DNA from: a virus
Taxonomy: Duplodnaviria; Heunggongvirae; Uroviricota; Caudoviricetes
IMG/VR virus record: IMGVR_UViG_3300024333_000003
Length of the DNA: 64,000 nt
Reading direction: 5' to 3' (one strand)
The notes under the pieces: model-generated
Told to the model about the DNA's origin: nothing
The model's database searches: none
What the model saw: only the letters and a program-made list of their open reading frames with translations
Shown: positions 1 to 64,000 of the stretch, one piece after another
How positions within the stretch are numbered: the first letter of the stretch is position 1
How the letters are laid out: every line of letters begins with the position of its first letter
Program-made: the position numbers and the translations under genes

Positions 1-651
1 AGTTTTATGTAACTTACGTGATATTTGTTGTAAGTTTAACTTCGGGGCCCCACCTATTCCAAACCAATACTCTATGACTTTTTGTTCTTCGGGGGTACTA
101 CTCCAATATACAAATTCTACGAGGTCTCTACTTGAATCTGTCATATTCAATTGACTATCAAAGAACGCCTCTTCCTTACCTTGTATGACGTTTAAGTCGG
201 CGCGTAATTCAGCCTGCATACGTTCTACTTCTGCAGGCGACCACTGTAGTTCATCGGCCAGTTCTATTACTGTTGGCTCACGATTTAGTGATTCGGTTAA
301 GTTGGCCTTTATATTTTTAAATTTACTTATGGCTATACCTCGGTTTTCGGGTATTTTTCCAACGTTTTGATACTCAAGCACATATCTATGTAAATGCTTT
401 AACTCATGACCAACATGCGTATTTAATTGCGTACCCATCGTCGGCTTAAAGGTGCTAAACGCCTTTAAAGCCAAAATACGTGCCTGGCTTTCAATTGCGG
501 GTCTAGGTAACGGCGCACCAGTATATTTATTTACATATGATTGTAAAAATGGATCCATTGAACGCAACAACTGATTGGCGAATTGAGGATCACCTGTATG
601 CTTCCATCGCTTCCAAATTGCTATCTCGTTTTGTTTTAAATTATTACTCAT
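1..651 (-). CDS. RNA polymerase sigma-factor-like protein (5' part; runs off window start)
   Basis: Reverse-complement ORF starts ATG at 651-649 and is open to position 1. Translation begins MSNNLKQNEIAIWKRWKHTGDPQFANQLL... It has sigma-70 region-2-like and region-4 HTH-like (EEQKVIEYWFGIGGAPKLNLQQISRKL) segments. Absent from the ORF track because no stop lies in the window. Confidence 0.45.
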   Translation of the reverse strand, partial: MSNNLKQNEIAIWKRWKHTGDPQFANQLLRSMDPFLQSYVNKYTGAPLPRPAIESQARILALKAFSTFKPTMGTQLNTHVGHELKHLHRYVLEYQNVGKIPENRGIAISKFKNIKANLTESLNREPTVIELADELQWSPAEVERMQAELRADLNVIQGKEEAFFDSQLNMTDSSRDLVEFVYWSSTPEEQKVIEYWFGIGGAPKLNLQQISRKLHKT

Positions 652-1630
652 TTTTTAGTGCTTTTCTATATTCATTCAAATATGCAGAATATGCTGCATC
701 CCGGTCTTTCTTCAACTTATCTAGTTTATCATCTGTCATACCTGTTCCTGCTTCGATGCCTATCGCTGCCTCGCGCTTTTCAGTAATTAGTTTAGCTTCG
801 GCTTCCGTTACCTGAGCAACTAAATCATTGTATATCTTTAATAAATTATTCAAAGTTGTTTTTAAAGTCTTCGATGTTGCTATTCCTGGAGTATACTGAT
901 TACGAACATAAGCGTTATAAAAGTTTTCTTCCATTACAGCCCAAGTCATTTGAAACTGTACCAAATACTGATTATTGGTATCTCTAGTTAATTGTAATTG
1001 TACCGGATAACCAATAATTGATGACCGTTCAAAAAACAAGCCTGCTATATTATTCTGTTCCACTAGTTTTGTACCGCGCAACTGCTCATCGTAAAACATT
1101 TGAAATGAGGTAGACCAACGATACTGATCGCGAGTACGCAAAGAAAACATTCTGTCGACATCGGCCAAGCCCAATTCGACCGCCATTAATTCACCGTATA
1201 TGTTGTCATTTGTATAACTTGAGTCTAATGCCTCAATAAGCATACCTTGAATTGTATATACCTTAGTACGCTCGCCGAAGAAAAATAATTTCGATTCTCG
1301 AAATGTCTCAATTATTTGAAATCGCTCCAATTTAGGTTTTGTTATACTTTGCAGAAAGAAATTTTTAGTCATATATTTAATACGACGATCAGTAGCATTA
1401 AATATTGATATAACTGCCGGTTGTTTTATCTCCGATAAATTTATTGTATGAGATTTTTCATTTTGTTCTGTTGAAATCGTTAAAGCATCGTCTGCATCTG
1501 GAGTAACCTGACTTTTTTCGGGTACAGTCATTATACTATTAAGTGAACCACCGGTAGCAGTAACTTTTGAATAAGTATTACTAATTACCGCAGGTATATA
1601 AAATAATGGCATTATTCTAATCCTTTCCAA
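644..1630 (-). CDS. virion structural protein (hypothetical, 328 aa)
   Basis: Long minus-strand ORF co-oriented with and overlapping the adjacent large structural ORFs; no recognisable motif. Confidence 0.5.
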   Translation of the reverse strand: MERIRIMPLFYIPAVISNTYSKVTATGGSLNSIMTVPEKSQVTPDADDALTISTEQNEKSHTINLSEIKQPAVISIFNATDRRIKYMTKNFFLQSITKPKLERFQIIETFRESKLFFFGERTKVYTIQGMLIEALDSSYTNDNIYGELMAVELGLADVDRMFSLRTRDQYRWSTSFQMFYDEQLRGTKLVEQNNIAGLFFERSSIIGYPVQLQLTRDTNNQYLVQFQMTWAVMEENFYNAYVRNQYTPGIATSKTLKTTLNNLLKIYNDLVAQVTEAEAKLITEKREAAIGIEAGTGMTDDKLDKLKKDRDAAYSAYLNEYRKALKNE

Positions 1631-3984
1631 ACAGCTACGGCCGGGTTTGTAGCTTTAAAAATATTTAATATCATGTTTTGTCGTTCTCGTATAAAAGGTC
1701 TAGGAGAATCCATGTCAACTTGCCCTACGAAGTAAGGTTTTCCTGCGGAGTCACATAGTGATCTAGCGGTTAGTTTATCTACTGCATTTGATAATCCAGA
1801 CATTAATTCTTTTAACGTAGCTAATCGTCGATATGTCAAATCATCTGTGAACTTTTTTAGGGTCGCCGTATCTTTTATAACATTGTATTTTTCTTGTAAT
1901 TTTGCGGCGCATTTACTTGTAGAAAGTGGATCTATATCTTCGCCCCTAGCGTTTAATTGTAAATTATTAACACAATAATCATAAACTGAACTATCTGAGC
2001 GTCCAGTCAAATACACGTATAACCTTCCACCAACTTCTTTAACATTAAATTCAGATAATGTCGGTGGCAATATGTCTTTATATGGATCAAGGAAATCGGC
2101 GTAACTTTCTGTCGGTAGAGATGTATCAACACAAGATACGTGTGATAAATTTATATTTTGTACTGCTTCTCCTTGCGCACTGATATTTATAATATTTGTA
2201 GTAATTACACCAGTGAGTGGACCAAAGTCTTTTAACAATAATAACGATTGTGCACCACACACTCGATATGGCGAAAAAGTAACACGCAAAGCAGCGGTTC
2301 TGCCTATACGACGCTTCTCTACGTAAATAGTTTCAGCAAGTTGCATTTTATAATTCATTAATGCTTCAGAACCATTACCCATATTCATGCGATCAAATAA
2401 TTTTTTATCTGTATCTATCTTTTCGAAATTTTTATCAGAAGAAATTGCTGCAGGAGATTCAACTTCGGTAGATAACGAATCTTTTACCGCATTCAATAGG
2501 AATGCTTGTTCTAAAGCGCTATCATCTTTTTCCACCAATGACACGACACCACGCATTGCCTCTTCATTGGTGTATTTTAATATATCAATAACATCTTTAT
2601 TTAATACGGCATTATCATTAGATATAGTTTTATTTTGTGACAAAGTTTTAATTTGCTCATTTTCAGTGCTCGCTAATCCAATAGTTTTCTGGTTTTTAAA
2701 AGATTTTATATATTTGTCAAATGTATCCACAACCCAACGTTCGGATTCTTCAGATTTCACGGCGCCTTCTCGCAACGCTTTTCTTGAAGACGCAGTTAAC
2801 TTTGAAAGTTTATTTATTACATCACTGACCAGTATTTTTGCTGGCACAATAATAGCCAACATAGCATTTATAATGATGTTGCCGCTTTCGTCTTTGGTTG
2901 GAATTGTATTGGAAGTATAAATCAATCTAGTTGGTTCATTTCTCCAAGAACGATTCATTTGTATTGTTTCGACGTCATCATCGAAAAATACATTATTGGA
3001 TATGGGCGCCAACAGATTACATTCTGGTGCAACAATAACTTTAGACAAAGTTAATTCAGCAATGTCGCTTAAAGCATCGATTGTTAGAACCGGCGCCGCA
3101 AATTCCTGAAAAGTATATTTAAACGGCTCTAAAATTTTTCGGATAGCTGATGAAACAGGCATTGATCCTGAACTTGCGATACCACGTATACGTTCTTTTA
3201 GATATGCTAGCACGGCAGTACTCTTTGCAAGATTTTCCATAGTGCCAGACCCGATATAATTTATCATTGAATCAAATAATAAACTTTGCATCAAGCCATT
3301 TAAAAACGGGCCATACTTAAACAAAAAGTGATTTATAACTAGTGCAATTCTTGCACGCAATTTTGTACCGCGGTGAAATTTAAAATCCGGCCCCTCCGGC
3401 GGATTATTTTTCCAATATGCTTTTAAACCTGCCATTAATTTATTACGACTATTTGTCGAGCCTAAAACTTGTTCATAATCTTTTATAGTTTTGTCGTCTT
3501 TGGTTGTATCCATAAAGTTCACAAGACTAAGTAATAGTGAAGGAAACTTACTATAATATATCCCCTTTCCATCTGCCCCAGTATTAGTAAAATAATTTAT
3601 ACCGAGCATAACGGATTCAGCTGCCGTTGGGATAGTAGCATCTATCGGTACTATCGGATTTGTATCCCAATTACCTGTAAATCCAGTAAATGTTAACTGC
3701 ACTTCGGATGAGGTCGCTGTACGATTCAGCCCGTTATCAGTGTATTCACCAAAAAATATAACCACTTCTTCATATACAGGTATTCCATCTTTATAACTTT
3801 TAATTTCTTCCAAGGTTATAACACAAATAGTCTTCGGTAAAATATTAAAGATATTTTTTATAGGAACCACATTTATGATAGCGGTTGGTGGTGTTCCGAT
3901 TTGTTCGATTATATGTATATTTGAAAAATCAATTTCTACATTTTCAAGATATACATGACATTTTATTTTTGATGCTGATAGCAT
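1612..3984 (-). CDS. large virion structural protein (790 aa; baseplate/tail component candidate)
   Basis: 790-aa ORF immediately downstream of the tape measure gene on the minus strand, the usual place for distal tail or baseplate proteins. Confidence 0.5.
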   Translation of the reverse strand: MLSASKIKCHVYLENVEIDFSNIHIIEQIGTPPTAIINVVPIKNIFNILPKTICVITLEEIKSYKDGIPVYEEVVIFFGEYTDNGLNRTATSSEVQLTFTGFTGNWDTNPIVPIDATIPTAAESVMLGINYFTNTGADGKGIYYSKFPSLLLSLVNFMDTTKDDKTIKDYEQVLGSTNSRNKLMAGLKAYWKNNPPEGPDFKFHRGTKLRARIALVINHFLFKYGPFLNGLMQSLLFDSMINYIGSGTMENLAKSTAVLAYLKERIRGIASSGSMPVSSAIRKILEPFKYTFQEFAAPVLTIDALSDIAELTLSKVIVAPECNLLAPISNNVFFDDDVETIQMNRSWRNEPTRLIYTSNTIPTKDESGNIIINAMLAIIVPAKILVSDVINKLSKLTASSRKALREGAVKSEESERWVVDTFDKYIKSFKNQKTIGLASTENEQIKTLSQNKTISNDNAVLNKDVIDILKYTNEEAMRGVVSLVEKDDSALEQAFLLNAVKDSLSTEVESPAAISSDKNFEKIDTDKKLFDRMNMGNGSEALMNYKMQLAETIYVEKRRIGRTAALRVTFSPYRVCGAQSLLLLKDFGPLTGVITTNIINISAQGEAVQNINLSHVSCVDTSLPTESYADFLDPYKDILPPTLSEFNVKEVGGRLYVYLTGRSDSSVYDYCVNNLQLNARGEDIDPLSTSKCAAKLQEKYNVIKDTATLKKFTDDLTYRRLATLKELMSGLSNAVDKLTARSLCDSAGKPYFVGQVDMDSPRPFIRERQNMILNIFKATNPAVAVWKGLE

Positions 3985-3993
3985 ATATCCTCG

Positions 3994-6765
3994 TTACCAA
4001 TGTACTTTAACATTTATATAACCAGTGGCTTGATCAGCAGCTTTTTTCAGCGTAGCTGTGTTTGTAATAATTTCTTTCAATGCCGCTGCCTGCGCAGCGT
4101 TACTTTGTGCTTGCATCGTTGCTTCAGGACTTAGTCCTCCAGTCATACCTATTGCGCCGAACTGTTTCATTTGTTTTGCTATTAGATCCAGTTGGTCATT
4201 TACCTTTTTTTGATCTTTCAGCTGATCGTCTACTTTTGCTTTCTCGGCACTAATTCCTGATTCTTGTAATAGATCACTGGTTTGAGAATTGAAAGTATCG
4301 GCACCAGTACCTCGTCCGATAAGCTCGGCGGCGCCACGAGCGACCACAGCGCCAGCGCGGTTTAATGTGGCTGTCAGCCATTTATTTGCTCGAAATGTCT
4401 TACTAACTTCAACACGCGATGCAATATCTTCACGTTCTAGCCCCCATTCATCTAGCCCCCGCGCTATTCCTCGTAAAAAAGAAACTTGCGGGCCTGCTAA
4501 TATATCACTTACTGTTTGCTCTTCTTGTGCCGCAGTAGTTTTGTTATACAATTGTGTTATTCTAGTTGCTTCCCCCTTAGTCATCCCGGGTTTAGCAAAA
4601 TCTTTTATATTTGACACCAACTTTTCATTTATAAGAAGTTGCATTTTTTCTTGTGTCATTGGCTCGGCAAGTCGTTCTTGCAGCGTCTTCTCCGCCGCCG
4701 TGGTTTTTGAATCAACTTGACGTAATTTATTTAAATTTCGATTTATAAAATATTCTCGTGCAAGAGTTGTTTGTTTGTCATTTGCGTCAGACACACTTTC
4801 AAGTATATTTTTTCGTTCATTTTCAGAAGCATATATTAAGTCGACCACCGCTTTTTCAGATCCAAGAACTTTTTGTAAATCATCGAAACGTTCGTGATCT
4901 ATTCCAGTGAACAGGGCGTTTATAGCAGAAGTGCGTGTACGTGTTATATAATCAGGCTCTCTCAATGTTGCGTTACCAAGTACTTTTTCAGCGTATTGTT
5001 CTAATCCTCGCAAAGCCGTAGGTAATCCTAGAAAGTTTCCTGTAGCAGCCATTGTATTACTAATGACATTTGTAAAACGATCAGACATCTGGGCAAGTGT
5101 CGATGGAGCCATATCAACCGCTGTTTGATAGCCGGTATTACGTAGTTTAGCTATATTAACCGTTGCACCTCCTGTAGCCATTCGATATGATGATTCGGCA
5201 TCTGGTAACGACACCCCTAGTGTTGTCTGCGCAAATCCCATAAAATTTTCCATTGTAGGATTTATATTTAACATCTTCATAACTGATGCTATATCTAATC
5301 CGCGCATAGCCGCAAGGACTGTGGGATTTTCATTACTGATTAATTTACCCATACGACCCTGCATTCCCAATATGCCTTCGATTCCCCCGGCACTAAGATT
5401 TGCAACTGCGGTACCAATCGCTTCTTGTGGACTCATACCAACGGTACCCATTAATCCGCCCGATGTCATACCCGCAGCAAAACGAGTAAAGCCATTCATA
5501 CTATTAGCCCATTCGTATCCCATACGAGTTGTATTTAATGTATATTGTTGTATTCCACCATACTGTTGTATTAGTTCCATCGGAACGGTGCCTGCTTCGA
5601 CAAATGATTTAGTACGTAATAATGCATCCATTCCTCCCGCAAACGCTGACCCTAAATTTATCCCGGTACCACGTACCATCTCCGCAGCTTGTTGTGCAAA
5701 TGACATAAATTCTTTTGGTGTATAACCAGCAGCATATGCCATTGTAGCTGTACCTATTGCTGAATTACCGGTTATAGGTCGTCCATACATTTGCATGGTA
5801 TTCATATACTGTAAAGCGTCTTCTTCAGTAAGACGTAATATCTGCATTACTTTGCGATGATTCTCAATCATATCTTTTGCACGAGTTCGATATTCTTCTG
5901 CTGATCTTACAGTATCGAACCCACCAATAGCGGTATATTCCTGCATTACACGTTGTACATCAGTATTTGTAACACCATATCCAACCAATGCCTCGCTTCT
6001 TGCTACAGTTGATAAATCCTGGCCAATCTGTAAAGCTTGCTGTCTTGTGAATCTTCCAGCAAATGTACGCCAAGAAGTATTATATGCAAAATCACGGATT
6101 GCGCTTGCTTGTTCGTAATCTCGTAATATGGTAGTTCCTGCGACATCATATGCCATATCACCTACCATACCTCCGAGTACAGTTCCAATAACACTTCCAA
6201 AAGGTATTGGAGTTAGGCTTCCTGCTATACCACCAAGCATTGAACCGCCTATTCCAAATGTTAACCTGCCTGATTGATTAGCAAATTCATAGCCTGCGCG
6301 TCGTCGGAACTCTCCTGGCGTAAGTGACATTGATGGGTCATATCCCAAACCAATAACATTGGCGGTTAAGTTTTGAAAAACACCGCGGTTATGAAATGAC
6401 GGTATTGGCGCACCTTGTGCAGATGCAAACATGGGTACATCAACCTGTGATAAATAAGATGTCATTACATCGTTATTAAATTTCTGAAATCCAAGACGCA
6501 TGGATTGCATTGCACGATGTACATCGTTCTGCGCATTCTGTGCCGCGCTTATTGTATTATTTATATCTTGCCCTAGCGATATTTGTGCATTTGCCAGCGC
6601 TTGCTGCATTGGGAAAGCAAAAGCTGCGGGTTGTGTTGAAGGAGTAATTGTATTAAATACTTGCGCACCGAGGGCCTGGTCGATTTGTGCGCGTACCTGT
6701 TGTAGTTGAGAAGCTAAATCACTTGTGTCTATTTTTAGTCTATATTCAAGATCTTGATCTGCCAT
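3994..6765 (-). CDS. tail tape measure protein (923 aa)
   Basis: Very long ORF with Gly/Ala-rich hydrophobic core (GGIAGSLTPIPFGSVIGTVLGGMVGD) and extended coiled-coil-like N and C regions. It follows the frameshifted chaperone gene. Confidence 0.6.
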   Translation of the reverse strand: MADQDLEYRLKIDTSDLASQLQQVRAQIDQALGAQVFNTITPSTQPAAFAFPMQQALANAQISLGQDINNTISAAQNAQNDVHRAMQSMRLGFQKFNNDVMTSYLSQVDVPMFASAQGAPIPSFHNRGVFQNLTANVIGLGYDPSMSLTPGEFRRRAGYEFANQSGRLTFGIGGSMLGGIAGSLTPIPFGSVIGTVLGGMVGDMAYDVAGTTILRDYEQASAIRDFAYNTSWRTFAGRFTRQQALQIGQDLSTVARSEALVGYGVTNTDVQRVMQEYTAIGGFDTVRSAEEYRTRAKDMIENHRKVMQILRLTEEDALQYMNTMQMYGRPITGNSAIGTATMAYAAGYTPKEFMSFAQQAAEMVRGTGINLGSAFAGGMDALLRTKSFVEAGTVPMELIQQYGGIQQYTLNTTRMGYEWANSMNGFTRFAAGMTSGGLMGTVGMSPQEAIGTAVANLSAGGIEGILGMQGRMGKLISNENPTVLAAMRGLDIASVMKMLNINPTMENFMGFAQTTLGVSLPDAESSYRMATGGATVNIAKLRNTGYQTAVDMAPSTLAQMSDRFTNVISNTMAATGNFLGLPTALRGLEQYAEKVLGNATLREPDYITRTRTSAINALFTGIDHERFDDLQKVLGSEKAVVDLIYASENERKNILESVSDANDKQTTLAREYFINRNLNKLRQVDSKTTAAEKTLQERLAEPMTQEKMQLLINEKLVSNIKDFAKPGMTKGEATRITQLYNKTTAAQEEQTVSDILAGPQVSFLRGIARGLDEWGLEREDIASRVEVSKTFRANKWLTATLNRAGAVVARGAAELIGRGTGADTFNSQTSDLLQESGISAEKAKVDDQLKDQKKVNDQLDLIAKQMKQFGAIGMTGGLSPEATMQAQSNAAQAAALKEIITNTATLKKAADQATGYINVKVHW

Positions 6766-7050
6766 TGCGTTTTACATAGTTTTTAGGAAACTTCTTTTCA
6801 AGCGCGGATAATTTTTTTATTTTATCTTCAAATTCCTGCTTGGGTAACTTCGTTTTTTGGTATCGTTCGGGAAATGTCAGCTCATCCAAGTGTTGTTGTA
6901 TCTCATTTAGATTTTTTACTTCAGCCGCATTTTCACGATCTACTATTGCCGCATATTTTTGCAGCGAACTATGTATATACGCTAATAGATCTTGTCGTTG
7001 TAATTCATTTAACAGTACATATTCCCGTACTGATCCTTTGCCCCCAGGAT

Positions 7051-7491
7051 TTATACCTTTGATGTAGAGTTGGAGTCTGCGCCTGTTCCTGGGGTCGTAG
7101 TAAAATTTTCCTGTAATGTCTCCGGGGTAATTAATTGCTTCAATTCTTTTTCGAATTTAGTTTGCACTTGTATCATTTCATCGATAACTGCAGTAGGGCG
7201 GTTTTTTACAAACTCCAATGCTACTGCTGTACTGTCGAAGACGGTCTTTTTATCCTTTGTTTCATAAGCTTTTAATACCTGTGCCAACGTTTGAATCGCA
7301 AAAGAATGCAAAACATACACCGAAGCACCTTCAGCCGGTATAGCTTGTTCAATTGCCAGCTGTGTTCCACCTACTAATGAGGCGATAGTTATCTTGGCTA
7401 AACCGCGAATTATTTCTTCGGTAGTAGTTGTTTGACCGTTTATAACAAGATCTTCTAACCACTTTTGTTGTTTTTCTGTTAATTGTGTCAT
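7051..7491 (-). CDS. tail assembly chaperone (G-like); -1 frameshift would extend product to ~6746
   Basis: 146-aa acidic ORF directly upstream of the tape measure gene. Slippery heptamer A AAT TTT in frame (plus coords 7102-7108). The -1 frame stays open ~115 codons with no Met, to a TGA at 6748-6746. Confidence 0.6.
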   Translation of the reverse strand: MTQLTEKQQKWLEDLVINGQTTTTEEIIRGLAKITIASLVGGTQLAIEQAIPAEGASVYVLHSFAIQTLAQVLKAYETKDKKTVFDSTAVALEFVKNRPTAVIDEMIQVQTKFEKELKQLITPETLQENFTTTPGTGADSNSTSKV

Positions 7492-7601
7492 GTATTCTCC
7501 TTATGATATGATTATACTGTTTTTTATAATCAAATGCAAGACTATTATGGTATAAGATTATTGAGTTTCAGGTGTTTTATTATTATAATTAATGAAAAGA
7601 A

Positions 7602-8221
7602 TTGATGAATGTAAATATAAGTGGTGAATTAACCATAACCGATTACACAGAAGACGAGGCACACCAGATAAAAGCGAGCCTTGTGACCGAAAATCCAACC
7701 TGGGTAACGGCTATGAGTATGAACAAAAGTCTGTGGGGGATCGAACCAAAGCTTCGATTTTACACAGAAGCAAACAATACAATAACCGCCCCCGTTGGTT
7801 TCCTTTCGTCATTGAAGATAATAAATCCTAATTTACAGATTGATGATAATCGCTATTATAGCAAAACTCCTATACAAATAGAATTTACCGGGGAGTTACG
7901 AGATTATCAAAAAACTGCAGTAGATGTATTAAGTAATACAACAAACGGGGTTTTATGCTCTATCACGGCTTCAGGAAAAACCGTTATAGCCTGTGCGTTA
8001 CTTGCAAAACTAAAACAACCTACATTGATACTGGTAGATACTATAGAACTTGCGCATCAATTTATTGCGCGATTAAAACAGTTCACCTCAGTAAAGAATA
8101 TAGGAAAAATCGGCGCGGGCGAAAGAAAAATAAAACCAATAACTGTAGGGCTATTACAAAGCGTAAAAAAAATTGATCAATCAGAATTAAATAAATTCGG
8201 AATGATAATATGCGATGAGGT
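7602..8221 (+). CDS. SF2 DEAD/DEAH-box helicase, exon 1 (ends inside motif II DEV|H)
   Basis: Walker A-like TASGKTVIACAL and motif II ...IICDEV. The ORF as tracked runs on into intron sequence (…LTRSTYYV*). Confidence 0.6.
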
Positions 8222-9227
8222 ATTGACAAGGTCCACATATTACGTATAATAACTTATGAAAAATAAAATTAAGATATTATATAAAAGTGGGTTGTCGGCT
8301 TATCAAATAATGCAAAAACTACACATTGCTTCAAAAGAATTAGTATACAATGTTATACATGAAGAAAAATTAACTAGGGACTACGAAGAATGCAGACACC
8401 CTGGTTTGAATAGTCGTTATTTTAAAAATATAGATACAGAAGAAAAAGCGTATATACTTGGATTAATATTCGCCGACGGTTGTGTTAGAAAAAATCGCCC
8501 AGGCATGACCTTAGCACTACATCCGAATGATCTGTACATGTTGCGACGGATTAAAGATATTTTAGGAACCAAGGCAAAGATTCAAATATCAAAACAACCT
8601 TTAGCGGTGTATTATATAAATAATAAACAAATGAGATTAGACGTCATAGCTAAAGGGTGCTTGCCACAAAAATCTCTACGAGGTGGAAAACCCAAAAATA
8701 TTCCTATAAAATACACACATCATTTTATTAGGGGTATATTTGATGGTGATGGTTCGATATATATAAGAAAAGTTCCTCATCTTAGATACTGTTTTGACAT
8801 ATCTGGCAATATCGATGTTGTTTCTTGGTGCCATAAAAGATTAAAACTTTATACTAAGATAACAAAACACCGCTCAATATTTAGATTAGAGACGACTAAT
8901 TTAATTGAAGTTGTTAGAATATTTAATTATTTATATAAAGACAGTACAATTTTTCTAAAGAGAAAAAAAGCATTATTTGAAAAAGCTTGTGCCGCACTTG
9001 ATCGTAAGATCAAAGGTGTAAATCAAGGAAAAACGGTAAAAACCCGTGATGGGCAATACCGTGCTAAACGCAAGGATAGCAAACAGGCCCTGCGCAGTGT
9101 AGAGCATAGGAATTGAATAAATATAATATTCCCAAGAGTCCTTGACATCCTTATAGGATGAAAATATATGCCGAGCTACAAAGTAATTTGTAGAAATTGA
9201 GATAACAACCTCAATGATAACAAAATG
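8222..9227 (+). mobile_element. putative self-splicing (group I-type) intron carrying a LAGLIDADG homing endonuclease
   Basis: Joining gt(8220-8221)+a(9228) restores codon GTA, giving ...ICDEV|HIVPAKTYAEVISKIPAKYKYGLSATPER (motifs II and III). 5' exon ends in U, intron ends in G (9227). An in-frame TGA sits immediately before exon 2. Confidence 0.55.
8256..9116 (+). CDS. LAGLIDADG homing endonuclease (intron-encoded)
   Basis: Two LAGLIDADG motifs: ILGLIFADGCV and IRGIFDGDGSI. Confidence 0.8.
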   Translation: MKNKIKILYKSGLSAYQIMQKLHIASKELVYNVIHEEKLTRDYEECRHPGLNSRYFKNIDTEEKAYILGLIFADGCVRKNRPGMTLALHPNDLYMLRRIKDILGTKAKIQISKQPLAVYYINNKQMRLDVIAKGCLPQKSLRGGKPKNIPIKYTHHFIRGIFDGDGSIYIRKVPHLRYCFDISGNIDVVSWCHKRLKLYTKITKHRSIFRLETTNLIEVVRIFNYLYKDSTIFLKRKKALFEKACAALDRKIKGVNQGKTVKTRDGQYRAKRKDSKQALRSVEHRN

Positions 9228-9924
9228 ACACATCGTACCAGCAAAAACATACGCTGAAGTTATTTCAAAGATACCAGCAAAATATAAATATGGATTATCA
9301 GCCACACCAGAACGAGCTGATGGTCTTACTAAAGTAATATTCTGGTTAACCGGCCCATTGGTACATCAGGTTCCAGATGCCGCTGTTGCAGATAGAATTG
9401 TAAAACCTGTATATGAGTATATAAAAACTTCATATACGTATCCATTATTTGATACGTCAGAATATGGTATCATGATAACGGATATGGGTACTAATGACAT
9501 AAGAAATAAATTAATAGTTGACACCGTAAATAAATATAAAACACAACAATGTGTTCTATTGTGTCATAGACAAGAACATGCTCAGAGACTGGGTGCGTTA
9601 CTACCGGACTCCGTAGTTTTATTATCCAGTGTAAAGAAAAAAGATCGCGCCGCTATTATGCAGCAACTTGAAAGCGGTAAAAAGCGTATTGTTGTTACTA
9701 CCTGGCAATTGTTTCATAAAGGCATCGATCTGAAGGAGCTTGAGATCTTATTTATATGCGCACCAACACGAAGTAAAGTGTGGTTAAAACAAAGCGCCGG
9801 CAGACTAATGCGAGTTTCAAATAAGATAAAAAAGAATCCAGTCATTATTGATTTTGCGGATGTAAATATAGATTTACTAAAATTCCAATGGTATGCAAGA
9901 AAGAGAGTATTTACACAACTATGA
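9228..9924 (+). CDS. SF2 helicase, exon 2 (motif III LSATPER plus helicase C-terminal domain)
   Basis: Frame open from 9229 with no stops. Contains GLSATPER and C-terminal helicase motifs (VVTTWQLFHKGIDL, QSAGRLMR). Confidence 0.6.
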
Positions 9925-10116
9925 TTATGACCAAGTACAGACGCAATTTTACAACATGCAAAATAATATTGAAACCAGAAGAATCACACTGTTTATTAAT
10001 ATATATTCTTTACTTTCTTGGAATAAAAATTACTACTATAAAAGAAACATATAACACGTTATTGGACGCTGAAAATGCGTATGATTATTTATGTAAATAT
10101 CATGAAAGGTTAAAAT

Positions 10117-10560
10117 ATGGTTGTGTCGATAAATAAAGCAGATAACGAGGCACAATTGCGGATATTACGAACACCAGCTACTCGTGGTGAAGTGGGCCCA
10201 GCGGCCTTGTTGGCAGTAGATTTAATAGACACCGCTAAGAACTATGAAATATGTATGGGGCTGGCAAGTAATCAAATCTGGACAAAAGAAAATGAGCCCA
10301 TACCGCATGTATTTGTAGTAAATATTTCTGATAATTGGAAAGTATTTATAAATGCAACGGCAAAAAGATCGGGTAAATACTTCTCGTTTGAAGAAGGATG
10401 TATGTCAAAACCCGGGTATAAGAAAAGATGTATTCGTCGAGAAATCGTTACCGTATCATATATGGATGAGGAAGGTACTCCACACGTTGATAAATTTGTC
10501 GGTATGCCGGCAATTATTATACAACATGAGTTGGATCATATGACCGGAAAATTAATTTAA
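10117..10560 (+). CDS. def: peptide deformylase
   Basis: GLASNQIW (GxGxAAxQ-like), EGCMS (EGCLS) and QHELDH (HExxH) motifs. Confidence 0.8.
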   Translation: MVVSINKADNEAQLRILRTPATRGEVGPAALLAVDLIDTAKNYEICMGLASNQIWTKENEPIPHVFVVNISDNWKVFINATAKRSGKYFSFEEGCMSKPGYKKRCIRREIVTVSYMDEEGTPHVDKFVGMPAIIIQHELDHMTGKLI

Positions 10561-11780
10561 GGACTTAAATGACTGAAATTATAAAAGAAGTATTAAGAAA
10601 ATATCCGACTGCAAATTTAGCGTCAGAGAGCACTATCGAAGAAATAGCGGATAAGATCGAAGCAAGATTTGACGAGTTATTACAAGACAAAAGCAATATA
10701 CCAAAAGCAGTATTTACGCAACAAATGTTATATGTTTTCAAACAGGTGGCGCAACAACTAGAGAATGCAAATCAATTAGACGCTATAAAGGTTCTTTATG
10801 AGGAACTAGTACAAGTCTGTAAATATTATAATAACGGACAGAATTTATTAGGACTTTCCGAAGCATTGTCGGAATTAATAGCCACAGCTGCCGAAGCCAC
10901 ATCAGAACTAGAATCATGCGCTACGAACAAAAGCTAACAAGTGGAATTGTTTTTTATTACGAGATAACCGGCAAACAGGTAGATAAGTTGTTTGCCGTTT
11001 ATTTTAGTTACGGCAGCGTAAAAGATGAGACAGATTTTCAGTTTCACCAAGAATTTTTAAAGCGAGATTCGTTTAGTAGTATGCAAAGTACTATTGAAGA
11101 ACTAAAAAAATATTGTACTAATAAAGGATTTAAACATGTCTCTACCAAACACTGATTATACGCCGCCAGGGTATCAGGTCGCTAGAGCGTGTGGCAATTG
11201 TTTATATTATAGAAAAGTAACTGTTTCACACGGCACATGTCGACTAGAAACACTAGCTAACCCGACAGCTCCAAAGCGACCGACGCATCTAATTTGTACT
11301 TGTGATGCGCATGTTTTTAAAAATCACAGCGTGACTATACATAGGATACACCATGATTTCAATGCAGCCATTCCAGATGACAGACAACTATGACTGCTTT
11401 CAGTTTGCATTCAGAGATAAATTTGATTATGTAGCGAAACAACTCGAGATTGCTACAGCATTGGACTCCAGTAAAATCTCCGTGCCTTTCTCCGTTGTAC
11501 ATTTAAATAATTTTTGGTTATTCTTACCAAGTACACAGCATGATGATACGCATCATATGATTATTACAAATGTAGTTTCATCGCTCGCACATGTATTTTT
11601 ATCAAGAATACGTATGCGTGTACATTACACAAGACCACAGTCTATCAATGTCATAGGAATTATAGAGGGCCATATTGGATTGAATTCACGACGATTATTT
11701 AATTCTATAAGTATGCAACCAGATATGTTTATGAAAGCACCGACATATGAAACTATGCGAGAAGACTTAAGAACCGGTTT

Positions 11781-12848
11781 ATGGATAACAACTTAATCTT
11801 TGCTATTGAAAAACTAGGGGCCACGATCTACTTATTTGGTGAATGTGTTTGGGCAACAGCATTAAAAATAAAAGTGCAGTATTATAAGTTAGCTATAATT
11901 GGAGTAACCCGCGAACAGGTAATTCCATTGTTAGATAACTATACATTGCACAGAACAAAACCAACACTGCAGATAAGTGACGGTGACACAACATATGAAT
12001 TGTATTTTTTGAATAGTATAGATAGTGTACCATTTGATCCTATATCGATAAACAATGCTATTCTCAGTCTGGATGGCAAGGTATTTCGCGCCGATGATTT
12101 AAAGAATAAACTCATTCGTGCCAATACCTCCACATTTCTCGATTACCCCGAAGAGTTATTACGGATATGTCGCATTGCTGCGCAAACCTCTTTTGCCGTA
12201 GATGTCCCAACGTGGGTAACAATGTACGAACATTCACGATTGATCAAGAATGTAGTAAAGAGCAACCCAGCATATATTGGAAAACAATTGCAACAAATAA
12301 TTATGTCAAAAAATCCGGGGCATGGTTTTCGTTTGATGTTAGAGACCAACGTACTACAATATATTTTTCCAGAGTTAGCACGTTGTAACAATATTCGTCA
12401 AACACGTCGGGGCGAAGGCATCAATGTATTTGAACACATATTGTTGGCTATAAATGCGGCAGCACTTGAAGAAGAAATCAGATGGACTATGTTATTTCAT
12501 GATATGGCAAAACCAACTACTATGGATATTACTTCCGATGGTAAAATGCATTTTTTCAAACACGAATTTGTAGGCGCCGAGCTCGCTGTAACATACATGA
12601 CAAAATATAAATTACCGCCGTCTCTAATACAAACTGTAAAGATATTAATAGAGAATCATATGTTTGACGCGGACCCGAAGTTAACCGTAAAGGGCGTGCG
12701 TCGTCTAATTAAAAGAGTCGGCAAAGAAAACATATATCAACTTATAAAAGTGCGAGAAGCGGATAGACGTGGTACCATGGTTCCACCGTCAAATGATAAG
12801 ATAGAATTGTTAAAAACCAAAATCGAAAAAGAATTATCAAATGTTTAA
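11781..12848 (+). CDS. CCA-adding-enzyme-like protein with degenerate nucleotidyltransferase head and HD domain
   Basis: FLDYPEELLRICRIAAQTSF resembles the EDPLR(I/M)LRA(I/A)RF motif. HD motif MLFHDMAKP. The GGxVRD...DxD head motif is replaced by GECVWATAL. Confidence 0.5.
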   Translation: MDNNLIFAIEKLGATIYLFGECVWATALKIKVQYYKLAIIGVTREQVIPLLDNYTLHRTKPTLQISDGDTTYELYFLNSIDSVPFDPISINNAILSLDGKVFRADDLKNKLIRANTSTFLDYPEELLRICRIAAQTSFAVDVPTWVTMYEHSRLIKNVVKSNPAYIGKQLQQIIMSKNPGHGFRLMLETNVLQYIFPELARCNNIRQTRRGEGINVFEHILLAINAAALEEEIRWTMLFHDMAKPTTMDITSDGKMHFFKHEFVGAELAVTYMTKYKLPPSLIQTVKILIENHMFDADPKLTVKGVRRLIKRVGKENIYQLIKVREADRRGTMVPPSNDKIELLKTKIEKELSNV

Positions 12849-13263
12849 CACCTATATCATAATTATTGTTACAACGTTAATTATTGCCTTAATTTATACG
12901 GCATTCTTTTACAGGGTGCAATATTTAAAGATATATCGACAAAAGAAAGCATCAGAAGTCCGCCTGGGACAAATAGCCGAACATTTGGTTCCGTATCTGA
13001 AACATTTTCAATATGATCCAAAAAGAGCTCATTTTTTAGGGATGCCTGTAGATTATATTGTATTTGACGATAATGCAATAATATTTTTAGAAATTAAAAC
13101 TGGAGCGTCAGGACTAAATCGTACACAACGCAACATAAAAAAATTAATTGATGATGGTAAGGTTAGATGGGAAGAATTACGATTAACTTCGAATTCTATG
13201 TATCCTAAAGACGACCAAAAACATAGCTTTGACTTATTAAAAAGAGCAGGAGTAGAATTATAA
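12841..13263 (+). CDS. PD-(D/E)xK-type nuclease-like protein with N-terminal TM segment
   Basis: VDYIVFDD...IFLEIK (D...ExK pattern). Confidence 0.35.
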   Translation: MFNTYIIIIVTTLIIALIYTAFFYRVQYLKIYRQKKASEVRLGQIAEHLVPYLKHFQYDPKRAHFLGMPVDYIVFDDNAIIFLEIKTGASGLNRTQRNIKKLIDDGKVRWEELRLTSNSMYPKDDQKHSFDLLKRAGVEL

Positions 13264-14003
13264 GTTTAATTTGCTTTTAATACACAAATTTAGTATATTT
13301 AAGCAATGACAGACTTTAGTAAATACTTCGACAAATATATAGTTTTAGTGACAAACTACACCACATCTCCCCAAGAATTAAAATCATTAAAAAGCGAACA
13401 ATACGATATAAAAATAGTTAAATATAACGATAAGTATGTATGCGTACGCAGTTTGAAAGAAGATGATTTGCGGGATGAAGACTATGTTATTTGGCTGCAA
13501 ACAATGTGGCAAATCGAAGAAGACATAACACTTTTCTTGAGGAATAGCAAAGAATGGATCGAAAAAGATCTAGTCAGAACATCACAAAAACAGCCTTAAA
13601 ACCATACACACGCCTAAAACGCAAATATCATTCAGTCCAGGTACAAACTTTTTTGATAATGGTAACCACGGAAAACGTCGAATCAGACGCAAATAAAAAA
13701 TTTGATCATACCGGCTTTACATTAAAAGTTGTTGAAAGAGGTATCGATAATTACTATGGTGTGCGCACACAAGAATTATCGTATACCAAAAGCGGTCATG
13801 TTGCATATCCGATTTTCACTGATTTTTCACGAACTACCGTTCTTGATACATTGCGTACACTAGGAAATACACCGTCTCCTGTAATACACCGCTTGATACG
13901 AATAGGATTAAGCGCCAGGCAAATAGGTCAAATACGAAGATGGCATATTTCCGACTGGCGGGTATTACCCGTAAAAATACATTTTAGTAAATAGGATTAA
14001 GTA

Positions 14004-14753
14004 ATGAAAATATTACCTGTGGGTTCCTCGAGTTCCGGGAACTGCACATTAATTTATAACGATAATACACGCATCTTAATCGATTGCGGTATATCGGCAA
14101 AAAGGGTTTTTGAGAAAACAGGGCACAAGGAATTCAGCGCCCTGTTTATTTCTCACGAACATAGCGATCATATTGTTGGCGCAGGCCCTGTTGGGCGTAA
14201 AACCAAAGTTCCTATATATATTCATGAAGCTGTTTTCAAAGCAAAAGAAACAGATTTAAATGATTGTGAAATCAAATATATAAATGAGACATCTGTACTG
14301 CAAATTAAATCTTTGATAGTTAAACCTTTTTCAACAAAACACGACGCAAAGTTTGCACTGGGTTTTATAATTGAAGAGCCCGCTACAAATACGTTTCTCT
14401 GCTATTTAACCGATACTGGCAGCATCAGCAAAACTATGCGAGAACGTACAAAACATTGTAACGCCTTTTTCATCGAATGCGATTATGACGATGAATTATT
14501 GGCAACTTACGACGGATACGACCAATTATTAAAGGATCGTATTAGCTCCAACTTTGGTCACCTTAGTACATCACAGGCTTTAGAATTTTTATCTGAGTTT
14601 GATTTGACTAAGACAAAGGGAATAGTTATTGGTCATATAAGTCCAAGGACTAATTCGCCCGAAAAAGTTAAGGAGCATTTTATGAAGAAATTTGCAACAC
14701 TTGAAAATAAATTTCATATTGCTCCATTTGATGCCCCCTTAGAATTGACATGA
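14004..14753 (+). CDS. metallo-beta-lactamase-fold hydrolase
   Basis: HEHSDH (HxHxDH) motif. Confidence 0.6.
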   Translation: MKILPVGSSSSGNCTLIYNDNTRILIDCGISAKRVFEKTGHKEFSALFISHEHSDHIVGAGPVGRKTKVPIYIHEAVFKAKETDLNDCEIKYINETSVLQIKSLIVKPFSTKHDAKFALGFIIEEPATNTFLCYLTDTGSISKTMRERTKHCNAFFIECDYDDELLATYDGYDQLLKDRISSNFGHLSTSQALEFLSEFDLTKTKGIVIGHISPRTNSPEKVKEHFMKKFATLENKFHIAPFDAPLELT

Positions 14754-15086
14754 TATATAAAACATTCTTTAAATCGGTTTATTCACTTGGGCAACATTCC
14801 GACGACTACAAAAAGTTGATTGGCAAACGTGTCGGCAAAGTATACGAATATACATCATCGTCAGACACCATTATTGTGCATCTTGGCAATACCTATCTTC
14901 ATATAGCAGTTGGTAAAGATGTTCAGGCGCCGGTATTAAAGAACTTAATAAGCGTTGCATTAACCCACAAGAAACCAGTGAAGTTGGAATTCTGTGAAAA
15001 CTTGCAGAACCTTCAGATGGTGGATCAGGTAGTTTTAAAAATAAATGAGTATTTAGGATTTCAAGATATTTTAATATAAGGTATAA

Positions 15087-15755
15087 ATGGTTTTTCAAAA
15101 AGATACAACTGTTTTTAATAAACAATTAGCCTTCGACATCGAAACCATCCCTACGCGGGATGTTGTGCCCGATGAACTAGAAGAACTGATAACACGTAAG
15201 ATAGAAAGGGCACAGAAGTCAAATCCACTGCTCAATGTTACAAGCGAACGCCGTAAAATTATGGCTACTGATCCTTTGTTAGGACAAATTATTTGTATAG
15301 GTATGTATTACTCTACAAGTGACACAAAAGTGGCACTCACCGATTCTTCTGAAAAAGTTATTTTAGAAAAATTTTGGAAAGCAATTAGTGTATTTAATGG
15401 TGTTTTCGTTGGGTTTAACTCAGTTAGATTCGATGTCCCCTTTATTATTAGACGAAGTATGTTACATAGGATAATACCTACGAATTCGTCTTTTCTGCAA
15501 TATACACGCTTTGATCCATTTCCTCCTCATTTTGATGTAATGCTTCAATTGTCTGGACGAGACGGATTTTTAAGTTTAAAAAATGCATGCGCGGCATTCG
15601 GTATTCCATCACCAAAAAACGGCAAGATACACGCAGAAAATGTCGAACAAGCATATAATGAAGGAAAAATAAAAGAGATCGCCGAGTATTGTTTAGGCGA
15701 TGTTGTGGCTACTCACAAGTTATACGAAATTATAATCGATTATATAGTAAAATAA
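15087..15755 (+). CDS. DEDD-family 3'-5' exonuclease
   Basis: LAFDIETIP (Exo I) and YCLGDVVATHKLY (Exo III YxxxD). Confidence 0.6.
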   Translation: MVFQKDTTVFNKQLAFDIETIPTRDVVPDELEELITRKIERAQKSNPLLNVTSERRKIMATDPLLGQIICIGMYYSTSDTKVALTDSSEKVILEKFWKAISVFNGVFVGFNSVRFDVPFIIRRSMLHRIIPTNSSFLQYTRFDPFPPHFDVMLQLSGRDGFLSLKNACAAFGIPSPKNGKIHAENVEQAYNEGKIKEIAEYCLGDVVATHKLYEIIIDYIVK

Positions 15756-15758
15756 TTA

Positions 15759-16280
15759 ATGAGCTTATTTAAAAAACCAACTAAAGACGATAGACGGTTA
15801 AAGATGTATGTATTCGGCGAAAGCGGTGTTGGGAAAACGCTAACTTCGCTATACTTTCCATCTCCTGCCGTAGTCGACATCGAAGGTGGCACACATTTTT
15901 ATGTCGACAAATTTGAAATGACGCGATTACTTACAACGGATATAGATGAAATAAATCGAGCCGTCGATGAGTTAATCGAAGATCCCACAGGAATAAAAAC
16001 ATTTGTTTTGGACAGTATGACCGCATACTGGGACTTGTTGCAAGACAAACACCTAAAACGTCTAAGGGTGAAAAAGGCAAAGCCTGATTATACATTTCAA
16101 CCGATGGATTATCGGTTGCTTCAGGCTGATTTAAAATCCTTTATAAACAAGTTGTTAGCATTAGATCTTAATATCATTGTAACAGCTAAATCAAAAAATG
16201 AATATTCTGCAGAGAGCAGTGAATTCATGAAAATAATTGGTAAAAAACCAGACGGTCCAAAGGAAGTACCGTTGACATGA
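15759..16280 (+). CDS. P-loop ATPase (RecA-fold, Sak4-like annealing protein candidate)
   Basis: Walker A GESGVGKT and Walker B FVLDS. Confidence 0.5.
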   Translation: MSLFKKPTKDDRRLKMYVFGESGVGKTLTSLYFPSPAVVDIEGGTHFYVDKFEMTRLLTTDIDEINRAVDELIEDPTGIKTFVLDSMTAYWDLLQDKHLKRLRVKKAKPDYTFQPMDYRLLQADLKSFINKLLALDLNIIVTAKSKNEYSAESSEFMKIIGKKPDGPKEVPLT

Positions 16281-17391
16281 AAAGAAAATATACTGGTCCA
16301 ATTCGTTTTTAAAATAAATATGTTTATCTTGAAATTACAGATAAAAACACGAATATTGGATAAAATAGCGGCCTATGTAGAGAAATCTTATAGGAAAATC
16401 GGGAATAACGGAGAAACTCCTTAACCAGTAAGGACAATTCCGTAGCGGAAACGCTCGAACGACTGACAACCGACTTCAAGTATGAAGATGATACAGTCTG
16501 CTCTATAGATATATATAAAACTATAGCTAACACATGGATTTATTTGACATAGTCCTTGAACTTATGTTTGGTCCAAATGATACCAGAATAGCAAAAGTTA
16601 TAAAAGATCGTACTAACACATTACCAAAAGAGTTTGAATACACATATCAAGAGTTAACGAAGTACTTGGATATGAAAGAACTAGAGCGTGAACCTGTTGC
16701 ACTCCGTGCGGTACAACGCTTGAATCAAGTTTCTAACCGTACCGTTGCTATAACACTAGATGGTCAAACCGTGATGACCGGCGGTATAACAGTAGAAACT
16801 TTCACAAAACTTCGTGACATTATTCCACATTTTGAGGAACGGGAATTAAAAGATAAATTACAGGAGGACTATTATGTTGGTTCTCTACTCGATCTGAAAG
16901 AAGACGAGGCAAAGCAGTTCCTTACTGATCTACAAGCAAAACTAGGTATTAATAATTAATGAGCTATAACTTACGCGATGTTAAGGGATCGAGTTTTGAT
17001 CCTATTCCAGAAGGCCGTTATAACCTAACGGTGGATAAAGCAGAGTTAACAACTGCAAAAGATAGTGGTAATCCTATGATCAAAGCGACTTTGAAGATTC
17101 TCGATGGAGACTTTAAAGGTCGTTTAGTATGGGATAATTTTGTATTAACAGATAAATCCCTGTGGAAGTTAAAGGGAATTCTAGAAGCAATTGGTAGTAA
17201 TATTGCTGAATCTGTAAATGCTACTGAACAAGATATAGCCAATGCATTACAAGGTGCAAAGGTGAATGCTTGGTTAGAAATTCGTATTGGTCCAAACGAT
17301 CAAACATCAAATACAGTAAAAAACTACGCCAAAATAACCGAAGAAACGGTTGCAAGCAAAAAGAACAGTCTTTTAGCTTAATAGCTTTATT

Positions 17392-17413
17392 GGCCTCGGT
17401 AAATATCGAGGCC
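17392..17413 (+). terminator. hairpin terminator candidate
   Basis: GGCCTCG-gtaaatat-CGAGGCC immediately after the ORF ending at 17381. Confidence 0.35.
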
Positions 17414-17423
17414 TTCATGTATT

Positions 17424-18146
17424 ATGGATAAATTCATACAAAGAGCTTTAACACGTTCACAAATAAATGAGATACTACAATTTTTGTCGTATCATTTAGG
17501 GTATACGCCGCCGCAAAAGTTTACTATAATTTTTGCTAAGACTCCAGAACAATTCGCAAAGTTGCATGGAACAGAGCCGGGCCAAACGACGGTAGAGGAA
17601 ATAAATTCAGCTGTACCTACGTTACCGGCAATATTTGATCATGGAACGAATACGGCGGTATTTCAAGGATTTTCTTACGTTCAAGGTCTTGCGGTACCGC
17701 ATTTCATAATACCTATGGCCACAATCTTACATGAATGTATACACTTTTACCAGTATTCCGCCGGAAATTTTGGGTCGTGGCAAACAATGTACGAAGGAAC
17801 CAGCGAAATATTGGCTTGCTTCTTTGCCGATGATTACCAGTTCGATTACAAGAACGAAGTCATATATAGCTTTAACTTGGCAATGATCATCAACGATAAT
17901 AATTTCTGGGAAGCAATGAACTGGATAAAACGCTACACTGTTCATAGTGATAAAAATGGATTCGTAGCACGTAGTATTTTACAGACACCCACATTTGCAA
18001 AATTTAGACCGACTAATTTGATGCGGTGGTTAGATGCTAATACGTTACATAAGATTAAAAACGAAGAGATACGAAATTTATTTACAAAGTACAATCTTTC
18101 GTATATTAAAAAACAATTACATAAGAATCGTCAACTAATTTCATGA
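17424..18146 (+). CDS. HExxH zinc metallopeptidase-like protein
   Basis: LHECIHF (HExxH). Confidence 0.4.
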   Translation: MDKFIQRALTRSQINEILQFLSYHLGYTPPQKFTIIFAKTPEQFAKLHGTEPGQTTVEEINSAVPTLPAIFDHGTNTAVFQGFSYVQGLAVPHFIIPMATILHECIHFYQYSAGNFGSWQTMYEGTSEILACFFADDYQFDYKNEVIYSFNLAMIINDNNFWEAMNWIKRYTVHSDKNGFVARSILQTPTFAKFRPTNLMRWLDANTLHKIKNEEIRNLFTKYNLSYIKKQLHKNRQLIS

Positions 18147-18152
18147 GGTAAT

Positions 18153-18389
18153 ATGAAGCTCACGATGCCATGCCCGGGCGGATGTAACGGTACAGGAAAA
18201 ATAAAAGCATTACGAAGACGATGTGGTACATGTCACGCAGAGGGAGAGATCACTCTGACAAAATATCATAAAATACTAGGTAATTATACAGAACTTAGGA
18301 ATGTATTAGCTTTTGAAGAATTCCTGGCTGATCAAAAACGAAAAAAGCATGAAATTTCAGTACAAGATAAACGGCAACCACAGGGGTAG
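18153..18389 (+). CDS. DnaJ-type zinc-finger protein
   Basis: CPGGCNGTGK and CGTCHAEGE (CxxCxGxG repeats). Confidence 0.45.
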   Translation: MKLTMPCPGGCNGTGKIKALRRRCGTCHAEGEITLTKYHKILGNYTELRNVLAFEEFLADQKRKKHEISVQDKRQPQG

Positions 18390-19137
18390 CCGTGATACAA
18401 AGGATAGTGCGATAAGAGCAGCCCGAAAAGCTGCTCTTTCCATTTCAGACAGAGGTATAATTCATGTAGAGGTAGTAGACGAAGCTTCTGAAAATGTCAT
18501 ACATAGAGACATGGTTTTAGATGAAAATATAAAATCATTAGAAACAGATGATTTAGCTTCGATCGGCATGATAGTACCTGGAACATACAAAATAAATAAC
18601 GACATCAAACCAAAAGCTGCAGAAAAATTATTTAAGATTGGTGACTATACAAAGTTAAATAATGAACTGTATAAAATAATATCAGTATCGGAATCCTGCG
18701 CTCGCGCGCAACCGGTATTAAAGAAAAAAGTAAAAATAAAAGATAAACTTACAGATAAAGAACGAGAGTTCTCCATAACTCGCCGTGCTGTATCATTAGC
18801 TCCTTCAGCAACAAATGTTTTAACTACGGAAGAAGTAGAAAAAGAATTAAAAAGAATAAAGGAATTAGAAAATGGAAATAGTAACACAAATAGTGGAGTC
18901 GATCGAAGCAATAGTAAACTCATTGCACAGCCAAAAGGAAAAAATTCTGGAACTGGTGGACACAGGAGTAAAAATAGCAGAAAAAATAAAGTCCGAGGAA
19001 AAAGATGAACGACTTACTGATCCAAATTAAAGTTATAGAGGACGCCGCTGACTTTGTCACTAATCCTAATACACAAAAGAAACTCTTGGATATATTATAT
19101 AAAATATTCCAAGATAGAGGAATCGTAGTATCAATCG

Positions 19138-19650
19138 ATGTCAATGAATCAACTAGAGAAGAGGATACAACAAGCCAATCTTAAGTACCGCAAAAATAAA
19201 GTTGCGGTAATCAATAAGGTTGAAGTTCCTATTCTCCTTACCAACCAAGGGCTCATACCAAAACAAAGTACAGTAGATTTCACAGGTATTTATAAAAGAT
19301 CAATGAAAGAACATAATAAGTACTCTTCCATTGATTATGACGAAATCGTTGTAGGGCAAGGTATAGCCTTTGATGCAAAAGAAACGTTAAGTAAAACTTC
19401 GTTTCCTCTAAATAATATTAAACAGCATCAATTAATATTTTTGGAGTATTTTGAAGACTGTGGAGGAACAGCCTTTTTTCTGATACATTTTAAGAAACTA
19501 CATGTCGATCATGCGTTTGTCACGCCACTTGCTTTTGTCAAAAAATATTGGTATGATGAATCCTCACGCCGAAGCCTTCCTTATGCTGAATTCGACCAGA
19601 AATGGCTTACGGAAATCGATAATTATTTAAAGTATTTTAATGACATTTGA
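19138..19650 (+). CDS. recU: RecU-type Holliday junction resolvase
   Basis: FDAKETLSKTSFPLNN closely matches the RecU core FEAKETKNKTSFPLQN. Confidence 0.7.
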   Translation: MSMNQLEKRIQQANLKYRKNKVAVINKVEVPILLTNQGLIPKQSTVDFTGIYKRSMKEHNKYSSIDYDEIVVGQGIAFDAKETLSKTSFPLNNIKQHQLIFLEYFEDCGGTAFFLIHFKKLHVDHAFVTPLAFVKKYWYDESSRRSLPYAEFDQKWLTEIDNYLKYFNDI

Positions 19651-19850
19651 CACTTTTAACAATGAATGTTTAGGTATTGTTATACAAGATTGGCCACACA
19701 TGTCTATTGGTATGTTTATGGCTATAGATGTAGAATGGGGAAAATTATCTCCGATTCCAACAACTAATCCACTATCGAAAGAATGGGCCTGTGTTGATTC
19801 CGATCTTTATATACGCTTAGACAAAATAAAATTAATTAAACATATAAAAT

Positions 19851-20315
19851 ATGCAGAAAAACTCAAACAAGAAACAAAAAGTATCTTCGACGATAACAGT
19901 CCCGGTAAAAGTGCTATCGGATAAAGCTATATTACCAACTAAAACACATGATACAGACGCATGCTACGATTTGTATTCTGTAAAGCAAATCAGACTAGCT
20001 GCGAATGGCTTTGATGCCGTTCAGACTGGGATCGCGTTCAATATTCCAAAAGGATATTTTGGCAAAATATATGAACGCAGTGGAGTATCGTTACAACGTC
20101 CTATAACAGTGAAAGCTGGGGTTATAGATGCTGGATACACCGGTGAAGTAAAGGTGATCGTACACAATCACGGTGATTATCCAGAAATGATCGATGCTGG
20201 TACAAAATTGGCGCAAATTGCGTTTCATGCGGTACCTGACATCGAATTAGTTAAGGTAGATGAATTTAAAATCACCGCACGTGGTGATAAAGGATTTGGT
20301 AGCAGCGATCAATGA
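19851..20315 (+). CDS. dut: dUTPase
   Basis: ACYDLYS, GVIDAGYTGEVKVIVHN and C-terminal RGDKGFGSS dUTPase motifs. Confidence 0.75.
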   Translation: MQKNSNKKQKVSSTITVPVKVLSDKAILPTKTHDTDACYDLYSVKQIRLAANGFDAVQTGIAFNIPKGYFGKIYERSGVSLQRPITVKAGVIDAGYTGEVKVIVHNHGDYPEMIDAGTKLAQIAFHAVPDIELVKVDEFKITARGDKGFGSSDQ

Positions 20316-22435
20316 ATTATTTAGAGGAATTATCCAATTTTATTTTTACGAGCAAATATGCTCGTTACAATGAAAAAGCTGGTCGTAGAGAGTCTTGGGA
20401 AGAGGCTATAAAACGACTTGAATCCATGCACAAAAAACACTATTCATTTCTATCTGATGAAGATAAAAAAGAAATCGAATGGGCTTTTGACCTTGTGCGT
20501 GTAAAACGTGTAGTACCGTCAATGAGATCAATACAATTTGGTGGCAAAGCGATTGAAGCACATCAATCACGTATTTTCAATTGTGCTTGTCGCCATGTTG
20601 ATTCTCTTCGTGCGTTTTCGGAGATATTTTATTTGTTATTATGTGGTAATGGCGTAGGAATTGGTTTATCAAATATGTTTCTTAGCCGATTACCTAATTT
20701 AGTAACTGAAAAAGACAAAACAGGCACAATCATTACTTACGCAGTAGAAGATACCATCGAAGGATGGGCCGACAGTTTAGAAGCGTTGTTGAACTGTTAT
20801 TTTAAAAATACTGCATACACAGGTAGAAAGATTGTGTTTGATTACAGTAAAATACGTTCTGCCGGCACTCCGTTAAAAACGGGTGGTGGCCGTGCTCCCG
20901 GATATAGAGGTCTAAAGAATGCTCATAAAAAAATAAAACTTTTATTAGACCATATTATCGAGGATTTGCATCAATTAAATTTAAAATCTATCAATGCATA
21001 TGATATATTAATGCATGTAGCCGACGCAGTAATAAGTGGAGGTATTCGTCGAAGTGCTACGTTAGTATTATTCGATAAAAACGATATTGATATGATAAAT
21101 GCAAAAGCATTCTTTACTGTACATAAAAAAGGTCGTTTTGAGCTAAACGCGAAAACAAATAAACACGAAGGTTATGTAATACTAGAAGATCCTGCATACC
21201 CAGGCAAACAAAAAATCGAGGTAGAACTAGATGACTGGGCTTTATCTGATTTGCAACAGAATCAACGTATAAGTTGGTTTGATGTTTATAAACATAGAGC
21301 AAGAAGTAATAATAGTGTTTTGTTACTTCGAGACCAGTTAACTTCAGAAGAGTTTAAAGAAATATTCGAACGAACAAAAAATTTCGGTGAACCCGGGTTT
21401 ATATTTGGTAACCATCCATGGATGAGTACTAATCCATGTGCAGAGATCGGCTTTATTCCGGTAACTGATGATGGTGTTTGTGGCGTACAATTTTGTAATT
21501 TAACTTCCATTAATGGTGCAGAAATACATACACTAGATGATTATTTAACTTGTGTAAAAGCTGCCACAATCATTGGGACACTACAGGCCGGCTACACATA
21601 TTTTCCTTATTTATCACCGGCCGCAAAAAAACTAACTGAAGATGAAGCATTGCTGGGTGTATCAATGACCGGTATGATGGATAATCCTCAAATATTATTG
21701 AATCCTGCGTATCAAAAACAAGCTGCGCAATTAGCAGTTGCAACAAATAAAGTGTGGGCAGAGAAACTTTATATAAAACAAGCTGCCCGCGTGACGTGTA
21801 TAAAACCAGAAGGAACCGCAAGTTTAGTATTGGGAAGTGCGTCTGGTATACATGCACATCATGCAAAAAAATATTTTCGACGGGTGCAAGTAAATAAACT
21901 TGATCCGGTATATATGCACTTCAAAATCGCAAATCCGCACATGAGCGAAGAGTCGGTTTGGAGCGCAAATAAAACAGACGATGTAATCACCTTTCCTATA
22001 GAGGTTCCGGAAGGGGCGATAGTAAAAAAAGATCTAGATGCCATAGCGCATTTAGACCTCATTAAATCAACACAACAAAACTGGGTATTACCAGGAACCA
22101 GTGTTGCTAATAGAAAAAATGTTACGCATAACGTATCATGTACAGTCATAGTAAAAGCTGATGAATGGGACAAGGTGCGTGAGTATTTATTTAATAACAA
22201 AAATAATTTCGCCGCTGTAGCATTGTTGGCACAAACAGGTGATAAAGATTTCAAACAACCGCCACTTGAAGCTGTGATAACAGAGCAAGATAAACAATTG
22301 TGGGATACTATTATAACTTCGTTCAAATCTGTAAATTACAAGACACTAAAAGAAGAAGAGGATAGTACTACATTACAGCAAGAATTAGTATGCGCAGGCG
22401 GACAATGTGAATTACCAATTTTAAGTAACGGATGA
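20312..22435 (+). CDS. ribonucleotide reductase large subunit-like (NPCAE active-site loop; class II-like)
   Basis: 707 aa with STNPCAEIGF (NPCxE motif) and Cys-containing N-terminal region. Confidence 0.5.
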   Translation: MNYLEELSNFIFTSKYARYNEKAGRRESWEEAIKRLESMHKKHYSFLSDEDKKEIEWAFDLVRVKRVVPSMRSIQFGGKAIEAHQSRIFNCACRHVDSLRAFSEIFYLLLCGNGVGIGLSNMFLSRLPNLVTEKDKTGTIITYAVEDTIEGWADSLEALLNCYFKNTAYTGRKIVFDYSKIRSAGTPLKTGGGRAPGYRGLKNAHKKIKLLLDHIIEDLHQLNLKSINAYDILMHVADAVISGGIRRSATLVLFDKNDIDMINAKAFFTVHKKGRFELNAKTNKHEGYVILEDPAYPGKQKIEVELDDWALSDLQQNQRISWFDVYKHRARSNNSVLLLRDQLTSEEFKEIFERTKNFGEPGFIFGNHPWMSTNPCAEIGFIPVTDDGVCGVQFCNLTSINGAEIHTLDDYLTCVKAATIIGTLQAGYTYFPYLSPAAKKLTEDEALLGVSMTGMMDNPQILLNPAYQKQAAQLAVATNKVWAEKLYIKQAARVTCIKPEGTASLVLGSASGIHAHHAKKYFRRVQVNKLDPVYMHFKIANPHMSEESVWSANKTDDVITFPIEVPEGAIVKKDLDAIAHLDLIKSTQQNWVLPGTSVANRKNVTHNVSCTVIVKADEWDKVREYLFNNKNNFAAVALLAQTGDKDFKQPPLEAVITEQDKQLWDTIITSFKSVNYKTLKEEEDSTTLQQELVCAGGQCELPILSNG

Positions 22436-23488
22436 TTAGTGAGATATGAATGTGTACGGGATGATATTCCTGTAAAATGGCATGAATTGGATTTACTACC
22501 CGGATTAAATAACGAGTGGATACTAATTCAGTCAAACGGTATCGTAGATCCTTCTAAAACAGAATTAATTAGGAACCAACCGGCTGCCGAGTTTCGTGGA
22601 ACCTTTGAACAAGCTAATATAGAATTAGAAAAACGTATAAAAACGCTTGAGCAGCTAGGTTACGTTAAAGTCGAAAAAAAGACGGATGATACAGAATTAT
22701 TACAACCTTAAAATAGGTTGTCCATTAAAAAAAGTAACAATTGAAAACCTAGAAATACGCCGCCCTATGGGGCGAAATAAGTTATATCTTAAAGTAACTG
22801 ATGGGCAGCGCTCATTCACTGTAAACGAAATATGGTGTAAAGATGATAACAAACCTACACAAGGCTTATGGATGGATTTTGACCAAGACGGTCAAATTTT
22901 TGCTACAAGCGACTTGGCTCGATTACTTGCTTCTTTGGATATTAGTTCAATTGGCGAATTAATCGGCAAAGTTATAACAGTGAAACCAAAAAATAATGGA
23001 TTTCTTTGTGTAAAAATAGGTGCCTGACAACAGGCACCACCAAAAAAAATGACTATACAAAAAGCTATTACGTTGATTCCCGATGAAGAGTTGAGAAAAA
23101 TGTTTTATACCTTTCTTGACAAACATAAACTTCTTGATCATGAAGTAATTACTTGTTACCAAAACATGGGCGGGATTATATATATTGAACCATTTACTGC
23201 AATCGTTAAAAATAATCGTACAACACTTTCGCCTGTTCCATCATATCATGTATCCGGAGGATACCATGGGCCGAATCAGGAGTTAATGTGTTTATATGGT
23301 TTGATGTCGATTTTGCTTGACACTAAATAAAAAATTACGTATATTAATACATGCAATTCTTCGAACAAAAATATCGCACATTTATTGTAGGACTTGATAA
23401 CCCATCTGTCATGCCCTGTGGGTGGTATTTATGTTCACCATCCAGACCCCATCTATGGGGCGTACTGACAAGGTCCGTGAACTAAACC

Positions 23489-23561
23489 GCCGCTATCATC
23501 TAGTGGCCCAGGATATAAGATTCTCAATCTTAATACACGAGTTCGAATCTCGTTAGCGGTA
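23489..23561 (+). tRNA. tRNA-Glu (anticodon CUC, tentative)
   Basis: Cloverleaf with acceptor GCCGCUA/UAGCGGU, T-loop UUCGAAU and anticodon loop UUCUCAA. Confidence 0.65.
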
Positions 23562-23837
23562 CAAAAATTACAAGAGAACCCGTTACACCACGGTGAGGAA
23601 CTTCAGCTCATACAAAGAAGCGAGTGGGAGAAGAATGTGACCAAGATATACTGAGGAAGTTTGTGGCTATCTTTCCGAACGTAATTCAAAGCCATCACAT
23701 TATTCGTTCGCACCACCAGCAAGTATGCAACTCAAACAGACCCAGGACGGCACGCTTCTTGTCTAATAACGGTCGGGTAGAGGCCAATAGAGAAATGACG
23801 GGATAAAACAAAAAGCTGGGTAAGCTCGGTAATAAAT

Positions 23838-23910
23838 GGCGCTATCGTCTAGTTGGTTAGGACACGACTCTTTCAAGGTCAAAAGGCCGGTTCAATCCCG
23901 GCTAGCGCTA
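23838..23910 (+). tRNA. tRNA-Glu (anticodon UUC)
   Basis: Acceptor GGCGCUA/UAGCGCU, T-loop UUCAAUC, anticodon loop CUUUCAA. Confidence 0.65.
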
Positions 23911-24416
23911 CTAATGAAACAGAAAGAACCGAATTTCATAGCTCCGAAGTTTAAATGTACTTGCGGACAAAAATTAAAAGCAACAGACCCCGAAGCATTC
24001 TTTAATACTGCATATACATATATTTATAAATGTCCGGTTTGTGGAATAAAGTGGATAGTAACCTGCGAAGAATCTGGAAATGATTATGAAAATGGTATTA
24101 ATCTTTTGACAGGTGTTATAGAAGAATAATATTAATGTATTTACAAGATGAAGAACTTCAAAAATGGATTTCACAAAAAACAGGGCTTGCTTTTGACTCA
24201 ATAAGTGAAATCGATTTATTACAAATTATACATAAAAAACATTGGAATTGCTATGTAAGTACGATAGGATATGCCAGCGAGGCGCGGGTTGATGTTGCAC
24301 ATCTTTATTCTTTATTAATGGATCCTAGACAATATTATTATCGTATTTTAACCTGTACGGGCGTACAAATTTGTCATTATAATAAATTATTTCCATGTTT
24401 GGTACATGGTGCAATT

Positions 24417-24490
24417 GGGGCGTTAGTGTAATTGGTTAACACGCCTGCCTGTCACGCAGAAGAGTACGGATTCGAGTTCCGTACGCCCCG
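24417..24490 (+). tRNA. tRNA-Asp (GUC)
   Basis: Acceptor GGGGCGU/ACGCCCC, T-loop UUCGAGU, anticodon loop CUGUCAC. Confidence 0.8.
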
Positions 24491-24715
24491 CATGAAACAC
24501 AACAGAGACAAAGATGAATTAAAGGTTTTAAAACGTAAAAGAGTTTGGGATAGATTTAAGTGGTGGTATAATAATCAAACGAATAGGTTGTTTAAAAATC
24601 ATTGGTTGAAAGATAGTTGTAGTATGTGTAAATATGAACAAGCTATCAAATATCGCGAACATACTATACAACGCAGAAAAGATAAAAAAGTCATTAATGA
24701 ACAATTAAATGACAT

Positions 24716-24789
24716 GGAGACATAGCTCAGTCGGTAGAGCTCTAGGCTGAAGACCTGGGTATGCACTGGTTCGATTCCGGTTGTCTCCA
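24716..24789 (+). tRNA. tRNA-Phe (GAA)
   Basis: GGAGACA/UGUCUCC acceptor, D-arm GCUCAGUCGGUAGAGC, anticodon loop CUGAAGA. Confidence 0.85.
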
Positions 24790-24796
24790 CAATAAA

Positions 24797-24871
24797 CGAC
24801 GCGTAGCTAAATTGGTGACGGCAGCCGCCTTATACACGGAAGATATGTGGGTTCAAGTCCTACCGCGTCGA
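24797..24871 (+). tRNA. tRNA, anticodon unresolved (loop contains UAU)
   Basis: Perfect 7-bp acceptor CGACGCG/CGCGUCG and T-arm GUGGG-UUCAAGU-CCUAC. D and anticodon arms irregular by eye. Confidence 0.5.
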
Positions 24872-24889
24872 CTAAAAAATACAATAAAT

Positions 24890-24961
24890 TCAGCAGTAAC
24901 TCAACGGTAGAGTGCCTGGCTGTTAACCAGGATGTTGAAGGTTCGAGCCCTTCCTGCTGAG
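24890..24961 (+). tRNA. tRNA-Asn (GUU)
   Basis: Anticodon arm CCUGG-CUGUUAA-CCAGG, T-loop UUCGAGC. Confidence 0.85.
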
Positions 24962-25101
24962 CTAGCGGGTCGATAGATGTTAGTTATCGGTTAAAGCATA
25001 TATCTCAAAAATATAACACTCTAGGTTCAAGTCCTAGCGCGTATGAAAATACGTAGTAGCTAAATTAAAAACACTGACGTCGCTTAAATTACCCGCGATA
25101 T

Positions 25102-25184
25102 GTATCTGTTGAGCAACTGGCTGGCTCGCCTGACTGTAGATCAGGTCCCCTTTGGGCGTGGGGGTTCGAATCCCTCCAGATACA
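25102..25184 (+). tRNA. tRNA-Tyr (GUA), class II
   Basis: Anticodon arm CCUGA-CUGUAGA-UCAGG with long variable arm; acceptor GUAUCUG/CAGAUAC. Confidence 0.8.
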
Positions 25185-25186
25185 CT

Positions 25187-25261
25187 GTGGCCGTAGGACA
25201 ATTGGCTTAGTCCGACAGGTTGTGGCCCTGTACGTTATGGGTTCGAATCCCATCGGTCACC
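25187..25261 (+). tRNA. tRNA-His (GUG)
   Basis: Anticodon arm ACAGG-UUGUGGC-CCUGU, T-loop UUCGAAU. Confidence 0.8.
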
Positions 25262-25318
25262 TACATTCCCCTTGTGTCCCTGAAGAAATTCAAACCTTGG
25301 GTAGAAAGGAAAAACATC

Positions 25319-25985
25319 ATGAGTAACATTTTATTGGAATTACAAGCTGGCGAGGGTGGAGCGGATGCAAAACTCCTCGTCGAGGATCAATTAAGTATTT
25401 ATTTAAAAGTCGCGTATAAACACGGACTTTGAGGCAATTCCAATATATGTTAGTGATGGGTTTGCTTCAGTTCAGGTTATCGGACAAAGAGCAAAGGAAT
25501 TATTTGAAAACGAGGGTGGTGCGCACCAATGGCACAGAGTTCCTCCTACAGAAAACCGAGGACGAACACATACCTCTGTTGTAACAGTTGCAGTGTTGGA
25601 TCTTATAGAACTTCCCGAGGTCAGTATAAATTTTAATGACGTTGAAGTTACAACCACTAAAGGAAGCGGTCCTGGAGGACAGAATCGTAATAAAGTTGAA
25701 ACAGTTGTTGTATTAAAACATAAATCAGGGTTAACTGTTCGTTGCGGTTCCGAAAGATCCCAGTACCAAAACAAACAACTTGCTTTTGAAATATTATATT
25801 CTAAGTTACAACGTATCGCTAAATATAATCATCAAAAACAAGCGGCCCAAAATAAACGATTGCAGATGGGGTCGGGACATCGAGCAGAAAAAATTCGTAC
25901 TTATATGGTAAAACATAATTTATGGATTGACCATAGAACAAACGAGCGACGCGATCTGAAAGCGTGGATAAAGGGTAAATGGTAA
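25319..25985 (+). CDS. class I peptide chain release factor-like protein (RF/PrfH-like, lacks domain 1); needs programmed +1 frameshift at CUU UGA G (25427-25433)
   Basis: Frame 0 (25319-25432) gives MSNILLELQAGEGGADAKLLVEDQLSIYLKVAYKHGL* (RF domain-2 start). The +1 frame continues ...GGAHQWHRVPPTENRGRTHTS...SGPGGQNRNKVETVV... with GGQ, through to 25985. Confidence 0.7.
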
Positions 25986-26240
25986 TAGCATAGACATAAT
26001 GACAGACATTATATCTACGTTACGATCTTTGAAAATAGAGTACCAAATATGTTTGAATCAATGTTGCGCATGGTTTGCCCAGCAATATACATTGTCGTAA
26101 AAGGTACAAAGCTATAATAGCTACTCGTGCATACGCATAAAAATATAATTAATGGACTGCGGCTTTAATTGAAGTATTTTATGCCTGGAAATGAAACGTT
26201 CCATTAAGAGTAACCGCAGAGTCACAGCTATTATAGTTAT

Positions 26241-26315
26241 GGGAGATTAGCTCAGCTGGTTTAGAGCGTCGGTCCTACAAACCGAAGGTCCACGGTTCGA
26301 TCCCGTGATCTCCCA
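26241..26315 (+). tRNA. tRNA-Val (UAC) with C at position 33 (tentative)
   Basis: Anticodon arm UCGGU-CCUACAA-ACCGA, T-loop UUCGAUC. Confidence 0.6.
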
Positions 26316-26837
26316 CACATATGGAAAAGACAGACAATACAATCACTGTCGATATGCGCAAACATTTTAGCAGGCGTCTTCGAGAGGCTGCTAATAAAAA
26401 ACTTGCTTCCATAAAGCAAGAGTACGGCGATCTCGACAAACACATGTACGATTATAAGGATGAACGGGACACGGCTGCTTTATTACCATTAATCCTAAGC
26501 AAAGAAATTACGGTTGCGGATATAGATATATCCAAACTAATCAATCCTTTAAAAGAAGCCATAGATGAAATTTATTCTCCAAGTATCGATATCCTCGATC
26601 TTTTCGGTTCCACGGCATCGGCAAAAATAAGTAAACAAGGAAAGCAGTTACTACTTAAACATAAGGCGGCATTAGCTGAATGTGCAAAACGTGAAAATGC
26701 CGTCGAGAAGGAAATAGCCCGTATTGAGGATAAATTATTTTTTGGTGGAAGCGGAAAATCATTATTAAAGCTTCTAAAAGAGTTCATTGCAAAAAAGTTT
26801 TAAATAACAACCGACAACATCATTGATGTTGTCTTAC

Positions 26838-26911
26838 CGGAGTGTAGCGTAGTTGGCTAACGCACATGCCCTGGGCGCATGGGATCGCTGGTTCGAGTCC
26901 AGTCACTCCGA
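26838..26911 (+). tRNA. tRNA-Pro (UGG) (tentative)
   Basis: Anticodon arm CAUGC-CCUGGGC-GCAUG, T-loop UUCGAGU. Confidence 0.6.
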
Positions 26912-27801
26912 CACTATAAATAACTAATGTTAAACAATTTCTTGGTTTAATTTGACAACTTATAAGAAAACCGTTCATGATTTAGAAAGACGTTTTAAGG
27001 TAGCAGAAATTTTTATATCTACATTAAATGCACATAGGTATCATGTCACAAAAGAATTAATTCCGTCGTTATTAGAGGTTGGAACTTATTTTGAATATTA
27101 TGGAACAGTTTTGGGACATACATTATTGTTAGGAATATTTCGACACATTAGTGGAGCAGCTACGTATGATGTAGAATCAGGTGAGGATAATTTTCAATTT
27201 AGTCAGGCTAATTTTTTAAGAACGTGTGTTTTTGCAGCTAGATGTTTATACAGGTCAGATCAAAAAATAAATTACAGGTACGAAATTCCCGGTATTCCGG
27301 AAACTTACTTCTGTCAAACAATTCATTGTTATTCTATAGCAGATATAATAAAGGCGATTGATGATAATCATGCATTTAGACGACCACTTTCAGCGGCTGC
27401 AAATAAACGTGGTCTTTACACATTAGAAGATCGAAAACGTGTTGCACCTGAATGGTTTGATAAGCATCCTCACGAAGAATCCGTAATTTTAGCGAAAGAA
27501 AAATATGTAAAGACCAAGATGCTTATTATTACTGATACACCAAAAAAAATTATATCAGCACCAGAACTTCTTATGGATGCCGAATTATGTGATTCGCTGG
27601 AAAGAATATATCCAGATCTTGAATTAATATTAAAATTCACAGGTATTGAATCCCCATTCATACGAAAAGGATTTGATGCTAAAAAAAGTGAGGACGGAAA
27701 ATTAATAATCGCTAGCGGAGAAGGATATTTCAATTTTCATGCTGATGAAATGATTCGTGCATTAGTCCAATTAAAAGAACAGGGGCTGTTTTAAAATTAA
27801 A

Positions 27802-27876
27802 CGGAATATGGGCCAATTGGTAGGCCACCAGTTTCGGGAACTGGACATCGTGTGGGTTCAAGCCCCACTATTCCGA
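27802..27876 (+). tRNA. tRNA-Pro (CGG)
   Basis: Anticodon arm CCAGU-UUCGGGA-ACUGG, T-loop UUCAAGC. Confidence 0.7.
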
Positions 27877-28294
27877 CAAATGCCAAAACAATACAAGATA
27901 TTGACAAGCCGAGGTATACATTTATCGTTTAGAAAAGGCATACTTGCGGGAAATAGGAAATTAAAAATTTACGGAACATTAGATTGTTATAGCGGCAAAC
28001 GTATGAAAAAAAAGAATCGAGTATTTTTTCTTACAGAACTAGATGCATTACAATGTAGTTATCGCCCCTGTAAAATTTGTATGTATAAATGAATTATTAT
28101 AAACAAGTAAAAATACAATATGATGATGGTGCATTTGAAATATGTTGGATACCTGAAGAATTTGCACACAAGCATCGCCGAATTATAGTAGATGATAAAT
28201 ATGCTAGAGTATTAATAATCTATATGGACATTCGTTTGACTGAAGATCTTATTGAAATAAATCAAAAATTTCCGTTACGGAAAGCAACCGATAT

Positions 28295-28903
28295 ATGAAA
28301 CAATATCCAGAAATTCCTAAAGATGTGCCATCTTTTAATGCACACGTGTTCGATAAAATAGATGGTAGTAACTTACGTTTTGAATACAGCAAAAAACGTG
28401 GTTGGTTTAAATTCGGTACGCGCACAAGATTATTTGACCAATCAGATGACGTATTTGGATCAGCAGTTCCTTTATTTCACGAAACGTTGTTATTCCCGCT
28501 TACCCAAATTATGATTGATAACCGATTTGAACATGCGGTAGTGTTTGCAGAATTTGCTGGGAAAAGAAGTTTTGCTGGACAACATGAAAAAGATGATGTG
28601 AAGACACTGACGGTGTTTGATGTGGCCTTAGATAAAAAAGGATTCGTATCTCCTAAGATGTTCATAAAATTATTTGACGGTAAAGTACTGATACCAAAAT
28701 ATCTTGGATATTATCGCTGGAATAAAGAATTTACCACTAAGATCTATTATAATGAAATAGAAGGAATCACTTTTGAAGGAGTCGTCGGCAAAGATGGGGA
28801 GGGGACGCACTACAATATGGCAAAAGCTAAGACATTGCAGTGGTTAAATAAAGTACATGCTTTATATTCAGATAATCTAGCAGATAAGATAATAAATAGT
28901 TAA
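28295..28903 (+). CDS. RNA-ligase-like nucleotidyltransferase (KxDGxN motif I)
   Basis: DKIDGSN (motif I), EGVVGK (motif IV), KAK (motif V). Confidence 0.55.
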   Translation: MKQYPEIPKDVPSFNAHVFDKIDGSNLRFEYSKKRGWFKFGTRTRLFDQSDDVFGSAVPLFHETLLFPLTQIMIDNRFEHAVVFAEFAGKRSFAGQHEKDDVKTLTVFDVALDKKGFVSPKMFIKLFDGKVLIPKYLGYYRWNKEFTTKIYYNEIEGITFEGVVGKDGEGTHYNMAKAKTLQWLNKVHALYSDNLADKIINS

Positions 28904-29463
28904 TGGAACAACTAATCTGCGGTAAAAACCATAAGAAGATCGGGGTAACTCCTTCGATCGTACTAATTAATCCTAAATATCCAAGAAACGTTGGCGCAAT
29001 AATACGTGCTGCATCTTGTTTTGGTATAGCCCAGGTTTGGTACACCGGCAATCGTGTATCAATGACACCAACAAAAGATTATCGTTTACCAAGAGAAGAA
29101 CGGATGAAGGGTTATAAAGAAGTTACACTCACACAATTTGATTATCCGTTTGATATGTTTGAAAAAGCAATTCCTATTGCAATTGAAGTGCGAGAAAACT
29201 CTGAAAACTTATTAGACTTTGAACATCCATATAATGCAGTGTATGTTTTTGGTCCAGAAGATGGTGGTATTGAACGAGTACATATGCAACACTGCCATCG
29301 AATTGTCACTATACCCACGAAACATTGCACAAACTTGGCAGCGGCTGTTTATCTTACTTTATATGATAGATATGCCAAACGAGTACGTGCAGGAAAAGAT
29401 CAAATATTCAATATAGGAAAAAATGAACAACGAGGTTATGAAGAAGGGGCTGAATTTGGATGA
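28903..29463 (+). CDS. SpoU/TrmH-family RNA 2'-O-methyltransferase
   Basis: NVGAIIRAASCFG and YVFGPEDGGI SPOUT motifs. Confidence 0.7.
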   Translation: MEQLICGKNHKKIGVTPSIVLINPKYPRNVGAIIRAASCFGIAQVWYTGNRVSMTPTKDYRLPREERMKGYKEVTLTQFDYPFDMFEKAIPIAIEVRENSENLLDFEHPYNAVYVFGPEDGGIERVHMQHCHRIVTIPTKHCTNLAAAVYLTLYDRYAKRVRAGKDQIFNIGKNEQRGYEEGAEFG

Positions 29464-29945
29464 TACCAAAAGAAATTGAATATAAATTTTTGTTCTTTGA
29501 TGAGAATGTTGTGCTTCCACAGCTGGCTCAAGCTAGTAAATCAATAAAATTAATGCAGGGTTATACAATAGATGGGATTAGGTTTACTCAACGAGTACAT
29601 GAAGATAATACAAAAGATTATAAAATAAATTATAAATTAGGAATGGGTGTAGTTCGGGACGAAGCACAATGTCAAATAGATGAAAATGTGTTTATTGCAA
29701 TTTGGCCCTTAACAATTGGTCGACGTGTTTACAAAACACGTTATCACTTTCCACTGGAATCTGGTCTTATATTAGAATTAGATGTATATCAACATTCGAG
29801 GAAATGGCCATTGATCACTGGAGAAATAGAGTTTGCTACGGAAGAGGAAGCAGATAATTACTCAGACACTGAATTGGGGCGCTTCGGCAGTTTTTTATAT
29901 GTAACTGGCGACTCTGAGTATCTGAATATAAACTTAGCCTGTTAA
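29460..29945 (+). CDS. CYTH-domain (triphosphate tunnel) protein
   Basis: N-terminal EIEYKF (EIERKF-type) signature. Confidence 0.45.
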   Translation: MIPKEIEYKFLFFDENVVLPQLAQASKSIKLMQGYTIDGIRFTQRVHEDNTKDYKINYKLGMGVVRDEAQCQIDENVFIAIWPLTIGRRVYKTRYHFPLESGLILELDVYQHSRKWPLITGEIEFATEEEADNYSDTELGRFGSFLYVTGDSEYLNINLAC

Positions 29946-29953
29946 TAAATTAT

Positions 29954-30027
29954 GCTCTCGTACATCAATTGGACAGAGCTGCGCCTTCTAAGCGTGAGCG
30001 TTGCGAGTTCGAGTCTCGCCGAGAGTA
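29954..30027 (+). tRNA. tRNA-Arg (UCU), irregular D-arm
   Basis: Anticodon arm UGCGC-CUUCUAA-GCGUG, T-arm GCGAG-UUCGAGU-CUCGC. Confidence 0.55.
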
Positions 30028-30070
30028 CAAGATGCCCCTTAGCGTATTTTCATTCATAAGGAGAAAATAT

Positions 30071-30523
30071 ATGCTACCTATTTTAAAAAGAGACTTTGCC
30101 TCTGATATAGAATATTGGCTTAATGATATTAGAAAAGCCTTTGAGGAGGCAGCAAATTTGGAACTATGTTTTGAACCTATTGGTCGAGCATTTCCAAAAG
30201 TAAACATTTCCGAAACAGACAAGGAATTTGTCATAGAAGCGGCTTTGCCTGGTTATGGAAAAGATCAAATTAAATTAGAAGTTACAAATGATAAAGGAAG
30301 AAAGTTTCTTACTGTAAAAGGTGAGAAATCTGGGAAGGCTTCTAAGAAAGATACACGTTATCTTGCTCAAGAAGTACATTTTTCCTCGTTTCATCGTTCC
30401 TGGGCGCTTCCAGCCGATGTAGATGTAGATGCCATCAAAACTAATATGGATAGTGGAGTTCTTACTATCGAACTTCCAAAAACAAGTCCAAGCATCGACA
30501 AAAAAGAAATAACTATTAGCTAA
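30071..30523 (+). CDS. Hsp20/alpha-crystallin small heat-shock protein
   Basis: Alpha-crystallin domain FVIEAALPGYGKDQIKLEV...GVLTIELPK. Start ATG 30071 preceded by AAGGAG; the track ORF start overlaps the tRNA. Confidence 0.7.
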   Translation: MLPILKRDFASDIEYWLNDIRKAFEEAANLELCFEPIGRAFPKVNISETDKEFVIEAALPGYGKDQIKLEVTNDKGRKFLTVKGEKSGKASKKDTRYLAQEVHFSSFHRSWALPADVDVDAIKTNMDSGVLTIELPKTSPSIDKKEITIS

Positions 30524-30546
30524 CTACGCTCAAGGGGCATCACTTT

Positions 30547-31158
30547 ATGACAATACATATAATTGGTGATATACATGGATTATACACAGAAATATATTTG
30601 CCTATGATCAAGAAGATTGATGGACCTTCAATTCAATTAGGCGATATGGCCCATGGATTCCCAAATACATTTTTACCTGAGTTGCCGTCTCAACATAAAT
30701 TTATCCGCGGTAATCATGATAATCCAGAACTATGTAAAACACATCCTAATTATCTTGGAGAATTTGGATATATCGAAGAATGGGATATATTCTATCTAGG
30801 GGGTGGTTGGTCGACAGATTGGGACAGTAGAATTCCTGGTGTATCTTGGTGGTATGATGAGGAACTGTCAATGCGACAATGTTATGAAGCCTTAAAATTA
30901 TACGAGGTGTCAAAACCACGAATAGTGCTTTCACATGATTGTCCGGAAATAGCAAAGATAAGTATGCTGATATATTTATACGGAAAACATGCGTATAATC
31001 AACCTTCCAGAACAAATCAATTATTGCAAGCCATGTTTGAACTTCATAATCCATCTTATTGGTGTTTCGGTCATTTCCATCATACACGAAAATTTATAAT
31101 TCACAAAACTGCCTTTCAGTGTTTAGGAAAGGCACAATACACAACAATAGAGGTTTAA
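30547..31158 (+). CDS. calcineurin-like metallophosphoesterase
   Basis: GDIHG, GD...GNHD motifs. Confidence 0.65.
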   Translation: MTIHIIGDIHGLYTEIYLPMIKKIDGPSIQLGDMAHGFPNTFLPELPSQHKFIRGNHDNPELCKTHPNYLGEFGYIEEWDIFYLGGGWSTDWDSRIPGVSWWYDEELSMRQCYEALKLYEVSKPRIVLSHDCPEIAKISMLIYLYGKHAYNQPSRTNQLLQAMFELHNPSYWCFGHFHHTRKFIIHKTAFQCLGKAQYTTIEV

Positions 31159-31160
31159 CA

Positions 31161-31877
31161 ATGCACGAACTAGTAAAAAAGGCACGAAGCTTTGCAGAGA
31201 AACGACATGCAGGACATAAATATGGTACATTGCCAGTGGATATTATAGTACATCTTGATAACGTTTATCATGTTTTAATGGAATTTGGCGAAACCGACCC
31301 ATCGATGTTAGCGGCAGGATTCTTACATGATATATTAGAAGACACAAAAACTTCGCAAGAGGAACTGCAAGAAGAATTTGGTATGATAACTACTGCATTG
31401 GTTTTAGCGGTTACTGATGGAGAAGGTAAGAATCGTAAGGAACGCAAAGAAGCAATGTACAATAAAACGGCGGGTCATTTGCGATTCACACGTTTAAAAT
31501 TAGCTGACCGTATAGCAAACATGCGGTATTCCAAGGCTGAAAAGTCTCCGCAGCTGACAATGTATATGAAGGAGTATCCAGAATTTAAAGCTCGCTTATT
31601 CTTTGCGAACGATGGTAACGAAAAAATGTGGGAAACATTAGACGCTTTAATGAAAAGTGTGATTCCACGGACATTCAAATTGAGTCGTGAAAAAGATGTT
31701 AGCGGTGTTTCTGGAAAAGGTATAGTAGGAGAAGGAGTTATATTTACAAACGGTAAATGCGTAGTAACATGGTATGGAAAAATAGCATCAGTCACTGTTT
31801 ATAACACATTCGAGGATTGTGAGCAAATACATGGACACGAAGGAGCAACAAAATTTGTATTCGATAACAAGTTTTAA
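31161..31877 (+). CDS. Rel/SpoT-type HD hydrolase (small alarmone hydrolase-like)
   Basis: RHAGHKYGTLP...HLDNV...AAGFLHDILEDT matches the (p)ppGpp-hydrolase HD domain. Confidence 0.6.
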   Translation: MHELVKKARSFAEKRHAGHKYGTLPVDIIVHLDNVYHVLMEFGETDPSMLAAGFLHDILEDTKTSQEELQEEFGMITTALVLAVTDGEGKNRKERKEAMYNKTAGHLRFTRLKLADRIANMRYSKAEKSPQLTMYMKEYPEFKARLFFANDGNEKMWETLDALMKSVIPRTFKLSREKDVSGVSGKGIVGEGVIFTNGKCVVTWYGKIASVTVYNTFEDCEQIHGHEGATKFVFDNKF

Positions 31878-32307
31878 GGACGAGTGGGAATTCTTATCAA
31901 ATTTCTATCCAGCCCCCATCACATATGATGGCGCTGAATATCCTACGGTTGAACATGCTTTTCAGGCGGCCAAAACATTGAATCCTGCGCAGCGCGAAGA
32001 AATTCGAGTTGCACCGACTCCGGGTAAAGCAAAACAGTTAGGACGAATAGTTGATCGTCGTCCTGATTGGGAACTTATAAAACAAACTGTTATGGCCCAG
32101 TTGTTGGCGGCCAAGTTCACTAATTACCCCGAATTACGAAAAAAGTTAATAGCGACGGGTAATCTTTTTCTTGAAGAAGGTAATACTTGGCATGATAATT
32201 ACTGGGGAGCATGTACGTGTGATTACTGCAAAACTCAATACAAGTATAATATTCTGGGTACGTTATTAATGACAACTAGAGTATTTTTGCAATTGGATTT
32301 GGCATGA
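31819..32307 (+). CDS. NADAR (YbiA-like) domain protein
   Basis: FLSNFYPAPI...YPTVEHAFQAAK hallmark. Confidence 0.7.
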   Translation: MSKYMDTKEQQNLYSITSFKDEWEFLSNFYPAPITYDGAEYPTVEHAFQAAKTLNPAQREEIRVAPTPGKAKQLGRIVDRRPDWELIKQTVMAQLLAAKFTNYPELRKKLIATGNLFLEEGNTWHDNYWGACTCDYCKTQYKYNILGTLLMTTRVFLQLDLA

Positions 32308-32329
32308 AAGGATTGTGAATAATATTAAA

Positions 32330-32403
32330 CGGCATCTAGCTCAACTGGTTAGAGCATTGGTCTGATAAGCCAAAGGTTCTGGGTTCAACCCCCAGGGTGC
32401 CGA
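32330..32403 (+). tRNA. tRNA-Ile (GAU)
   Basis: Anticodon arm UUGGU-CUGAUAA-GCCAA, T-loop UUCAACC. Confidence 0.75.
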
Positions 32404-32601
32404 CGATGAAAGCAAAAATCACATGGAGTATGGACGTTTATAAAGATCTCGACAAATTTGTAGACAGGTCCGCAAAAAATATTACGGACGAAATAGACAA
32501 AGCCTTTGTTAACATAATTACACGAGAATATTACAAAACAAATCCATTAGTATTTAAATTAAGTTACAGAACAACCTCTTTACAAGAATTCTTGAAAAGC
32601 A

Positions 32602-32675
32602 GCACTCGTAGCAAAACTGGATAATGCAGCGGACTTTTAATCCGTTAGGTGGAGGTTCGAGTCCTCTCGGGTGCA
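32602..32675 (+). tRNA. tRNA-Lys (UUU)
   Basis: Anticodon arm GCGGA-CUUUUAA-UCCGU, T-arm GGAGG-UUCGAGU-CCUCU. Confidence 0.7.
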
Positions 32676-32680
32676 CAAAT

Positions 32681-32815
32681 TATTACGGCGACAAAGGAGC
32701 GAGATAGAGTGCCGAAGGTCTGAAGTGGGTGAAAGGTAACGCAAGCAGACTGCTCAAAGCTCATAAGGGATAATGACTTTCACTACCCCCGATCCATATT
32801 TGAGCGCCGTAATAA
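32681..32815 (+). ncRNA. candidate structured small RNA closed by an 11-bp terminal inverted repeat
   Basis: AUUAUUACGGCG ... CGCCGUAAUAA flank a ~115-nt ORF-free segment between tRNA-Lys and the next ORF. Confidence 0.3.
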
Positions 32816-33055
32816 ATTATAAATTATGCTAGAACAATATAAACAAGAGGTGCGCAAGTATTTAACTTGGTGCTATAATTTAAAAGTTTCATATGGCTGG
32901 AATCCAGCATCAAAACTTGAATTCGATCAGTTCGAATTAAGTCCAAGAGATTATTTAATACTCCTTGAAAAAAATGCTTATCTAAAAGGTATGGAAGCAT
33001 TATTGAATCTTAATAACATAGATATTAAAAAAATATATGCAGAAGTAGAATTATC

Positions 33056-33136
33056 CGGGGGATGGTGAAATTGGCAGCCACATGGTCCTTAAAAGGCCAC
33101 GCGAACAGCATGAGGGTTCGAATCCCTCTCTCCCGA
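33056..33136 (+). tRNA. tRNA-Leu (UAA), class II
   Basis: Anticodon arm UGGUC-CUUAAAA-GGCCA with long variable arm. Confidence 0.75.
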
Positions 33137-33199
33137 CTATTAGGAGTTGCACAATAAGTGCACCTAATGCAACAAAACAACATAAAGGATCAAAGCAAC

Positions 33200-33406
33200 A
33201 TGGAACAAGGCACAGTCAAGTGGTTCAATAATGCCAAAGGTTATGGTTTCATAACCCGTGCCACCGGTGAAGATGTTTTTGTACATTACAAGGCAATCAC
33301 GGGTGATGGTTATAAATCACTAAAAGACGGCGAAGCGGTTAATTTCGACGTCGAGCAAGGAGAGAAAGGTCTCCAAGCGAAAAATGTTACAAAAGCAACT
33401 TCGTAA
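33200..33406 (+). CDS. cspA: cold-shock protein (CspA family)
   Basis: [15 protein letters not shown]...DVFVHY...KGLQAKNV. Confidence 0.85.
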
Positions 33407-33430
33407 CGACTGGTGGGAGTAATCCCACCT

Positions 33431-33511
33431 CGTCTCTTGGTGGAATTGGTAGACACAACGCGTCCAGAACGCGTCGCGAATAGCATGAGAGTTCGAGTCT
33501 CTCAGAGACGA
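33431..33511 (+). tRNA. tRNA-Leu (CAG), class II (tentative anticodon)
   Basis: Anticodon arm ACGCG-UCCAGAA-CGCGU; long variable arm. Confidence 0.65.
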
Positions 33512-33513
33512 CT

Positions 33514-33957
33514 ATGGAATGGTCTAAATATTTTTTTGATTTAGTAACTGTTATTAAAACAAAGTCCAAGGATCCCTCTACAAAGGTTGGATGTGTTATA
33601 GTTGGGCCGTATAATGAAATTATATCTACGGGTTTTAATGGTATTCCTAGATTAGTAAATGAATCTCCAGAACGATTCGAACGCCCGGCTAAGTATATGT
33701 ACACAGAACACGCCGAAAGGAATGCAATTTACTTAGCAGCACGTCGTGGCGTATCTCTAGATGGTGCACGTATTTACTTAAGTTGGTATCCATGTGCAGA
33801 ATGTGCCAGAGCTATAATTCAATCAGGTATCTGTGAAGTTTATATCGATAATACACGATGTGAAGATAACCCCGAAGCTAACGAGCGTTGGGGCGAAAAT
33901 TTTAAAGCGGCGTTAATAATGTTGAATGAAGCAAAAATACCGATTTATGTTATATAG
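33514..33957 (+). CDS. dCMP/cytidine deaminase
   Basis: HAERNAI and PCAECA zinc-binding motifs. Confidence 0.8.
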   Translation: MEWSKYFFDLVTVIKTKSKDPSTKVGCVIVGPYNEIISTGFNGIPRLVNESPERFERPAKYMYTEHAERNAIYLAARRGVSLDGARIYLSWYPCAECARAIIQSGICEVYIDNTRCEDNPEANERWGENFKAALIMLNEAKIPIYVI

Positions 33958-33963
33958 TGTTAA

Positions 33964-34043
33964 GGCCTTGTGGTGAAACTGGCAGACACAACAGATTCAA
34001 GATCTGTCGCGAAAGCATAAGAGTTCGAGTCTCTTCAAGGTCA
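33964..34043 (+). tRNA. tRNA-Leu (CAA), class II
   Basis: Anticodon arm ACAGA-UUCAAGA-UCUGU. Confidence 0.75.
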
Positions 34044-34360
34044 CTATGAAACAAATAAATCTAAAACCAAAATGGTTAAATAAGTATTCGCAAACTCCTT
34101 TACATAAAAAACTCTATGGCGAAGAAAAACAATATGACCATATGATAATTTGTAGTGCAGACCGTCGAAAACCAATAGGGTGTGATCTCTGTATATGTCT
34201 AAAATTTTTAAGAAAGGATGTAAAATGTTAGAACTATTACAATTCATTATGTCAGATTTTTGGATATGGTTAGGTACTTGTTTATTAATATTAGCTATAG
34301 GTGTTGCTATAAATAATATAATTGTCGGTTTTAAAGGCAAATGTGTAAATTGGAATTTCT

Positions 34361-34440
34361 AGCCTCTTGGCGTAATTGGCAGCCGCGTACGGCTTAGGAC
34401 CGTATTCTTCGGAGTAAGGGTTCGAGTCCCTTAGAGGCTA
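34361..34440 (+). tRNA. tRNA-Leu (UAG), class II
   Basis: Anticodon arm UACGG-CUUAGGA-CCGUA. Confidence 0.75.
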
Positions 34441-35082
34441 CACTATGAAAAAAATAAAAAATATATGGCCAGAGACTAAAGGCATGTCCTGGCGAGGTAA
34501 ATTATATGAATGGTGGTACTGGTTTATTGCTTGGAGACACCCCCATAATATACTGATTTTAAATCGACCACCAACATGGTGCGATAAGGACGAACTTATT
34601 CGTTTAGCAGTATTTGAATATCTCGTACGTTTCATTGAGGATGAGTTTGCAATGAATCGTGTTGATTGGGACAGTGATCCAAAACATCAAGAAGCTGCAA
34701 AGGCTTTATTAAAAGCATATAAATGGATAAAAGAGGAACGTCCCAAAGCAGTAGAAAAATACGAGACATTACTACACAATGTTTTTGGCAGTATTTCGTG
34801 GGAGGAACTAGATAAAATAAGCAAAAAAGATGCAGAATCTGTGCATAAAGCAGAAAGATTTTATGAAGCTAAAGACCAAGAAATTTTACATTTAATAATT
34901 CAATATCGATCTTACATGTGGACATAATATGAACCAATCAATAGATACCTACGGATGTTTTGATATGGATTTTAATTCACTCGAAATATCTAATAAACAA
35001 ATTATAACCGGTGTGATAATCGGCGTGACACTTTTAGGGTTAGGTATATTCCTTTATTATAAGTCACACAAATGAATATATG

Positions 35083-35154
35083 GCCGGAGTAACTCAGCGG
35101 TAGAGTACCTGCATGGTAAGCAGGAGGTCATGGGTTCAAGTCCCATCTCTGGCT
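35083..35154 (+). tRNA. tRNA-Thr (GGU)
   Basis: Anticodon arm CCUGC-AUGGUAA-GCAGG. Confidence 0.8.
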
Positions 35155-35421
35155 CATGAAAAAAATAAGTTTCATATATACCAACTAATTCCAATCATAT
35201 AGTAATAAGGAAATCTAATGATACGTGTTGATTTACGTTTACCTGCTGGTAATGGCAGAGCTGTACTACATCAGTGTTTGCTTCCTGATACATGGGCGGT
35301 ATTAGGTAAATTTATTGATATAGAACTTGGTGGAGAAGTTAGGCATGTTGAAATATATAATATACATCAAGCCCTAGAAAAGTTTAAAGATAATAATGGA
35401 ATATTAATTCCAGATAATTAA

Positions 35422-35494
35422 GCATCCGTAACTTAATTGGTAGAGTGCCGGTCTCTTAAACCGGAAGTTACAGGTTCAAGTCCTGTCGGATGCA
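35422..35494 (+). tRNA. tRNA-Lys (CUU)
   Basis: Anticodon arm CCGGU-CUCUUAA-ACCGG. Confidence 0.85.
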
Positions 35495-35535
35495 CCTAAC
35501 TCACAATTTTCAAAAAATATAAAAGGAATAACTCA

Positions 35536-36411
35536 GTGGAAAATCAACAAGATGCGTTGTTAGATACTTCTAACACGTCATTGATTAACATGGCCGATAC
35601 CAGACCTATAGCTTTTTGGGCCGATAACAAAAAGAACGAATTCTTAAAAACGTTTAAAGAACGTGTTGAAGTGGCAGCGTGGTTATTGGAACATACAGCG
35701 CACGTAATTATAGATAAAGCGATTGATCGCAAATTTATAAGTAACAAACATACAAGAAATATACAATGTGTGAGTGCAGTTATTACTAATAGTAACTGCG
35801 GTTCTTTGCACGGTAGAAATTGGGATGAGTTACAAAAAATTGCCGAAGAACGTGCCAATACCGTGCTAAAAAAACTACCGATCTTAAAAAATGCCATTAA
35901 AGTAGTTGATGCAGAAACATTCAAACTATTGGAGCAATATGATAGAGATCAAAAATCCCTACAAGAAAAGAAAGATACGTTGGATGAATTGTCTGGTACA
36001 ATAGATATGAATGAGCTAGATCAAAACATGACAATCGGTGCTTTCAGAAAATATGTCAAAAAGATCGAAGCTGATCGTGCTTCATTATTGGCTCAGCTTT
36101 CACGGGAAGGACGTGCTTTGCAAGAATTAGATGTTACTATTTCTAAACGACTATATGCAGGTATTCCTGGAATATCGGAAGCTATCATTAAAGTTATAAA
36201 TCAACATTATGAACGTATCACTGCGTTGCAGGCTATGACACGGCGTGTGGAAGAGCAAGTGAAATTCGGTGACAGTGCACAAGCTCTAGAATTATTAAAG
36301 CATTTTGAAAAAGATGAGGCAATAGTTTCCGATACAGTACAGGCGGAGTTTGACGAGGCGTTGAAGAAATTAGCGTTGTATAAAAAACCTAAAACAAAAG
36401 GTAAAAAATGA
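35536..36411 (+). CDS. hypothetical protein (291 aa, coiled-coil rich)
   Basis: ORF flanked by tRNA-Lys and downstream ORFs; no motif recognised. Confidence 0.4.
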   Translation: MENQQDALLDTSNTSLINMADTRPIAFWADNKKNEFLKTFKERVEVAAWLLEHTAHVIIDKAIDRKFISNKHTRNIQCVSAVITNSNCGSLHGRNWDELQKIAEERANTVLKKLPILKNAIKVVDAETFKLLEQYDRDQKSLQEKKDTLDELSGTIDMNELDQNMTIGAFRKYVKKIEADRASLLAQLSREGRALQELDVTISKRLYAGIPGISEAIIKVINQHYERITALQAMTRRVEEQVKFGDSAQALELLKHFEKDEAIVSDTVQAEFDEALKKLALYKKPKTKGKK

Positions 36412-36637
36412 CTTATTGTTTGGATAATGATAAATTCACTGACTGCTATAAGTCCATGGTGCGCCCCACGGGATACGAACACCACAACTTCGACGCTCCT
36501 TTTCATATCACACACAAGGGTAATGTAAAAGCTTTCATACGTGGCACCACCGTAGACAGTGATGGTGAAGTGTGTAAGAGTAATGCCATTATTGAGCATA
36601 ATTGGTTATATAATACACAAATAATAAGGATAAAAAT

Positions 36638-38035
36638 ATGAACTACGGGTTATACACAGATATGTATCAACTTGTTATGGCACAAGGATATTTCCAGATG
36701 AGCCGCCATAATGACCGAGCCACGTATGATTATTTTTATCGACGTAACCCATACGGCGGCGGTTATGCATTATTTGCCGGATTAAGTGAGTTGTTAGATA
36801 TCTTAAAGAATTGGAAATTTACCGAAGAAGATACAACGTATTTATTTCATCAAGGAATTTTTCACGCAGGCTTTTTGAGTTATTTACGTGACTTTCAATT
36901 CAAAGGCGATATCTATTCTGTGCGTGAGGGCGAAGTTGTTTTTCCAAATGAACCTATACTGCGAATTGAAGGTGGTTGGCTAGAGTGTCAATTATTAGAA
37001 ACTCTGTTGCTCAACATTATCAACTTCAGTACATTGATCGCAACTAAAGCAGCACGTATAAAACAAGTTGTAAACGAACGACCTATAATTGATATGGGAT
37101 TACGACGTGCACAGGGGTTGGGAGGTATTTTGGCGAGTAAAGCCGCTATTATTGGTGGTGCAACTTCAACTTCTAATGTTTATGCCGCAAAGAAATACGA
37201 TCTCTTAGCGGTAGGTACAATGGCTCATGCCTGGATACTTGGTTTTGAAAACGAGTTAACTGCATTTCGTGCGTTTGCTAAAGAATATCCGCACAACACA
37301 GTGTTGCTAGTTGATACTTATGATACATTAAAAAGTGGTGTGCCGAATGCAATAATCGTAGCTAAAGAACTTGAAGCCAACGGATGTAAATTACATGGTA
37401 TCCGATTAGATAGCGGCGACTTTGCGTACCTAAGCAAAAAAGCAAGAAATCTTCTTGATGAGGCCAATTTGTCTTATGTAAAAATAGTTGCATCTAATCA
37501 ATTAGATGAATATGTAATTCGTAGTCTAGAAGAACAGGACGCTCCTATTGATATTTATGGTGTAGGCACAAATTTAATTATCGGTGCTGGCGCTGGAGCT
37601 CATGATGGTGTATATAAACTATCATCGATTCAAGGACAGCCGAAAATGAAATTTTCAGATAATCCTGAAAAAGCTACATTACCCGGACCAAAAGATCTGT
37701 ATCGTTATTATAATAACGACGGCACTTTTTATGGCGACGGTATTACTTGCGCAGGAATGCCTCCACCGAAGAAGTTGTATGATCCTGTTTATCCAGATAG
37801 ATTATCAGATGTTGGAGATCTAAAAAACGAAGCGCTTTTAATAAAGTGCGTGGAAAATGGAAAGGTTGTAATAACTAATCCTATCGTACGTACATCAAGA
37901 CTTTATGCGGAAAGTCGTCTGCAGAGCTTAGGAAAAGAATTCACTAGATTTGAAAACCCACATATCTATAAAGTAGGTGTAAGTGATATATTACTTAAGC
38001 ATAAAACAGATATGATTGCCGCACTTAGAAAATAA
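36638..38035 (+). CDS. nicotinate/nicotinamide phosphoribosyltransferase (PncB/NadV family)
   Basis: 465 aa; N-terminus TDMYQLVMAQGYF and overall length match the NAPRTase/NAMPT family. Confidence 0.6.
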   Translation: MNYGLYTDMYQLVMAQGYFQMSRHNDRATYDYFYRRNPYGGGYALFAGLSELLDILKNWKFTEEDTTYLFHQGIFHAGFLSYLRDFQFKGDIYSVREGEVVFPNEPILRIEGGWLECQLLETLLLNIINFSTLIATKAARIKQVVNERPIIDMGLRRAQGLGGILASKAAIIGGATSTSNVYAAKKYDLLAVGTMAHAWILGFENELTAFRAFAKEYPHNTVLLVDTYDTLKSGVPNAIIVAKELEANGCKLHGIRLDSGDFAYLSKKARNLLDEANLSYVKIVASNQLDEYVIRSLEEQDAPIDIYGVGTNLIIGAGAGAHDGVYKLSSIQGQPKMKFSDNPEKATLPGPKDLYRYYNNDGTFYGDGITCAGMPPPKKLYDPVYPDRLSDVGDLKNEALLIKCVENGKVVITNPIVRTSRLYAESRLQSLGKEFTRFENPHIYKVGVSDILLKHKTDMIAALRK

Positions 38036-38062
38036 ATTTTACGAGCCGAAGTATATCGTTAT

Positions 38063-38105
38063 CAAAGAACTGTGTGTCGTAGGTCCGAATCCTACTCTCT
38101 CCACC
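38063..38105 (+). pseudogene. tRNA 3' half (anticodon-stem 3' strand, T-arm, acceptor 3' strand and discriminator)
   Basis: ACUGU-GUGUC-GUAGG-UCCGAAU-CCUAC-UCUCUCC-A-CC. Acceptor and anticodon-stem strands are complementary to the 5' half at 38206-38237. Confidence 0.5.
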
Positions 38106-38205
38106 CTGAAAGATAGTTGGTCCCTTTTGTTGAATGATTAAATTCATTTTATGGTATAGGACATGACAATATAAAAGAAGCCTCCTATAACTATCTTTCT
38201 GGTTG

Positions 38206-38237
38206 GGAGAGATAGCTCAGTCGGTAGAGCAACAGTA
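38206..38237 (+). pseudogene. tRNA 5' half (acceptor 5' strand, D-arm, anticodon-stem 5' strand) located downstream of its cognate 3' half
   Basis: GGAGAGA-UA-GCUC-AGUCGGUA-GAGC-A-ACAGU, then no T-arm follows. Pairs with 38063-38105. Confidence 0.5.
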
Positions 38238-38375
38238 TAAAGATGGTATATGACCATTTGCTCGTAATTTAATTTTATTATGGCTCATTCTCTAAGGTAA
38301 GCTGTAACGAGCACGCTTCAGCCATAGATAGCTATCTATGTTAAATCAAAGCACGCATATGGAATGAGTTATTTC

Positions 38376-38447
38376 AGGGCGTTCGGTTAATTGGTAAACC
38401 AACGGTCTCCAAAACCGTGACTACGGGTTCAAGTCCTGTACGCCCTG
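38376..38447 (+). tRNA. tRNA-Trp (CCA)
   Basis: Anticodon arm ACGGU-CUCCAAA-ACCGU; acceptor AGGGCGU/ACGCCCU. Confidence 0.75.
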
Positions 38448-38611
38448 CTATGAAATATCACTTATATGAAGAAAAAACTGTGTGTTGTGGAACAACAGTC
38501 ATACGGAAATTAAGTGCCAACATTTGTTGTAATTGTCGTAAAATTTTAACTCTTTCAGATACTTATATTACTTTAGCAGTACGTAAATTCACATTAACAA
38601 AAAGAAAAGAT

Positions 38612-38684
38612 GTCAAGTTGGCCGAGTGGTTAAGGCATAGGTCTGCAAAACCTATATGCGTCGGTTCGAATCCGACACTTGACT
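38612..38684 (+). tRNA. tRNA-Cys (GCA)
   Basis: Anticodon loop CUGCAAA; T-arm GUCGG-UUCGAAU-CCGAC. Confidence 0.75.
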
Positions 38685-38712
38685 CATGTAAAACTAATTA
38701 GGACATGATTTT

Positions 38713-39813
38713 ATGGGACGAAAAACTATTAGCCGACTGCAAGAAAAAATGCGTAGGCTAGCTTCATTCGATAACACGCTAAAAACATATAAATCGGTCA
38801 AACCAGCAAAAAGTAAAAAACTCACTGGTGAAGAAGTATATAAATTGATGCCAGCTTTGACAAATTATTCGAAATTTTTCATAAATAATCTTTCTTTATG
38901 GAAATGTCCATCATATAATACAGATCGGCAGAAAACCAGTCTCATACGATTTTTGCTTTTTAAATATCCGGTACATGATATGTTTATCAATGCTTTCTTA
39001 ACTACCCCAAAAGAAATAAATACGTTCGTTCAAGAACTATTCTATTGGGCGATAGATCTCGGCCAAGGGCGCTCTATAAAAGATCGAGTGAAGGGAATAT
39101 TTACGGCAAAAGAGCTGCATTGGTTTTTAAACGGGCCTAAAAATAACGTGTTCTACAACAGTTGGTATGCAAAATGTAGGGCGCGTCATTGGCCTACTAA
39201 TCTAATTAATTCGTTTGCCAACCGGTTAGGTCCATTTCCTATACATGATTGGAAAGAAGTTGCTTATTGGGACAAAATAATACAATTCTTTACAAACTAT
39301 TTGGAAGAGTTGGACTCGGATATGTTATCTGAACTGTTGGATTTTATAAAATATGCCCATGACTACGAAAATTTTCAAATTGAGGGACGTACATTATCGT
39401 CCCTTATACGATTTTCTAATCGTTGGCATATGGGTCGTAGATTAACCGGCAAGTCAATTATTGAAGGCACATGGATGCCAATGAATATCCCGACATGGGA
39501 ATATTATGATAAGGTCACGAAGATACATTGGAAGATTCATCAGTTATTGACCGGAAAAGATCTTGCATATGAAAGTAAGATACAACACCATTGTGTATGG
39601 TCGTATTCTCAGGCATGCGTGCGTGGACAAAGCAGAATATTCACTTTGCATAGTATCGATGGGATAGGCGACGAACGAAAGCATCTTACCATAGAAGTGT
39701 CTCCACAAGATAAAATGGTCAGACAGGTCCGTGGAAAATTAAACCGTAGGGCGACCAACGGAGAAAGAAATATTTTGTACAAATGGATTGATCAGTATAA
39801 ACTAATTTATTAA
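38713..39813 (+). CDS. hypothetical protein (366 aa)
   Basis: ORF with RBS-like GGA upstream; no motif recognised. Confidence 0.4.
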   Translation: MGRKTISRLQEKMRRLASFDNTLKTYKSVKPAKSKKLTGEEVYKLMPALTNYSKFFINNLSLWKCPSYNTDRQKTSLIRFLLFKYPVHDMFINAFLTTPKEINTFVQELFYWAIDLGQGRSIKDRVKGIFTAKELHWFLNGPKNNVFYNSWYAKCRARHWPTNLINSFANRLGPFPIHDWKEVAYWDKIIQFFTNYLEELDSDMLSELLDFIKYAHDYENFQIEGRTLSSLIRFSNRWHMGRRLTGKSIIEGTWMPMNIPTWEYYDKVTKIHWKIHQLLTGKDLAYESKIQHHCVWSYSQACVRGQSRIFTLHSIDGIGDERKHLTIEVSPQDKMVRQVRGKLNRRATNGERNILYKWIDQYKLIY

Positions 39814-39820
39814 GGATAAA

Positions 39821-40411
39821 ATGAAACCTACTGAAATAATTGTTGTAATCGATCGCTCGGGATCGATGTCTGGATTTGTGGCTGACACAATAGGTGGTTA
39901 TAACACATTTATTGATGAGCAGAAAAAACTCCCTGGCGATGCAAAAATAACTACTGTTTTATTTGACACTGAATATGATGTATTTGAAGATGGTGTAGAA
40001 TTGCAAAAAGCTGTACCACTTTCACGTATATCTTATGTGCCAAGAGGCAATACTGCATTGTTAGATGCCATTGGTGATGCCGTGAAACGCGTTGAGGATC
40101 GTCAAGCAAAACTTCCGGACGATCAAAAAACTGATCACGTGATTATGGTAATCATAACCGATGGGCAAGAAAACTCAAGCGTGAGGTTTTCGAAAGATCA
40201 AATTAAAGATATCATTACGGCAAAAACAGCGCTTGGATGGAAATTCGATTTCTTCTCAGCAAATATGGATGCTATAAATGATGCTACACGTTCATATGGA
40301 TTTGATAGCAAAAACGTATTGTGTTTTGCAGCAAACACAGATGGTTTTCAGAAGAGTTATAAGTCAATGAATATCTCTACAAGTAATTATCGTTTGGACA
40401 AAGATTCATAA
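39821..40411 (+). CDS. von Willebrand factor type A domain protein
   Basis: MIDAS motif IVVIDRSGSMSG and ...ITDGQENSS. Confidence 0.65.
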   Translation: MKPTEIIVVIDRSGSMSGFVADTIGGYNTFIDEQKKLPGDAKITTVLFDTEYDVFEDGVELQKAVPLSRISYVPRGNTALLDAIGDAVKRVEDRQAKLPDDQKTDHVIMVIITDGQENSSVRFSKDQIKDIITAKTALGWKFDFFSANMDAINDATRSYGFDSKNVLCFAANTDGFQKSYKSMNISTSNYRLDKDS

Positions 40412-40420
40412 TGTCCAAAT

Positions 40421-40494
40421 GCGGGTATCGCCTAGTCGGTATGGCACCACGCTTCCAACGTGGAATAAGGCCGGTTCGAGACCGGTTACCCGCT
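40421..40494 (+). tRNA. tRNA-Gly (UCC)
   Basis: Anticodon arm CCACG-CUUCCAA-CGUGG. Confidence 0.8.
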
Positions 40495-42110
40495 CTATGG
40501 AAACAATAAAAAAAGCATTGCAGCAGCCATGCAAACGATGTAATGAGGTTAAACTTGCATATATTTCGGCAAGATGTAAAGACATGTGTTTCTTTATTAC
40601 GTATCAAGACTCTTACGAAACTGTAAACGAGTTTAGTAGTTTTGAAAGTTACCCACCAAGGGATGTAGGTTTAATGGGGGATGGTGATAACGTAACATTT
40701 ATTTATTGTCTAAATTGTGGACAAATACAAGGACAATTTCCAGTATGACCTACACAATATATTTAAATTGGTGGTATGGTTCCCAGGAAGAGGAATCAGT
40801 GTTAAATCGCAGCGGTTATCCCGTACGCACAGAATTCCAGACTGACGAAGATCCATTCGAGATTGCGAGAAAATTATATGCAAACAATGTGACTGTTGTT
40901 ATACATAAAGTACAAGAATTATATCATGGGTCGAAATATGTAATTTCGGTATGTGATGATTCTAGACCAGGACAAAGATGAGATCCATCGTTTTTCATTT
41001 TCCAACTGAATTACCATATAATGCAATCAGATATGAATTAAAATGTGATTGGGGTTTGTATTACAAATGTCGCACACAACAAGAATTTGAACAATTAGAT
41101 CCGCACCTGATAATACAAGAAGGTTGTTTGATTCAGGCAATAGGTATTGATGATAATGTTATTGCAAACTGGCACTATGAGAAGAACAAATGGATAAAAA
41201 ATTAGAATTTGTTTGTTATTTTCGGTATACAAAATGGTATTTTATCAGTTTAGGACTTCATTTGAGTTTAAAACCATTTAATATTGAAATACATTTACCT
41301 GCAGGATTTATACGTATAGGAGTGGAAGAACGATATCCAACAGCACCGATAAATTGGCAAGAATGTGATAAAAAGTGTTTTGGAAAAAGAATAACATATT
41401 CTCTAAACGAAAAAGAACTAGTTACTAAACTACACGCGTTTATTCTTGTGCAAGATTCTCTGTCTTCAATAAAGGACGCGCGAAAACGTCATAGCGATGC
41501 TATGGAACTATTGCATAGATATAAAATGCTAGAACGGGAATATTTACAAAATAAATATTCTGTGCCCAATGAGTTAATAACTGCAAAGAACTTTTTACTT
41601 AGAGACGAACTAGGAGTACAAATTTGTCAAACTTAAAAGACGATATCGATTTACCATTGGTAAAAACCATTGCTTATTTAAACTTATTAGGTATCAAAAC
41701 ACTTTGGTCGTGTTGCGGATATAATTATCCTGAACAACCTGCGCATAAGGCGCACCAAATCGGTCAAATAAATATTTCAATGGAATTTTCTGATAAGGCG
41801 GCCTCAGTCGGTATTTATATTTTACAACTTAATTATGAATGGGCTTTAAAATGTCAATTAGTGAATCCTGCTCCATTACGAGCATATATTATATATAGTG
41901 ACATTAAAAGATTTCATCCTAATTGGGATGAAAACTCCGTACATTATCATGAGCATCCTTCACAGATGATTAATGGGTTGGAAAAGCGTTTGTATAAACT
42001 AAAGGATCAATTTATGGATGAAGTAGTATTAACTGATACAAACCACGCATCAAAACAAGCAAATCCCTATTGGGCTTATCCAGGGAGTGATCCATGGGTT
42101 ATACGAAAAA

Positions 42111-42458
42111 ATGATTTTATTTGTTGATGATGAAAAACAACCGGAGTGGTTTGATTTAAACCGCACCAATATTCATGTAGCCACAACATTTGAAGATGCG
42201 TTGAAATTAATTCAGAAAAATGTATATGACATTATTTACATGGATCATGATCTTGGAGATAGTTGTCATGATGGTTCTCATTTAATAACCGAATATGGCA
42301 AAGCAGGTAAGTCAATACAAAAAGTTTGTTGTATTTCGTGGAATCCACTTGGAGTAGAACGAATACGACTTGCTTGTAAAGATTTTAATATACCTTTCGA
42401 ATCACATGGTATGCGTATATTTGATTTGTTTCCAGTTATAGATGGACAATCTCACTAA
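42111..42458 (+). CDS. stand-alone CheY-like receiver domain protein
   Basis: MILFVDDEKQ...DIIYMDHDLGD acidic pocket pattern. Confidence 0.45.
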   Translation: MILFVDDEKQPEWFDLNRTNIHVATTFEDALKLIQKNVYDIIYMDHDLGDSCHDGSHLITEYGKAGKSIQKVCCISWNPLGVERIRLACKDFNIPFESHGMRIFDLFPVIDGQSH

Positions 42459-42851
42459 ATTTTCAACTTTTATAAAGGATCACATATATGAAAACATATT
42501 TTAATAAGATCAAATTATTTAAAAGTAATTCTGACAGCCCGGAAAAAATATTAAAAGAAGTAACTGAATTTGCAGCTACTCAAAATATTTCGGCACATAG
42601 CTTAGGTGTGGAATATGTAGAACCCCTTGATCAACTAATTATCAGTTTGGGATACAGAGAAGAAGACGATCCCACATCGATAGAAATAATTCAACATACT
42701 ATCGGAAATATATCAACCAACAGTTTGGCTGAGCTGGAGAGTAACTTTAAAAAGATACTTGATACTTTTGAAAAACCTATCTGTCATGAATTTTTCGTAA
42801 ATAACGCTTTCGATCTTATCGGAATCTTTATGATAGAAAAGTAATAATTAG

Positions 42852-42925
42852 GCGGTTGTCGCATAGAGGCCTAGTGCGTCTGCTTGCCATGCAGAATCTC
42901 GTGGGTTCGAATCCCATCAACCGCT
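42852..42925 (+). tRNA. tRNA-Gly (GCC)
   Basis: Anticodon arm UCUGC-UUGCCAU-GCAGA. Confidence 0.8.
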
Positions 42926-43371
42926 CTATGGTTCAAATAATATATGTATTTCTCGCAGCATTTGTGCTCGGCTTTTTATATTCATATTATATACGACGCA
43001 CAGCACATGCGCAAACTTTAAAAAAACAACTACAAGCGGCAAGCTCCGGTTCAGTATTATATTTGCTTGGCGCGGTAATTGTTATATCATATGTAAGTGA
43101 CCCTTGGCTATTAATTCCCGCCTGTGTGGGGGATTGGCTAGGATCCCTACTACAACTAAGGATCGATATGAATAAAGAACAATACGAAGAAAACTTAAGA
43201 CGAATCCAAAAACAACATTTGGAAAATATTCAAAAACATACACATTGGCAGCCATGCATGCACGACCAATGTACAGAATGTCATGGTACTGGTATGAAAC
43301 TAGATGGGACTCCCTGTGTACACGGTATAAGTTGCCCATGCCCAAAATGTAGTCCACGATGTAACACCTCC

Positions 43372-43446
43372 ACCCTCGTAACTTAAATGGAATAGAGTCA
43401 GTCCCTCCTAAGGACTTGTGTGTGGGTTCGACTCCCATCGAGGGTA
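43372..43446 (+). tRNA. tRNA-Arg (CCU)
   Basis: Anticodon arm AGUCC-CUCCUAA-GGACU. Confidence 0.7.
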
Positions 43447-43449
43447 CAT

Positions 43450-43523
43450 GCTCCTATAGCTCAATTGGATAGAGCGCTTCGCTACGAACGAAGAGGTTGT
43501 AGGTTCAAGTCCTATTAGGAGTA
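43450..43523 (+). tRNA. tRNA-Arg (ACG)
   Basis: Anticodon arm CUUCG-CUACGAA-CGAAG. Confidence 0.8.
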
Positions 43524-44098
43524 CTATGATAGCACAATTACTATTTCAAATACTACAGTTTATAGCTATTTCACTTTTTGACTTGTGGCAAATGGCTAAA
43601 AAAGAATTATTATATTGGGAAGCAATAATGGATACATTACCGTTTTTACCTCCCGACGTTGAAGAAGATACATTAATACTAAAAAACACTGCATCAGAGA
43701 ATATATCTGTGGGCCAATTTATATTTTGGTTTGCTGAAGTCGCATTAATGTTAATATTCTGGAGTGGTTATACATTTGTATCGCTTGTAATGTTTCTATG
43801 TACGGTATTTTTATTCTATGCGGGGGTTGAAGACTTAATGTTCTTTTTGTTTTCTCGTTGGATAAAATTACCGGAAAGTTGGTGGCGCTCTCGAGAAGTT
43901 ATTCACATTCTAGGATTTCGTTTACCAAAATATATGCCTTGGTTACCAAGAACGCGCCAAATCGGAAAGTTAAAAATACCTAGTTATTGGATGAAATTTT
44001 TCGGCGGAGAGGTTGGTGATACCGTTGAATTATATAAAGGTGGAATTATTGCTTGGATATTAGTTATTGCTATAATAAGTTTGGTATAAGATAATTAT

Positions 44099-44172
44099 AC
44101 CCCTATAGTCTAATTGGATAAAACGTCGCGCTTCGGACGCGAATAGTGCGGGTTCGAGTCCTGCTGGGGGTA
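44099..44172 (+). tRNA. tRNA-Arg (UCG)
   Basis: Anticodon arm UCGCG-CUUCGGA-CGCGA. Confidence 0.75.
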
Positions 44173-44711
44173 CATGTTTAAGGCATATGAACAAATAGAA
44201 TTAGCAGTTATTACTACCGCTGCTATAAAAAAATTATTCTTTGACGATTACTCAACTCTCACTTTCACAATCAAACCTATGGAACAACATATAACAGATA
44301 TAGAAAATTTTATACACAATGCTACAACAGACAAATGTGTAGAATTGTTAAGGACGTTGTCCAAAGATATAGAACTTGCTATTAAACCGGACGCCATACA
44401 TGTTAAACTGAGGGCGTTGGCGCTAGAAATGGATTTAGAAGATTACCGAAAATTATTATTAACACAGTTACTCAATTCAATGGCCGCCGTAAAAAGCAAA
44501 TTACATACTAATTTGGGAATTAAAGAATGAGAAAAATAACAGTAGAAAAAGCAGATAATACCAGACATTGTCATAAATGTCAAGCAAAGATAATAAAAAA
44601 TGAAAAATTTGTACTTTGCACTAATGATGCTTATATACCTGTTTATTGTAATATTTGTTCAATTTGTATGACAAATCTAACTAATAAGGTGCTCGGATTA
44701 AAAAATTAACT

Positions 44712-45926
44712 TTGTACCAAAAAAGCAAAACAGGAAAAATTAAAGTATTAGAATTCTGGACTGTAAAAGAAAAATTCTATACTCGTTGGGGGCAATTAAA
44801 CGGTAAACAGCAAGAAACTGTGAAGGTATGTGTGGGAATGAATATCGGTAAAGCTAATGAAACTACACCTGCAGAGCAGGCATTGGCAGAGATGGAAGCC
44901 AAGATCGTAATTAAGAAAAAAGAAGGTTACGATACAAAGATGCCTTCAGTTACCTCATCAATAGTGCAAACTGTTATTGATCTGGATAATATACCAGAAG
45001 CATTTTGTCCTAATAAACCTATATCTAAAACACCACAATCAATTATTGATGGTAAAAATACGTATGGACAAAGAAAATTCGATGGGCATTGCTTATTCTT
45101 GGTTAAAGGCAAAACTACCGAAAAAGTATTTTCACGTCGTATGGAAGATCGTACAGACGTATTAATACAGTTACCGCCTATAAAAAAATTATTGGCTATA
45201 CTACCAAGTGAAACGTTTTTATTAACCGAATTTATATATTATAACAACACAACAAAACGTGAATCGCCTAGACATGTAGCGCAGGTTGTTCGTAAAGATG
45301 ATGCTGCGGAGGCTATATCGCGTTATAACGAGTTATCAAAAGATGGACAATTCAACTGTATCCCCTTCGATGTCCTATTCTTCAAAGGAGATTTTGTCGG
45401 AAATAGAGAATATACTAAACGATTCGAATTACTCAAATCTATCAATATCAACGTGCCCCCCATATACACAGATTGGAAGGAGCTACTTCAATTTGCCGAA
45501 GAAGAAAATTGGGAGGGTTTTGTCCTTCGTGTGCCAGGTGAGAAATCATATATCTCTTATACAATGGATGGAGAAGCACATCGAGCGGGAAGTTATAAAT
45601 ACAAATTTCTCAAAACTGATGACTTTTTTGTCACAGAATGGCTTAAGGGAAAATCCGGAAAACACGCCAATTTTTATGCGAAGTTTGCTGTGGCACAATA
45701 CGACTCCAAAGGCACCATTATCGATCGTGGATATGTCGGCCCTGGTAAACTAACTCACGATGAACTAGCACAACTTACAAAGGATCTAAATTCTGGTAAA
45801 GTAAAAAAGAACTTTGTAATCGAAGCTGAATATCAGGATATTCAAGATTCTGGAAAATTACAGTTTGGAATAATTCAGCGACTACGACCAGATAAAATAC
45901 ACACAGAATGCGTGGTTGAAGAATGA
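44712..45926 (+). CDS. ATP-dependent nucleotidyltransferase ligase (DNA or RNA ligase)
   Basis: KFDGHC (motif I KxDG), EGFVLRV (motif IV), YKYKFLK (motif V). Confidence 0.6.
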   Translation: MYQKSKTGKIKVLEFWTVKEKFYTRWGQLNGKQQETVKVCVGMNIGKANETTPAEQALAEMEAKIVIKKKEGYDTKMPSVTSSIVQTVIDLDNIPEAFCPNKPISKTPQSIIDGKNTYGQRKFDGHCLFLVKGKTTEKVFSRRMEDRTDVLIQLPPIKKLLAILPSETFLLTEFIYYNNTTKRESPRHVAQVVRKDDAAEAISRYNELSKDGQFNCIPFDVLFFKGDFVGNREYTKRFELLKSININVPPIYTDWKELLQFAEEENWEGFVLRVPGEKSYISYTMDGEAHRAGSYKYKFLKTDDFFVTEWLKGKSGKHANFYAKFAVAQYDSKGTIIDRGYVGPGKLTHDELAQLTKDLNSGKVKKNFVIEAEYQDIQDSGKLQFGIIQRLRPDKIHTECVVEE

Positions 45927-46086
45927 ATGGAAAACGAGCTAAGGCTTTGCGTAAGAAAGCCTATAAAATAACAAAAGATGCGCCTTGGGTAGAATATTAC
46001 GATAAAAAATCAGTTCCATTAGTAATGAAACCCACTTGCACAAGAAAAGTGTATCAACTATTGAAAGCCAAATAATTGGCTTTCTT

Positions 46087-46173
46087 GGAGAGTGTCCGGT
46101 TTGGTCGAGGAACCAATCTTGAAAATTGCGCGCGGCATTATGTCCGTCTGGGGTTCGAATCCCTAACTCTCCG
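46087..46173 (+). tRNA. tRNA-Ser (UGA), class II
   Basis: Acceptor GGAGAGU/ACUCUCC, anticodon loop CUUGAAA, long variable arm. Confidence 0.75.
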
Positions 46174-46177
46174 CATA

Positions 46178-46266
46178 GGAAAGTCTGACCTCATTGGTGC
46201 GGGGCCTGGTCTCGAAAACCAGTAGGCGTGTAGTGCGCCATAGGAGTTCGAATCTCCTACTTTCCG
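46178..46266 (+). tRNA. tRNA-Ser (CGA), class II
   Basis: Anticodon arm CUGGU-CUCGAAA-ACCAG. Confidence 0.75.
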
Positions 46267-47006
46267 CATGAGACAATATCTTATTATAAAAACTAAAACA
46301 AATGGTATAGTGGCAATAGTAGCCTCGGAAAATAATGTATTACGTGTAGTATTTGCATATACTAATAATTTAAGAATTGCGTTGGAAGAGACTATTAAAC
46401 ATGGTCTACATAAAAGAAGATTCGTCACGAAAACTAAATTGATAACTATTAATGCATCACCAAAAGACGCCGACTTTTTGAAAAAGCTAAAACAATATTT
46501 AATATTGTCGTTTGATTATGACGTAAAATTAATGGAGATAAAAAATGAACATATACAGCATGACGACAGAAAACATGACTGAGTTTGCAAACCAAGTAAA
46601 GGAAGTGCTTGTTAACAATCTATTAGAAAATAAAGTTATAACTAAAGAACAACATGCACTCGTATCAGAAGATTATTGTGTAGTAGTTACACCTAAAGAC
46701 ATATTAGGACGAGTTTTTGATAAAGTACGAAATCGGAAAGATACAGAAAAGCTACTAATAACTGTTTTAAAAGGACAGCATGTAAAATGAGTACATTGTT
46801 GGCTACATTTCATAAACCAATAAATTGTCGGGCGATAAATCCAAAATTCCAGGACGAAGAATCTGCAAAAGTGATTGCAATACAAACAGAAACGGGCACC
46901 GACAAAAATGGTACATTAAATATTTATACTTCATATTTAGTAGTATTTCATAATATGAATTTGTGGATGGATAGCATAGAAGTTAAACTGCAACCTTAAA
47001 ATAAAA

Positions 47007-47088
47007 GCGCAAATGGTGGAACTGGCAGACACACCATCTTGAGGGGGTGGCGGAGAAATCCATAAGGGTTCGAGTCCCTTTTTGCGCA
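47007..47088 (+). tRNA. class II tRNA, probably Leu (GAG)
   Basis: Acceptor GCGCAAA/UUUGCGC, anticodon arm CCAUC-UUGAGGG-GGUGG (one G-U pair), long variable arm. Confidence 0.55.
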
Positions 47089-47641
47089 CAATCATAAACT
47101 AAATAAAAAGGTATATTATGGAAAGCAAAAGATTGTTATTTCAACGTGAAATAGAAACATCTATCAACGATATTCGGGATTACAGTGATTTTATATTTGC
47201 AGTTGGTTTGGATATAAAGGAACTCACACCAGAGGTGTTGAAACTAGATATTATACCAACAATGATAATTTCAACATCCGCGTTTAACGCATTGGCCAAA
47301 ATGAATATCCCAAAAGATTTTCTGGATAAATTAAAACAGGCTTCAATGTATACTTGTCCTTGGACTGAAAATACGTATTTCGGTACATTACCGATAGCAG
47401 TGGCAACATTTAATAAAAACAATTATAAAGACTTATTAACGGATTATCAATTAGACACCGAATTTCATCTCAGTATGAATGGCGGCGATGTTAAGAAATT
47501 ACTTATTCCAAACCTTGTAGAATTATCATTTATAGGGCATGGTTATACGTCTGCAACACTTCCCAGCGATGGTTCCCATACACTAGTACTTTGTACGATT
47601 GAATTACCTAATAAAGATTTTGCTATCTGTTTAACTTATGC

Positions 47642-48355
47642 ATGGCACAACAAATGATCAGAATATTTCAAGTTGGTGGTAGTGTTAGAGATTTAATATT
47701 ACGCGTTAAGTCAAAAGATATTGATTATGCAGTAGTAGCAGTTTCTTGGGAAGAAATGAGAAATTATATTCTTGCCAAAGGCAAAATATATCTCGAGACC
47801 CCAGAATACTTCACTATCCGTGCTCATATAGATGGTTTTGGTGATGCTGATTTTGTGTTATGTCGAAAGGATGGTAACTATTCAGACGGTCGTAGACCTG
47901 ATACTGTTGAGTTGGGCACATTGTATGACGATCTAGCCAGACGTGATTTCACAATGAATGCTATTGCGATCGACATGCAAGATCCAAAGCGTCCTTTTAT
48001 TGACCCGCATGGTGGGTTGATTGACATACAAAATAATCTCATTAAATGTGTTGGTAAGCCCGAAGATCGCTTCAATGAAGATGCTTTACGCATGCTACGC
48101 GCGTTAAGATTTGCCGTAACCAAAAAAATGCAGATCGACTTATCAGTAGAAGCATGTTTTGGTAATCGTGAGTTATTAAACAAATTGAATAATCGTATTT
48201 CTTGGGAACGTAAAAAAGACGAATTGTTTAAAATGTTCAAAACAAGTACAACACGAACTTTTGAATTGTTTGATCGATACCCATCAATGCGCGACGTATT
48301 ACTTTCTGATGACAAACCTTTGTGGCTTGAACCAACTTTACGAGCACGCCCATGA
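47642..48355 (+). CDS. tRNA nucleotidyltransferase (CCA-adding enzyme head domain)
   Basis: GGSVRD...DID nucleotidyltransferase motif, RRDFTMNA, EDALRMLRALRF. Confidence 0.7.
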   Translation: MAQQMIRIFQVGGSVRDLILRVKSKDIDYAVVAVSWEEMRNYILAKGKIYLETPEYFTIRAHIDGFGDADFVLCRKDGNYSDGRRPDTVELGTLYDDLARRDFTMNAIAIDMQDPKRPFIDPHGGLIDIQNNLIKCVGKPEDRFNEDALRMLRALRFAVTKKMQIDLSVEACFGNRELLNKLNNRISWERKKDELFKMFKTSTTRTFELFDRYPSMRDVLLSDDKPLWLEPTLRARP

Positions 48356-48918
48356 AACTAGGAATATTTGGTGGCAGTTTTGATCCGCCGCACGCTGGAC
48401 ATTTATGGTTGTGTAGAAGTGCTCAGGAATTATATCATTTGGATAGTATAGCTATGGTGCCTAATGCGCTTTCTCCATTAAAGGATCATAAACATACAGA
48501 AGCTCATCATATAGTCGCTATGACACGATTAACGGCGTTCGAATGCGAAAGTACTTATTGTGATACAACAGAGATTTGCCGTGATAAGGTATCATATACT
48601 ATAGACACTGTAAAATTATTTAAAGATCATTATCCAGAAGATGATTTATATTTGCTGTTAGGTGGTGATTCATTATTAGATTTTTACCGTTGGAAGGACC
48701 CTAATGAACTTGTAGAGATTATCGGGCACGAACATATTTTAGTGGCTGAACGAAGTACTGCACCTCTGATGGCACATAAGTTTCGGTCGCTACCTATGCC
48801 CTACATACAAGTGAGTTCAACGGATATTCGTAATCGAATAAAAAATCATTTGACAATAAAAGGATTAGTAGTTGATTCGGTGCGTGAATATATAATCGAA
48901 CGTAAGCTGTATCTATAA
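48352..48918 (+). CDS. nicotinate/nicotinamide mononucleotide adenylyltransferase (NMNAT/NadD-like)
   Basis: GGSFDPPHAGH (T/HxGH) motif. Confidence 0.75.
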   Translation: MKLGIFGGSFDPPHAGHLWLCRSAQELYHLDSIAMVPNALSPLKDHKHTEAHHIVAMTRLTAFECESTYCDTTEICRDKVSYTIDTVKLFKDHYPEDDLYLLLGGDSLLDFYRWKDPNELVEIIGHEHILVAERSTAPLMAHKFRSLPMPYIQVSSTDIRNRIKNHLTIKGLVVDSVREYIIERKLYL

Positions 48919-48922
48919 TTAT

Positions 48923-48996
48923 AGAGCTATCGTACAATTGGTTTAGTACACAAGACTTTGGATCTTGGAATCGGAGTTCGAATCTCTGTAGCTCTG
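48923..48996 (+). tRNA. tRNA-Gln (UUG)
   Basis: Anticodon arm CAAGA-CUUUGGA-UCUUG. Confidence 0.8.
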
Positions 48997-49003
48997 CATT
49001 TTT

Positions 49004-49076
49004 TGGGATGTAGTTCAATTGGTGGAACGTCAGTCTCTGGAACTGAATGATAAAGGTTCGAGTCCTTTCATCCCAG
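49004..49076 (+). tRNA. tRNA-Gln (CUG)
   Basis: Anticodon arm UCAGU-CUCUGGA-ACUGA. Confidence 0.8.
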
Positions 49077-50125
49077 CGTATGAAACAAATTTTATATTAT
49101 GAAATGGACTACATGGAATTTGATAAATTAGTTAATAAACATATTCCAGCGTTTAAAGGTGATTACGAATTTGTGGCCTGTCATGAAGCAAATAATTATG
49201 CAGCATATACTTTTAATGTTGAAATGCCTAAAGATGACAAGTCATATTTAGATATTGAGCGTAAAATCCTATTAGGAGAAGATCGATATACGCGTTATAT
49301 ATTAATGTATTTGGTAAAACTCGGTGTACTGGCGCCAGGAAATTATTTAATAAACGTATTTTGGTAATTGCAAAAGATCGTCTAATATGAATAAGACAGC
49401 GGAGTACATCCGCTAAATAGTAGATTCAAAACCTACCTTTTGCTTCATGTATAATTTTAAACGTGGTGATAAGGTTGTAGATATATTAGACGGTCAGAAA
49501 GGCATTGTTATGCGTTATGCTTCTGAAGACCGTGATAATTATACTTATGTACAAGTAAGATGGGAAAATGGTGATACAACAATAATAAGAGAAATGGAAT
49601 TAGTATATGATAAACACTAAACAATCCTGCGGCGAAGCAAAGGCTACAAACATAATGGAAGGTAGTTTGTATAAACTGCAGACATTACAAGATGAAACAC
49701 AGGCAATAATTAACACGATCGCAGAAAAAACCGAGTCAATTCGGCAACAATTGCCGAAGGAAGCTATATTGGATATGGGATGCAATAAAGGTATAAATAC
49801 TTCAAAAATACAAAATATACTACAAGATCGTATTAGTCAACAAGATCTTATCGTAAAATTATTGCAGGAATTACTTTCAGAGTTAATTATATAATACAAT
49901 ACATAGAATACGAGTATAGACGAACTGGAAAATTTCTCGTAGCGTAGAGTCACTCCATAACGCCCAGATATACACGGAATCTGGGGTCGCGGTCAAAGCC
50001 CTAAATGCAATGCATACCTGAGTCCAGTTAGGCTGTAATTAGATAATGGTTATAATTACAATTGACAGGCCAATAGGGAGGAGAAAACCTTTTCACGGTG
50101 ACATCGGAAATCCGTGACTATGTGT

Positions 50126-50197
50126 GCCGGCTTAGCTCAGCGGTAGAGCAGGGCACCTGTAATGCTCAGGTCGGGGGTTCAAATCCCTCAGTCGGCT
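50126..50197 (+). tRNA. tRNA-Thr (UGU) with C33 (tentative)
   Basis: Anticodon arm GGGCA-CCUGUAA-UGCUC. Confidence 0.6.
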
Positions 50198-50219
50198 CAG
50201 AAAAATATACAATTGTATA

Positions 50220-50292
50220 GCCAGCTTAGCTCAATTGGTGGAGCAGTGCTTTCGTAAAGCAAAGGTCAAGAGTTCGACTCTCTTAGTTGGCT
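50220..50292 (+). tRNA. tRNA-Thr (CGU)
   Basis: Anticodon loop UUCGUAA; T-loop UUCGACU. Confidence 0.7.
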
Positions 50293-50629
50293 CGTTATGA
50301 AATTCCACATACCAAAAGAAAACATACCTTATCGTATTATGCGAGATATTGAAATAGAATTAGTGGGTCTTGATAGTGATAGTCGAAAGAAAATGCAGAC
50401 GCGTGGATTTCAAGAGACATTTCACACTGATCCTTTTTACTTACATGCGAAAGATATAATAAAAATCACTACTTGGAGCAATAAACAGGAATATGTGAAG
50501 ATTCGTATATTATCCTCTAGTGATAAACTATATGAAAAATTATGTGGATATGTTCGAGATCCTTCGAATGATCCAAGTTCAACATTTGACTTTTTAAATG
50601 ATGTTGAAATAGAAGAAATTCCGGTATAA

Positions 50630-51190
50630 GATTATGTGGCAGAGGCGACTCTACCGCACTTGCGTTTAATGTATTAATTTAGTATATTAATTTGGGCTCG
50701 ACAGGAATCGATTGAATGAGATGTAGTATAAATGCATAGCGTCAGTGAACCGATGACGTAAAATCCGTTTAAACAATAAGTGCAGAAGAAAAATCTGACA
50801 TGACTTTTGAACAGGCTTTGGCACTAGTCGAAGTACCTGTAGCCGTAATGGCCTAATCGCTGACAAGAGAACTCGATAGCAAGGCCCCAATTGCTATGAG
50901 TGCGATAAACGGGGATGTAGGCCACTTGTCCGAATACAAGTAAGTCCTAAGTATGTAGTTGTAGCAGACGACCGACTAAAAATACAACTAACTATGTGAA
51001 TGAATTTTTATTAAATCCATGCAAGACCGGGGTTCGACTTAGTATTAGGTCGCTTATATAGAAATATATATGACAAAAGAAAGCTCAAACGGCGAAACCC
51101 CTGCTAATAGCGAGGTAACACCGTCGGGTATGTAAAGAAATTTAACAGCTCGCTATCGACTTATAGAACTCTAAAGTATAAAAACTATGA
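50630..51190. ncRNA. ~560-nt ORF-free structured region (candidate ribozyme/ncRNA)
   Basis: Stops in all frames and many local hairpins. AAUUGC and CCGACUAAAAAU / UAGGUCGC motifs loosely resemble group I P and R/S elements. Confidence 0.3.
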
Positions 51191-51194
51191 GTTA

Positions 51195-51641
51195 CTAGGA
51201 TAGTTGGAAAAATTCTTTTTCAAATTGTTTTTTTCGTCGTATTTGTTCTTTGGTGTATTTACCGTTGCGAACAGTCAATTTAGCATAATATCTTATAATG
51301 AATTTCATCCGACGTGATTTCTTTGGATGTCTAATATAAGGCAATAATTTATGCATTACGTCTATTGCATCAGCACGAGTTATTTTCCAACTATATGCAA
51401 TCATGTAATTTCGCTTTTGACGGCCATGATTACAAATAATTCCGCCAAAATATCGTTGTAACGGTAATAAAATTTCTAAACACGTATTAGCTACAGATAA
51501 CACAGGTGATCTGTACTCTCCGGAGTGATTATGTGTTAATGTAACTGAACCCTCACCATCGACGATGCCGGCGGTCCAACTATAAATGCTTTCTATCTTC
51601 GTAGTCTTTTTGGACATGGTAATCTTTTCTCCTATATCCAA
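51195..51641 (-). CDS. LAGLIDADG homing endonuclease (free-standing, single motif)
   Basis: AGIVDGEGSV motif. Confidence 0.7.
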   Translation of the reverse strand: MDIGEKITMSKKTTKIESIYSWTAGIVDGEGSVTLTHNHSGEYRSPVLSVANTCLEILLPLQRYFGGIICNHGRQKRNYMIAYSWKITRADAIDVMHKLLPYIRHPKKSRRMKFIIRYYAKLTVRNGKYTKEQIRRKKQFEKEFFQLS

Positions 51642-51784
51642 AATATACTAAAAGATAAGGGAATAGTCAAGTCTAAAATGAAAATTTTAGAGTTACTGCC
51701 CCGCGAGTCCACCAAGGAGGTTTCTTTTCGTAGTACGTTATACTTCCTCCGTTCAAAATAAATAAAGGAAAACGTACCAAGACT

Positions 51785-51857
51785 GCGGGGTACGTTGGAA
51801 ATGGTCCCCACGAGAGTCTCATAAGCTCTGCATGCAGGTTCAAGTCCTGTCCCCGCT
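51785..51857 (+). tRNA. tRNA-Met (CAU)
   Basis: Anticodon arm AGAGU-CUCAUAA-GCUCU; acceptor GCGGGG/CCCCGC. Confidence 0.65.
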
Positions 51858-52565
51858 ACAAATCGGCCGGATCGAGATTGTTATCATAGATTCGACTTCT
51901 ATTTCTCCCGCCAAGAAAAAATTTGGGAGAAAGCGCAATGGACGCACTCAGTCTCACAACATTGCCGATCTATTTTTAAGGAAAATAAATGACTGCGTTA
52001 TTCGTTATTTTCACTATAATTGTTTCAGTGCTTATTGATCTGGCTGTTCAAGCACATCGTAAACATAAATCATTAAAAACAAAGCCAGAGATTTATTTAC
52101 ATGATCCAACACTCACTATGTGTGATGGCGGACAATTAAAGGAACAAGATATGAAATAGGGCTATATCAATACCTCGTAAACTCACCAGTTTATAATATT
52201 AATAACCGCGACAATAAGTCGCTATATATTTTTACTAAAACTGGAGTTTACAATGACAAAAGAACAATACAATCAACTAAAATCCGAGCTTAAAATCTTA
52301 GCTCAATTTCTTCATTACGACAACTATAATTCACGTGCCTACCAATCACAAAATGCCGGTGGCAAAAAGAAACCAAAAGAAATACCAGAACAATTAGAAA
52401 AGCAATTTAAGGAATTAAATATAAGTCCTTGGAGAGCTCACTATGAGTATAGACATAAACACATATTTATGTCTTTACAACGTGGTAAAAAACGTGAACA
52501 AATCGAAAGACCAAGACAAGGTAACGAACCCGATGAAAATTACATCAAAAAACTTGTGGAGCAGT

Positions 52566-52865
52566 ATGAAACAGTTGAACAGACTGTATGTGTTAGTGCG
52601 TGAAGACTTAAATCTTACATACGCTGGAGTTCAAGCTGGACATGCAGTAGCAAAATTTATGTTAGAATTCCCAGGTATATGGTGTAATACTACACTTATA
52701 TATTTGCGGATAAAGAATGAGGATAAGCTTATAGAATGGCGTGACAAATTAATTGTCAGAGGTATTCCGTATGCTTTATTTAGAGAACCTGATTTAATGA
52801 ATCAGGCAACTGCCGTCGCTGTATTGAGCGATGGTAATATATTTAAAAATGTAAAATTATTGTGA
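52566..52865 (+). CDS. Pth2-family peptidyl-tRNA hydrolase
   Basis: YVLVREDLNLTYAGVQAGHAVAKF matches the PTH2 core LVVRTDLxMxxGKxAAQCxHA; ATG 52566 with GGAG upstream. Confidence 0.55.
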   Translation: MKQLNRLYVLVREDLNLTYAGVQAGHAVAKFMLEFPGIWCNTTLIYLRIKNEDKLIEWRDKLIVRGIPYALFREPDLMNQATAVAVLSDGNIFKNVKLL

Positions 52866-52949
52866 CAGTAAAAAATGAAACTATGCAGTTAAAACCACCA
52901 AATGGGCCGGGGATCCATAGCCTCGTTAACCTCCTTTGGGCTGGCGTGT

Positions 52950-53700
52950 TGCCCATTAACCTTATTGGTTAGCTATGAACAATCATAGTACTGTTCGCCA
53001 GAACTGCATTCCAGAATGATTTAGGTTAATTGCGAAAGCCCCTGGAACAGGGGAGTCCTACGCATACTTACCCGTCGTAGGTGAGCCTGTCTAATTATGG
53101 GTTAGACCCAGGGTCGATCCAAAAGGTAAGCTCGATCGAAATTAACTATTGTCTGCGTGGCCGAGAACGAAATAAGCACTAGTCTCTAAAACTAGTTACA
53201 CGGGGTCGTTCCCCGTCGCAGACACTTATTCCTCTGTGGTGAAATGAAAAGAGATGTATATTTGTTACGTATTAATATACATTACTAAGTCACTAGATTG
53301 AATTAGTAGGTGACAGCATCGAGTTACCAGTATAGACTGTTCTTTATGGTCAAGTTCAGAGCAAGTGTATTGGAAGAATAACTAGGATGAAGCGATTAAA
53401 CCAATTGTCATGCGACGAACGTTTAGTTGCGTAGCGGCTGAATATTCAATTGAAAATTAGAATGGGATCTTTACTACTCCCTGTCGAACGCTTACAAACG
53501 GAACTGACTGTCAGTAGACTAAAAGTAATGCTGCAGGTTTGAGTCCTGCCAGAGGGATAAATTTTTATCCGGACGGCGTATTATTCTCTCGACGCCTAAT
53601 AAATATGGGGAGATTATCAGTCCTGTCATAAACAATTCCGCTCAATGAGCACCGGAGCCATTTGATAGGACTTTTGCATTATATATGGCTCCGCCACGAT
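52950..53700 (+). ncRNA. group I intron-like ribozyme core in an ORF-free region
   Basis: P4-P6-like UUAAUUGCGAAAGCCCCUGGAACAGGGGAGUCCUACGCAUAC (~53024-53065). R-like CAGUAGACUAAAAG (~53515-53528) and S-like AUUAUCAGUCC (~53609-53619) can form P7. Confidence 0.45.
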
Positions 53701-53728
53701 TACAAAAAACTTTATATCAGGAGATATA

Positions 53729-54397
53729 ATGAATGTACTAAAGAAGGCGCTATCCCCGTTCTGGAATTTTGCTCCAGATTCTGGGCAAGAAACCCCTTCT
53801 GCTGATGAGCAGCTGGCCACGCCCGAAAAAATGGCAACGCCCGCACAAAAAAGTATTAAGCCTGGACGTCAGACAGTTGATGAAGAAATTCTGCAACAAA
53901 TAGTTGCAGATGTTGATAAAGCAACGCCATCAGTCCTGTCGGATTTTTATGGTCTTGTCGAGTCATTATCGGAAGCTATTGCCGATGAGTCTGCTAGATT
54001 TAAATCTGCTTTTATTGCTTTGCAAAAACAAGGAAAAGCAAGTGTAGAAATTTTATTAAATGCTATTACCGCAAAATTCAGTGCTGTAGATGCGGCATCG
54101 GAGCAATTTGATGCTGAATTGTCCGAATCGCAAAAAGGTATTGATACAAAAAGACATCAAGCGGCAAAGATCGATGATACCATTGCAGAATTAAATGATC
54201 AAATCGAGAAGCTAAAAGTACAAGCTAATGATTTATTGGTTGGTGCCGCACAAGAGGAGCAACAATTGTCTGCGCAAAAAGATGTATTTACTGCTACGCT
54301 CGATTCGGTACGTACTGCAATTAGAGAGCAAGAAACAAAAATAAAAACATATCTAGCAACACAAACAACTTCAACGCAAAAGAGAAAGGCACGTTAA
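53729..54397 (+). CDS. coiled-coil protein (222 aa)
   Basis: Strong RBS AGGAG 8 nt upstream; heptad-rich sequence. Confidence 0.5.
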   Translation: MNVLKKALSPFWNFAPDSGQETPSADEQLATPEKMATPAQKSIKPGRQTVDEEILQQIVADVDKATPSVLSDFYGLVESLSEAIADESARFKSAFIALQKQGKASVEILLNAITAKFSAVDAASEQFDAELSESQKGIDTKRHQAAKIDDTIAELNDQIEKLKVQANDLLVGAAQEEQQLSAQKDVFTATLDSVRTAIREQETKIKTYLATQTTSTQKRKAR

Positions 54398-55440
54398 TGA
54401 CACCAGGATTATCTGATGGTCTCGCGAAGTCATTCTGGCAACGCAAAGAGGGCACATTTGGTATGATTGTCGCAGTAGCATTAGCGGCGGCAGCTTTATA
54501 CGGACTAAATCTAGCATTACCATTTATTATTGGTTTGTTAGAAAATACATTAACGGCAGCGTTTCTTTTTATGACTGTAGTTATTGTAGGTACGATCTTA
54601 ACAAGTAAGCGATTTTGGACCTTATTTTTTGGTTCATTTAAACTTATTATGCGTTGGGTCACTGGGATTTTCATTACTATTGATCCGATCGGTATATTAA
54701 AAAATTATGTAGATAAATTAGCTGATAAACTTGTCTTAATTGAAAAACAAATAAAGAATCTCCGAGGTCAGATGGGGCAATTAAAAGTCACCATTGACAC
54801 CAACGAGAGAGATCGTCAGCGGTCTATTTCGATGGCAAAGGCGGCAAAAACTTCTGGTAAAAAAGCGGCATTAGTATTAAATGCACGTAGTGCTGGAAGG
54901 TTGAAAGAATCAAACATCACGTTACAGCAGCTCTACACAAAGCTGGAGAGTTTGATGCGTATGTTGAACAAGATGCGAGAAGTCTCTGAATTTATGTATG
55001 AAGACATCAAACAAAATGTAGATACTCTCGAGCGACAAACCGCGGCAGTAACCACTGGTCACAAAGCCATGACTGCGGCAATGTCCTTTATTCGCGATGC
55101 ATCTGATGATAAAAAGCTATATGATCAAACAGTTGAAAATCTACTCAATGATTATGGGCAGAAACTTGGAGAAATCGATCAATTCATGGAAGTTGCAACT
55201 CCATTTATTGAGGGTGTTGATCTAGCTAATATGGCCTTTGAAGCAGACACATTAAAGGAACTTGAATTATGGGAAAGCAAAGTAGATAGTTTGTTGCTAG
55301 GCGACACAAAAGCATTACTTGTCGGTAATGAAGAACTCGCTCCTTTGTTAAACGAATTACCCTCGGCGCAACAAGTGCCAATAGAATCAAAATCACAATC
55401 AACCACAACATCCAAATATTTACGAAAGAATCGATCATGA
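54397..55440 (+). CDS. membrane protein with coiled-coil C-terminal half (347 aa)
   Basis: 2-3 N-terminal TM segments then a long coiled coil; translationally coupled to the flanking genes. Confidence 0.5.
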   Translation: MTPGLSDGLAKSFWQRKEGTFGMIVAVALAAAALYGLNLALPFIIGLLENTLTAAFLFMTVVIVGTILTSKRFWTLFFGSFKLIMRWVTGIFITIDPIGILKNYVDKLADKLVLIEKQIKNLRGQMGQLKVTIDTNERDRQRSISMAKAAKTSGKKAALVLNARSAGRLKESNITLQQLYTKLESLMRMLNKMREVSEFMYEDIKQNVDTLERQTAAVTTGHKAMTAAMSFIRDASDDKKLYDQTVENLLNDYGQKLGEIDQFMEVATPFIEGVDLANMAFEADTLKELELWESKVDSLLLGDTKALLVGNEELAPLLNELPSAQQVPIESKSQSTTTSKYLRKNRS

Positions 55441-57227
55441 ACGAAGGAACCGGAATACGCCCAGCCGGAAGGCTGCTTATTATTATGGCAATAGTTGGAA
55501 CATTATTCTATTTGTTATTTTTTGGACCTCTTAACCAATATATTCCCGGCAAAGAACCCGCCAAGGCAGTTGTAGCAAAAAGGGTAAATCTGGGAAATAT
55601 TGCAAATACAAAAAGTATTGCAGCGGAACTTCCGCTTCCGTCGGCAGACCCAGCACCTGCTACAAACACAACTTTCAAGTATGAAATAATGGCCTGGAAT
55701 TCACAGTTTTCTCTGATGCTTGCCAATGGTGGTATTGTTACCACATCGGGGTCGCTTATGGAAAAGTACGGGGTTAATATTACACTAGAGCGACAAGATG
55801 ATTGTGAAAAAATGAAGGCAGACCTAGTGGCATTTGCAACTGAGCTCAAAGACGGAAATCCATATCCATCAGAAAAACCTGCATTTGTTGCTGTAATGGG
55901 AGATGGTGCTGCACAATTTATAGCCGCACTCAATCCAGTACTAGAAAAACTCGGCACTGAATATCGTGCTAAAGTCATAGGTTCAGCCGGTTATTCTTAT
56001 GGTGAAGATAAATTGATGGGGCCACCGGAGTGGAAAAAGAATCCTGGGTCTATGCGCGGTTGTGTCATATCCGGTTATCTACGAGATGGCGACTGGAATA
56101 TTGCAATGAAATATACTGGTGACAACGGCATTCCAAATAATCCTGATGAAACCACTTACGATCCTAATGCTGTAAATTGGGTTGCTGCTAATGACTTTTT
56201 AGATGCGCCAGCTAAATTAATTGCGGGATATGAAGAAGATCGTCCAGTAGTTATTAATGGCAAGAAAACTGGAAAAACACAACGTATCAAAGTTCAAGGT
56301 ACAGTTACTTGGACTCCTGGTGATGTGAATGTCGTCGAACAATGCGACCAAGATATCATAAATATCGTAAGCACACGTGAATATGCGGGGCAAATGCCAA
56401 ATGCTATTATTGGGATCGATGTGTGGTGCAAAGACAATCGTAAAATGGTTGAAGGAATGCTTCGAGCTATTGGCGAAGCCGGAGATCAAATAAAAAGATA
56501 CGATGCCGCAAAACAACGCGCAGCAGAAATCTCGGCCAGTGTATATAAGGAGAAGGATGCTGAATACTGGTTACGATATCATGATGGTACAGAAGAACTA
56601 AATAAACACGGTTCAGTAGTGCAATTAGGCGGTTCAAAACCAAACAATATTGCAGATATGGTACTTTTGTTTGGTCCTTCGGGATTATTTAAATCTACCT
56701 ACGTCGCATTTGGTAATGTTGTAATTCAGCAATATCCAAAACTTGTACCAAGCGTACCAGCGCCAGAAATCGCTATCGATGGTTCGTATGTATTAGCTGT
56801 TGCAAAAGAAACCAACACAAATACCTCTACGGCAGATCGTTTTACGTTCAAAAAGGGAAGTACCTTAAAAGAAGTTGTCGGCAAACGTAAATATAGTATT
56901 CAATTCGAAATCGGTAGATCAGCTATACGTGCAGGCCAAGAGAACACTCTCGAAGCATTAAAAGATGAGCTTGCGGTCAGCTTGTCATTGAAAGCTGTAA
57001 TTCATGGACATACTGATAATACTGGTACTCCTGAAGGAAATATGCGTTTATCGGCAGATCGCGCACAAGCTGTACAGTATTGGCTTGAAGGGAAATACCA
57101 AGATTTATTCCCGGAAGGTCGATTAAATATTGTTGCACACGGTCAAACCCGGCCAGTGGCTGACAATGATACAGAGACAGGACGTGCCAAAAACAGACGT
57201 GTCGAAATAGTAACTGGCACAGAGTAA
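55437..57227 (+). CDS. membrane-anchored substrate-binding-like protein with C-terminal OmpA/MotB peptidoglycan-binding domain
   Basis: N-terminal TM, a central region resembling NitT/TauT-family periplasmic binding proteins, and C-terminal NTGTPEGNMRLSADRAQAV...RRVEIV OmpA-like motif. Confidence 0.5.
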   Translation: MNEGTGIRPAGRLLIIMAIVGTLFYLLFFGPLNQYIPGKEPAKAVVAKRVNLGNIANTKSIAAELPLPSADPAPATNTTFKYEIMAWNSQFSLMLANGGIVTTSGSLMEKYGVNITLERQDDCEKMKADLVAFATELKDGNPYPSEKPAFVAVMGDGAAQFIAALNPVLEKLGTEYRAKVIGSAGYSYGEDKLMGPPEWKKNPGSMRGCVISGYLRDGDWNIAMKYTGDNGIPNNPDETTYDPNAVNWVAANDFLDAPAKLIAGYEEDRPVVINGKKTGKTQRIKVQGTVTWTPGDVNVVEQCDQDIINIVSTREYAGQMPNAIIGIDVWCKDNRKMVEGMLRAIGEAGDQIKRYDAAKQRAAEISASVYKEKDAEYWLRYHDGTEELNKHGSVVQLGGSKPNNIADMVLLFGPSGLFKSTYVAFGNVVIQQYPKLVPSVPAPEIAIDGSYVLAVAKETNTNTSTADRFTFKKGSTLKEVVGKRKYSIQFEIGRSAIRAGQENTLEALKDELAVSLSLKAVIHGHTDNTGTPEGNMRLSADRAQAVQYWLEGKYQDLFPEGRLNIVAHGQTRPVADNDTETGRAKNRRVEIVTGTE

Positions 57228-57296
57228 TTCACAAGTAATCAAAAATTTCGGGCAACCGTCAGTAATCCTGGCGGTTGCTCTAATTCAAGGAATAAA

Positions 57297-58082
57297 ATGA
57301 ACCTTACATTGGAAATGTTTTCACCAAACAAGGTTATGTCCAAATCAATTATGACTTCTATGGCAGCAATTCAACTTGCCATAGCTGTTGCAGTATGGTG
57401 GATTTGGCCCTCATACGTGGTTCCTAAACCATTAGAAGTTTTAGCTAGCTTTAGCAAGATATGGTACAATGGTTTCGGGCAAGAACTTATCACAAGTTTT
57501 ATTTTATGTTTGCAAGCGATAGGTATTACATTGATCGTTTCATTAGGATTGACATATGCAACAGTAATGCCTTTTTTCAGACCTATAGCAATGTTTGTGA
57601 CAAAAGGTCGTTTTTTAGGACTAGTTGGTTTTACATTTTTATTTACGTTAATCGCTAGTGGTGGGCACCAACTTAAATTGATGTTGGAAGTATTTGGTAT
57701 GTCCGTGTTTTTCGTCACTTCAATGATGGCGGTTATAGAAGCAATTCCAAAAAGTGAGTTCGACTATGCACGTACATTACAAATGAACGAATGGCGCGCA
57801 GTATTTGAAATCATTGTTTTGGGGCGCGCTAGCGATGCAATCGAGGTATTACAACAAAACTTTGCTATGGGATGGATGATGCTTACTATGGTTGAAGGAG
57901 TTGCTAGATCCGAGGGCGGTGTAGGTAAATTTTTACTTGATAGTAACAAACATTTTGAATTAGCAGATATTTTTGCTATTCAAATAACTATCTTTGTATT
58001 AGGTTTATTTATTGATTATGCTATCGGTGCTCTAAATAAAACTATTTGTCCATACGCATTTATTACGAGGGAAAGAACATGA
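57297..58082 (+). CDS. ABC transporter permease (multi-TM)
   Basis: 261 aa with ~6 hydrophobic segments; 4-nt overlap with the downstream ATPase gene. Confidence 0.5.
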   Translation: MNLTLEMFSPNKVMSKSIMTSMAAIQLAIAVAVWWIWPSYVVPKPLEVLASFSKIWYNGFGQELITSFILCLQAIGITLIVSLGLTYATVMPFFRPIAMFVTKGRFLGLVGFTFLFTLIASGGHQLKLMLEVFGMSVFFVTSMMAVIEAIPKSEFDYARTLQMNEWRAVFEIIVLGRASDAIEVLQQNFAMGWMMLTMVEGVARSEGGVGKFLLDSNKHFELADIFAIQITIFVLGLFIDYAIGALNKTICPYAFITRERT

Positions 58083-58873
58083 AACGGATAACAAAAGAAA
58101 CTTTGCTTCGTATAGAAAACGTTTCTTTAACATACGGCAATCGACAGATTCTCAAAAATGTAAACGGCGAAATTAAAAATAACGTCGGACATGGGCAAGT
58201 TGTAGGATTATTGGGCCCATCAGGAATAGGCAAAACTCAACTATTTCGTATACTATCTGGTCTGCAGAAGCCCACGACAGGAACAGTTCGTATCACTGAG
58301 AAAAATATAGAAGTAACCCCCGGCAGTGTTGGCGTCGTAGCTCAGAACTATCCTCTCTTCGCACATCGCACAGTTATTTCCAATTTACTGTTGGCTGGGC
58401 GAAATAGAAAGGATACTCCTGAAAAAGCACGTATATTTCTGGAGCGGTTTGATTTAAAAGCACAGACACATTTATACCCATCACAGTTATCTGGAGGACA
58501 GCGGCAACGAATAGCCATCATACAACAATTACTATGTAGCGAACATTTTTTATTGATGGATGAACCCTTTTCTGGACTTGATCCTTTAATGATAGATGAA
58601 ATCTGTACATTAATAACCGAAGTCGCAAACCTACATGAATTAAATACCATTATAGTAATCACACACGATCATCGGGCAGCTATTAAAGTCTCCGATATTC
58701 TGTGGTTAATGGGGCGCGATCGTGATGAAAACAACAAAGCAATACCAGGAGCTTATATTAAACATACTTATGATCTTGTAGAAAATGGGTTGGCCTGGCA
58801 AACAGATTTATCATCTTCGCCAGTATTCACGTCATTTGCGAAGATGATAAAAGAACAATTTAAAACACTTTAA
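58079..58873 (+). CDS. ABC transporter ATP-binding protein
   Basis: Walker A GPSGIGKT, signature LSGGQRQR, Walker B LLMDEP. Confidence 0.8.
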   Translation: MKRITKETLLRIENVSLTYGNRQILKNVNGEIKNNVGHGQVVGLLGPSGIGKTQLFRILSGLQKPTTGTVRITEKNIEVTPGSVGVVAQNYPLFAHRTVISNLLLAGRNRKDTPEKARIFLERFDLKAQTHLYPSQLSGGQRQRIAIIQQLLCSEHFLLMDEPFSGLDPLMIDEICTLITEVANLHELNTIIVITHDHRAAIKVSDILWLMGRDRDENNKAIPGAYIKHTYDLVENGLAWQTDLSSSPVFTSFAKMIKEQFKTL

Positions 58874-58909
58874 TAAATAGCGAACAATAATCATTATATA
58901 AGGAACAAT

Positions 58910-59548
58910 ATGAAACGCATATTTATTTTTTTATTTTTATTGTTATTTATATCTATCGGACAAGCGCAATTTAATTCTGGTGCTTGTTTCAAATCACAGT
59001 ATGTAATAAAAGGTATACAGCTGTGTGCAACACCTACAATTGGAGGCTATCTTGAATATTCTACCAAAAACTTTATCGCCAATATTACCGCAGATGCAAG
59101 TATATCTGAACGCTTCTCCGAAAATACTGTTACATTCGCTTGGAGTTTGGTCAATGACGGGTCAATTTGGCTTTGCGACTATTACTATCCGTATCCCGCC
59201 AATAAATATGGGAACTTTGCCAATAAAAATCTGGGCGCACATTTTATTGAAATCGGAGGAAGGTACAATTATGCGGGGTTTGAATTTATGGCGACAGGTA
59301 ATGTTTACAACGACACTACACACAGCAAATACTTACAAATCAACCGAATTATCCGATTACCTGCCGAATCCGGCCAATTATCCTTCTTTATAGGTGCCGC
59401 CATAGGAAAAGCCTTTTTCTATAATACTGAAAAAGGATTGCATGTTATAAATGTTGGAATGAGCCATCAATATAAAAAACTTGTTGTTACATATTATGTT
59501 AATCCAACTGCCGAAGAAAGCAGTGTTATTGTTACTTACAATCTATAG
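58910..59548 (+). CDS. secreted/outer-membrane beta-barrel-like protein
   Basis: Signal peptide MKRIFIFLFLLLFISIGQA, alternating aromatic/hydrophilic strands, C-terminal ...VTYNL. Confidence 0.4.
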   Translation: MKRIFIFLFLLLFISIGQAQFNSGACFKSQYVIKGIQLCATPTIGGYLEYSTKNFIANITADASISERFSENTVTFAWSLVNDGSIWLCDYYYPYPANKYGNFANKNLGAHFIEIGGRYNYAGFEFMATGNVYNDTTHSKYLQINRIIRLPAESGQLSFFIGAAIGKAFFYNTEKGLHVINVGMSHQYKKLVVTYYVNPTAEESSVIVTYNL

Positions 59549-59562
59549 TTTATATATTTATT

Positions 59563-59644
59563 AGAGGTATGTGGGTAACTGGGCATCCCAGCAGAATCAT
59601 AATCTGCCGCGAAAGCCTTGAGGGTTCAAGTCCCTCTACCTCTA
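59563..59644 (+). tRNA. class II (long variable arm) tRNA with CAU anticodon, A73
   Basis: Acceptor AGAGGUA/UACCUCU, anticodon arm GCAGA-AUCAUAA-UCUGC, 12-nt variable arm CGCGAAAGCCUU, T-arm GAGGG-UUCAAGU-CCCUC. Confidence 0.55.
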
Positions 59645-59660
59645 CGAAAGGAGAAATCAT

Positions 59661-60290
59661 ATGTCAATAATGGACAAAATTTTAGTATTAAAGTTAAATA
59701 GATCTTGGATGCCCGTAGGATTTTCTACGATCGCTAAGGCTGTTGTAGATTTATGTGCTGACATAAACTGTTATGCACTTGACATTCAATATGAACTTGT
59801 TGAAGGTCAACCAGATCTCGATAAGCCTATAAGTATGAATCCTGTTACATGGGATAATTGGATACAATTACCCGTACGACCATGGGACATACCACTGCAT
59901 TCACCAAGTATTACTGTGCGGGCACCAACGGTTCTTATAGCAAGACATTTTGACGCCATGCCTATTATTGCATATGGTACTTATCCTACCACACGTCAGA
60001 TCCAAGAACGAGATGAATTTACTGATCAATACACCGGAAGGAAACTCGCTCCCGCTGAGATGTCGATAGATCATGTTGTGCCAGTATCGAAAGGTGGTAA
60101 ACATACTTGGGACAATATGGTATTAACACATAAAGATATTAACTTTAAAAAAGGTAATAGATTAAATAAAGAAGTAGGTTTAAAGTTAATAAAACAACCT
60201 GCCAAGCCCAGGCCTGTTGCTATAAGTTCTTTGATTCGTGAAGTACGACATGCGGATTGGAAGCATTTTTTGTTGCACAAAATAAAGTAA
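59661..60290 (+). CDS. HNH homing endonuclease
   Basis: IDHVVPVSKGGKHTWDNMVLTHKDINFKKGN (HNH). Confidence 0.7.
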   Translation: MSIMDKILVLKLNRSWMPVGFSTIAKAVVDLCADINCYALDIQYELVEGQPDLDKPISMNPVTWDNWIQLPVRPWDIPLHSPSITVRAPTVLIARHFDAMPIIAYGTYPTTRQIQERDEFTDQYTGRKLAPAEMSIDHVVPVSKGGKHTWDNMVLTHKDINFKKGNRLNKEVGLKLIKQPAKPRPVAISSLIREVRHADWKHFLLHKIK

Positions 60291-60395
60291 TGGTATAAGA
60301 ATTTGTTGTTTCCTAGTTTATTAAAACTAGGTGGCGGCGGGGAGTAATCCCTCCGGGTTGTCGACGTTTCCTGCAGCTTGACTGTTAAAAACGTC

Positions 60396-60475
60396 GTATC
60401 CACGGATCGTTTAATTGGCAAGATACTGGCATTACCTGTCAGAGACTACATGGTTCGAGTCCTGTTCCGTGGACA
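60396..60475 (+). pseudogene. tRNA-like element with defective T-arm
   Basis: Acceptor UCCACGG/CCGUGGA and UUCGAGU T-loop, but flanking T-stem strands CAUGG/CCUGU do not pair. Confidence 0.25.
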
Positions 60476-60904
60476 ATGAAACCCTACCGAAAATTTCGTT
60501 TATTCCAAATAAGATGGAAAGAAAAATTAGGATATCCTGACTGTCCATATTTACATAGATGGACATTATTAATATTTGGATATTCTGTACGATTACACCA
60601 TTGGATGAAATCTGATGACAGGAGATTCTTTCATGATCATGCATGTAATTTCATATCGATAGTATTAAAAGGTCATTATACTAATGTCACACCAGAAGGT
60701 AGTTTCAATGTAAAAGCCTTTTCAATTTGGAAATCTACTGCGTTAAAAAAGCATTATCTGGATATACCAAAAGGTGGTGCATGGACATTATTACTATGTG
60801 GACGACCTTATCATAAATGGGGATTTTATGTTAATGGCCATAAATGGAGACCATTGCGATATTTCCATAAATTTGGTATTATACAAACAAAGGATTATCA
60901 ATAA

Positions 60905-60995
60905 GGAGAGTTGAGTGAGTCCGGTTTAAACTAACGGTTTGCTAAACCGTCGCCAGTCGAAAGACTGGCCACAGGTTCGAATCCTGTACTCTCCG
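60905..60995 (+). tRNA. tRNA-Ser (GCU), class II
   Basis: Anticodon arm ACGGU-UUGCUAA-ACCGU, long variable arm. Confidence 0.8.
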
Positions 60996-61003
60996 CAAGC
61001 ATT

Positions 61004-62947
61004 ATGAGTAAAATATTAATAAAAAACCTACAGATTTATAACGACATTTATGGCCTTAATATAACAGAAATAGAGCGTGATTTATTTGACGCTTTATTCA
61101 CAATGTTTAAAGGCTCAAATCTTACATATATTTATAACTCCGGACCAAATAATAAGGATTTGGTATTACGTTTTAACGGGTATGATGATGCCTTATATCT
61201 TGAACTACCGGACGCAACTGCTAAAAAATTTGGATATAAATTATTTAAATTACGCAATGCGCGATATTATTTAAAATTCGTACCAAAGCAGGAAGATATA
61301 AAATATATTAATATTATCGGGGACATTGGAAATAAAGAACAACAAGCAAAAGAGTTTTCGACCCTAGACGATCTAAAACAACACATTCTAGATAATGACT
61401 TACCGTCATTTCTTAGTAACTTTGCTTTGACACAAATAAAAATAGAAACTCTATATTGGCTTTGTAATAAACTAGATCAATATAAACCATCATTATTTAA
61501 TGATCCTAATAAATATGAAAAATTGCCTGACTACATTCATTATATTGTAGACGTTATACAATTAATGGATGATACCAGAATAGCTTTATATGCAGAAGTA
61601 AATCATGGCTGTAGAACAACTATGATTGGTTACTCCATAAAATTCTATATTACAAAACCGGATAATGCTTCATATAATTGGACTGACCCTGATAGGTATT
61701 GTAGTAATGAGAATGAGAAGACTGGCCAACCTAAGGTATTCTATATTGGCCCCGATCCTGAATTTCCCGAAGAAGAAGCATTAAATAAATATATACGTGG
61801 CCATGAACATATTGTAATTGAAAATTCCACTCTAACTATGATAGCAAAGCGTGATGAACGAAAGAAAATAGAAGATGCGGTAGTAGAAAAGGCACAAGCC
61901 GGAATACAAAAGAAACTCACTGATAAGATAGCTGAATTAGAAACTGGTGGAGAGTTCACGTTTAATGACGTAACATTTAAAGCGCATTCTATTGAATATG
62001 AATCTCATATAATAAAAAGTAATAATGTGAAAGTTAAATATCTCCTTGGTAACTTTATACGCAATCTTCGGGATGATTCGTTCAATTTTGAGAATATATT
62101 TACTGCATTCTGCAAAACAGTAATTACGGAAGCACAAAATTCCGGCAGAGTGAAAATGCAGATTGGGAACATTAATGTTACTTTGGAAGTTCGTAAAAAG
62201 GTAAATTCAGCCGGAACCACAATGGTCACCAACTATATAAATGACTACCGCATAAATAAAGACGAACTTGTCGACGTATTACCGAGAGCGCTATGTTACA
62301 ATAAAGATGAGGACTACGATAACTACCTGGAAAGCGTTAGTAAGTGTTCACTAAGATATCATCGCGCGATAGCAGCCGGTATAATATTACAAGCACTCGA
62401 CGAAATAACTGGGGAAACCGTTGACTTCAAAATTGGATTGGAAAGAGATAAAAATAGAAATTATATCTCATTTGGAGACAAATCAAAATATGTGGTAAAA
62501 GACTCCAACAAGCTGCTCAATTTGATCGGTGTAACCTCAATGAGTCGAATAATTGATATATTAGTAGATCCGGATATAGTAGGAATTACTGGATCCGACA
62601 TCAAATATATTATCGAGACTGGGCGTAAGGTATGGGCTGAGGAACGCACTAAAGAACAAGAAATGCTTTCACAGACTATTGCTTTATTTAACTGTCAAAA
62701 AATGGAAGATGCTTTACTAGACAACGGGCGGGTCGTCAGTGGTTACACTGTTAAAGGTAAATTAAGAGAATATATTGTAGAGACTTCTACAATAAGAGTT
62801 TTTGAATATCCAAGTGGGAAATATTTATGCATGGTTGACAAAGGACAAAATGAGCATGCAAATATCGCACGATTAGTTAATAGAATGTTTGCGTTAGCAA
62901 ATGATTCTAGATTGGCTAATGAAATTACAACTTTACAAACTAAATGA
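61004..62947 (+). CDS. hypothetical protein (647 aa), first gene of an operon with the GG-ended small protein and E1-like enzyme
   Basis: Stop overlaps the start of the next ORF (ATGA). Confidence 0.45.
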   Translation: MSKILIKNLQIYNDIYGLNITEIERDLFDALFTMFKGSNLTYIYNSGPNNKDLVLRFNGYDDALYLELPDATAKKFGYKLFKLRNARYYLKFVPKQEDIKYINIIGDIGNKEQQAKEFSTLDDLKQHILDNDLPSFLSNFALTQIKIETLYWLCNKLDQYKPSLFNDPNKYEKLPDYIHYIVDVIQLMDDTRIALYAEVNHGCRTTMIGYSIKFYITKPDNASYNWTDPDRYCSNENEKTGQPKVFYIGPDPEFPEEEALNKYIRGHEHIVIENSTLTMIAKRDERKKIEDAVVEKAQAGIQKKLTDKIAELETGGEFTFNDVTFKAHSIEYESHIIKSNNVKVKYLLGNFIRNLRDDSFNFENIFTAFCKTVITEAQNSGRVKMQIGNINVTLEVRKKVNSAGTTMVTNYINDYRINKDELVDVLPRALCYNKDEDYDNYLESVSKCSLRYHRAIAAGIILQALDEITGETVDFKIGLERDKNRNYISFGDKSKYVVKDSNKLLNLIGVTSMSRIIDILVDPDIVGITGSDIKYIIETGRKVWAEERTKEQEMLSQTIALFNCQKMEDALLDNGRVVSGYTVKGKLREYIVETSTIRVFEYPSGKYLCMVDKGQNEHANIARLVNRMFALANDSRLANEITTLQTK

Positions 62948-63153
62948 TAAAATATCAACTTATAACATCAACGGGTATGGATATCCGTGAAAAGAACGAT
63001 GAAGAAGCTCTTAAAGATATACAAACAATAGTAGAGCGTAACCATCGTTGGCTGTTTTTGGATGGACAGGAAGTAAATGCAAAAACAGTAACATTGGAAC
63101 AATTGCAGCAAGCACAAATAATAACACTTACTCATACAACATTAGGCGGTTAA
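62944..63153 (+). CDS. ThiS/MoaD-like ubiquitin-fold protein ending in Gly-Gly
   Basis: 69 aa ending ...ITLTHTTLGG*; stop is immediately followed by the E1-like gene ATG. Confidence 0.55.
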   Translation: MIKYQLITSTGMDIREKNDEEALKDIQTIVERNHRWLFLDGQEVNAKTVTLEQLQQAQIITLTHTTLGG

Positions 63154-63759
63154 ATGCCAAAGCGTGTAAACGTTATGATAGCTGGGGCCGGAGGTATAAA
63201 TTCTTGGCTTATACAGCTAATAGCGGATTTGATCACGAAAGAACAAATACCGTTATTTTGGGAATTTACCGTATTTGATGGTGATGAGGTAGAAAAGAAA
63301 AATTTACCTTATCAAAATTTTCAATTTGAAGATCAATTGGAAAATAAAGCCGAAGTACTGGGTAAGCGTTATGGCATGGCATTTAAGAAAAAATATATAA
63401 ATACAAAAAAAGAGTTCGATCCTTACGACTTTGTTATCTGTGGTGTAGATAATCGGGAGTTCCGGGCGATGTTATTTGAATACATGGATGAGCATACTGA
63501 TAAGCAATGGATAGATCTAAGATCAGAAGGAAAATCAATAGCAGTCTTCGCAAAAAATCCGAAAAATACTTTAGCTGAACTTAAAAACACCTTAGGTTCG
63601 GCAGAAGATTCGGGTTCGGGAAGCTGTCAATTAGCTTTCGAACTATCAGCCGGTATTGTACAACTGGGTAATCGTATAGTTGCTAATATCGGGGCTCAAT
63701 ACCTCCTTAATGTGGTCCGCGGAGAGCAAAATACCGCTTCCTTTGTGAGACGATTTTAA
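63154..63759 (+). CDS. E1/ThiF/MoeB-family adenylyltransferase-like protein (short)
   Basis: VNVMIAGAGGINSW Rossmann loop and FDGDEVEKKNLPYQNF (DxDxVExSNLNRQ-type). Confidence 0.6.
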   Translation: MPKRVNVMIAGAGGINSWLIQLIADLITKEQIPLFWEFTVFDGDEVEKKNLPYQNFQFEDQLENKAEVLGKRYGMAFKKKYINTKKEFDPYDFVICGVDNREFRAMLFEYMDEHTDKQWIDLRSEGKSIAVFAKNPKNTLAELKNTLGSAEDSGSGSCQLAFELSAGIVQLGNRIVANIGAQYLLNVVRGEQNTASFVRRF

Positions 63760-64000
63760 GGAAATCCTTTATATAATTGGAACAAGTTGAATATATTTGT
63801 TGGGTTGCCGCCAACAAAAAAAATTTTCACACCTATTAGGTTATAACGCTTGGCGGACTAATTTAGTTCGCCAAGTCATATTATATAAAGTTTATATATA
63901 AGAGGAGAAAATGGCAACTAGACTTAAAATAATTTTAATTATCTGTGCATGTATTTTGGTAACAGCATTAGTGATATTTGTATCAACATCGAATACAACA

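What the first reader, a model, noticed from the sequence alone, without database searches (positions are those of the whole stretch)
31161..32307. Adjacent small alarmone hydrolase-like HD protein and NADAR domain protein
The Rel/SpoT-type HD domain (RHAGHKY…FLHDILEDT) could degrade (p)ppGpp/(p)ppApp-type signals. NADAR domains remove ADP-ribose from guanine bases modified by DarT-type toxins. Both fit anti-defence or host-takeover roles and overlap by about 60 nt.
Basis: established knowledge. Interest (0 to 1): 0.5.

Follow-up and report, generated by a model that had tools for sequence, protein, structure and literature searches.

The report
Phage alarmone-hydrolase/Acb5 fusion beside NADAR
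A large uncultivated phage carries, inside its tRNA gene array, one gene that fuses an alarmone-hydrolase-type enzyme to a cyclic-dinucleotide-cleaving anti-CBASS enzyme (Acb5), followed by an overlapping ADP-ribose-removing NADAR gene; each enzyme type is a known phage counter-defence tool, but this fusion has not been described.

Summary
Gene 31161-31877 (+) has a RelA/SpoT-type HD_4 hydrolase domain with every metal-binding and catalytic residue present. Gene 31831-32307 (+) is a NADAR of the YbiA type, also with its catalytic residues.

Residues 167-238 are an Acb5 domain (anti-CBASS 5), 43% identical to the experimentally validated Acb5A, with its three essential residues conserved (R176, W204, H226).

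The fusion is a real gene. Seven homologues (57-69% identity) from independent metagenomes keep it, always followed by NADAR with the same 47-nt overlap. It is also rare. It forms one 50%-identity cluster among 1.84 billion representatives. It was not found in INPHARED, IMG/VR, the GTDB species representatives, BFVD or the Acb5 paper's homologue table.

No toxin partner lies nearby, so these are orphan, antitoxin-like enzymes. The most likely function is a three-activity counter-defence cassette:
- SAH domain against RelA/SpoT-type toxins and alarmones
- Acb5 domain against CBASS signals

All activities are inferred from sequence, not tested. Verdict: known kinds of enzyme in a new, undescribed fusion; moderate interest.

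The parts
31161..31877 (+). Fusion gene for a 238-aa protein: N-terminal RelA/SpoT-type HD_4 hydrolase (SAH-like) plus C-terminal Acb5 domain. Stop codon TAA.
   Evidence: ORF. Pfam HD_4 and phrog_990 plus phrog_7499. An identical protein, P0001, is precomputed as PF13328 + PF26761 (Acb5). AF2 model has pLDDT 93.9 and pTM 0.85.
31161..31658 (+). HD_4 / small-alarmone-hydrolase-like domain (aa 1-166). Metal and catalytic residues H16, H31, H56-D57, E60-D61, D116, N120.
   Evidence: These residues are invariant in 53 homologues. Alignments to B. subtilis Rel, Drosophila Mesh1 and P. aeruginosa SAH. Top Foldseek PDB hits are 6yvc (PaSAH, TM-score normalised to target length 0.77), 7qoc (RelH) and 3nqw/3nr1 (Mesh1).
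31659..31874 (+). Acb5 (anti-CBASS 5) domain, aa 167-238. R176, W204 and H226 correspond to R10, W38 and H61 of Acb5A.
   Evidence: BLASTP to validated Acb5A: 43% identity over 68 aa, E 7e-19. Invariant columns in 19 homologues. phrog_7499, E 1e-23. The INPHARED host spectrum matches the one reported for Acb5. BFVD structural hits are to stand-alone Streptomyces and Haloarcula virus proteins.
31831..32307 (+). NADAR gene, YbiA family, 158 aa from the conserved ATG (a GTG at 31819 is an alternative start). Catalytic E41, K48, E116, D122, W125 in ATG numbering. Stop codon TGA.
   Evidence: Pfam NADAR, E 1.6e-24. phrog_1017. PDB matches: YbiA 2b3w at 2e-20 and 8bau at 1.7e-9, with alignments. TIGR02464 above its cut-off. 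44.5% identity to the T5-like Bas33 NADAR.
31831..31877 (+). 47-nt dual-coding overlap. The last strand of Acb5 (HGHEGATKFVFDNKF) and the first strand of NADAR (MDTKEQQNLYSITSF) are read in two frames. The NADAR ATG lies inside the invariant His-Gly-His codons of Acb5.
   Evidence: The same 47-nt overlap occurs in L001, L002 and L004. DNA alignment. Synonymous divergence is lower in the overlap.
30547..31158 (+). Calcineurin-like metallophosphoesterase. It is a conserved neighbour of the Acb5 gene in all four related phages and ends 2 nt before the fusion gene.
   Evidence: Pfam Metallophos, E 1e-8, and phrog_1649. Synteny in L001-L004.
32330..32404 (+). tRNA-Ile(GAT), downstream boundary of the variable cassette. 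The upstream boundary is tRNA-Pro(CGG) at 27802-27877.
   Evidence: ARAGORN on the window and on L001-L003 shows the same flanking tRNAs in all relatives.

Best explanation
This is an orphan counter-defence cassette carried by a large (about 215 kb), tRNA-rich, uncultivated phage. It has three parts.

1. SAH-like HD_4 domain. It is proposed to be a Mn2+-dependent 3'-pyrophosphohydrolase. It would remove the products of RelA/SpoT-type immune toxins: (pp)pApp, and the 3'-pyrophosphate that CapRel/FaRel2-type toxSAS enzymes place on the tRNA CCA end. It may also remove host (p)ppGpp.

2. Acb5 domain, fused directly to the last helix of the HD domain. Like Acb5A, it would assemble into oligomers and cleave 3'3'-cGAMP-type CBASS signals into 2',3'-cyclic mononucleotides, so that the CBASS effector is never switched on.

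3. YbiA-type NADAR, read from an overlapping frame. It would hydrolyse ADP-ribose from guanine (possibly cytosine) bases of DNA or RNA that host ADP-ribosyltransferase toxins of the DarT1 or pierisin/YarT kind have modified.

The genes lie close together on the + strand behind a metallophosphoesterase gene and are probably co-transcribed.

Shown here: domain identities, intact active-site residues, conservation of the fusion, and its rarity. Inferred: all substrates, oligomerisation, co-transcription, and the anti-defence role in vivo.
For: - HD_4 scores above the Pfam cut-off, with H16, H31, HD56-57, ED60-61, D116 and N120 invariant.
- The structure model has pLDDT 93.9. Its best PDB matches are P. 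aeruginosa SAH, RelH and Mesh1.
- The C-terminal domain is 43% identical to validated Acb5A (E 7e-19), with R10, W38 and H61 conserved as R176, W204 and H226. It is precomputed as Pfam PF26761 Acb5.
- The NADAR scores above its cut-off, has E/K/E catalytic residues of the YbiA type, and is 44.5% identical to the T5-like Bas33 NADAR. The Bas32/Bas33 NADAR neutralises DarT1.
- Phage SAHs from PVP-SE1 and SSU5 neutralise all tested toxSAS toxins. SAHs remove tRNA 3'-pyrophosphate.
- Fusion of two immune-evasion domains in one phage protein has precedent in Tad2-Acb4.
- No toxin partner is nearby by Pfam or PADLOC, so the enzymes are orphans.
- The fusion followed by NADAR is conserved in three diverged relatives. 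A fourth relative has stand-alone Acb5 and neither the HD domain nor NADAR, in the same tRNA-flanked slot. This is the variable, accessory behaviour typical of anti-defence genes.
Against: - No biochemical or genetic test exists for any of the three activities. The host and its defence repertoire are unknown.
- The HD domain's subfamily within the RSH nomenclature was not determined, and it is only 22-26% identical to the solved small alarmone hydrolases (PaSAH, RelH, Mesh1).
- SAH-fold enzymes are promiscuous. Mesh1 also acts on NADPH, and a Mesh1-PAPS complex has been solved.
- E. coli YbiA and T4 NADAR failed to protect against DarT1 in vivo in one study.
- NCBIfam would name this NADAR a riboflavin-intermediate N-glycosidase.
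- Whether Acb5 can still form its tetrameric active site with a 166-aa domain on its N-terminus was not tested.
- SAH-NADAR adjacency occurs in only 1 of 80 other phage SAH loci, and SAH-Acb5 proximity in 0 of 80. The three activities therefore need not be functionally coupled.
Confidence: 0.6

Rival explanations
1. Translation and tRNA protection module. The cassette serves mainly to keep the phage's own large tRNA pool usable. The SAH domain strips 3'-pyrophosphate from tRNA CCA ends, and the NADAR removes ADP-ribose from tRNA or rRNA guanines. They would act together with the neighbouring RNA ligase, SpoU 2'-O-methyltransferase, CCA-adding enzyme and RF-1-domain hydrolase. On this view Acb5 is a passenger.
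For: - The genes lie inside an array of 37 tRNA genes, in a slot between tRNA-Pro and tRNA-Ile that is syntenic in relatives.
- Neighbours include an RNA ligase, a SpoU methylase and an RF-1 domain protein, and a tRNA nucleotidyltransferase at 11781-12848.
- SAHs restore aminoacylation of pyrophosphorylated tRNA.
- NADARs reverse guanosine ADP-ribosylation of RNA.
- 16 of 80 phage SAH loci have tRNA genes within 5 kb, against 1 of 80 bacterial loci.
Against: - tRNA arrays of large phages are general hot spots for small accessory genes. The Streptomyces phage EGole Acb5 also sits among tRNAs.
- There is no proper control for the 16/80 figure.
- This rival overlaps heavily with the best explanation, since tRNA pyrophosphorylation is itself a defence output.
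- Acb5's validated substrates are cyclic dinucleotides, not RNA.
Confidence: 0.2
2. Coupled two-step nucleotide destruction. The HD domain is not an alarmone hydrolase here. Instead it works on the same pathway as Acb5, either processing its 2',3'-cyclic or 3'-phosphorylated products or degrading another 3'-(pyro)phosphorylated immune signal. The adjacent metallophosphoesterase might contribute.
For: - There is essentially no linker. The helix ends at residue 167 and the first Acb5 strand starts at 170. The single-chain model has pTM 0.85, which suggests a fixed domain arrangement.
- Junction residues L160, D161, L163, M164, S166, P169 and T171 are invariant among the fusions.
- SAH-fold enzymes accept other 2'/3'-phosphorylated adenosine nucleotides, as in the Mesh1 NADPH and PAPS complexes.
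- A metallophosphoesterase is next to Acb5 in all four relatives.
Against: - The HD domain keeps the full residue set of bona fide (p)ppGpp/(p)ppApp hydrolases.
- Stand-alone Acb5 alone is sufficient to defeat CBASS.
- Relative L003 has Acb5 without the HD domain.
- None of 80 other phage SAH loci has Acb5 nearby.
Confidence: 0.1
3. Metabolic housekeeping or host takeover rather than counter-defence. The HD domain lowers host (p)ppGpp to keep transcription and translation running. The NADAR is a YbiA-type N-glycosidase that clears reactive riboflavin-pathway intermediates.
For: - TIGR02464 (riboflavin-intermediate N-glycosidase domain) scores above its curated cut-off, 86.1 against 73.7.
- The closest solved structure is E. 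coli YbiA.
- Other authors have proposed that phage SAHs modulate the stringent response.
- Other metabolic genes are nearby: NAPRTase, dCMP deaminase and ribonucleotide reductase.
Against: - Fusion to a validated anti-CBASS enzyme argues for an immune-evasion context.
- No riboflavin genes were seen among the roughly 30 window ORFs scanned against family libraries.
- YbiA-family enzymes also de-ADP-ribosylate guanine in vitro, and one is an antitoxin for an ART toxin.
- The cassette is variable between close relatives.
Confidence: 0.1

Closest known systems
Phage-encoded small alarmone hydrolases (PaSpo of Salmonella phage SSU5, PbcSpo of phage PVP-SE1) and bacterial/metazoan SAHs (P. aeruginosa SAH, C. 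glutamicum RelH, Mesh1)
   Same: HD_4 fold, the same metal-binding and ED catalytic residues, no synthetase domain, and orphan status in a phage genome. Structural matches reach a TM-score normalised to target length of up to 0.78.
   Different: It is fused at its C-terminus to an Acb5 domain. It is only 22-26% identical to the solved small alarmone hydrolases. Its RSH subfamily was not determined. In INPHARED, no Salmonella phage appeared among the ten most frequent organism names at E <= 1e-5, so it is probably a different subfamily from the tested phage SAHs.
Acb5 (anti-CBASS 5), Pfam PF26761; Acb5A/Acb5B of bioRxiv 10.1101/2025.07.12.664507
   Same: 43% identity to Acb5A. The DVSGVSG...EGV...W...HGH motif set is conserved, including the three residues whose mutation abolishes anti-CBASS activity. 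The predicted small beta-rich fold is the same as in the Streptomyces and Haloarcula virus homologues.
   Different: Described members are stand-alone proteins, mostly 65-100 aa, and mostly from Actinobacteria-infecting phages. Here the domain is the C-terminus of a 238-aa two-enzyme protein in a low-GC (37%) jumbo phage. Tetramer formation in this context is untested.
Phage NADARs: AdfN (T4 gp30.3), NADAR-Bas32 (T5-like), NADAR-Bas60; E. coli YbiA; myxobacterial YbiA antitoxin of YarT
   Same: NADAR fold and catalytic Glu/Lys. It is an orphan antitoxin-like enzyme in a phage. It is 44.5% identical to the T5-like Bas33 NADAR and has E 2e-20 to YbiA.
   Different: It has the YbiA-family Glu at the position that is Asp in DarT1-linked NADARs and His in T4-type NADARs. 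It lacks the N-terminal DNA-binding extension of DarG1-type NADARs. It matches Pfam Phage_30_3 only weakly, below the cut-off.
Fused phage immune-evasion proteins (Tad2-Acb4, Sequestin-Acb4/Tad2)
   Same: One polypeptide combines two modules aimed at different nucleotide-based immune pathways.
   Different: Those are sponge-sponge fusions. This one joins two hydrolytic enzymes, and one of them (SAH) has not yet been shown to act as a counter-defence factor during a real phage infection.

Membership tests
RelA/SpoT-homologue hydrolase / small alarmone hydrolase (SAH) | HD_4 (PF13328) domain above the gathering score | tested here: met
   46.2 bits against a cut-off of 27.2, E 5e-12.
RelA/SpoT-homologue hydrolase / small alarmone hydrolase (SAH) | Metal-binding His...His-Asp...Asp and the catalytic Glu-Asp dyad (RelSeq H53, H77-D78, E81-D82, D144, N148 by established knowledge) | tested here: met
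   H31, H56-D57, E60-D61, D116 and N120 are present and invariant in 53 homologues. They align to the LHDvvEDT and KLADrlxN motifs of Rel, Mesh1 and PaSAH.
RelA/SpoT-homologue hydrolase / small alarmone hydrolase (SAH) | Fold of solved SAHs | tested here: met
   Top Foldseek PDB hits are 6yvc, 7qoc, 3nqw and 3nr1, probability 1.0, TM-score normalised to target length 0.7-0.78.
RelA/SpoT-homologue hydrolase / small alarmone hydrolase (SAH) | Single-domain protein (hydrolase only) | tested here: not met
   There is no synthetase domain, but a 72-aa Acb5 domain is fused to the C-terminus. It is therefore an SAH domain, not a stand-alone SAH.
RelA/SpoT-homologue hydrolase / small alarmone hydrolase (SAH) | Hydrolysis of (p)ppGpp, (pp)pApp or tRNA 3'-pyrophosphate; neutralisation of toxSAS | not testable with these tools
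   Requires an enzyme assay or a toxicity-rescue assay.
Acb5 (anti-CBASS 5, PF26761) | Sequence membership: similarity to validated Acb5A/B and the family profile | tested here: met
   BLASTP to Acb5A gives 43% identity, E 7e-19, and to Acb5B E 1e-9. phrog_7499, E 1e-23. PF26761 is precomputed for the identical protein P0001. The local Pfam copy returned no PF26761 match.
Acb5 (anti-CBASS 5, PF26761) | Pocket residues R10, W38 and H61, which are essential for anti-CBASS activity | tested here: met
   R176, W204 and H226 are invariant in 19 and in 26 homologues. The R-to-W spacing is identical, at 28 residues.
Acb5 (anti-CBASS 5, PF26761) | Homotetramer with two symmetric inter-protomer active sites | not testable with these tools
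   Only monomer prediction is available. The monomer model is confident, with pLDDT 82-96 per ten-residue block over the domain.
Acb5 (anti-CBASS 5, PF26761) | Cleavage of 3'3'-cGAMP to 2',3'-cNMPs; rescue from CBASS | not testable with these tools
   Requires biochemistry or a plaque assay.
NADAR superfamily, YbiA family | NADAR (PF08719) domain above the cut-off, and conserved Glu/Lys (Pn E43, K50) plus the family-defining Glu (Pn E125) | tested here: met
   87.4 bits against a cut-off of 35.1. E41, K48 and E116 (ATG numbering) align to E43, K50 and E125. D122 and W125 align to D130 and W133. TIGR02464 scores above its cut-off.
DarG1-type (BC4488, DarT1-associated) NADAR antitoxin | Asp at the E. 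coli C7 D171 position, N-terminal DNA-binding extension, and an adjacent DarT1 gene | tested here: not met
   Glu occupies the aligned position rather than Asp. The fold starts at about residue 8, so there is no extension. No DarT was found by Pfam or PADLOC in the neighbouring genes.
T4-type AdfN (gp30.3) NADAR | Phage_30_3 profile match, and His at the E125-equivalent position | tested here: not met
   PF08010 scores 18.3 bits against a cut-off of 36. The residue at that position is Glu.
Toxin-antitoxin module (toxSAS-SAH or ART-NADAR) | A cognate toxin gene in the same operon | tested here: not met
   The neighbours are a metallophosphoesterase, HSP20, a CYTH protein, a SpoU methylase, an RNA ligase and tRNAs. 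There are no RelA_SpoT synthetase, DarT or ART hits.

The most novel reading that the evidence does not exclude
The fusion is not just two independent tools stapled together. In this reading the RelA/SpoT-type hydrolase domain has been recruited into cyclic-nucleotide immune evasion. It would either finish off the 2',3'-cyclic or 3'-phosphorylated products of Acb5, or destroy a still-unknown 3'-(pyro)phosphorylated immune signal. That would make a single-polypeptide, multi-step signal-destruction enzyme. Together with the overlapping NADAR and the tRNA-repair-like neighbours, it would mark a dedicated translation and immune-signal protection island inside phage tRNA arrays.
Probability: 0.12. 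Interest if true: 0.75.

Novelty: new variant of a known kind. Interest (0 to 1): 0.5.

Why it matters
Phage small alarmone hydrolases have been shown to neutralise RelA/SpoT-type toxins only when over-expressed in E. coli. In the papers retrieved here, a role as a real counter-defence factor during phage infection is still a hypothesis.

Here one is welded to a validated anti-CBASS enzyme and followed by a NADAR of a type shown to defeat DarTG1. This is the same "guilt by fusion" evidence that was used to discover the Sequestin sponges, so it makes the hypothesis directly testable with one small gene.

It would also be the first enzyme-enzyme fusion among phage inhibitors of nucleotide immune signalling in the papers and databases searched here. 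It extends Acb5 from Actinobacteria-infecting phages to low-GC jumbo phages. It gives a natural construct for asking whether Acb5 tolerates, or benefits from, an N-terminal partner domain.

Tried and rejected
- **DNA relatives.** Megablast of the region against INPHARED found nothing, so there is no close cultured relative.
- **IMG/VR, single protein.** A scan with the single fusion protein found no relatives.
- **IMG/VR and GTDB, fusion profile.** Scans with the profile returned 160 loci. All matches fall within query residues 1-200 and none spans the Acb5 domain; local tblastn then found no Acb5 in these loci.
- **Solved structures, Acb5 domain.** A PDB sequence search with the Acb5 domain alone found nothing even at E <= 10.
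- **Solved structures, metallophosphoesterase.** A PDB sequence search found nothing.
- **Other SAH fusions.** A Pfam scan of ten longer SAH homologues (up to 919 aa) recognised no extra domain except one weak TacA1 match.
- **Transcription signals.** The promoter/terminator scan found no more sites than in shuffled sequence.
- **TTG 31855 as the NADAR start.** It has a good AAGGAG Shine-Dalgarno sequence, but I rejected it because the codon is TTA in relative L001.
- **Assembly or frameshift artefact.** I rejected this because seven diverged homologues from independent samples keep one uninterrupted ORF.
- **Toxin-antitoxin module.** I rejected this because no toxin gene is present.
- **General SAH-NADAR operon.** I rejected a general rule (1 of 80 loci), although independent adjacencies exist in BcepSaruman and L024.
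- **Phage and host identification.** A search with the CCA-adding enzyme gave only weak hits to gut-virome fragments.
Full report
**Setting**

The window has 36.9% G+C. It carries 37 tRNA genes, all on the + strand, between 23.4 and 61 kb. Interspersed with them are short + strand genes typical of a large phage:
- ribonucleotide reductase, a tRNA nucleotidyltransferase and a DNA ligase
- an RF-1-domain protein, an RNA ligase and a nicotinate phosphoribosyltransferase (NAPRTase)
- a SpoU methyltransferase, HSP20 and a metallophosphoesterase

Megablast of the finding's region found no cultured relative in INPHARED. A protein identical to the HD protein occurs on 16 metagenomic contigs; the cluster table gives 215,168 bp for the longest contig carrying it. 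The source is therefore an uncultivated phage of about 215 kb.

**Checking the observation**

ORF 31161-31877 (+, 238 aa) begins MHELVKKARSFAEKRHAGHKY and contains FLHDILEDT. It matches Pfam HD_4 over residues 8-133 at 46.2 bits, against a cut-off of 27.2.

ORF 31819-32307 (+) matches Pfam NADAR at 87.4 bits, against a cut-off of 35.1.

The two genes overlap. The overlap is 59 nt if the GTG at 31819 is the start. In three related contigs the called NADAR gene overlaps the fusion gene by the same 47 nt, which corresponds to a start at the ATG at 31831. That ATG is invariant because it lies inside the His-Gly-His codons of the upstream gene. The TTG at 31855 has a strong AAGGAG motif 9 nt upstream but is TTA in one relative.

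Both proteins use the overlap for conserved structural elements:
- The upstream protein's family match runs to residue 234 of 238.
- Similarity to YbiA starts at residue 12 of the GTG-start ORF. [quoted passage not shown]

Outside the overlap, nonsynonymous divergence is 0.13-0.49 while synonymous divergence is about 1-2 or too saturated to compute. Synonymous divergence drops inside the overlap, as expected for dual coding, although that segment is only 15 codons.

PHROGs splits the 238-aa protein in two: phrog_990 (metal-dependent phosphohydrolase) over residues 1-156, and phrog_7499 (unknown function) over residues 167-234, E 1e-23. The precomputed Pfam annotation of the identical database protein calls the second part PF26761, "Acb5".

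Acb5 (anti-CBASS 5) was described in bioRxiv 10.1101/2025.07.12.664507:
- It is a family of proteins predicted to form homotetramers that cleave 3'3'-cGAMP into 2',3'-cAMP and 2',3'-cGMP.
- It abolishes CBASS defence.
- R10, W38 and H61 are essential for that activity.

I took the Acb5A sequence from the paper's supplementary tables. The window's C-terminal domain is 43% identical to it over 68 residues, E 7e-19. R176, W204 and H226 align to R10, W38 and H61, and they are invariant in all homologues I aligned.

A tblastn search with the domain in INPHARED finds 161 records: Streptomyces 128, Bacillus 19, Haloarcula 10, Mycobacterium 4. The paper reports the same four host genera for Acb5. The rows inspected there lie in short ORFs annotated as hypothetical proteins.

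**The HD domain**

In an alignment of 53 homologues, H16, H31, H56, D57, E60, D61, R92, K113, D116, R117, A119 and N120 are invariant. They align with the LHDvvEDT and KLADrlxN motifs of B. subtilis Rel, Drosophila Mesh1 and P. aeruginosa SAH. By established knowledge of RelSeq and Mesh1, these are the Mn2+ ligands and the Glu-Asp catalytic dyad.

An AlphaFold2 model built from 72 sequences has mean pLDDT 93.9 and pTM 0.85. It shows an all-helical domain (residues 1-167) running without a linker into a small beta-rich domain (residues 170-234).

Foldseek against the PDB ranks these hits first:
- P. aeruginosa SAH (6yvc, TM-score normalised to target length 0.77)
- C. glutamicum RelH
- Mesh1

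Against BFVD, the hits are either HD-only phage proteins or Acb5-only Streptomyces/Haloarcula virus proteins. None covers both domains.

**The NADAR**

The closest solved structure by sequence is E. coli YbiA (2b3w, E 2e-20). Next is P. nicotianae NADAR (8bau).

Using the residue roles given in PMC11543638, the window protein has Glu and Lys at the positions of Pn E43 and K50. It has Glu at the position of Pn E125. That position defines the family: Glu in the YbiA family, Asp in DarT1-linked NADARs, His in T4-type phage NADARs. D130 and W133 are also conserved.

It lacks the N-terminal extension of DarG1-type enzymes. It matches the T4 gp30.3 profile only below the cut-off. NCBIfam TIGR02464, the "riboflavin biosynthesis intermediates N-glycosidase" domain, scores above its curated cut-off.

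The protein is 44.5% identical over 139 residues to the NADAR of the T5-like phage HildyBeyeler, which is BASEL phage Bas33. Bas32 and Bas33 encode an identical NADAR that neutralises DarT1 and restores phage growth on DarTG1.

Other published findings on the family:
- YbiA-family enzymes de-ADP-ribosylate guanine in vitro, and one is the antitoxin of the ART toxin YarT. However, E. coli YbiA itself did not protect against DarT1 in vivo.
- NADARs also act on ADP-ribosylated guanosine in RNA and on cytidine.

**Is the fusion real, and how common is it?**

Seven full-length homologues (57-69% identity), found in JGI, ENA and Logan assemblies, keep a single uninterrupted ORF with both domains. 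This excludes an assembly or frameshift artefact.

An HMM of the seven was searched against 1.84 billion cluster representatives. Exactly one representative covers both domains (468 bits). The other 149 of the best 150 hits match only the HD part, at 163 bits or less.

Other searches agree:
- Profile-guided scans of IMG/VR and of one genome per GTDB species returned 160 loci. All matches fall within query residues 1-200 and none spans the Acb5 domain.
- None of those loci has an Acb5 gene within 5 kb.
- The HD motifs KLADRIAN, LADRI and LHD.LEDT do not occur in the paper's table of Acb5 homologues.

The paper says it detected 1480 Acb5 homologues. It does not mention any HD or alarmone link.

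**Context and evolution**

In the window and in three relatives, the cassette occupies the same slot between tRNA-Pro(CGG) and tRNA-Ile(GAT). The contents of the slot vary:

| Contig | Gene order in the slot |
|---|---|
| Window / L004 | RNA ligase, SpoU, CYTH-like, tRNA-Arg, HSP20, metallophosphoesterase, HD::Acb5, NADAR |
| L001 | SpoU, CYTH-like, HD::Acb5, NADAR, metallophosphoesterase |
| L002 | CYTH-like, tRNA-Arg, HD::Acb5, NADAR, metallophosphoesterase |
| L003 | HSP20, CYTH-like, a 126-aa protein, stand-alone Acb5 (74% identical), metallophosphoesterase |

In L003, local tblastn at E 1e-3 detects no HD domain and no NADAR in the 12-kb locus. So the HD domain and NADAR co-vary across four lineages, while Acb5 and the metallophosphoesterase are constant.

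No RelA/SpoT synthetase, DarT or other ART toxin is detectable in the neighbours by Pfam or PADLOC. The enzymes are therefore orphans, not antitoxins of a resident toxin-antitoxin pair.

**Is SAH-NADAR adjacency general?**

Among 80 other phage SAH loci, only L024 has a NADAR within 5 kb. There it lies directly downstream.

In INPHARED, Burkholderia phage BcepSaruman has a NADAR homologue (gp437) overlapping the start of the SAH gene (gp436) by 4 nt, in the opposite order.

That makes three independent adjacencies with different gene orders. This suggests co-location of counter-defence genes, but it is not an obligate pairing. I could not compute a proper null.

**Mechanism**

The best-supported reading is a three-activity counter-defence cassette. 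The evidence from the literature is:
- Stand-alone phage SAHs (PVP-SE1, SSU5) neutralise all five tested toxSAS toxins. The authors proposed that phages use them to bypass alarmone-based abortive infection.
- SAHs also remove the 3'-pyrophosphate that CapRel/FaRel2-type toxins place on tRNA CCA ends.
- Acb5 destroys CBASS signals.
- Phage NADARs remove DarT1-installed ADP-ribose.
- Fusing two immune-evasion modules in one phage protein has precedent in Tad2-Acb4, and that pattern was itself used as a discovery principle.

All substrate assignments here are inferences from homology and conserved residues.

The rival readings are set out in the rival-explanation section of this report:
- tRNA and translation protection as the primary role
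- a biochemically coupled HD-Acb5 pathway
- metabolic housekeeping

**Verdict**

The real point of interest is the undescribed SAH::Acb5 fusion. It is a new variant built from known kinds, rare, and directly testable. Interest is moderate.

Noticed in passing
window 53151-53225: A suppressor-type tRNA with anticodon CTA (ARAGORN labels it tRNA-Pyl). TAG is the stop codon of only 5 of 81 long + strand ORFs, against TAA 45 and TGA 31. This could mean amber suppression or partial TAG recoding, or simply low TAG usage.
   Followed up: partly
window 29460-29945: A 161-aa protein (phrog_6660, 'unknown function') that starts with an EIEYKF motif. It matches the CYTH / triphosphate-tunnel inorganic triphosphatase NE1496 of Nitrosomonas europaea (2fbl/3typ, E 4.5e-13). 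It is conserved in the cassette of all four related phages.
   Followed up: partly
window 30547-31158; L001 7141-7752; L002 2236-2838; L003 6227-6871: A calcineurin-like metallophosphoesterase is next to, or one gene away from, Acb5 in all four relatives, including the one that lacks the HD domain and NADAR. Acb5 releases 2',3'-cyclic nucleotides, so a functional link is conceivable but untested.
   Followed up: partly
window 11781-12848, 25593-25985, 28295-28903, 28903-29463: A set of tRNA- and translation-related accessory genes lies around the tRNA array: a tRNA nucleotidyltransferase, an RF-1-domain (ArfB-like) protein, a short RNA ligase and a SpoU/TrmJ-like 2'-O-methyltransferase.
   Followed up: partly
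window 36638-38035: A nicotinate phosphoribosyltransferase, with all three NAPRTase Pfam domains. A phage NAD+ salvage enzyme could offset NAD+-depleting defence systems.
   Followed up: no
L166 (Burkholderia phage BcepSaruman NC_049850.1) 2405-3534; L024 4995-6312: Two independent cases of NADAR directly next to an SAH in other large phages. In BcepSaruman, gp437 (NADAR) precedes gp436 (SAH) with a 4-nt overlap. In IMG/VR contig 3300029288_000077, the SAH is followed by a 236-aa NADAR that carries a C-terminal extension.
   Followed up: partly
L005 (Streptomyces phage EGole) 3998-4282: The stand-alone Acb5 homologue of this unrelated Streptomyces phage also sits inside a tRNA array (tRNA-Ile, Ser, Ser upstream; Asp, Asp downstream), near a Ro-like RNA-binding protein.
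   Followed up: no
L006-L085 versus L086-L165: 16 of 80 phage SAH loci have at least one tRNA gene within about 5 kb, some inside dense arrays of 11-24 tRNAs. Only 1 of 80 bacterial SAH loci does. There is no matched control for phage tRNA density.
   Followed up: partly
window 31650-31652 (Met164 of the fusion): Met164 is invariant in all seven fusions. It lies 12 residues before R176, close to where stand-alone Acb5 proteins start. An internal start could yield free Acb5, but no clear Shine-Dalgarno motif precedes it.
   Followed up: partly
proteins P0141, P0145, P0157, P0279, P0226, P0245: Close SAH homologues of 262-919 aa carry long extensions that Pfam does not recognise. Other unexplored SAH fusions therefore exist.
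   Followed up: partly
L003 5595-5975: In the relative with stand-alone Acb5, the position of the HD domain is taken by an unrelated 126-aa protein with no detectable similarity to HD_4.
   Followed up: partly

Follow-up and report, generated by a model that had tools for sequence, protein, structure and literature searches.

The window, i.e. the whole 64-kb stretch of DNA that was analysed, carries two genes of pyridine nucleotide metabolism, designated as pncB and nadD. These genes and the two open reading frames (ORFs) immediately upstream of nadD are as follows:

36638..38035, plus strand: pncB, ATG start, 465 aa; assigned by Pfam, NCBIfam, PDB matches, and motif alignment
47118..47657, plus strand: ORF of 179 aa abutting the CCA gene; no Pfam or PHROG match
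47642..48355, plus strand: head domain of a CCA-adding tRNA nucleotidyltransferase, 237 aa; PolyA_pol 2.7e-20 (Pfam), PHROG tRNA nucleotidyltransferase 4e-44
48352..48918, plus strand: nadD, ATG start, 188 aa; assigned by Pfam, TIGR00482, PDB matches, motifs, and synteny

A previous sequence-only reading had placed a 465-aa phosphoribosyltransferase and an adenylyltransferase at the positions of pncB and nadD, respectively. Both ORFs are intact with exactly these coordinates and are not chance ORFs. The gap between the two genes is 10,316 nt, in agreement with the earlier estimate of approximately 10 kb, and contains approximately 19 ORFs and 9 tRNA genes. The pair is not an operon. A scan for sigma-70 promoters and terminators was uninformative, and promoter-like sites were fewer than in shuffled sequences.

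The 465-aa protein has the three-domain layout of PncB. The NAPRTase_N domain (8e-43, 146 bits), the NAPRTase barrel (2e-10, 41 bits), and the NAPRTase_C domain (2e-17, 64 bits) all scored above the gathering scores of Pfam. The protein passed the NCBIfam equivalog models NF006695 (597 bits, cutoff 469) and TIGR01513 (547 bits, cutoff 297), while it scored 21 bits with NF006629 (cutoff 405), which we take to be a Nampt-like family. The score with the nadC model was 18 bits (cutoff 198), which speaks against the quinolinate phosphoribosyltransferases that the sequence-only reading had named as the competing assignment. The best solved structure is PncB from E. faecalis (PDB 2F7F, 9e-105), and human NAPRT (4YUB) matched with 4e-70; the PDB matches are all NAPRTases, with no Nampt chain among them. 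The match to the phage Nampt PHROG was weak (62 bits). Among the matches listed, NAPRTase Pfam domains are present in 120 of 120 homologs, and those with a name are all labelled nicotinate phosphoribosyltransferase by their sources. Invariant columns in an alignment of phage and bacterial homologs (A2) are GTMAH (H197), RLDSGD (R256–D261), and GVGT (G308–T311). We take H197, the histidine of the GT-x-AH motif, to be the phosphorylated residue, and the catalytic and PRPP-site roles in PncB are likewise assumed here. Based on the HMM scores, the PDB relatives, the PHROG score, and the invariant motifs, the protein is a PncB predicted to be nicotinate-specific, and is neither NadV/Nampt nor NadC. 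Of the former label “PncB/NadV-family”, the first name was therefore retained and the second was dropped. The predicted reaction is the ATP-coupled conversion of nicotinate and PRPP to NaMN.

The 188-aa protein starts with MKLGIFGGSFDPPHAGH, and GGSFDPPHAGH occupies residues 7–17. It matched CTP_transf_like in Pfam (1e-17) and passed the NCBIfam equivalog TIGR00482 (139.7 bits, cutoff 112.45), a model with the title “nicotinate (nicotinamide) nucleotide adenylyltransferase”. The NadR-type NMNAT model of NCBIfam gave 17 bits. All 17 PDB matches are NadD enzymes, the best of which is B. subtilis NadD (1KAM, 1.5e-27). No PHROG family was matched, and a Nudix domain is absent from the 188 residues (Pfam). 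The motifs GGSFDPPHAGH (HxGH), SYTIDT (SYTxDT), W114, and SSTDIR (SSTxxR, residues 155–160) are kept, and the loss of catalytic residues that the earlier reading had allowed for is not seen. Substrate specificity in the solved NadD structures is achieved mainly via main-chain contacts, and a minor activity on NMN is known for certain NadD enzymes. The protein is a predicted NadD-type nicotinate-mononucleotide adenylyltransferase of the NaMN-preferring type, and its predicted reaction is NaMN + ATP to NaAD. It had been described as a “GGSFDPPHAGH NMNAT”; the motif was correct, while the enzyme type is that of NadD.

The stop codon of the CCA gene overlaps the start codon of nadD (ATGA). The gene for the CCA-adding enzyme keeps its place upstream of nadD in the relatives and is regarded as context, not as an NAD enzyme. 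The order of the CCA gene followed by nadD is kept in six related contigs. In L023, L093, and L094 the two genes overlap or lie close together, and at least one small ORF separates them in L095, L096, and L097. This tight linkage of nadD to the tRNA CCA-adding enzyme, and not to pncB, could point to another role. Most relatives also have an isochorismatase-family gene (153–190 aa) upstream of the CCA gene, between the latter and a homolog of the 179-aa ORF; it is missing in the window. The isochorismatase keeps residues aligned with an Asp and a Cys of E. coli PncA that are presumably catalytic in the latter. Its assignment as PncA was unsupported, as the segment that binds metal in E. coli PncA is missing and the PncA profile gave E = 0.002. 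The 179-aa ORF itself was considered as a diverged nicotinamidase and rejected. It is a homolog of a different conserved ORF, namely the 173-aa ORF located before the isochorismatase gene in L094 (49% identity).

Other enzymes of NAD+ synthesis were searched for in the window, 10 kb to its right (L012), and 4.4 kb to its left (L098), i.e. ~78 of ~215 kb. The Pfam scan of the window, which took plausible ORFs of at least 57 aa, detected no NAD synthetase, nicotinamidase/isochorismatase, Nudix, PRPP-synthetase-like, PnuC, NadR, or Nampt protein. NadE and PncA were also searched for by phmmer with the E. coli proteins and with profiles built from phage and E. coli sequences; neither was found in the window, the fetched loci, or the 10 kb on the right, and the gene table of the 4.4 kb on the left lists no NAD-pathway family. 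NadE is also absent within ±10 kb of pncB or nadD here and in five relatives, and the ±10-kb regions of relatives likewise gave no PncA, Nudix, or Prs/Adps. Neither Adps/Prs-like nor Nudix genes were found in the window or its flanks of ~14 kb, and the use of ADP-ribose-derived precursors, as previously proposed, is not supported. As far as can be seen in the inspected sequence, the phage supplies only the conversion of nicotinate via NaMN to NaAD, which makes up the first two steps of the Preiss-Handler route. Because PncB and NadD end at NaAD and no NadE was found, the output of NAD+ would need host NadE. Similarly, the use of nicotinamide would need host PncA because no nicotinamidase was found. 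The pair can feed NAD+ synthesis and cannot rebuild NAD+ alone. The earlier claim that NAD+ is rebuilt from nicotinamide or nicotinate is thereby narrowed to a predicted path from nicotinate to NaAD.

The window is phage DNA, not bacterial DNA. Identical PncB and NadD proteins are encoded on metagenomic contigs of 215,016 and 215,168 bp, and the phage is therefore a jumbo phage (>200 kb) of ~215 kb. The window contains 37 tRNA genes over 23–61 kb, including a suppressor with a CTA anticodon. Its replication and recombination genes encode AAA_24, DUF669, RecU, and PolB-exonuclease-like proteins and a helicase interrupted by a LAGLIDADG ORF. Genes for class II RNR, dUTPase, dCMP deaminase, peptide deformylase, an RF-1-domain protein, Hsp20, ATP-dependent DNA ligase, and an ABC importer are also present. 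The ~40 kb around nadD hold the 37 tRNAs together with RNA ligase, SpoU methylase, cREC_REC, metallophosphatase, HD, and NADAR genes and the second of two CCA-enzyme-like genes (CCA/HD). The large minus-strand ORFs of the window matched no family and presumably encode structural proteins. Two further genes are referred to below:

20312-22435: class II RNR-like gene with an RNR-II insertion domain
31059-31877: HD_4 phosphohydrolase, HD-Acb5-like fusion; the C-terminal 70 residues match phrog_7499 and the precomputed Pfam assignment is PF26761 (Acb5)

Megablast of positions 36000–49500 against GenBank phages gave no match, and no near relative was found there. In a tblastn search of the same set with PncB, the sole clearly genuine match was gp277 of Bacillus phage G (41.7%); most of the other matches were short “phage” records resembling host contamination. 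NadD gave no convincing tblastn match among GenBank phages. Pattern scans of IMG/VR for PncB returned one relative only, and a scan of GTDB genome contigs for exact matches gave none.

Related proteins were found in other phage contigs. Four phage homologs of PncB (P0002–P0005) are 62–74% identical to one another and 62–67% identical to PncB of the window, while this clade shows at most 59% identity to anything outside it among the matches listed. The identity of the window PncB to the best cellular homologs among the matches listed is 52–59% (52–56% when genome contigs were searched by tblastn and as much as 59% when proteins were searched). A matching NadD clade was recovered with a two-sequence profile; the support for both clades is a comparison of identities within and outside the clade. 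PncB and NadD are encoded on one contig in JBINOA010003477.1 (215,066 bp) and Ga0378408_0000214 (132,155 bp) and in a single locus in Ga0598260_0000019 (130,334 bp), and those of Ga0619418_12358142 were paired solely because each comes from a 99,355-bp contig. The spacing between the two genes is ~8–12 kb in all four relatives. At least four jumbo phages that are related but diverged thus keep the pair. The window NadD is 40–45% identical to the other phage NadDs. The retention of both genes as pairs across such divergence in PncB (62–67% identity) and NadD (40–45%) indicates long-term purifying selection on both. The derived residues GH-x-W-x-CR and VPN are common to the window NadD, L023, and other phage NadDs, and from these shared residues we read the window protein as a probable fast-evolving ortholog rather than a replacement.

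The closest cellular PncBs (best 80) are from Balneolaceae, Marinilabiliales/Prolixibacteraceae, and Ignavibacteriaceae, with identities of 52–56% by tblastn, and the host is probably a bacterium of the Bacteroidota/FCB group. In 51 of the best 80 cellular loci pncA is located directly downstream of pncB, while nadE was found within 6 kb of pncB in none of them and nadD in one. This arrangement suggests that the hosts likely possess PncA and can turn nicotinamide into nicotinate, and they would also have the essential NadD and NadE. Since the bacterial loci are mostly pncB-pncA, the phage lineage appears to have kept pncB without its usual partner. The enzyme families and motifs are the same as those of the bacterial pncB-pncA operon with nadD and nadE; in contrast to the bacterial loci, pncB of the phage is placed among tRNA genes and has no pncA. 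The likely presence in the hosts of PncA and, by inference, NadD and NadE makes a boost in flux, or an escape from regulation by the host, more likely than the complementation of a missing host pathway. The closest cellular homologs suggest that the host has a PncB of its own, in which case the phage PncB would be redundant rather than complementary.

Phage gene sets for NAD+ synthesis have been described in several forms. A complete salvage or Preiss-Handler pathway was reported in 174 of 668 gut jumbo phages, termed NAD-jumbo phages, including the pncB-nadD-nadE cluster of Kuafu_71, and the hosts are Bacteroidota; the authors call their own conclusions bioinformatic only (Li et al., 2024, Microbiome, PMC11662467). 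The phage described here is similar to these in its size of >200 kb, its probable Bacteroidota-type host, the presence of pncB and nadD, and a role predicted bioinformatically. In contrast to the definition of Li et al., which requires all genes of the pathway, mostly in one cluster, nadE was not found here in ~78 kb. Unlike the Kuafu_71 cluster, pncB and nadD lie 10 kb apart in a tRNA/RNA-repair block, and nadD is coupled to the CCA gene. An IMG/VR scan also identified at least 8 contig families with PncB-like, NadE, PncA, and NadD genes within a few kb, some of which are possibly host DNA. In the ~78 kb inspected, the pair is an incomplete, dispersed variant of the already described phage Preiss-Handler gene sets.

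The NARP2 system of Vibrio phage KVP40 is an operon of Nampt and Nmnat, the latter with a Nudix domain in KVP40, that converts nicotinamide via NMN to NAD+ (10.1101/2024.02.11.579819). It was shown to defeat the Thoeris, DSR, and SIR2 systems (Osterman et al., 2024, 10.1101/2024.02.11.579819). The window pair and NARP2 both combine a type II phosphoribosyltransferase with an adenylyltransferase of the nucleotidyltransferase fold, and in both PRPP and ATP drive a pyridine base towards NAD+. Unlike NARP2, the window pair is predicted to start at nicotinate, to end at NaAD, and to need host PncA and NadE. The phosphoribosyltransferase is a PncB by HMM, PDB, and homolog annotation and is not of the Nampt clade, and its partner is of the NadD type without Nudix instead of an NMN adenylyltransferase. 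Because both of these defining features differ, the pair is not NARP2. NARP1 consists of Adps and Namat with ADPR-PP and nicotinamide as substrates (10.1101/2024.02.11.579819), and NARP3 consists of PnuC and NadR and uses imported nicotinamide riboside (PMC13464706). If the window pair acts in this manner, it would resemble NARP1 and NARP3 in restoring NAD+ instead of inhibiting a defence protein; the enzymes and substrates are unrelated, and no Adps/Prs-like protein, PnuC, or NadR is encoded in the window. NARP1, NARP2, and NARP3, i.e. every phage NAD+ synthesis module tested, overcome NADase defences (10.1101/2024.02.11.579819; PMC13464706). The precedent of a NadV and NMNAT pair that had been invoked for this locus is accordingly real as regards phage NAD+ synthesis as counter-defence, while NARP2 uses nicotinamide and NMN and belongs to the wrong branch.

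On balance, it is likely that the two acquired Preiss-Handler enzymes, aided by host PncA and NadE, keep up the NAD+ pool of the infected cell. In this process, PncB would form NaMN from nicotinate and PRPP at the expense of ATP, and NadD would adenylate NaMN to deamido-NAD (NaAD). Host NadE would amidate NaAD to NAD+, and host PncA would return the nicotinamide freed by NAD+ cleavage to nicotinate. In E. coli, PncB limits the flux through nicotinate salvage, and unregulated phage copies of two steps would increase the flux from pyridine base to NAD+ during infection. Depletion of NAD+, caused either by ordinary turnover once the host is shut off or by defence effectors of the NADase type, would thereby be blunted. 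The two enzymes very probably work as predicted. Given working enzymes, general NAD+ maintenance has close to an even chance of being the main selective benefit, and counter-defence may be the main benefit with a chance somewhat below that. Resistance to NADase defences and support of a long infection are both plausible and were weighted roughly equally. Points against host-assisted maintenance are the distance of 10.3 kb between the genes without an operon and the missing NadE, PncA, Nudix, and Prs/Adps. A more far-reaching proposal is a host-dependent fourth phage route of NAD+ reconstitution (“Preiss-Handler NARP”), in which PncB and NadD with host PncA and NadE outrun NADase effectors and the isochorismatase-CCA-NadD block of the relatives ties pyridine recycling to the tRNA-repair island; we regard it as tentative and rather doubtful.

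Several other explanations were weighed against host-assisted maintenance of NAD+. The pair might work like NARP2, with the phosphoribosyltransferase converting nicotinamide to NMN and the adenylyltransferase converting NMN to NAD+ from NADase products without host help. The type II phosphoribosyltransferase fold common with Nampt, the 62-bit match to the phage Nampt PHROG, the TIGR00482 title naming both nucleotides, and the minor NMN activity of some NadDs are consistent with this, and NARP2 is proven for KVP40 (10.1101/2024.02.11.579819). However, scores of 547–597 bits with the PncB models in comparison with 21 bits for the Nampt-like model, PDB matches that are all NAPRTases, the NAPRTase domains of all 120 listed homologs and the uniform naming of those that are named, the 17 bits for NadD with the NadR-type NMNAT model, the absence of a Nudix domain, and the non-operonic arrangement make it very improbable. 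Alternatively, NadE and perhaps PncA could be encoded in the remaining ~130 kb, which would give an autonomous pathway of the NAD-jumbo phage type. The inspection covered ~78 kb of the ~215-kb genome, and both the pncB-nadD-nadE clusters of jumbo phages (Li et al., PMC11662467) and the four-gene IMG/VR contigs are examples of such sets. Nevertheless, complete sets elsewhere cluster within a few kb, and no NadE was found within ±10 kb of either gene here or in five relatives; we thus consider a complete pathway unlikely.

The conserved CCA-NadD order with its close or overlapping junction in related contigs and the tRNA/RNA-repair genes around nadD raise the possibility of an RNA-centred module of NadD and the CCA enzyme (with the isochorismatase in relatives), which would provide NAD+ for Tpt1-type repair or an RNA-linked nucleotide substrate and not serve the bulk pool. 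Relative L096 encodes Tpt1 (PTS_2-RNA) 9 kb upstream of pncB. Nonetheless, Tpt1, a 2'-phosphotransferase of NAD+-dependent RNA repair, was found neither in the window nor in the covered parts of the other relatives, NadD passes the NadD equivalog model with all NaMN/ATP-site motifs kept, and the adjacency of phage genes may be mere synteny; extra ORFs are inserted between the CCA gene and nadD in L095, L096, and L097. Such a module has a small chance of being correct, slightly above that of a NARP2-like pair. NaMN is also the substrate of CobT, and PncB could make NaMN for a use other than NAD+, such as activation of the lower ligand for the B12-dependent class II RNR, a candidate gene for which is present at 20312-22435. 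Neither cobT nor other cobamide genes were detected in the window, and the co-conservation of NadD points to the NAD branch, which leaves this as the least probable of the explanations. The chance that both genes are recently captured passengers without an adaptive role is hardly greater. PncB is 54–59% identical to genes of FCB-group bacteria and jumbo phages accumulate host-like genes, but both genes are kept with intact motifs across lineages at 62–67% (PncB) and 40–45% (NadD) identity, and NadD shares its phage-specific derived residues with L023.

Among the outcomes in which bacterial immunity against phages ends, depletion of NAD+ is one of the most common. Of the phage routes for rebuilding NAD+, three are proven, and none of them runs via the nicotinate (Preiss-Handler) branch. 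The main value of the pair described here is as a candidate Preiss-Handler route of NAD+ reconstitution. A clade in which just the two middle enzymes were found offers a clean natural test of whether PncB and NadD provide a boost against NADase defences or metabolic support in a long infection. For annotation, a phage pair of “PRTase + NMNAT” needs typing (PncB or Nampt; NadD, NadM, or NadR) before it is labelled as NARP2.

The HD-Acb5-like gene (31059-31877) adjoins the NADAR gene ~5 kb upstream of pncB. The Acb5 family cleaves cGAMP and acts against CBASS (10.1101/2025.07.12.664507). Because of this fusion beside NADAR, anti-defence genes may share the block with pncB. The precomputed annotation “Anti-Pycsar Apyc1” for 14004-14753 was unconfirmed (15 bits, cutoff 50). 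In relative L096, an MBL gene annotated as Apyc1 is located beside pncB.

The most distant relative that carries both PncB (nicotinate phosphoribosyltransferase) and NadD (NaMN adenylyltransferase), the 130-kb contig L096, also encodes Tpt1/KptA (PTS_2-RNA), an RNA 2'-phosphotransferase that consumes NAD+, and, directly after PncB, an MBL protein annotated as Anti-Pycsar Apyc1. Unlike in L096, neither Tpt1/KptA nor Apyc1 was found in the window. In L096 and in the related phage loci L093, L094, L095 and L023, an isochorismatase-family gene lies directly upstream of the CCA-adding tRNA nucleotidyltransferase and NadD genes; this gene is deleted in the window phage. The relatives' protein keeps residues aligned with the catalytic Asp and Cys of the E. 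coli nicotinamidase PncA, and is without the metal-binding segment of PncA.

Genes of related phages.
L096 719-1243 and 11987-12823: Tpt1/KptA (PTS_2-RNA) and Apyc1-annotated MBL protein
L093 8659-9120, L094 8863-9333, L095 8390-8962, L023 1-351, L096 17722-18216: minimal isochorismatase-family hydrolase

On IMG/VR viral contigs of 14-254 kb, genes for a PncB-like protein, NadE (NAD synthetase), PncA and NadD occur within a few kb (L057, L060/L061, L066, L071, L079, L083, L084/L085 and L086/L087/L089). These clusters are complete Preiss-Handler salvage sets on putative viral contigs; those of L086/L087/L089 gave no PncA match.

Genes of the window.
7602-8249, 8256-9116, 9358-9924 (+): apparent helicase gene pieces around a LAGLIDADG homing-endonuclease ORF
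11781-12848 (+): partial CCA-adding-enzyme-like gene, 355 aa, matching only PolyA_pol RNA-binding and HD domains
14004-14753 (+): MBL-fold protein, Anti-Pycsar_Apyc1 in the precomputed Pfam annotation
31059-31877 (+): HD_4 phosphohydrolase, C-terminal ~70 residues matching phrog_7499
31819-32307 (+): NADAR-domain gene, its start overlapped by the HD_4 gene
35536-36641 (+): 291-aa coiled-coil-like ORF and 77-aa ORF, joined to PncB by overlapping stop/start codons
47642-48355 (+): partial CCA-adding-enzyme-like gene, 237 aa, head domain only
53151-53225 (+): tRNA with anticodon CTA (amber suppressor), labelled Pyl by ARAGORN
55437-58873 (+): ABC importer (binding protein, permease and ATPase)
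62944-63153 (+): 69-aa protein with C-terminal ...TLGG, abutting the ThiF/E1-like gene on its upstream side
63154-63759 (+): ThiF/E1-like protein (PF00899)

The two ORFs upstream of PncB are kept in the closer relatives L016 and L018 and not in L096. The precomputed Pfam annotation assigned PF26761 'Acb5' to the HD_4 gene. Acb5 is an anti-CBASS family that cleaves cGAMP (10.1101/2025.07.12.664507). An HD-Acb5 fusion could process the 2',3'-cyclic products of Acb5. In L016, Acb5 is a separate 88-aa protein and is not fused. A direct scan scored the window MBL-fold protein at only 15 bits, where the cutoff is 50, and left its Apyc1 label unconfirmed.

The 596-aa importer binding protein has an OmpA-like domain at its C-terminus, and its N-terminal part is NMT1-like in relatives. 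The importer is kept in L093, L094 and L095; a vitamin or pyridine precursor as its substrate is only a guess. The 69-aa protein and ThiF, the latter kept in L093, L094 and L097, look like a phage-encoded ubiquitin-like protein/E1 pair.

Nearly every amino acid is served by the 37 tRNA genes, which do not form a single array: over ~38 kb (23489-60996) they lie between protein genes, alone or a few together. TAG is the stop of only 5 of the 85 predicted genes, and the four of these that lie on the + strand all have a further in-frame stop within 15 codons. This pattern is consistent with read-through of TAG, either tolerated or stage-specific. The two partial CCA-like genes may together form a split CCA/repair enzyme. 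The homing-endonuclease ORF appears to split the helicase gene (7602-9924). DNA polymerase A is present as two ORFs in the right flank (L012 12209-14278).

What the first reader, a model, noticed from the sequence alone, without database searches (positions are those of the whole stretch)
38058..38240. Permuted or split tRNA: the 3' half lies about 100 nt upstream of its own 5' half
Positions 38063-38105 encode an anticodon-stem 3' strand, variable loop, T-arm (GUAGG-UCCGAAU-CCUAC), acceptor 3' strand UCUCUCC and discriminator. Positions 38206-38237 encode the matching acceptor 5' strand GGAGAGA, a canonical D-arm and anticodon-stem 5' strand ACAGU. Both the 7-bp acceptor and the 5-bp anticodon stem are complementary between the two pieces. 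The motif AAAGA is duplicated at both anticodon-loop breakpoints. The spacer carries an 11-bp inverted repeat (GAAAGATAGTT 38108-38118 / AACTATCTTTC 38189-38199) that would bring the halves together. It could be a circularly permuted tRNA gene, a trans-assembled split tRNA, or a decoy for an anticodon nuclease. I do not know of a described case in phages.
Basis: seen in the sequence. Interest (0 to 1): 0.8.

Follow-up and report, generated by a model that had tools for sequence, protein, structure and literature searches.

The report
Phage Y-RNA-like permuted tRNA mimic
The "back-to-front tRNA" is real and conserved, but it is most likely a phage copy of a known class of small RNAs (YrlA-type Y RNAs) that imitate a tRNA with its acceptor end closed, not a broken or split tRNA gene.

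Summary
At 38039-38267 (+ strand) a T-arm and acceptor 3' strand lie upstream of the matching acceptor 5' strand and D-arm. The same sequence occurs in four independent assemblies.

The split/permuted tRNA-gene reading is not the best fit. Related large phages carry the same element at the same place, between the NAPRT gene and tRNA-Trp. There the "spacer" is only a 3-18 nt hairpin loop, and the "anticodon stem" continues into two further conserved helices formed by leader and trailer.

Covariation supports all six helices: 95.6% of cells pair, and 25 of 36 pairs show compensatory changes. [quoted passage not shown]

- Rfam YrlA matches a relative at 36 bits. It scores a genuine Ro-linked mycobacteriophage YrlA at 32.5 bits.
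- A model built only from this family finds the Y-RNA cluster upstream of Ro60 in phage Bxz1.
- The window's leader carries the YrlA motifs GCCGAAG and UUAU.

A second copy lies at 51861-51970. No Ro60 gene is visible in about 80 kb of this phage, so Ro binding is unproven. The 7-bp acceptor stem followed by A-CC suggests RNase P nicking and CCA addition.

Verdict: a divergent new member of a known kind.

The parts
38039..38267 (+). Whole element (copy W-A): a YrlA-like permuted tRNA mimic, from the outer-helix 5' strand to the outer-helix 3' strand.
   Evidence: Same position and architecture in relatives.
38039..38046 (+). Outer helix P1, 5' strand (UUACGAGC). Pairs with 38260-38267 (GCUCGUAA).
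   Evidence: MFE fold. 6 of 7 P1 pairs show compensatory changes across the family, and 100% of cells pair.
38045..38051 (+). GCCGAAG, which matches the YrlA 5' motif GNCGAA(N0-1)G proposed as the Ro60/Rsr contact.
   Evidence: Sequence. Motif definition in PMC4201824. G.CG is invariant across this family and the Ro-linked Bxz1 Y RNAs.
38051..38058 (+). Second helix P2, 5' strand (GUAUAUCG). Pairs with 38244-38251 (UGGUAUAU).
   Evidence: 96% of cells pair, and position 15/103 covaries C-G <-> U-A. The single-sequence MFE of the window copy prefers a local hairpin here instead.
38059..38068 (+). Internal-loop strand UUAUCAAAGA. It contains UUAU (the YrlA 'YUAY' motif) and the first AAAGA.
   Evidence: GUU..C is invariant in alignment A4. 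YUAY is described in PMC4201824 and is the kink nucleotides in 10.1101/312249.
38069..38078 (+). Anticodon-stem-like 3' strand ACUGU (pairs with 38232-38236) followed by the variable loop GUGUC.
   Evidence: C48 can form the Levitt pair with G15.
38079..38095 (+). T-arm GUAGG-UCCGAAU-CCUAC, with C55 instead of U55.
   Evidence: (4 of 5 pairs compensatory).
38096..38102 (+). Acceptor-like stem, 3' strand UCUCUCC. Pairs with 38206-38212.
   Evidence: All 7 acceptor pairs show compensatory changes across the family.
38103..38205 (+). 103-nt insertion in the acceptor loop. It starts A73-CCC and extends the acceptor stem into a rod through CC/GG and the 11-bp inverted repeat 38108-38118 / 38189-38199.
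   Evidence: fold; exact repeat. It corresponds to loops of 3-18 nt in relatives. It is not repeated elsewhere. It is identical in 4 assemblies.
38206..38231 (+). Acceptor 5' strand GGAGAGA, U8 A9, D-arm GCUC-AGUCGGUA-GAGC, A26.
   Evidence: 24 of 25 nt are identical to the phage's own tRNA-Phe(GAA) at 24716.
38232..38243 (+). Anticodon-stem-like 5' strand ACAGU plus internal-loop strand AUAAAGA (the second AAAGA).
38244..38267 (+). Trailer: P2 3' strand UGGUAUAU, linker GACCAUUU, P1 3' strand GCUCGUAA.
   Evidence: The UUU before P1 is invariant.
38277..38370 (+). Hairpin domain closed by CUCAUUC/GAAUGAG. It occupies the slot of the second ('B') copy in relatives. It has no tRNA-like core and its status is uncertain.
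   Evidence: z = -1.4, not significant. Model R1 gives only 4.6 bits.
38376..38448 (+). tRNA-Trp(CCA), the conserved downstream neighbour and probably co-transcribed.
   Evidence: The element ends 6-8 nt before tRNA-Trp in L001/L007, L005, L009 and L010.
51861..51970 (+). Second, reduced copy (W2).
- P1 AUCGGC/GCCGAU, then CG
- P2 GAGAUUG/CAGUCUC, then UUAUC
- T-arm AUAGA-UUCGACU-UCUAU
- acceptor UUCUCCC/GGGAGAA followed by G-CCA
- a D-like hairpin
- no anticodon-like stem
   Evidence: Model R1 gives 31.2 bits, E 9e-06 over the whole window with filters off. The unconstrained fold recovers the layout, z = -2.4. Rfam YrlA does not hit it.

Best explanation
The locus encodes a small structured RNA of the YrlA (Y RNA-like A) type: a tRNA mimic whose strand order is circularly permuted relative to a tRNA.

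**Shown computationally**
- The RNA reads 5'->3': outer helix, GNCGAAG, second helix, UUAU/A-rich internal loop, 5-bp anticodon-like stem, variable loop, T-arm, acceptor-like hairpin, U8A9, D-arm, then the return strands of the three helices.
- T and D loops keep the tRNA elbow contacts.
- In the window's copy the acceptor hairpin has 7 bp, is followed by A73-CC, and carries a 103-nt rod-like insertion. Relatives have a short loop at that place.

**Inferred**
- It is transcribed with the tRNA array, downstream of the NAPRT gene and upstream of tRNA-Trp. It is freed by the tRNA-processing enzymes.
- Because of the 7-bp stem and the ACC tail, RNase P probably nicks before G38206. The 3' side is then trimmed and completed to CCA, and the phage encodes CCA-adding-type enzymes. 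This is what happens to the M. smegmatis YrlA. The result would be a two-piece RNA held together by the acceptor stem, the anticodon-like stem and the two outer helices.
- The leader/trailer module most likely binds a Ro60/Rsr protein, either host-encoded or phage-encoded outside the sequence seen. The tRNA-like module would present a tRNA shape to a tRNA-binding partner, in RNA surveillance or repair during infection.

It is not a gene for a decoding tRNA.
For: **1. Conserved permuted order in relatives.** Five other phage genomes carry it, and their NAPRT is 62-67% identical: L001/L007, L006/L008, L005, L009, L010.

**2. Covariation.** 95.6% of cells pair, against 31-44% when partners are slid. 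25 of 36 pairs are compensatory, and 0 of 500 shuffles reach this. RNAalifold predicts the same six helices unaided.

**3. The acceptor 'spacer' is a terminal loop.** It is 3-18 nt in relatives.

**4. tRNA tertiary positions are conserved**.

**5. Rfam YrlA RF02553.**
- It matches L009 at 36.1 bits, E 9e-07, in the order T-arm, closed acceptor, D-arm.
- It aligns globally to L005 at 19 bits and shows the same helix order.
- The genuine Ro-adjacent Bxz1 YrlA scores only 32.5 bits.

**6. Reciprocal test.** Model R1 was built only from this family, without the window copy.
- It found a new member in L005 at 66.5 bits.
- Its two best hits in 50 kb of Bxz1 fall in the Y-RNA cluster directly upstream of gp220.
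- gp220 is TROVE + vWA_Ro60.

**7. Shared 5' module.** Window GCCGAAG..AUCGUUAUCAAAG compares with Bxz1 GGCCGAAGG..GUCGGUUAUCAAC. The invariant positions are G.CG...GUU..C.

**8. Published description.** It matches on permuted order, variable acceptor length, and 7-bp stems being cut by RNase P and CCA-tailed (PMC4201824; 10.1101/312249).

**9. RNA-repair context in the window**:
- RNA ligase family, 28295-28903
- phosphoesterase, 30547-31158
- nucleotidyltransferases, 11781-12848 and 47642-48355
- SpoU methylase, 28903-29463
Against: - No TROVE/Ro60 gene lies within 4 kb, in the 64-kb window, in about 13 kb beyond its ends, or next to the element in any relative. Published YrlAs were defined partly by adjacency to rsr.
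- No copy reaches Rfam's gathering score of 69. The window's own two copies get no YrlA hit.
- Model R1 gives the main window copy only 17 bits, because of the 103-nt insertion. Its membership therefore rests on synteny, 83/120 identity to L001-A and compensatory changes.
- The GNCGAA 'AA' is present only in the window copy. Relatives have GNCGNN(N)G.
- The covariation alignment was segmented by hand with the structure in mind.
- There are only 7-8 distinct sequences, all from one phage clade.
- Expression, processing and protein partner are all unobserved.
Confidence: 0.72

Rival explanations
1. Ro-independent tRNA mimic. The fold is the same, but the RNA acts without Ro60. It could be a decoy or sponge for host tRNA-targeting nucleases or other tRNA-binding proteins. 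It could instead be a processing or stability element of the tRNA-Trp precursor.
For: - No Ro60 gene was found anywhere in the sequence available.
- The element sits inside tRNA arrays and ends 6-8 nt before tRNA-Trp in four genomes.
- The window copy mimics the phage's own tRNA-Phe acceptor and D-arm, 24 of 25 nt.
- There are two copies per genome.
Against: - The leader/trailer module is conserved and resembles the 5' module of Ro-linked Bxz1 Y RNAs. That module would have no obvious purpose in a pure tRNA decoy.
- In L006/L008 an ORF separates the element from tRNA-Trp, and W2 is not next to tRNA-Trp. A dedicated tRNA-Trp leader is therefore unlikely.
- The resemblance to tRNA-Phe is absent in L009 and L010.
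Confidence: 0.18
2. Genuine circularly permuted or split tRNA gene. The two pieces are joined in the anticodon loop, for example by the phage RNA ligase. The spacer is then removed by RNase P and 3' processing, yielding a decoding tRNA with loop AUAAAGA and anticodon AAA (Phe).
For: - The in-silico joined sequence is called a tRNA by ARAGORN.
- It has a 7-bp acceptor stem, A73-CC and a Phe-like body.
- An RNA-ligase-family gene, a phosphoesterase and CCA-adding-type enzymes are present in the window.
Against: - Relatives have closed acceptor hairpins with 3-8 nt loops and no CCA, for example L009 and L001-B.
- There is no conserved anticodon loop. The stem continues into covarying helices P2 and P1.
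- In L001-A the anticodon-like stem is not even maintained, with 2 of 5 pairs.
- It has C55 instead of U55.
- No bulge-helix-bulge motif is seen on inspection.
- An A34 (AAA) anticodon is unusual in bacteria, on my own knowledge.
- The phage already has tRNA-Phe(GAA).
Confidence: 0.04
3. Inert remnant of a tandem tRNA duplication or local rearrangement (a pseudogene pair), or an assembly artefact.
For: - Tandem duplication followed by loss of the outer halves is the accepted origin of permuted tRNA genes, on my own knowledge.
- The 5' half resembles the phage's tRNA-Phe.
Against: - The sequence is identical in 4 independent assemblies.
- The architecture is retained across genomes that have diverged to 62-67% protein identity, with compensatory changes in every helix. 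The comparison with L001-A alone shows 7 such changes.
Confidence: 0.03

Closest known systems
[quoted passage not shown] 2014, PMC4201824; Wang et al. 2018, bioRxiv 10.1101/312249)
   Same: - Same module order: 5'/3' ends paired in a long interrupted stem with GNCGAA(N)G near the 5' end and YUAY, then V, T stem-loop, closed acceptor-like stem-loop, D stem-loop.
- tRNA tertiary contacts are kept.
- Acceptor-stem length is variable.
- 7-bp versions are RNase P substrates that receive CCA (M. smegmatis).
- The class occurs in phages.
- Some Y RNAs are co-transcribed with tRNAs (D. radiodurans Yrn2-tRNA-Asp-Yrn1).
   Different: - No Ro60/rsr gene within 4 kb or anywhere in the sequence seen.
- All copies score below Rfam's gathering threshold.
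- The element is embedded in the tRNA array of a roughly 215-kb phage.
- Two to three copies per genome.
- C55 in the T-loop of the window copy.
- A 103-nt insertion in the acceptor loop.
- The 'AA' of GNCGAA is not conserved in relatives.
Circularly permuted tRNA genes of Cyanidioschyzon merolae and some other algae/archaea (Soma et al. 2007; my own knowledge)
   Same: The 3' half lies upstream of the 5' half on one strand. An intervening sequence links the acceptor 3' end to the acceptor 5' end. Leader and trailer pair with each other.
   Different: - Those genes have a bulge-helix-bulge motif that is cut by the tRNA splicing endonuclease and ligated into a circle. RNase P and tRNase Z then release a normal decoding tRNA.
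- Here there is no such motif and no restorable conserved anticodon loop.
- Relatives here have acceptor loops too short to be processed, and no CCA.
Split tRNA genes of Nanoarchaeum equitans (Randau et al. 2005; my own knowledge)
   Same: tRNA halves that find each other through complementary flanking sequences.
   Different: Those halves are separate genes with their own promoters and are joined by splicing. Here both halves lie on one conserved about 130-230 nt unit. No plus-strand promoter-like site lies between them.
Two-piece tmRNA from circularly permuted ssrA genes (alpha-proteobacteria, cyanobacteria; my own knowledge)
   Same: Permuted gene order with the acceptor/T-arm 3' piece upstream. 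Excision of an intervening segment leaves a two-piece, CCA-ended tRNA-like molecule.
   Different: tmRNA has no D stem, carries a tag reading frame and pseudoknots, and is charged with alanine through G3:U70. Here there is a full D-arm, no tag ORF, and A3-U70. ARAGORN finds no tmRNA.

Membership tests
YrlA-type Y RNA | tRNA-like domain in the order (V)-T stem-loop - closed acceptor-like stem-loop - D stem-loop | tested here: met
   Sequence and fold. Family covariation. Rfam YrlA aligns L009 in exactly this order.
YrlA-type Y RNA | Nucleotides for tRNA tertiary contacts: U8, A14, R15:Y48, G18G19, T54/A58, G53:C61, U55 | tested here: met
   All are present in the window copy except U55, which is C.
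YrlA-type Y RNA | 5' and 3' ends pair to form a long interrupted stem (the Ro-binding module) | tested here: met
   P1 is 100% paired with 6 of 7 pairs compensatory, and P2 is 96% paired. P1 is recovered by the MFE fold of the window copy.
YrlA-type Y RNA | GNCGAA(N0-1)G motif near the 5' end and a conserved YUAY | tested here: met
   The window has GCCGAAG at 38045-38051 and UUAU at 38059-38062. Relatives keep only G.CG..G.
YrlA-type Y RNA | Encoded within about 4 kb of a Ro60/Rsr (TROVE) gene on the same strand | tested here: not met
   No TROVE in the window ORFs scanned or in the flanks. None is next to the element in the relatives' precomputed Pfam calls. tblastn with Bxz1 Ro60 finds nothing in 259 kb. 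The remaining roughly 140 kb of the genome could not be read.
YrlA-type Y RNA | Reaches the Rfam RF02553 gathering score (69 bits) | tested here: not met
   Window copies: no hit. L009 36.1 bits and L005 19.3 bits. The bona fide Ro-adjacent Bxz1 YrlA also fails, at 32.5 bits, so this criterion is weak for phage copies.
YrlA-type Y RNA | Bound by Ro60/Rsr; modified by TruB/DusA | not testable with these tools
   Needs immunoprecipitation and modification mapping.
Circularly permuted tRNA gene (C. merolae type) | 3' half upstream of its own 5' half on the same strand, with complementary acceptor strands | tested here: met
Circularly permuted tRNA gene (C. merolae type) | Leader/trailer form a bulge-helix-bulge motif whose cleavage and ligation restore a 7-nt anticodon loop | tested here: not met
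   By inspection, the stem is followed by an asymmetric 7x10-nt internal loop and then helices P2 and P1. The loop is not conserved as an anticodon loop in relatives.
Circularly permuted tRNA gene (C. merolae type) | Intervening sequence removable to give a free 5' end and a CCA 3' end in all members | tested here: not met
   This is possible for the window copies and L001-A, which have 7 bp plus N73-CC(A). L009, L001-B and L005 have 5-7 nt loops without CCA.
Circularly permuted tRNA gene (C. merolae type) | tRNA splicing endonuclease available | not tested
   Only the larger ORFs were scanned. None is known in bacteria, on my own knowledge.
Canonical tRNA gene | Detected by ARAGORN or the Rfam tRNA model as a contiguous cloverleaf | tested here: not met

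The most novel reading that the evidence does not exclude
This would be a Ro-independent branch of the Y-RNA family, recruited into the tRNA arrays of large phages. In the copies with a 7-bp acceptor stem and encoded N73-CC(A), namely both window copies and L001-A, RNase P and the phage CCA-adding enzyme would produce a two-piece, CCA-ended tRNA mimic. That mimic would then either be aminoacylated or act as bait for host tRNA-targeting defence nucleases. It would work together with the phage's own RNA ligase, phosphoesterase and nucleotidyltransferase repair set.
Probability: 0.12. Interest if true: 0.7.

Novelty: new member of a known kind. Interest (0 to 1): 0.4.

Why it matters
This corrects an attractive but probably wrong reading, a permuted tRNA gene in a phage. 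It also extends the YrlA/Y-RNA family to a clade of roughly 100-215 kb environmental phages. There the RNA sits in tRNA arrays, is present in two or three copies, and is not next to a Ro60 gene.

That separation raises two possibilities: either Y RNAs can work with a host Ro60, or the tRNA-like module has a Ro-independent role. The function of that module is still unknown even in bacteria.

On the practical side, the curated Rfam model misses these copies, and it also misses the genuine Bxz1 YrlA at its threshold. Phage Y RNAs are therefore probably under-annotated. tRNA finders can be misled by their halves.

Tried and rejected
1. **Natural permuted intron-exon (group I) arrangement.** The 'R/S-like' GUAGACUAACGG...GGAGUCC in L001 turned out to be the D-arm of a second tandem copy. 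No omega-G or U splice-site logic fits.

2. **Motif scans to enlarge the family.**
 - ACGAGCC..GTATATCGTTATC in IMG/VR returned only the known contig.
 - GTATATCGTTATC..GTCCGAATC in metagenomes gave two chance hits in coding DNA.
 - GGCCGNNGTACATTGTTC and GTATATCGTTATC..CGAATC in IMG/VR gave only chance hits.
 - Megablast of the locus against GenBank phages found no match.

3. **Direct MAFFT alignment of the natural sequences.** It misaligned the core, so I used hand segmentation with linkers trimmed.

4. **The insertion as a mobile or repeated element, or GAAAGATAGTT as a recurring signal.** The motif is not enriched: 4 matches against 2.0 expected.

5. **The neighbouring PcfJ-like and vWA genes as a split Ro60.** Neither has sequence similarity to Ro60 or to any solved structure. 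Pfam gives generic VWA only. I did not pursue this by structure prediction.

6. **The domain 38277-38370 as a second copy.** It is not supported.

7. **Look-up of the window's NAPRT product (P0001).** Nothing was on record, so I used the downstream gene instead.

8. **Promoter/terminator scan.** No plus-strand signal lies between the halves. The scan uses sigma-70 rules, which may not apply to this host.

Full report
**Observation.**
The window is a tRNA-rich stretch of a large phage, with 37 tRNAs, all on the + strand.
- First comes ACTGT, GTGTC, the T-arm GTAGG-TCCGAAT-CCTAC, the acceptor 3' strand TCTCTCC, and A-CCC.
- Then come 103 nt that contain an exact 11-bp inverted repeat.
- Then come GGAGAGA, TA, a canonical D-arm, A, and ACAGT.

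ARAGORN and Rfam do not call a tRNA here. Joining the pieces in silico yields a sequence that ARAGORN accepts as a tRNA at about half of the 520 junctions tried (260). The identical sequence occurs in four assemblies from four samples, with 0 differences in 440 nt. The arrangement is therefore real.

**Relatives.**
No close GenBank phage exists. The NAPRT protein, however, has 62-67% identical homologues on 99-215 kb contigs. Every one of these genomes carries the same kind of element.
- In L001/L007, L009 and L010 it lies between NAPRT and tRNA-Trp.
- In L005 it follows an inserted glycosyl-hydrolase gene, but still sits just before a tRNA-Trp-like gene.
- In L006/L008 an ORF follows it.

The decisive point is the 'spacer'. 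In relatives it is a terminal loop of 3-18 nt on a closed acceptor hairpin (L009: CUGGGUCC-UAC-GGGCCCGG). The stem that looked like an anticodon stem runs on, through a conserved internal loop, into two further helices made by the leader and the trailer.

**Structure and covariation.**
I cut the copies into structural segments and trimmed only the unpaired linkers.
- On seven distinct sequences, 95.6% of cells form pairs, against 31-44% when partners are slid.
- 25 of 36 pairs have changes on both sides. That includes all 7 acceptor pairs and 6 of 7 outer-helix pairs.
- No shuffle out of 500 reaches the observed values.

The segmentation was made by hand, which biases these counts. RNAalifold, run on the same alignment with no structure supplied, still returns the same six helices. 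The window copy alone folds into most of them, z = -5.05. Positions needed for the tRNA elbow and core are conserved: U8, A14, G15:C48, G18G19, T54/A58 and G53:C61. The window copy and L001-A share C55 instead of U55.

**Identification.**
This layout is the published one for YrlA RNAs.
- Chen et al. (PMC4201824) describe V, T, acceptor-like and D stem-loops, flanked by a stem formed from the 5' and 3' ends. That stem has GNCGAA(N0-1)G near the 5' end and a conserved YUAY.
- They report candidates near Ro60 genes in 254 bacteria and 22 phages.
- They show that the M. smegmatis YrlA, which has a 7-bp acceptor stem, is cut by RNase P and receives CCA in vivo.
- Wang et al. [quoted passage not shown]

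The Rfam YrlA model gives the following results.
- It matches L009 at 36.1 bits (E 9e-07), in the order T-arm, acceptor, D-arm.
- It aligns end to end, weakly, with L005 and reveals the same helix order.

These scores are below the gathering threshold of 69. The genuine YrlA upstream of the Ro60 gene of mycobacteriophage Bxz1 is also below it, at 32.5 bits with no hit at gathering.

**Reciprocal test.**
I built a covariance model from five relatives, with the window copy excluded.
- It found the L005 member, which was not in the seed set, at 66.5 bits.
- It found a second, reduced copy in the window at 51861-51970: 31.2 bits, E 9e-06 over the whole window.
- In 50 kb of Bxz1, its two best hits fall in the roughly 400 nt directly upstream of Ro60, on the same strand. 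One covers the tRNA-like core and one covers the outer stem module.

The 5' modules are visibly alike. The window has AGCCGAAGUAUAUCGUUAUCAAAG. Bxz1 has GGCCGAAGGCUCGUCGGUUAUCAAC and GGCCGAGAGUUUGUCGGUUACC. The invariant positions are G.CG...GUU..C.

The window's main copy scores only 17 bits with the model, because the 103-nt insertion sits in the acceptor loop. Its membership rests on four points:
- its position
- 83/120 identity to L001-A
- the shared unusual T-loop
- seven compensatory pair changes relative to L001-A with none disruptive in the acceptor stem, T stem or P1

**What is missing.**
No TROVE/Ro60 gene was found in any of the following places:
- among the window's ORFs that were scanned
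- in the flanks reachable beyond the window
- beside the element in any relative
- by tblastn with Bxz1 Ro60 against all 259 kb held

About 140 kb of the genome could not be read. The adjacency criterion for YrlA is therefore not met, and Ro binding remains an inference from the conserved 5' module.

The window does encode an RNA-repair and tRNA-maintenance set: an RNA-ligase-family protein, a calcineurin-like phosphoesterase, two nucleotidyltransferase-type proteins and a SpoU methylase. Relatives carry Thg1-family genes near the element. This fits the repair context in which Ro/Y-RNA modules have been placed in jumbo phages (PMC7824862).

**Mechanism proposed.**
- Shown computationally: the fold, its conservation and its similarity to YrlA.
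- Inferred: co-transcription with the tRNA array, and release by tRNA-processing enzymes.
- Inferred for the three copies with a 7-bp stem and N73-CC(A), which are both window copies and L001-A: RNase P nicking, then CCA completion. W2 and L001-A both read G-CCA exactly. This follows the M. smegmatis precedent.
- Inferred: binding of the outer stem by a Ro60/Rsr protein.

The paired rod that the insertion forms next to the cleavage site could hinder RNase P, so that step is uncertain.

**Rivals.**
- A Ro-independent tRNA mimic (decoy or processing element) is the main alternative (0.18).
- A true permuted or split decoding tRNA is unlikely (0.04). Relatives lack a processable loop and CCA, no anticodon loop is conserved, the stem continues into covarying helices, U55 is replaced, and tRNA-Phe(GAA) is already present.
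- A decayed duplication or an artefact is excluded in practice by the four assemblies and the covariation.

**Verdict.**
The element is a divergent new member of the known YrlA/Y-RNA class of permuted tRNA mimics. It is found in a clade of large environmental phages, and its notable feature is that it is not linked to a Ro60 gene.

Noticed in passing
window 51784-51859 (+): An aberrant tRNA-like sequence lies directly upstream of the second copy (W2). It has acceptor GCGGGG/CCCCGC, T-arm GCAGG-TTCAAGT-CCTGT, and a possible anticodon loop CUCAUAA (CAU). ARAGORN calls it only at a relaxed threshold, and then with a different arm assignment. Rfam does not call it.
   Followed up: partly
window 24973-25045 (+): A tRNA is called by Rfam only (31.1 bits, just above threshold). 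ARAGORN finds it only at a relaxed threshold, as Leu(caa) with mismatches in the acceptor stem. It may be a degenerate tRNA.
   Followed up: partly
window 53151-53225 (+): A tRNA with anticodon CUA, which ARAGORN labels 'Pyl'. It is an amber-suppressor-type tRNA. This may mean the phage reads UAG as a sense codon in some genes.
   Followed up: no
window 38206-38230 vs 24716-24740: The 5' half of the element is 24 of 25 nt identical to the phage's own tRNA-Phe(GAA). The one acceptor difference is compensated on the 3' strand. Relatives' elements do not resemble their own tRNA-Phe. Gene conversion or specific mimicry is possible.
   Followed up: partly
window 28295-31877, 11781-12848, 47642-48918: An RNA-repair and nucleotide toolkit sits inside the tRNA region:
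- RNA_ligase family (28295-28903)
- SpoU methylase (28903-29463)
- calcineurin-like phosphoesterase (30547-31158)
- HD_4 (31059-31877)
- HD + PolyA_pol_RNAbd (11781-12848)
- PolyA_pol head domain (47642-48355)
- cytidylyltransferase-like, possibly an NMN adenylyltransferase partner of the NAPRT (48352-48918)
   Followed up: partly
L006 7230-7985, L008 4937-5692, L009 6171-6914: Thg1-family (3'-5' nucleotidyltransferase) genes sit next to tRNA-Cys, a few hundred bases downstream of the element, in three relatives. The window has no such gene at that place.
   Followed up: no
L001/L007 5384-5679; L006 5396-5812: Relatives carry two tandem copies of the element, 'A' and 'B'. In L006/L008 a roughly 120-nt insert closed by CTCTCGTGG/CTACGAGAG separates them, and an ORF separates copy B from tRNA-Trp.
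   Followed up: partly
L005 7071-7145 (+): A tRNA-Trp-like gene (loop CUCCAAA) lies directly after the L005 element. ARAGORN did not call it.
   Followed up: no
L024 (Mycobacterium phage Bxz1) 29843-30195: Three Y-RNA-like units lie in tandem upstream of Ro60 gp220: two stem-only units and one YrlA. None is annotated in the record and none reaches Rfam's gathering score. Phage Y RNAs therefore seem under-annotated.
   Followed up: partly
L018 14359-16428 (beyond the right end of the window); window 7602-9924 (= L019 4061-6380): Two interrupted genes. A family-A DNA polymerase is called as two adjacent genes. A DEAD/Helicase_C helicase is interrupted by an ORF with a faint LAGLIDADG hit. These could be intein, intron or homing-endonuclease insertions.
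   Followed up: no
window 38277-38370 (+): A hairpin domain closed by CUCAUUC/GAAUGAG lies between the element and tRNA-Trp. It contains a perfect palindrome, CATAGATAGCTATCTATG. It occupies the slot of the 'B' copy in relatives but has no tRNA-like core.
   Followed up: partly

Follow-up and report, generated by a model that had tools for sequence, protein, structure and literature searches.

Organisation of the cassette

The window, a 64,000-nucleotide stretch of a Caudoviricetes genome (IMG/VR record IMGVR_UViG_3300024333_000003), carries six co-directional open reading frames on the plus strand between positions 53729 and 59548, where the original prediction had placed them. The first, g1 (53729..54397), encodes a 222-aa coiled-coil protein of an uncharacterised family that is predicted to be cytoplasmic, and g2 (54397..55440) a 347-aa protein predicted to be an inner-membrane-anchored member of the PspA/Vipp1/ESCRT-III superfamily. 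The 596-aa product of g3 (55437..57227) combines a transmembrane (TM) anchor with an NMT1/THI5-like and an OmpA-like domain. An ABC importer permease of the BPD_transp_1 type (g4, 57297..58082; 261 aa) and an ABC ATPase (g5, 58079..58873) follow, and g6 (58910..59548; 212 aa) encodes a secreted protein. The length of g5, 264 aa, is counted from an ATG overlapping the stop codon of g4; the mechanical start of this reading frame is a TTG at 58046.

Stop and start codons overlap at the g1/g2 (TAATG), g2/g3 (ATGA) and g4/g5 (ATGA) junctions. Translational coupling had been proposed for all of the first five genes; it holds at these three junctions but not between g3 and g4, which are separated by 69 nt containing a GC-rich, 13-bp hairpin (57250..57280, plus strand) with no U-tract on its 3′ side. 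None of 200 shuffled sequences folded as well as this hairpin (dG −22.8 kcal/mol, z −4.07), and strong, analogous hairpins occupy the g3/g4 junction in L007, L008 and L001, carriers of the cassette that are introduced below. The hairpin probably sets the products of g1 to g3 in excess over those of g4 and g5.

A conserved, structured leader (53566..53697, plus strand) lies about 30 nt upstream of g1. Its 3′ hairpin, with arms at 53653-53662 and 53684-53693, is 96.7% paired and shows compensatory changes in 4 of 10 pairs, values that were attained in just 2-4 of 500 shuffles. A covariance model derived from three relatives matched only the six members of the window's phage lineage, always just upstream of g1, and an Rfam search of the leader matched no family.

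A predicted PspA/Vipp1/ESCRT-III relative and its coiled-coil partner

Hydropathy analysis placed two TM helices at residues 23-41 and 51-69 of g2, followed by long helices, as expected of the TM and coiled-coil protein that had been predicted. The protein is laid out as two N-terminal TM helices, a hydrophobic helix, a helical hairpin and then helices α4 and α5. In its AF2 model, of moderate quality overall (pLDDT 68), the hairpin spans residues 97-153 and 156-231 at a pLDDT of 80-95. Comparison of the model with the PDB using Foldseek gave Vipp1 (7o3w, E 6.9e-4; 6zvr), PspA (7abk/9hzm), CHMP1B, Snf7 and CdvB as best matches, with low TM-scores to Vipp1 (0.37-0.6) and with the caveat that long helical hairpins can resemble one another non-specifically. 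The Pfam PspA_IM30 model (PF04012) matched 17 of 43 g2 family members in a colinear manner but below threshold (best 1.9e-5; 24.8 bits reached against a gathering score of 33.9), and some members carry the source annotation 'phage shock protein A'. The window's own g2 gave no Pfam PspA or Snf7 match, and an hhalign comparison of its family with one bona fide PspA yielded no match. Taken together, the structural model, the sub-threshold matches and the annotations identify g2 as a predicted membrane-anchored member of the PspA/Vipp1/ESCRT-III superfamily, an identity that the original prediction had overlooked.

PspA, IM30 (Vipp1) and LiaH (PDB 7abk, 6zvr, 7o3w) have an α1-α2/3 hairpin followed by α4 and α5, as predicted for g2. 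Proteins of this family bind membranes peripherally via the amphipathic helix α0, whereas g2 would be anchored permanently by its two TM helices. The g2 protein also has a conserved N-terminal motif, KxFWxRxEG, and an IDPIGI motif, neither of which is known from PspA, and the PspA and LiaH partners PspBC, PspF and LiaI are absent beside it. No AAA+ (Vps4-like) ATPase is present in the cassette, so that any turnover of a g2 polymer would need a host factor or none.

The product of g1 is an uncharacterised coiled-coil partner found almost always with g2: members of its family, about 85 proteins of about 230 aa each, are encoded directly upstream of g2 at 55 of 72 bacterial loci and at all phage loci examined. 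A short N-terminal motif and a disordered linker precede a small helical domain and one long helix; the AF2 model (pLDDT 79.6) has three short helices (residues 46-64, 68-80 and 87-100) and one of 116 residues (106-221). Searches of g1 gave no Pfam domain and no significant PDB match by fold or sequence, and no relation to any known family was detected.

A predicted ABC importer tethered to peptidoglycan

A single N-terminal TM helix (residues 13-31) is found in g3, which ends in a Pfam OmpA domain at 490-587 (E 4.8e-17; 62.5 bits against a cut-off of 27.2), and all members of the family share the peptidoglycan-binding residues D527 and R542. The 'long' subtype to which this g3 belongs has no direct Pfam NMT1 match; hhalign aligned it over its full length with an NMT1-positive 'short' subtype at a probability of 100% (E 2.5e-41). 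These matches bear out the predicted TM helix, substrate-binding-like centre and OmpA C-terminus, and identify g3 by sequence as a putative, divergent NMT1-like type II periplasmic binding protein that would be anchored in the membrane at its N terminus and bears an OmpA-like peptidoglycan-binding domain at its C terminus. Full-length homologues of g3 number more than 3000, the closest named ones being bacterial (Acidobacteriota, about 50% identity).

The permease g4 matched Pfam BPD_transp_1 below its cut-off (E 0.0034, 17.6 bits) and an NCBIfam SaoP-type permease model at 2.6e-5. About six TM or hydrophobic segments are seen in its hydropathy profile, an EAA-like coupling loop is conserved among homologues, and BPD_transp_1 is present in the g4 homologues of relatives. 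In g5, which matched Pfam ABC_tran at E 5.5e-27, the Walker A, Q-loop, LSGGQ, Walker B and H-loop motifs are intact, and the best NCBIfam matches are importer ATPases (PhnT2, CysA, SaoA, TauB-like). By these matches, g3 to g5 are predicted to form a type I ABC importer of the NitT/TauT kind, which supports the earlier proposal of a complete ABC transporter with a peptidoglycan-tethered binding protein and coiled-coil membrane partners; the individual assignments of OmpA domain, permease, ATPase and, for g6, signal peptide also stood. NitT/TauT importers such as SsuABC, TauABC and ThiXYZ have ATPases and permeases of the same families as g5 and g4, and their binding proteins belong to the fold class of g3. 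Unlike in these importers, the binding protein carries an OmpA-like peptidoglycan anchor as a fused domain, is highly divergent in its 'long' subtype, and belongs to a gene set tied to the ESCRT-III-like pair g1-g2.

Pfam Gcw_chp (PF09694) was matched by 8 of 27 of the distant relatives of g6, which number 70. The g6 protein is therefore probably a small outer-membrane β-barrel, a distant putative porin of the Gcw_chp/TorF type, and may give outer-membrane passage in the window's lineage. It is present only in the window and its relatives L009, L096, L098 and L100, and not in the relative L099, other phages or bacterial loci; g6 is a lineage-specific add-on outside the conserved module.

Distribution of the cassette and exchange of the transporter

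The g1-g2(-g3-g4-g5) cassette occurs in the genomes of more than 575 bacterial species. At bacterial loci with the g1-g2 pair, g3 comes next in 32 of 55 and all of g3, g4 and g5 are present in 22 of 55; the pair stands without a transporter at many bacterial loci, and the coupling is facultative. A five-gene, AAA-less version with a layout identical to that of the phage is common in Bacteroidota and Fibrobacteria genomes. The five-gene order was also found in LR756500.1 (L001, 462 kb), an IMG/VR contig of 362 kb (L007), L008-L010 and Lak-B5. Since the gene order repeats across many phage and bacterial loci, the arrangement is not due to chance. The Lak megaphages, LR756500.1 and the 362-kb contig represent huge phages unrelated to that of the window. 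Several huge-phage lineages have long harboured the cassette, and its description as unusual phage cargo does not hold in the sense of a one-off.

All six members of the window's lineage carry the g3-g5 triple at the same position, as the 'long' subtype in the window, L009 and L099 and as the 'short' subtype in L096, L098 and L100. While flanking genes are 64-74% identical between members, g3, g4 and g5 are only about 20-31% identical between subtypes. The transporter triple was thus replaced in place by an analogous unit, which argues for selection on the combination and for functional coupling.

Comparison with known systems

An operon type comprising PspA, a TM-anchored divergent Snf7, PBPB+OmpA, a permease and an ABC ATPase has been described, with OGG56892.1 as an example (Ravi et al., 2024, mSystems, PMC11237479). 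The original prediction had overlooked this type, although it was already in the literature. Like the window's cassette, these operons are known from comparative genomics alone. They also contain a soluble PspA and a tandem (inactive + active) AAA+ ATPase, neither of which is found in the window, where the coiled-coil protein g1 is in place and the order differs, with g1-g2 first. Further differences are the location in a phage genome and the addition, in this lineage, of the putative porin g6 and the structured leader.

Phage-encoded PspA-like proteins are already on record. ORF54 of the cultured Ralstonia phage RsoM2USA, annotated as 'phage shock protein A' (PMC8504454), is a true g2 homologue (tblastn E 2e-22, HMM 5.8e-63) and ORF55, directly upstream, a g1 homologue; this phage differs from the window in having g1-g2 only and no transporter. 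The 'PspA/IM30 family protein' of Acinetobacter phage vB_AbaM_ME3 and the product of the pspA-like gene beside terD in Jug phages belong to the soluble PspA type and have other gene neighbours; a relation to g2 is seen at the fold level.

Proposed role and alternatives

We favour, at a probability of about 0.6, the reading that the cassette is a phage-borne copy of a widespread bacterial envelope module, in which membrane stabilisation, repair or remodelling and a transporter act in concert. The huge phage carries a five-gene module, also widespread in bacteria, that joins a predicted membrane-anchored PspA/ESCRT-III relative to a putative transporter with a wall-tethered binding protein. Judging from sequence and the structural model, the module probably serves to protect or reshape the membrane of the infected host, and of the themes raised originally, envelope remodelling is the most likely. 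The positive-inside rule suggests that g2 would lie in the inner membrane of the host and expose its ESCRT-III-like domain to the cytoplasm; it could polymerise along the inner leaflet, where g1 would co-polymerise with it or regulate it. The pair would stabilise, repair or remodel the membrane through the long infection cycle of a huge phage, a length supported by the 270-min latent period of RsoM2USA, the cultured carrier of g1-g2 (PMC8504454). Spanning from the inner membrane to peptidoglycan, g3 to g5 may import a small solute or report the state of the envelope, together with g1-g2.

A less likely, though serious, alternative is that the cassette serves auxiliary nutrient uptake, with g3 to g5 importing a sulfonate, nitrate, bicarbonate or a thiamine-pyrimidine-like compound to boost host metabolism, g6 as the outer-membrane pore and g1-g2 as mere neighbours or assembly helpers. 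The importer hallmarks are all intact (ATPase motifs, EAA-like loop, NMT1-like binding protein), the window is rich in auxiliary metabolic genes (RNR, NAMPT-like, ligase, CCA-adding enzyme), and a putative porin gene follows that of the ATPase in this lineage. However, the transporter is tied to g1-g2 across phyla and phages, and its subtype was exchanged while g1-g2 stayed. RsoM2USA and many bacteria keep g1-g2 without a transporter, indicating that this pair is the core. Scavenging does not typically use a binding protein held by the membrane at one end and by peptidoglycan at the other, and Rfam revealed no riboswitch or known nutrient-responsive element upstream of the cassette.

PspA-family proteins counteract membrane leakage. 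A PspA-like polymer made by the phage could neutralise host abortive-infection effectors whose lethal action is to permeabilise the inner membrane, or the altered envelope could block injection by other phages, although we hold such counter-defence or superinfection exclusion to be improbable. Structures of this family (PDB 6zvr, 7o3w, 7abk) are among the g2 matches, g1-g2 recur in huge phages of differing clades, and in B. subtilis host PspA has a link to the regulation of CBASS (bioRxiv 10.1101/2023.09.29.560134). PADLOC, on the other hand, gave generic matches only (OmpA domain to ZorB models, ABC ATPase to AAA-type models), and hundreds of bacterial species have the cassette on the chromosome, a setting in which an anti-defence role would be senseless. 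Such a role would be a special case of membrane maintenance with a specific selective agent.

A proton-driven envelope machine of the stator, Zorya or Tol-Pal type, in line with the stator-like arrangement raised in the original prediction, is very improbable and was rejected: although MotB, ZorB and Pal models match g3 in its OmpA-like domain and the TM helices and long helical domain of g2 look superficially ZorA-like, Pfam, NCBIfam and PADLOC found no MotA/TolQ/ExbB/ZorA homologue among the six proteins, the g3 TM helix (LLIIMAIVGTLFYLLFFGP) lacks the conserved Asp of MotB/TolR/ExbD, the g2 helical domain matches ESCRT-III-superfamily structures and not stators, and what the cassette encodes as its source of energy is an ABC ATPase.

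An assembly artefact, or host DNA misjoined onto a phage contig, has a negligible probability and was rejected on composition and synteny, even though the nearest named g3 homologues are bacterial and no virion structural gene was recognised within the window. A host-like GC or codon signature, raised earlier as a sign of a chimeric contig, was not found: GC3 is 0.27-0.33 in the cassette against 0.287 ± 0.042 in the rest of the window, with equal codon usage, and the bacterial homologues have a GC content of 0.51-0.65. The cassette, also carried by Lak phages and LR756500.1, sits between phage-type tRNA arrays (37 tRNAs) and has the same flanking genes on either side in six syntenic relatives, and 13 contigs from several samples, up to 215 kb long, encode the exact protein.

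Organization of the gene block and its upstream leader

The six co-directional open reading frames at 53729-59548 of the window are real, as the original prediction stated. All lie on the + strand: g1 (53729-54397, 222 aa) encodes a coiled-coil protein, g2 (54397-55440, 347 aa) a transmembrane (TM) PspA-like protein, g3 (55437-57227, 596 aa) a putative binding protein, g4 (57297-58082, 261 aa) a permease, g5 (58079-58873, 264 aa) an ATPase and g6 (58910-59548, 212 aa) a secreted protein. We use the term cassette for g1-g2 with or without g3-g5, and regard g6 as a lineage-specific addition. The start of g5 was taken as the ATG at 58079, which overlaps the stop of g4; the mechanical reading frame begins at a TTG at 58046, and gene callers made the same choice of ATG on identical contigs. 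Translational coupling had been proposed for the first five genes, and this holds at three of the four junctions, namely g1/g2 (overlap TAATG), g2/g3 (ATGA) and g4/g5 (ATGA), but not at g3/g4, which is separated by a gap of 69 nt. A gap of 36 nt precedes g6.

The g3/g4 gap contains a GC-rich hairpin of 13 bp (57250-57280; dG -22.8 kcal/mol, z -4.07). Binding proteins are produced in excess from ABC importer operons, and by analogy we infer that this hairpin may keep the output of g1-g3 above that of g4-g5. Strong GC-rich hairpins are also found at the g3/g4 junction of a 362-kb IMG/VR contig (~9627-9657), where a U-rich run follows, of locus L008 (~5472-5510) and of LR756500.1 (9699-10053), and the junction hairpins of the phage cassettes share no sequence similarity among themselves.

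A leader of 130 nt (53566-53697) stops some 30 nt short of g1. With a covariance model, this leader was detected in all six members of the phage lineage represented by the window and nowhere else among 40 sources, and no Rfam family matched it. Its 3' hairpin (53653-53662 with 53684-53693) is 96.7% paired, with both-side changes in four of ten pairs; these values were reached by just 2-4 of 500 shuffles, and are based on six related sequences only, in an alignment fitted to the model. The leader may be a cis-regulatory RNA or an operator of the cassette. An Rfam scan of 52600-59800 returned two tRNAs only and no riboswitch, a scan for sigma-70 promoters and intrinsic terminators gave sites fewer than or no more numerous than in shuffled sequence, and a 9-mer search for a common intergenic promoter motif found nothing.

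g2 resembles PspA, Vipp1 and ESCRT-III proteins

PspA, Vipp1 and ESCRT-III are universal polymers of membrane repair and remodelling. The g2 protein has two TM helices (residues 23-41 and 51-69) and a hydrophobic helix (83-101) just before a hairpin, followed by long helices. An AF2 model made with 40 homologues showed an ESCRT-III layout, with a hairpin formed by residues 97-153 and 156-231 and further helices at 238-273 and 283-301. The elements of the superfamily, a helical hairpin (alpha1 with alpha2/3) and then alpha4 and alpha5, are therefore present in the model, whose mean pLDDT of 68 (80-95 in the hairpin) is accompanied by low TM-scores. The N-terminal amphipathic helix alpha0 of the PspA type appears to be replaced or supplemented by the two TM helices and helix 83-101. 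In a Foldseek search of the PDB with this model, ranks 1-19 were all Vipp1, PspA or CHMP structures of the ESCRT-III superfamily. The best match was Vipp1 7o3w (E 6.9e-4, probability 1.00), and other top matches included 6zvr (Vipp1), 7abk and 9hzm (PspA), CHMP1B/IST1, CHMP2A-CHMP3, Snf7, Asgard ESCRT-IIIB and CdvB.

At the level of sequence, g2 of the window matched neither PF04012 (PspA) nor PF03357 (Snf7) of Pfam at E<0.1, and the curated threshold was not reached. Across the family, 17 of 43 members matched PF04012 (PspA_IM30) at E<1, all of them below threshold and colinear, and the best match (1.9e-5, 24.8 bits, cut-off 33.9) placed residues ~100-285 on profile positions 23-198. No Pfam Snf7 match was seen among the members tested. 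Some family members are annotated in their source as 'phage shock protein A'. The predicted fold, the sub-threshold PspA_IM30 matches and these source names together suggest that g2 is a divergent protein of the PspA/Vipp1/ESCRT-III superfamily, anchored in the membrane and scoring below curated thresholds. Alignment of the g2 family by hhalign with one bona fide PspA, or with the 330-aa protein of a Thermoanaerobaculia operon (L002), gave no signal, and neither did alignment of the g1 family with the 234-aa protein of that operon; each target was a single sequence, and since such targets are insensitive these negatives are weak. A match of g2 to the Rz-like spanin family phrog_739 (E 0.0038, no stretch passing) was set aside as noise from the coiled coil.

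Partner proteins and a predicted ABC importer

The g1 family comprises ~85 proteins of ~230 aa without a Pfam domain. Its members share an architecture in which a short conserved motif at the N-terminus, MGFKDLF-like in most of them, is followed by a disordered linker, then a small helical domain and finally a single very long helix. Fold and PDB profile searches with g1 gave generic coiled-coil matches only, with no fold or sequence relative and no PspA signal, and pairwise BLASTP of g1, g2 and g6 against the neighbouring genes in the Thermoanaerobaculia operon yielded nothing meaningful. The g6 protein carries a signal peptide. It had no Pfam match itself, and 8 of 27 distant relatives (~220 aa) matched PF09694 (Gcw_chp; best 2e-14), a family of TorF-type putative porins. 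A beta-barrel is plausible for g6.

The g3 protein has one N-terminal TM helix and a C-terminal OmpA-like domain (PF00691, 62.5 bits), which is matched by the OmpA, Pal and YiaD domains in the PDB with E down to 4e-29. Residues D527 and R542, invariant in 21 family sequences, correspond to the Asp and Arg of OmpA-like domains that are known as the diaminopimelate/peptidoglycan contacts. The centre of g3 had no direct Pfam match. The family falls into two subtypes, a 'long' one (~600 aa) in the window, other phages, Acidobacteriota and Proteobacteria, and a 'short' one (~510-530 aa) in Bacteroidota and Fibrobacteria, which matches NMT1/THI5-like binding-protein models (NMT1 at 5.5e-15 for loci L012 and L013). 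Since a profile-profile alignment of the long with the NMT1-positive short subtype extended over the full length (hhalign probability 100%, E 2.5e-41, 497 aligned columns), the centre of g3 is assigned, by profile comparison, as a divergent NMT1-like type II periplasmic binding domain.

In g5, GPSGIGKT (Walker A), the Q of the Q-loop, LSGGQRQR, LLMDEPFSGLD (Walker B-Glu) and THD (H-loop) are all present and conserved, and the protein matched ABC_tran at 95.5 bits against a Pfam cut-off of 25; it is a predicted ABC ATPase with every catalytic motif intact. The match of g4 to Pfam BPD_transp_1 (17.6 bits) was under the cut-off of 26.4, and homologues in relatives pass. In g4, the EAA-like loop DYARTLQMNEWRAVFEIIVLG can be aligned to the canonical loop of the short subtype, TLGAxxWQT...IP, and g4 is a predicted six-TM importer-type permease in which this loop is recognisable. 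The motif-complete ATPase and the NMT1/THI5-like binding domain are predicted features that g3-g5 share with type I ABC importers of the NitT/TauT kind.

Occurrence in bacteria and huge phages

The g2 family is present in at least 575 species-level bacterial genomes, mostly of Saprospiraceae, Lewinellaceae, Emticicia and Cytophagales; other carriers include Tenacibaculum, Fibrobacteria, Burkholderiales and Leptospiraceae. Synteny was scored by a script combining HMM matches and gene order on the best 80 bacterial loci, counting only those with enough flanking sequence. A g1 homologue lies directly upstream of g2 in 55 of 72 loci; a full-length g3 comes next in 32 of 55, and g3, g4 and g5 in 22 of 55. 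None of the 80 loci scanned contains g6. In the Thermoanaerobaculia variant, PspA and AAA+ genes stand ahead of g3-g5 instead.

Whether the block is conserved in related phages had been posed as a check, and we find the cassette both in the relatives of the window's lineage and in other huge phages. The full five-gene order is present in LR756500.1 (462 kb), IMG/VR UViG_3300015615_000196 (362 kb), loci L008 and L010, and the Lak megaphages. Only g1-g2, as ORF55/ORF54, are found in the cultured Ralstonia jumbo phage RsoM2USA. Because of this phage, and because g3-g5 follow in only some bacterial loci, we regard g1-g2 as the core and the transporter as a frequent adjunct. Judged from models and sequence, at least five unrelated huge-phage lineages (that of the window, Lak, LR756500.1, the 362-kb IMG/VR phage and RsoM2USA) appear to carry a TM-anchored ESCRT-III-like system of their own. 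Phage and bacterial sequences interleave in neighbour-joining trees, which are crude and unfit for counting transfers.

Several loci show variations. In Lak-B5, g3 and g4 are separated by an insertion (10235-11598) of three small ORFs that are paralogues of one another (165, 146 and 152 aa) and all open with MKY..DLI.KKVLII. In the phage-like locus L008, g1 is immediately preceded by genes for a 299-aa Band_7/SPFH protein (988-1887; Pfam E 2.7e-14) and a 130-aa product; Band-7 proteins have also been reported as genomic partners of PspA (PMC11237479). The closest relatives outside the lineage, for g2 and for short-type g3-g5, are on a 31.7-kb contig of a MAG labelled Geobacter (L014) and a 95.9-kb contig of a MAG labelled Nanoarchaeota (L024; locus GC 0.39), with no tRNAs in the stretches examined. 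Finding a cassette linked to OmpA and peptidoglycan in a bin labelled 'Nanoarchaeota' suggests that L024 is a mis-binned bacterial or phage contig.

Replacement of the transporter in sister phages

The six lineage members are syntenic, with flanking genes 50-74% identical and g1, g2 and usually g6 at the same position. Three of them (the window, L009 and L099) have g3-g5 of the long subtype and three (L096, L098 and L100) of the short subtype. Between the window and L096, g2 is 71% identical, while g4 and g5 are only 20% and 31% identical and g3 aligns in the OmpA domain only (31%); the L096 versions of g3-g5 come closest to cassettes of the short type. Both transporter versions have the GC content of the phage that carries them. 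Since one transporter has been replaced in situ by an analogous one beside a conserved g1-g2, these sequence comparisons argue for functional coupling of g1-g2 with a transporter, and are the best evidence here for selection on the combination.

The cassette belongs to a phage genome

The window has 37 tRNA genes on the + strand (23489-60996), interleaved with small ORFs, and auxiliary genes for RNR, a NAMPT-like enzyme, DNA ligase, CCA-adding and poly(A)-polymerase-type enzymes and homing endonucleases. Searching the large flanking ORFs against PHROGs and Pfam brought no virion gene to light; among INPHARED phages, the 923-aa upstream ORF had no tblastn match and the cassette no megablast match. 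We assign the window to a phage because of the tRNA array and auxiliary genes, the synteny with six relatives (contigs of 31-215 kb) and the homologous cassettes in huge phages of IMG/VR and in Lak. A misassembled or chimeric contig had been raised as an alternative, to be recognised by a host-like GC and codon signature. Such a signature was sought and is absent: GC3 of the cassette is 0.27-0.33, compared to 0.287 +/- 0.042 in the other 62 ORFs of the window, and codon-usage distances are in range, unlike the bacterial homologues, whose GC is 0.51-0.65. In each phage relative, too, the GC of the cassette follows that of its own phage. The cassette is therefore neither a chimera nor a recent capture.

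Relation to known systems and proposed function

Ravi et al. described a class of operons that combine PspA/TM-Snf7 with AAA+, PBPB-OmpA and ABC components (operon strings in Table S3, PMC11237479). The window resembles this class in having a predicted membrane-anchored ESCRT-III-like protein, a PBP and OmpA protein, a permease and an ABC ATPase, but differs in having g1 and in lacking the tandem AAA+ proteins (inactive and active) and the soluble PspA. When the Thermoanaerobaculia operon's AAA+ and PspA proteins were used as phmmer queries, nothing was found among the window ORFs, and hence no AAA+ ATPase either inside or outside the cassette within the window. The AAA-less layout identical to that of the window is common in bacteria. 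By its gene content, then, the cassette reads as a phage member of a known envelope module of bacterial operon type, and is not categorically new. The original prediction of an ABC-transporter-like module, possibly for uptake, envelope remodelling or anti-superinfection, was partly right.

Its further suggestion of a stator-like arrangement is not supported, and neither is a Zorya-like reading. ZorB and MotB profiles do match, but on the OmpA domain only; no subunit of the MotA, TolQ, ExbB or ZorA type was found with Pfam, NCBIfam or PADLOC, and the TM helix of g3 is without the conserved Asp expected of the B-subunit TM in MotAB, TolQR, ExbBD and ZorAB. A known defence system was likewise rejected, PADLOC giving generic OmpA/ZorB and ABC/AAA matches only.

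The components and the way they are linked, their long-standing presence in phages and the subtype swap are shown here; what follows on the mechanism of this envelope module is inferred. Both ends of the g2 TM pair are predicted to be cytoplasmic by the positive-inside rule, and the ESCRT-III-like domain would for this reason lie on the inner leaflet. The g3 protein would be oriented N-in, its binding and OmpA domains being periplasmic and bridging the inner membrane to peptidoglycan. In concert with a putative g2 polymer, g3-g5 would import a solute or sense the state of the envelope. The most likely function is that such a g2 polymer, possibly with g1, stabilises, repairs or remodels the host inner membrane together with this import or sensing. 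Huge phages have long infection cycles, which provides a rationale for their investing in membrane maintenance. The latent period of RsoM2USA, which carries g1-g2, is 270 min (PMC8504454).

Taken as a whole, the cassette might be the phage's active membrane-remodelling or repair machine with the ABC transporter as the energy or signal input of the polymer, a joint reading that we consider unlikely (probability about 0.15). The machine could patch lesions arising from host suicide effectors or from the phage's own envelope traffic, or form or maintain membrane structures inside the cell. The transporter would stand in for the missing Vps4-like AAA+ ATPase. If true, a transporter-driven polymer of the ESCRT-III type would represent a previously unknown mode of driving.

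ESCRT is hijacked by eukaryotic viruses; to our knowledge, the role of phage-encoded PspA/Vipp1/ESCRT-III relatives has not been studied. Genes resembling pspA have already been noted in Jug phages and Acinetobacter phage ME3, and the paper on the RsoM2USA genome tabulates ORF54 as 'phage shock protein A'-like (PMC8504454). The literature that we searched holds no account of the five-gene cassette in phages, the g1 family, the subtype swap or the leader. Our results point to one particular TM-anchored branch of the superfamily, which has a constant coiled-coil partner, as recurrent cargo of huge phages. Its repeated association with an ABC importer tethered to the cell wall is seen in bacteria as well as in phages. 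Sister phages with different transporter subtypes at the same locus constitute a natural 'swap experiment', and ORF54/55 of RsoM2USA offer a cultured, genetically approachable carrier. Recurrence, importer linkage, swap and cultured carrier together make the role of TM-anchored ESCRT-III-like operons, and so the function of a widespread bacterial operon, directly testable.

Additional features of the locus

One of the 37 tRNAs, an amber suppressor with a CTA anticodon (53151-53225; labelled tRNA-Pyl by ARAGORN), lies ~500 nt upstream of g1, and the same tRNA is found upstream of g1 in L096 (9081-9155). Reading TAG as a sense codon gave no gain in coding coverage within the window, where TAG ends just 5 of 68 ORFs, so that any TAG recoding would concern genes outside it. 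The stop codon of g6 is TAG, and readthrough would add 10 codons (to 59578). A tmRNA is present shortly upstream of the cassette in L009 (5689-6049) and L096 (7203-7563), with the tag peptide ...FEDALA(L/M)V.APAVVLA. In the counterpart stretch of the window (53226-53565), ARAGORN and Rfam detected no intact tmRNA, and a T-arm-like motif near 53530-53550 may be a remnant of one.

Homing-endonuclease-type genes are spread over the tRNA and auxiliary region of the window. They include a LAGLIDADG_3 match (8256-9116, +), an HNH gene right after g6 (59661-60290, +) and a LAGLIDADG-like ORF recognised by eye only (51195-51641, -). Three large ORFs (790, 923 and 647 aa) at 1612-6765 (-) and 61004-62947 (+) have no Pfam or PHROG match. 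In sister phages the 647-aa ORF is kept at 50-64% identity and comes right after the cassette and the HNH gene.
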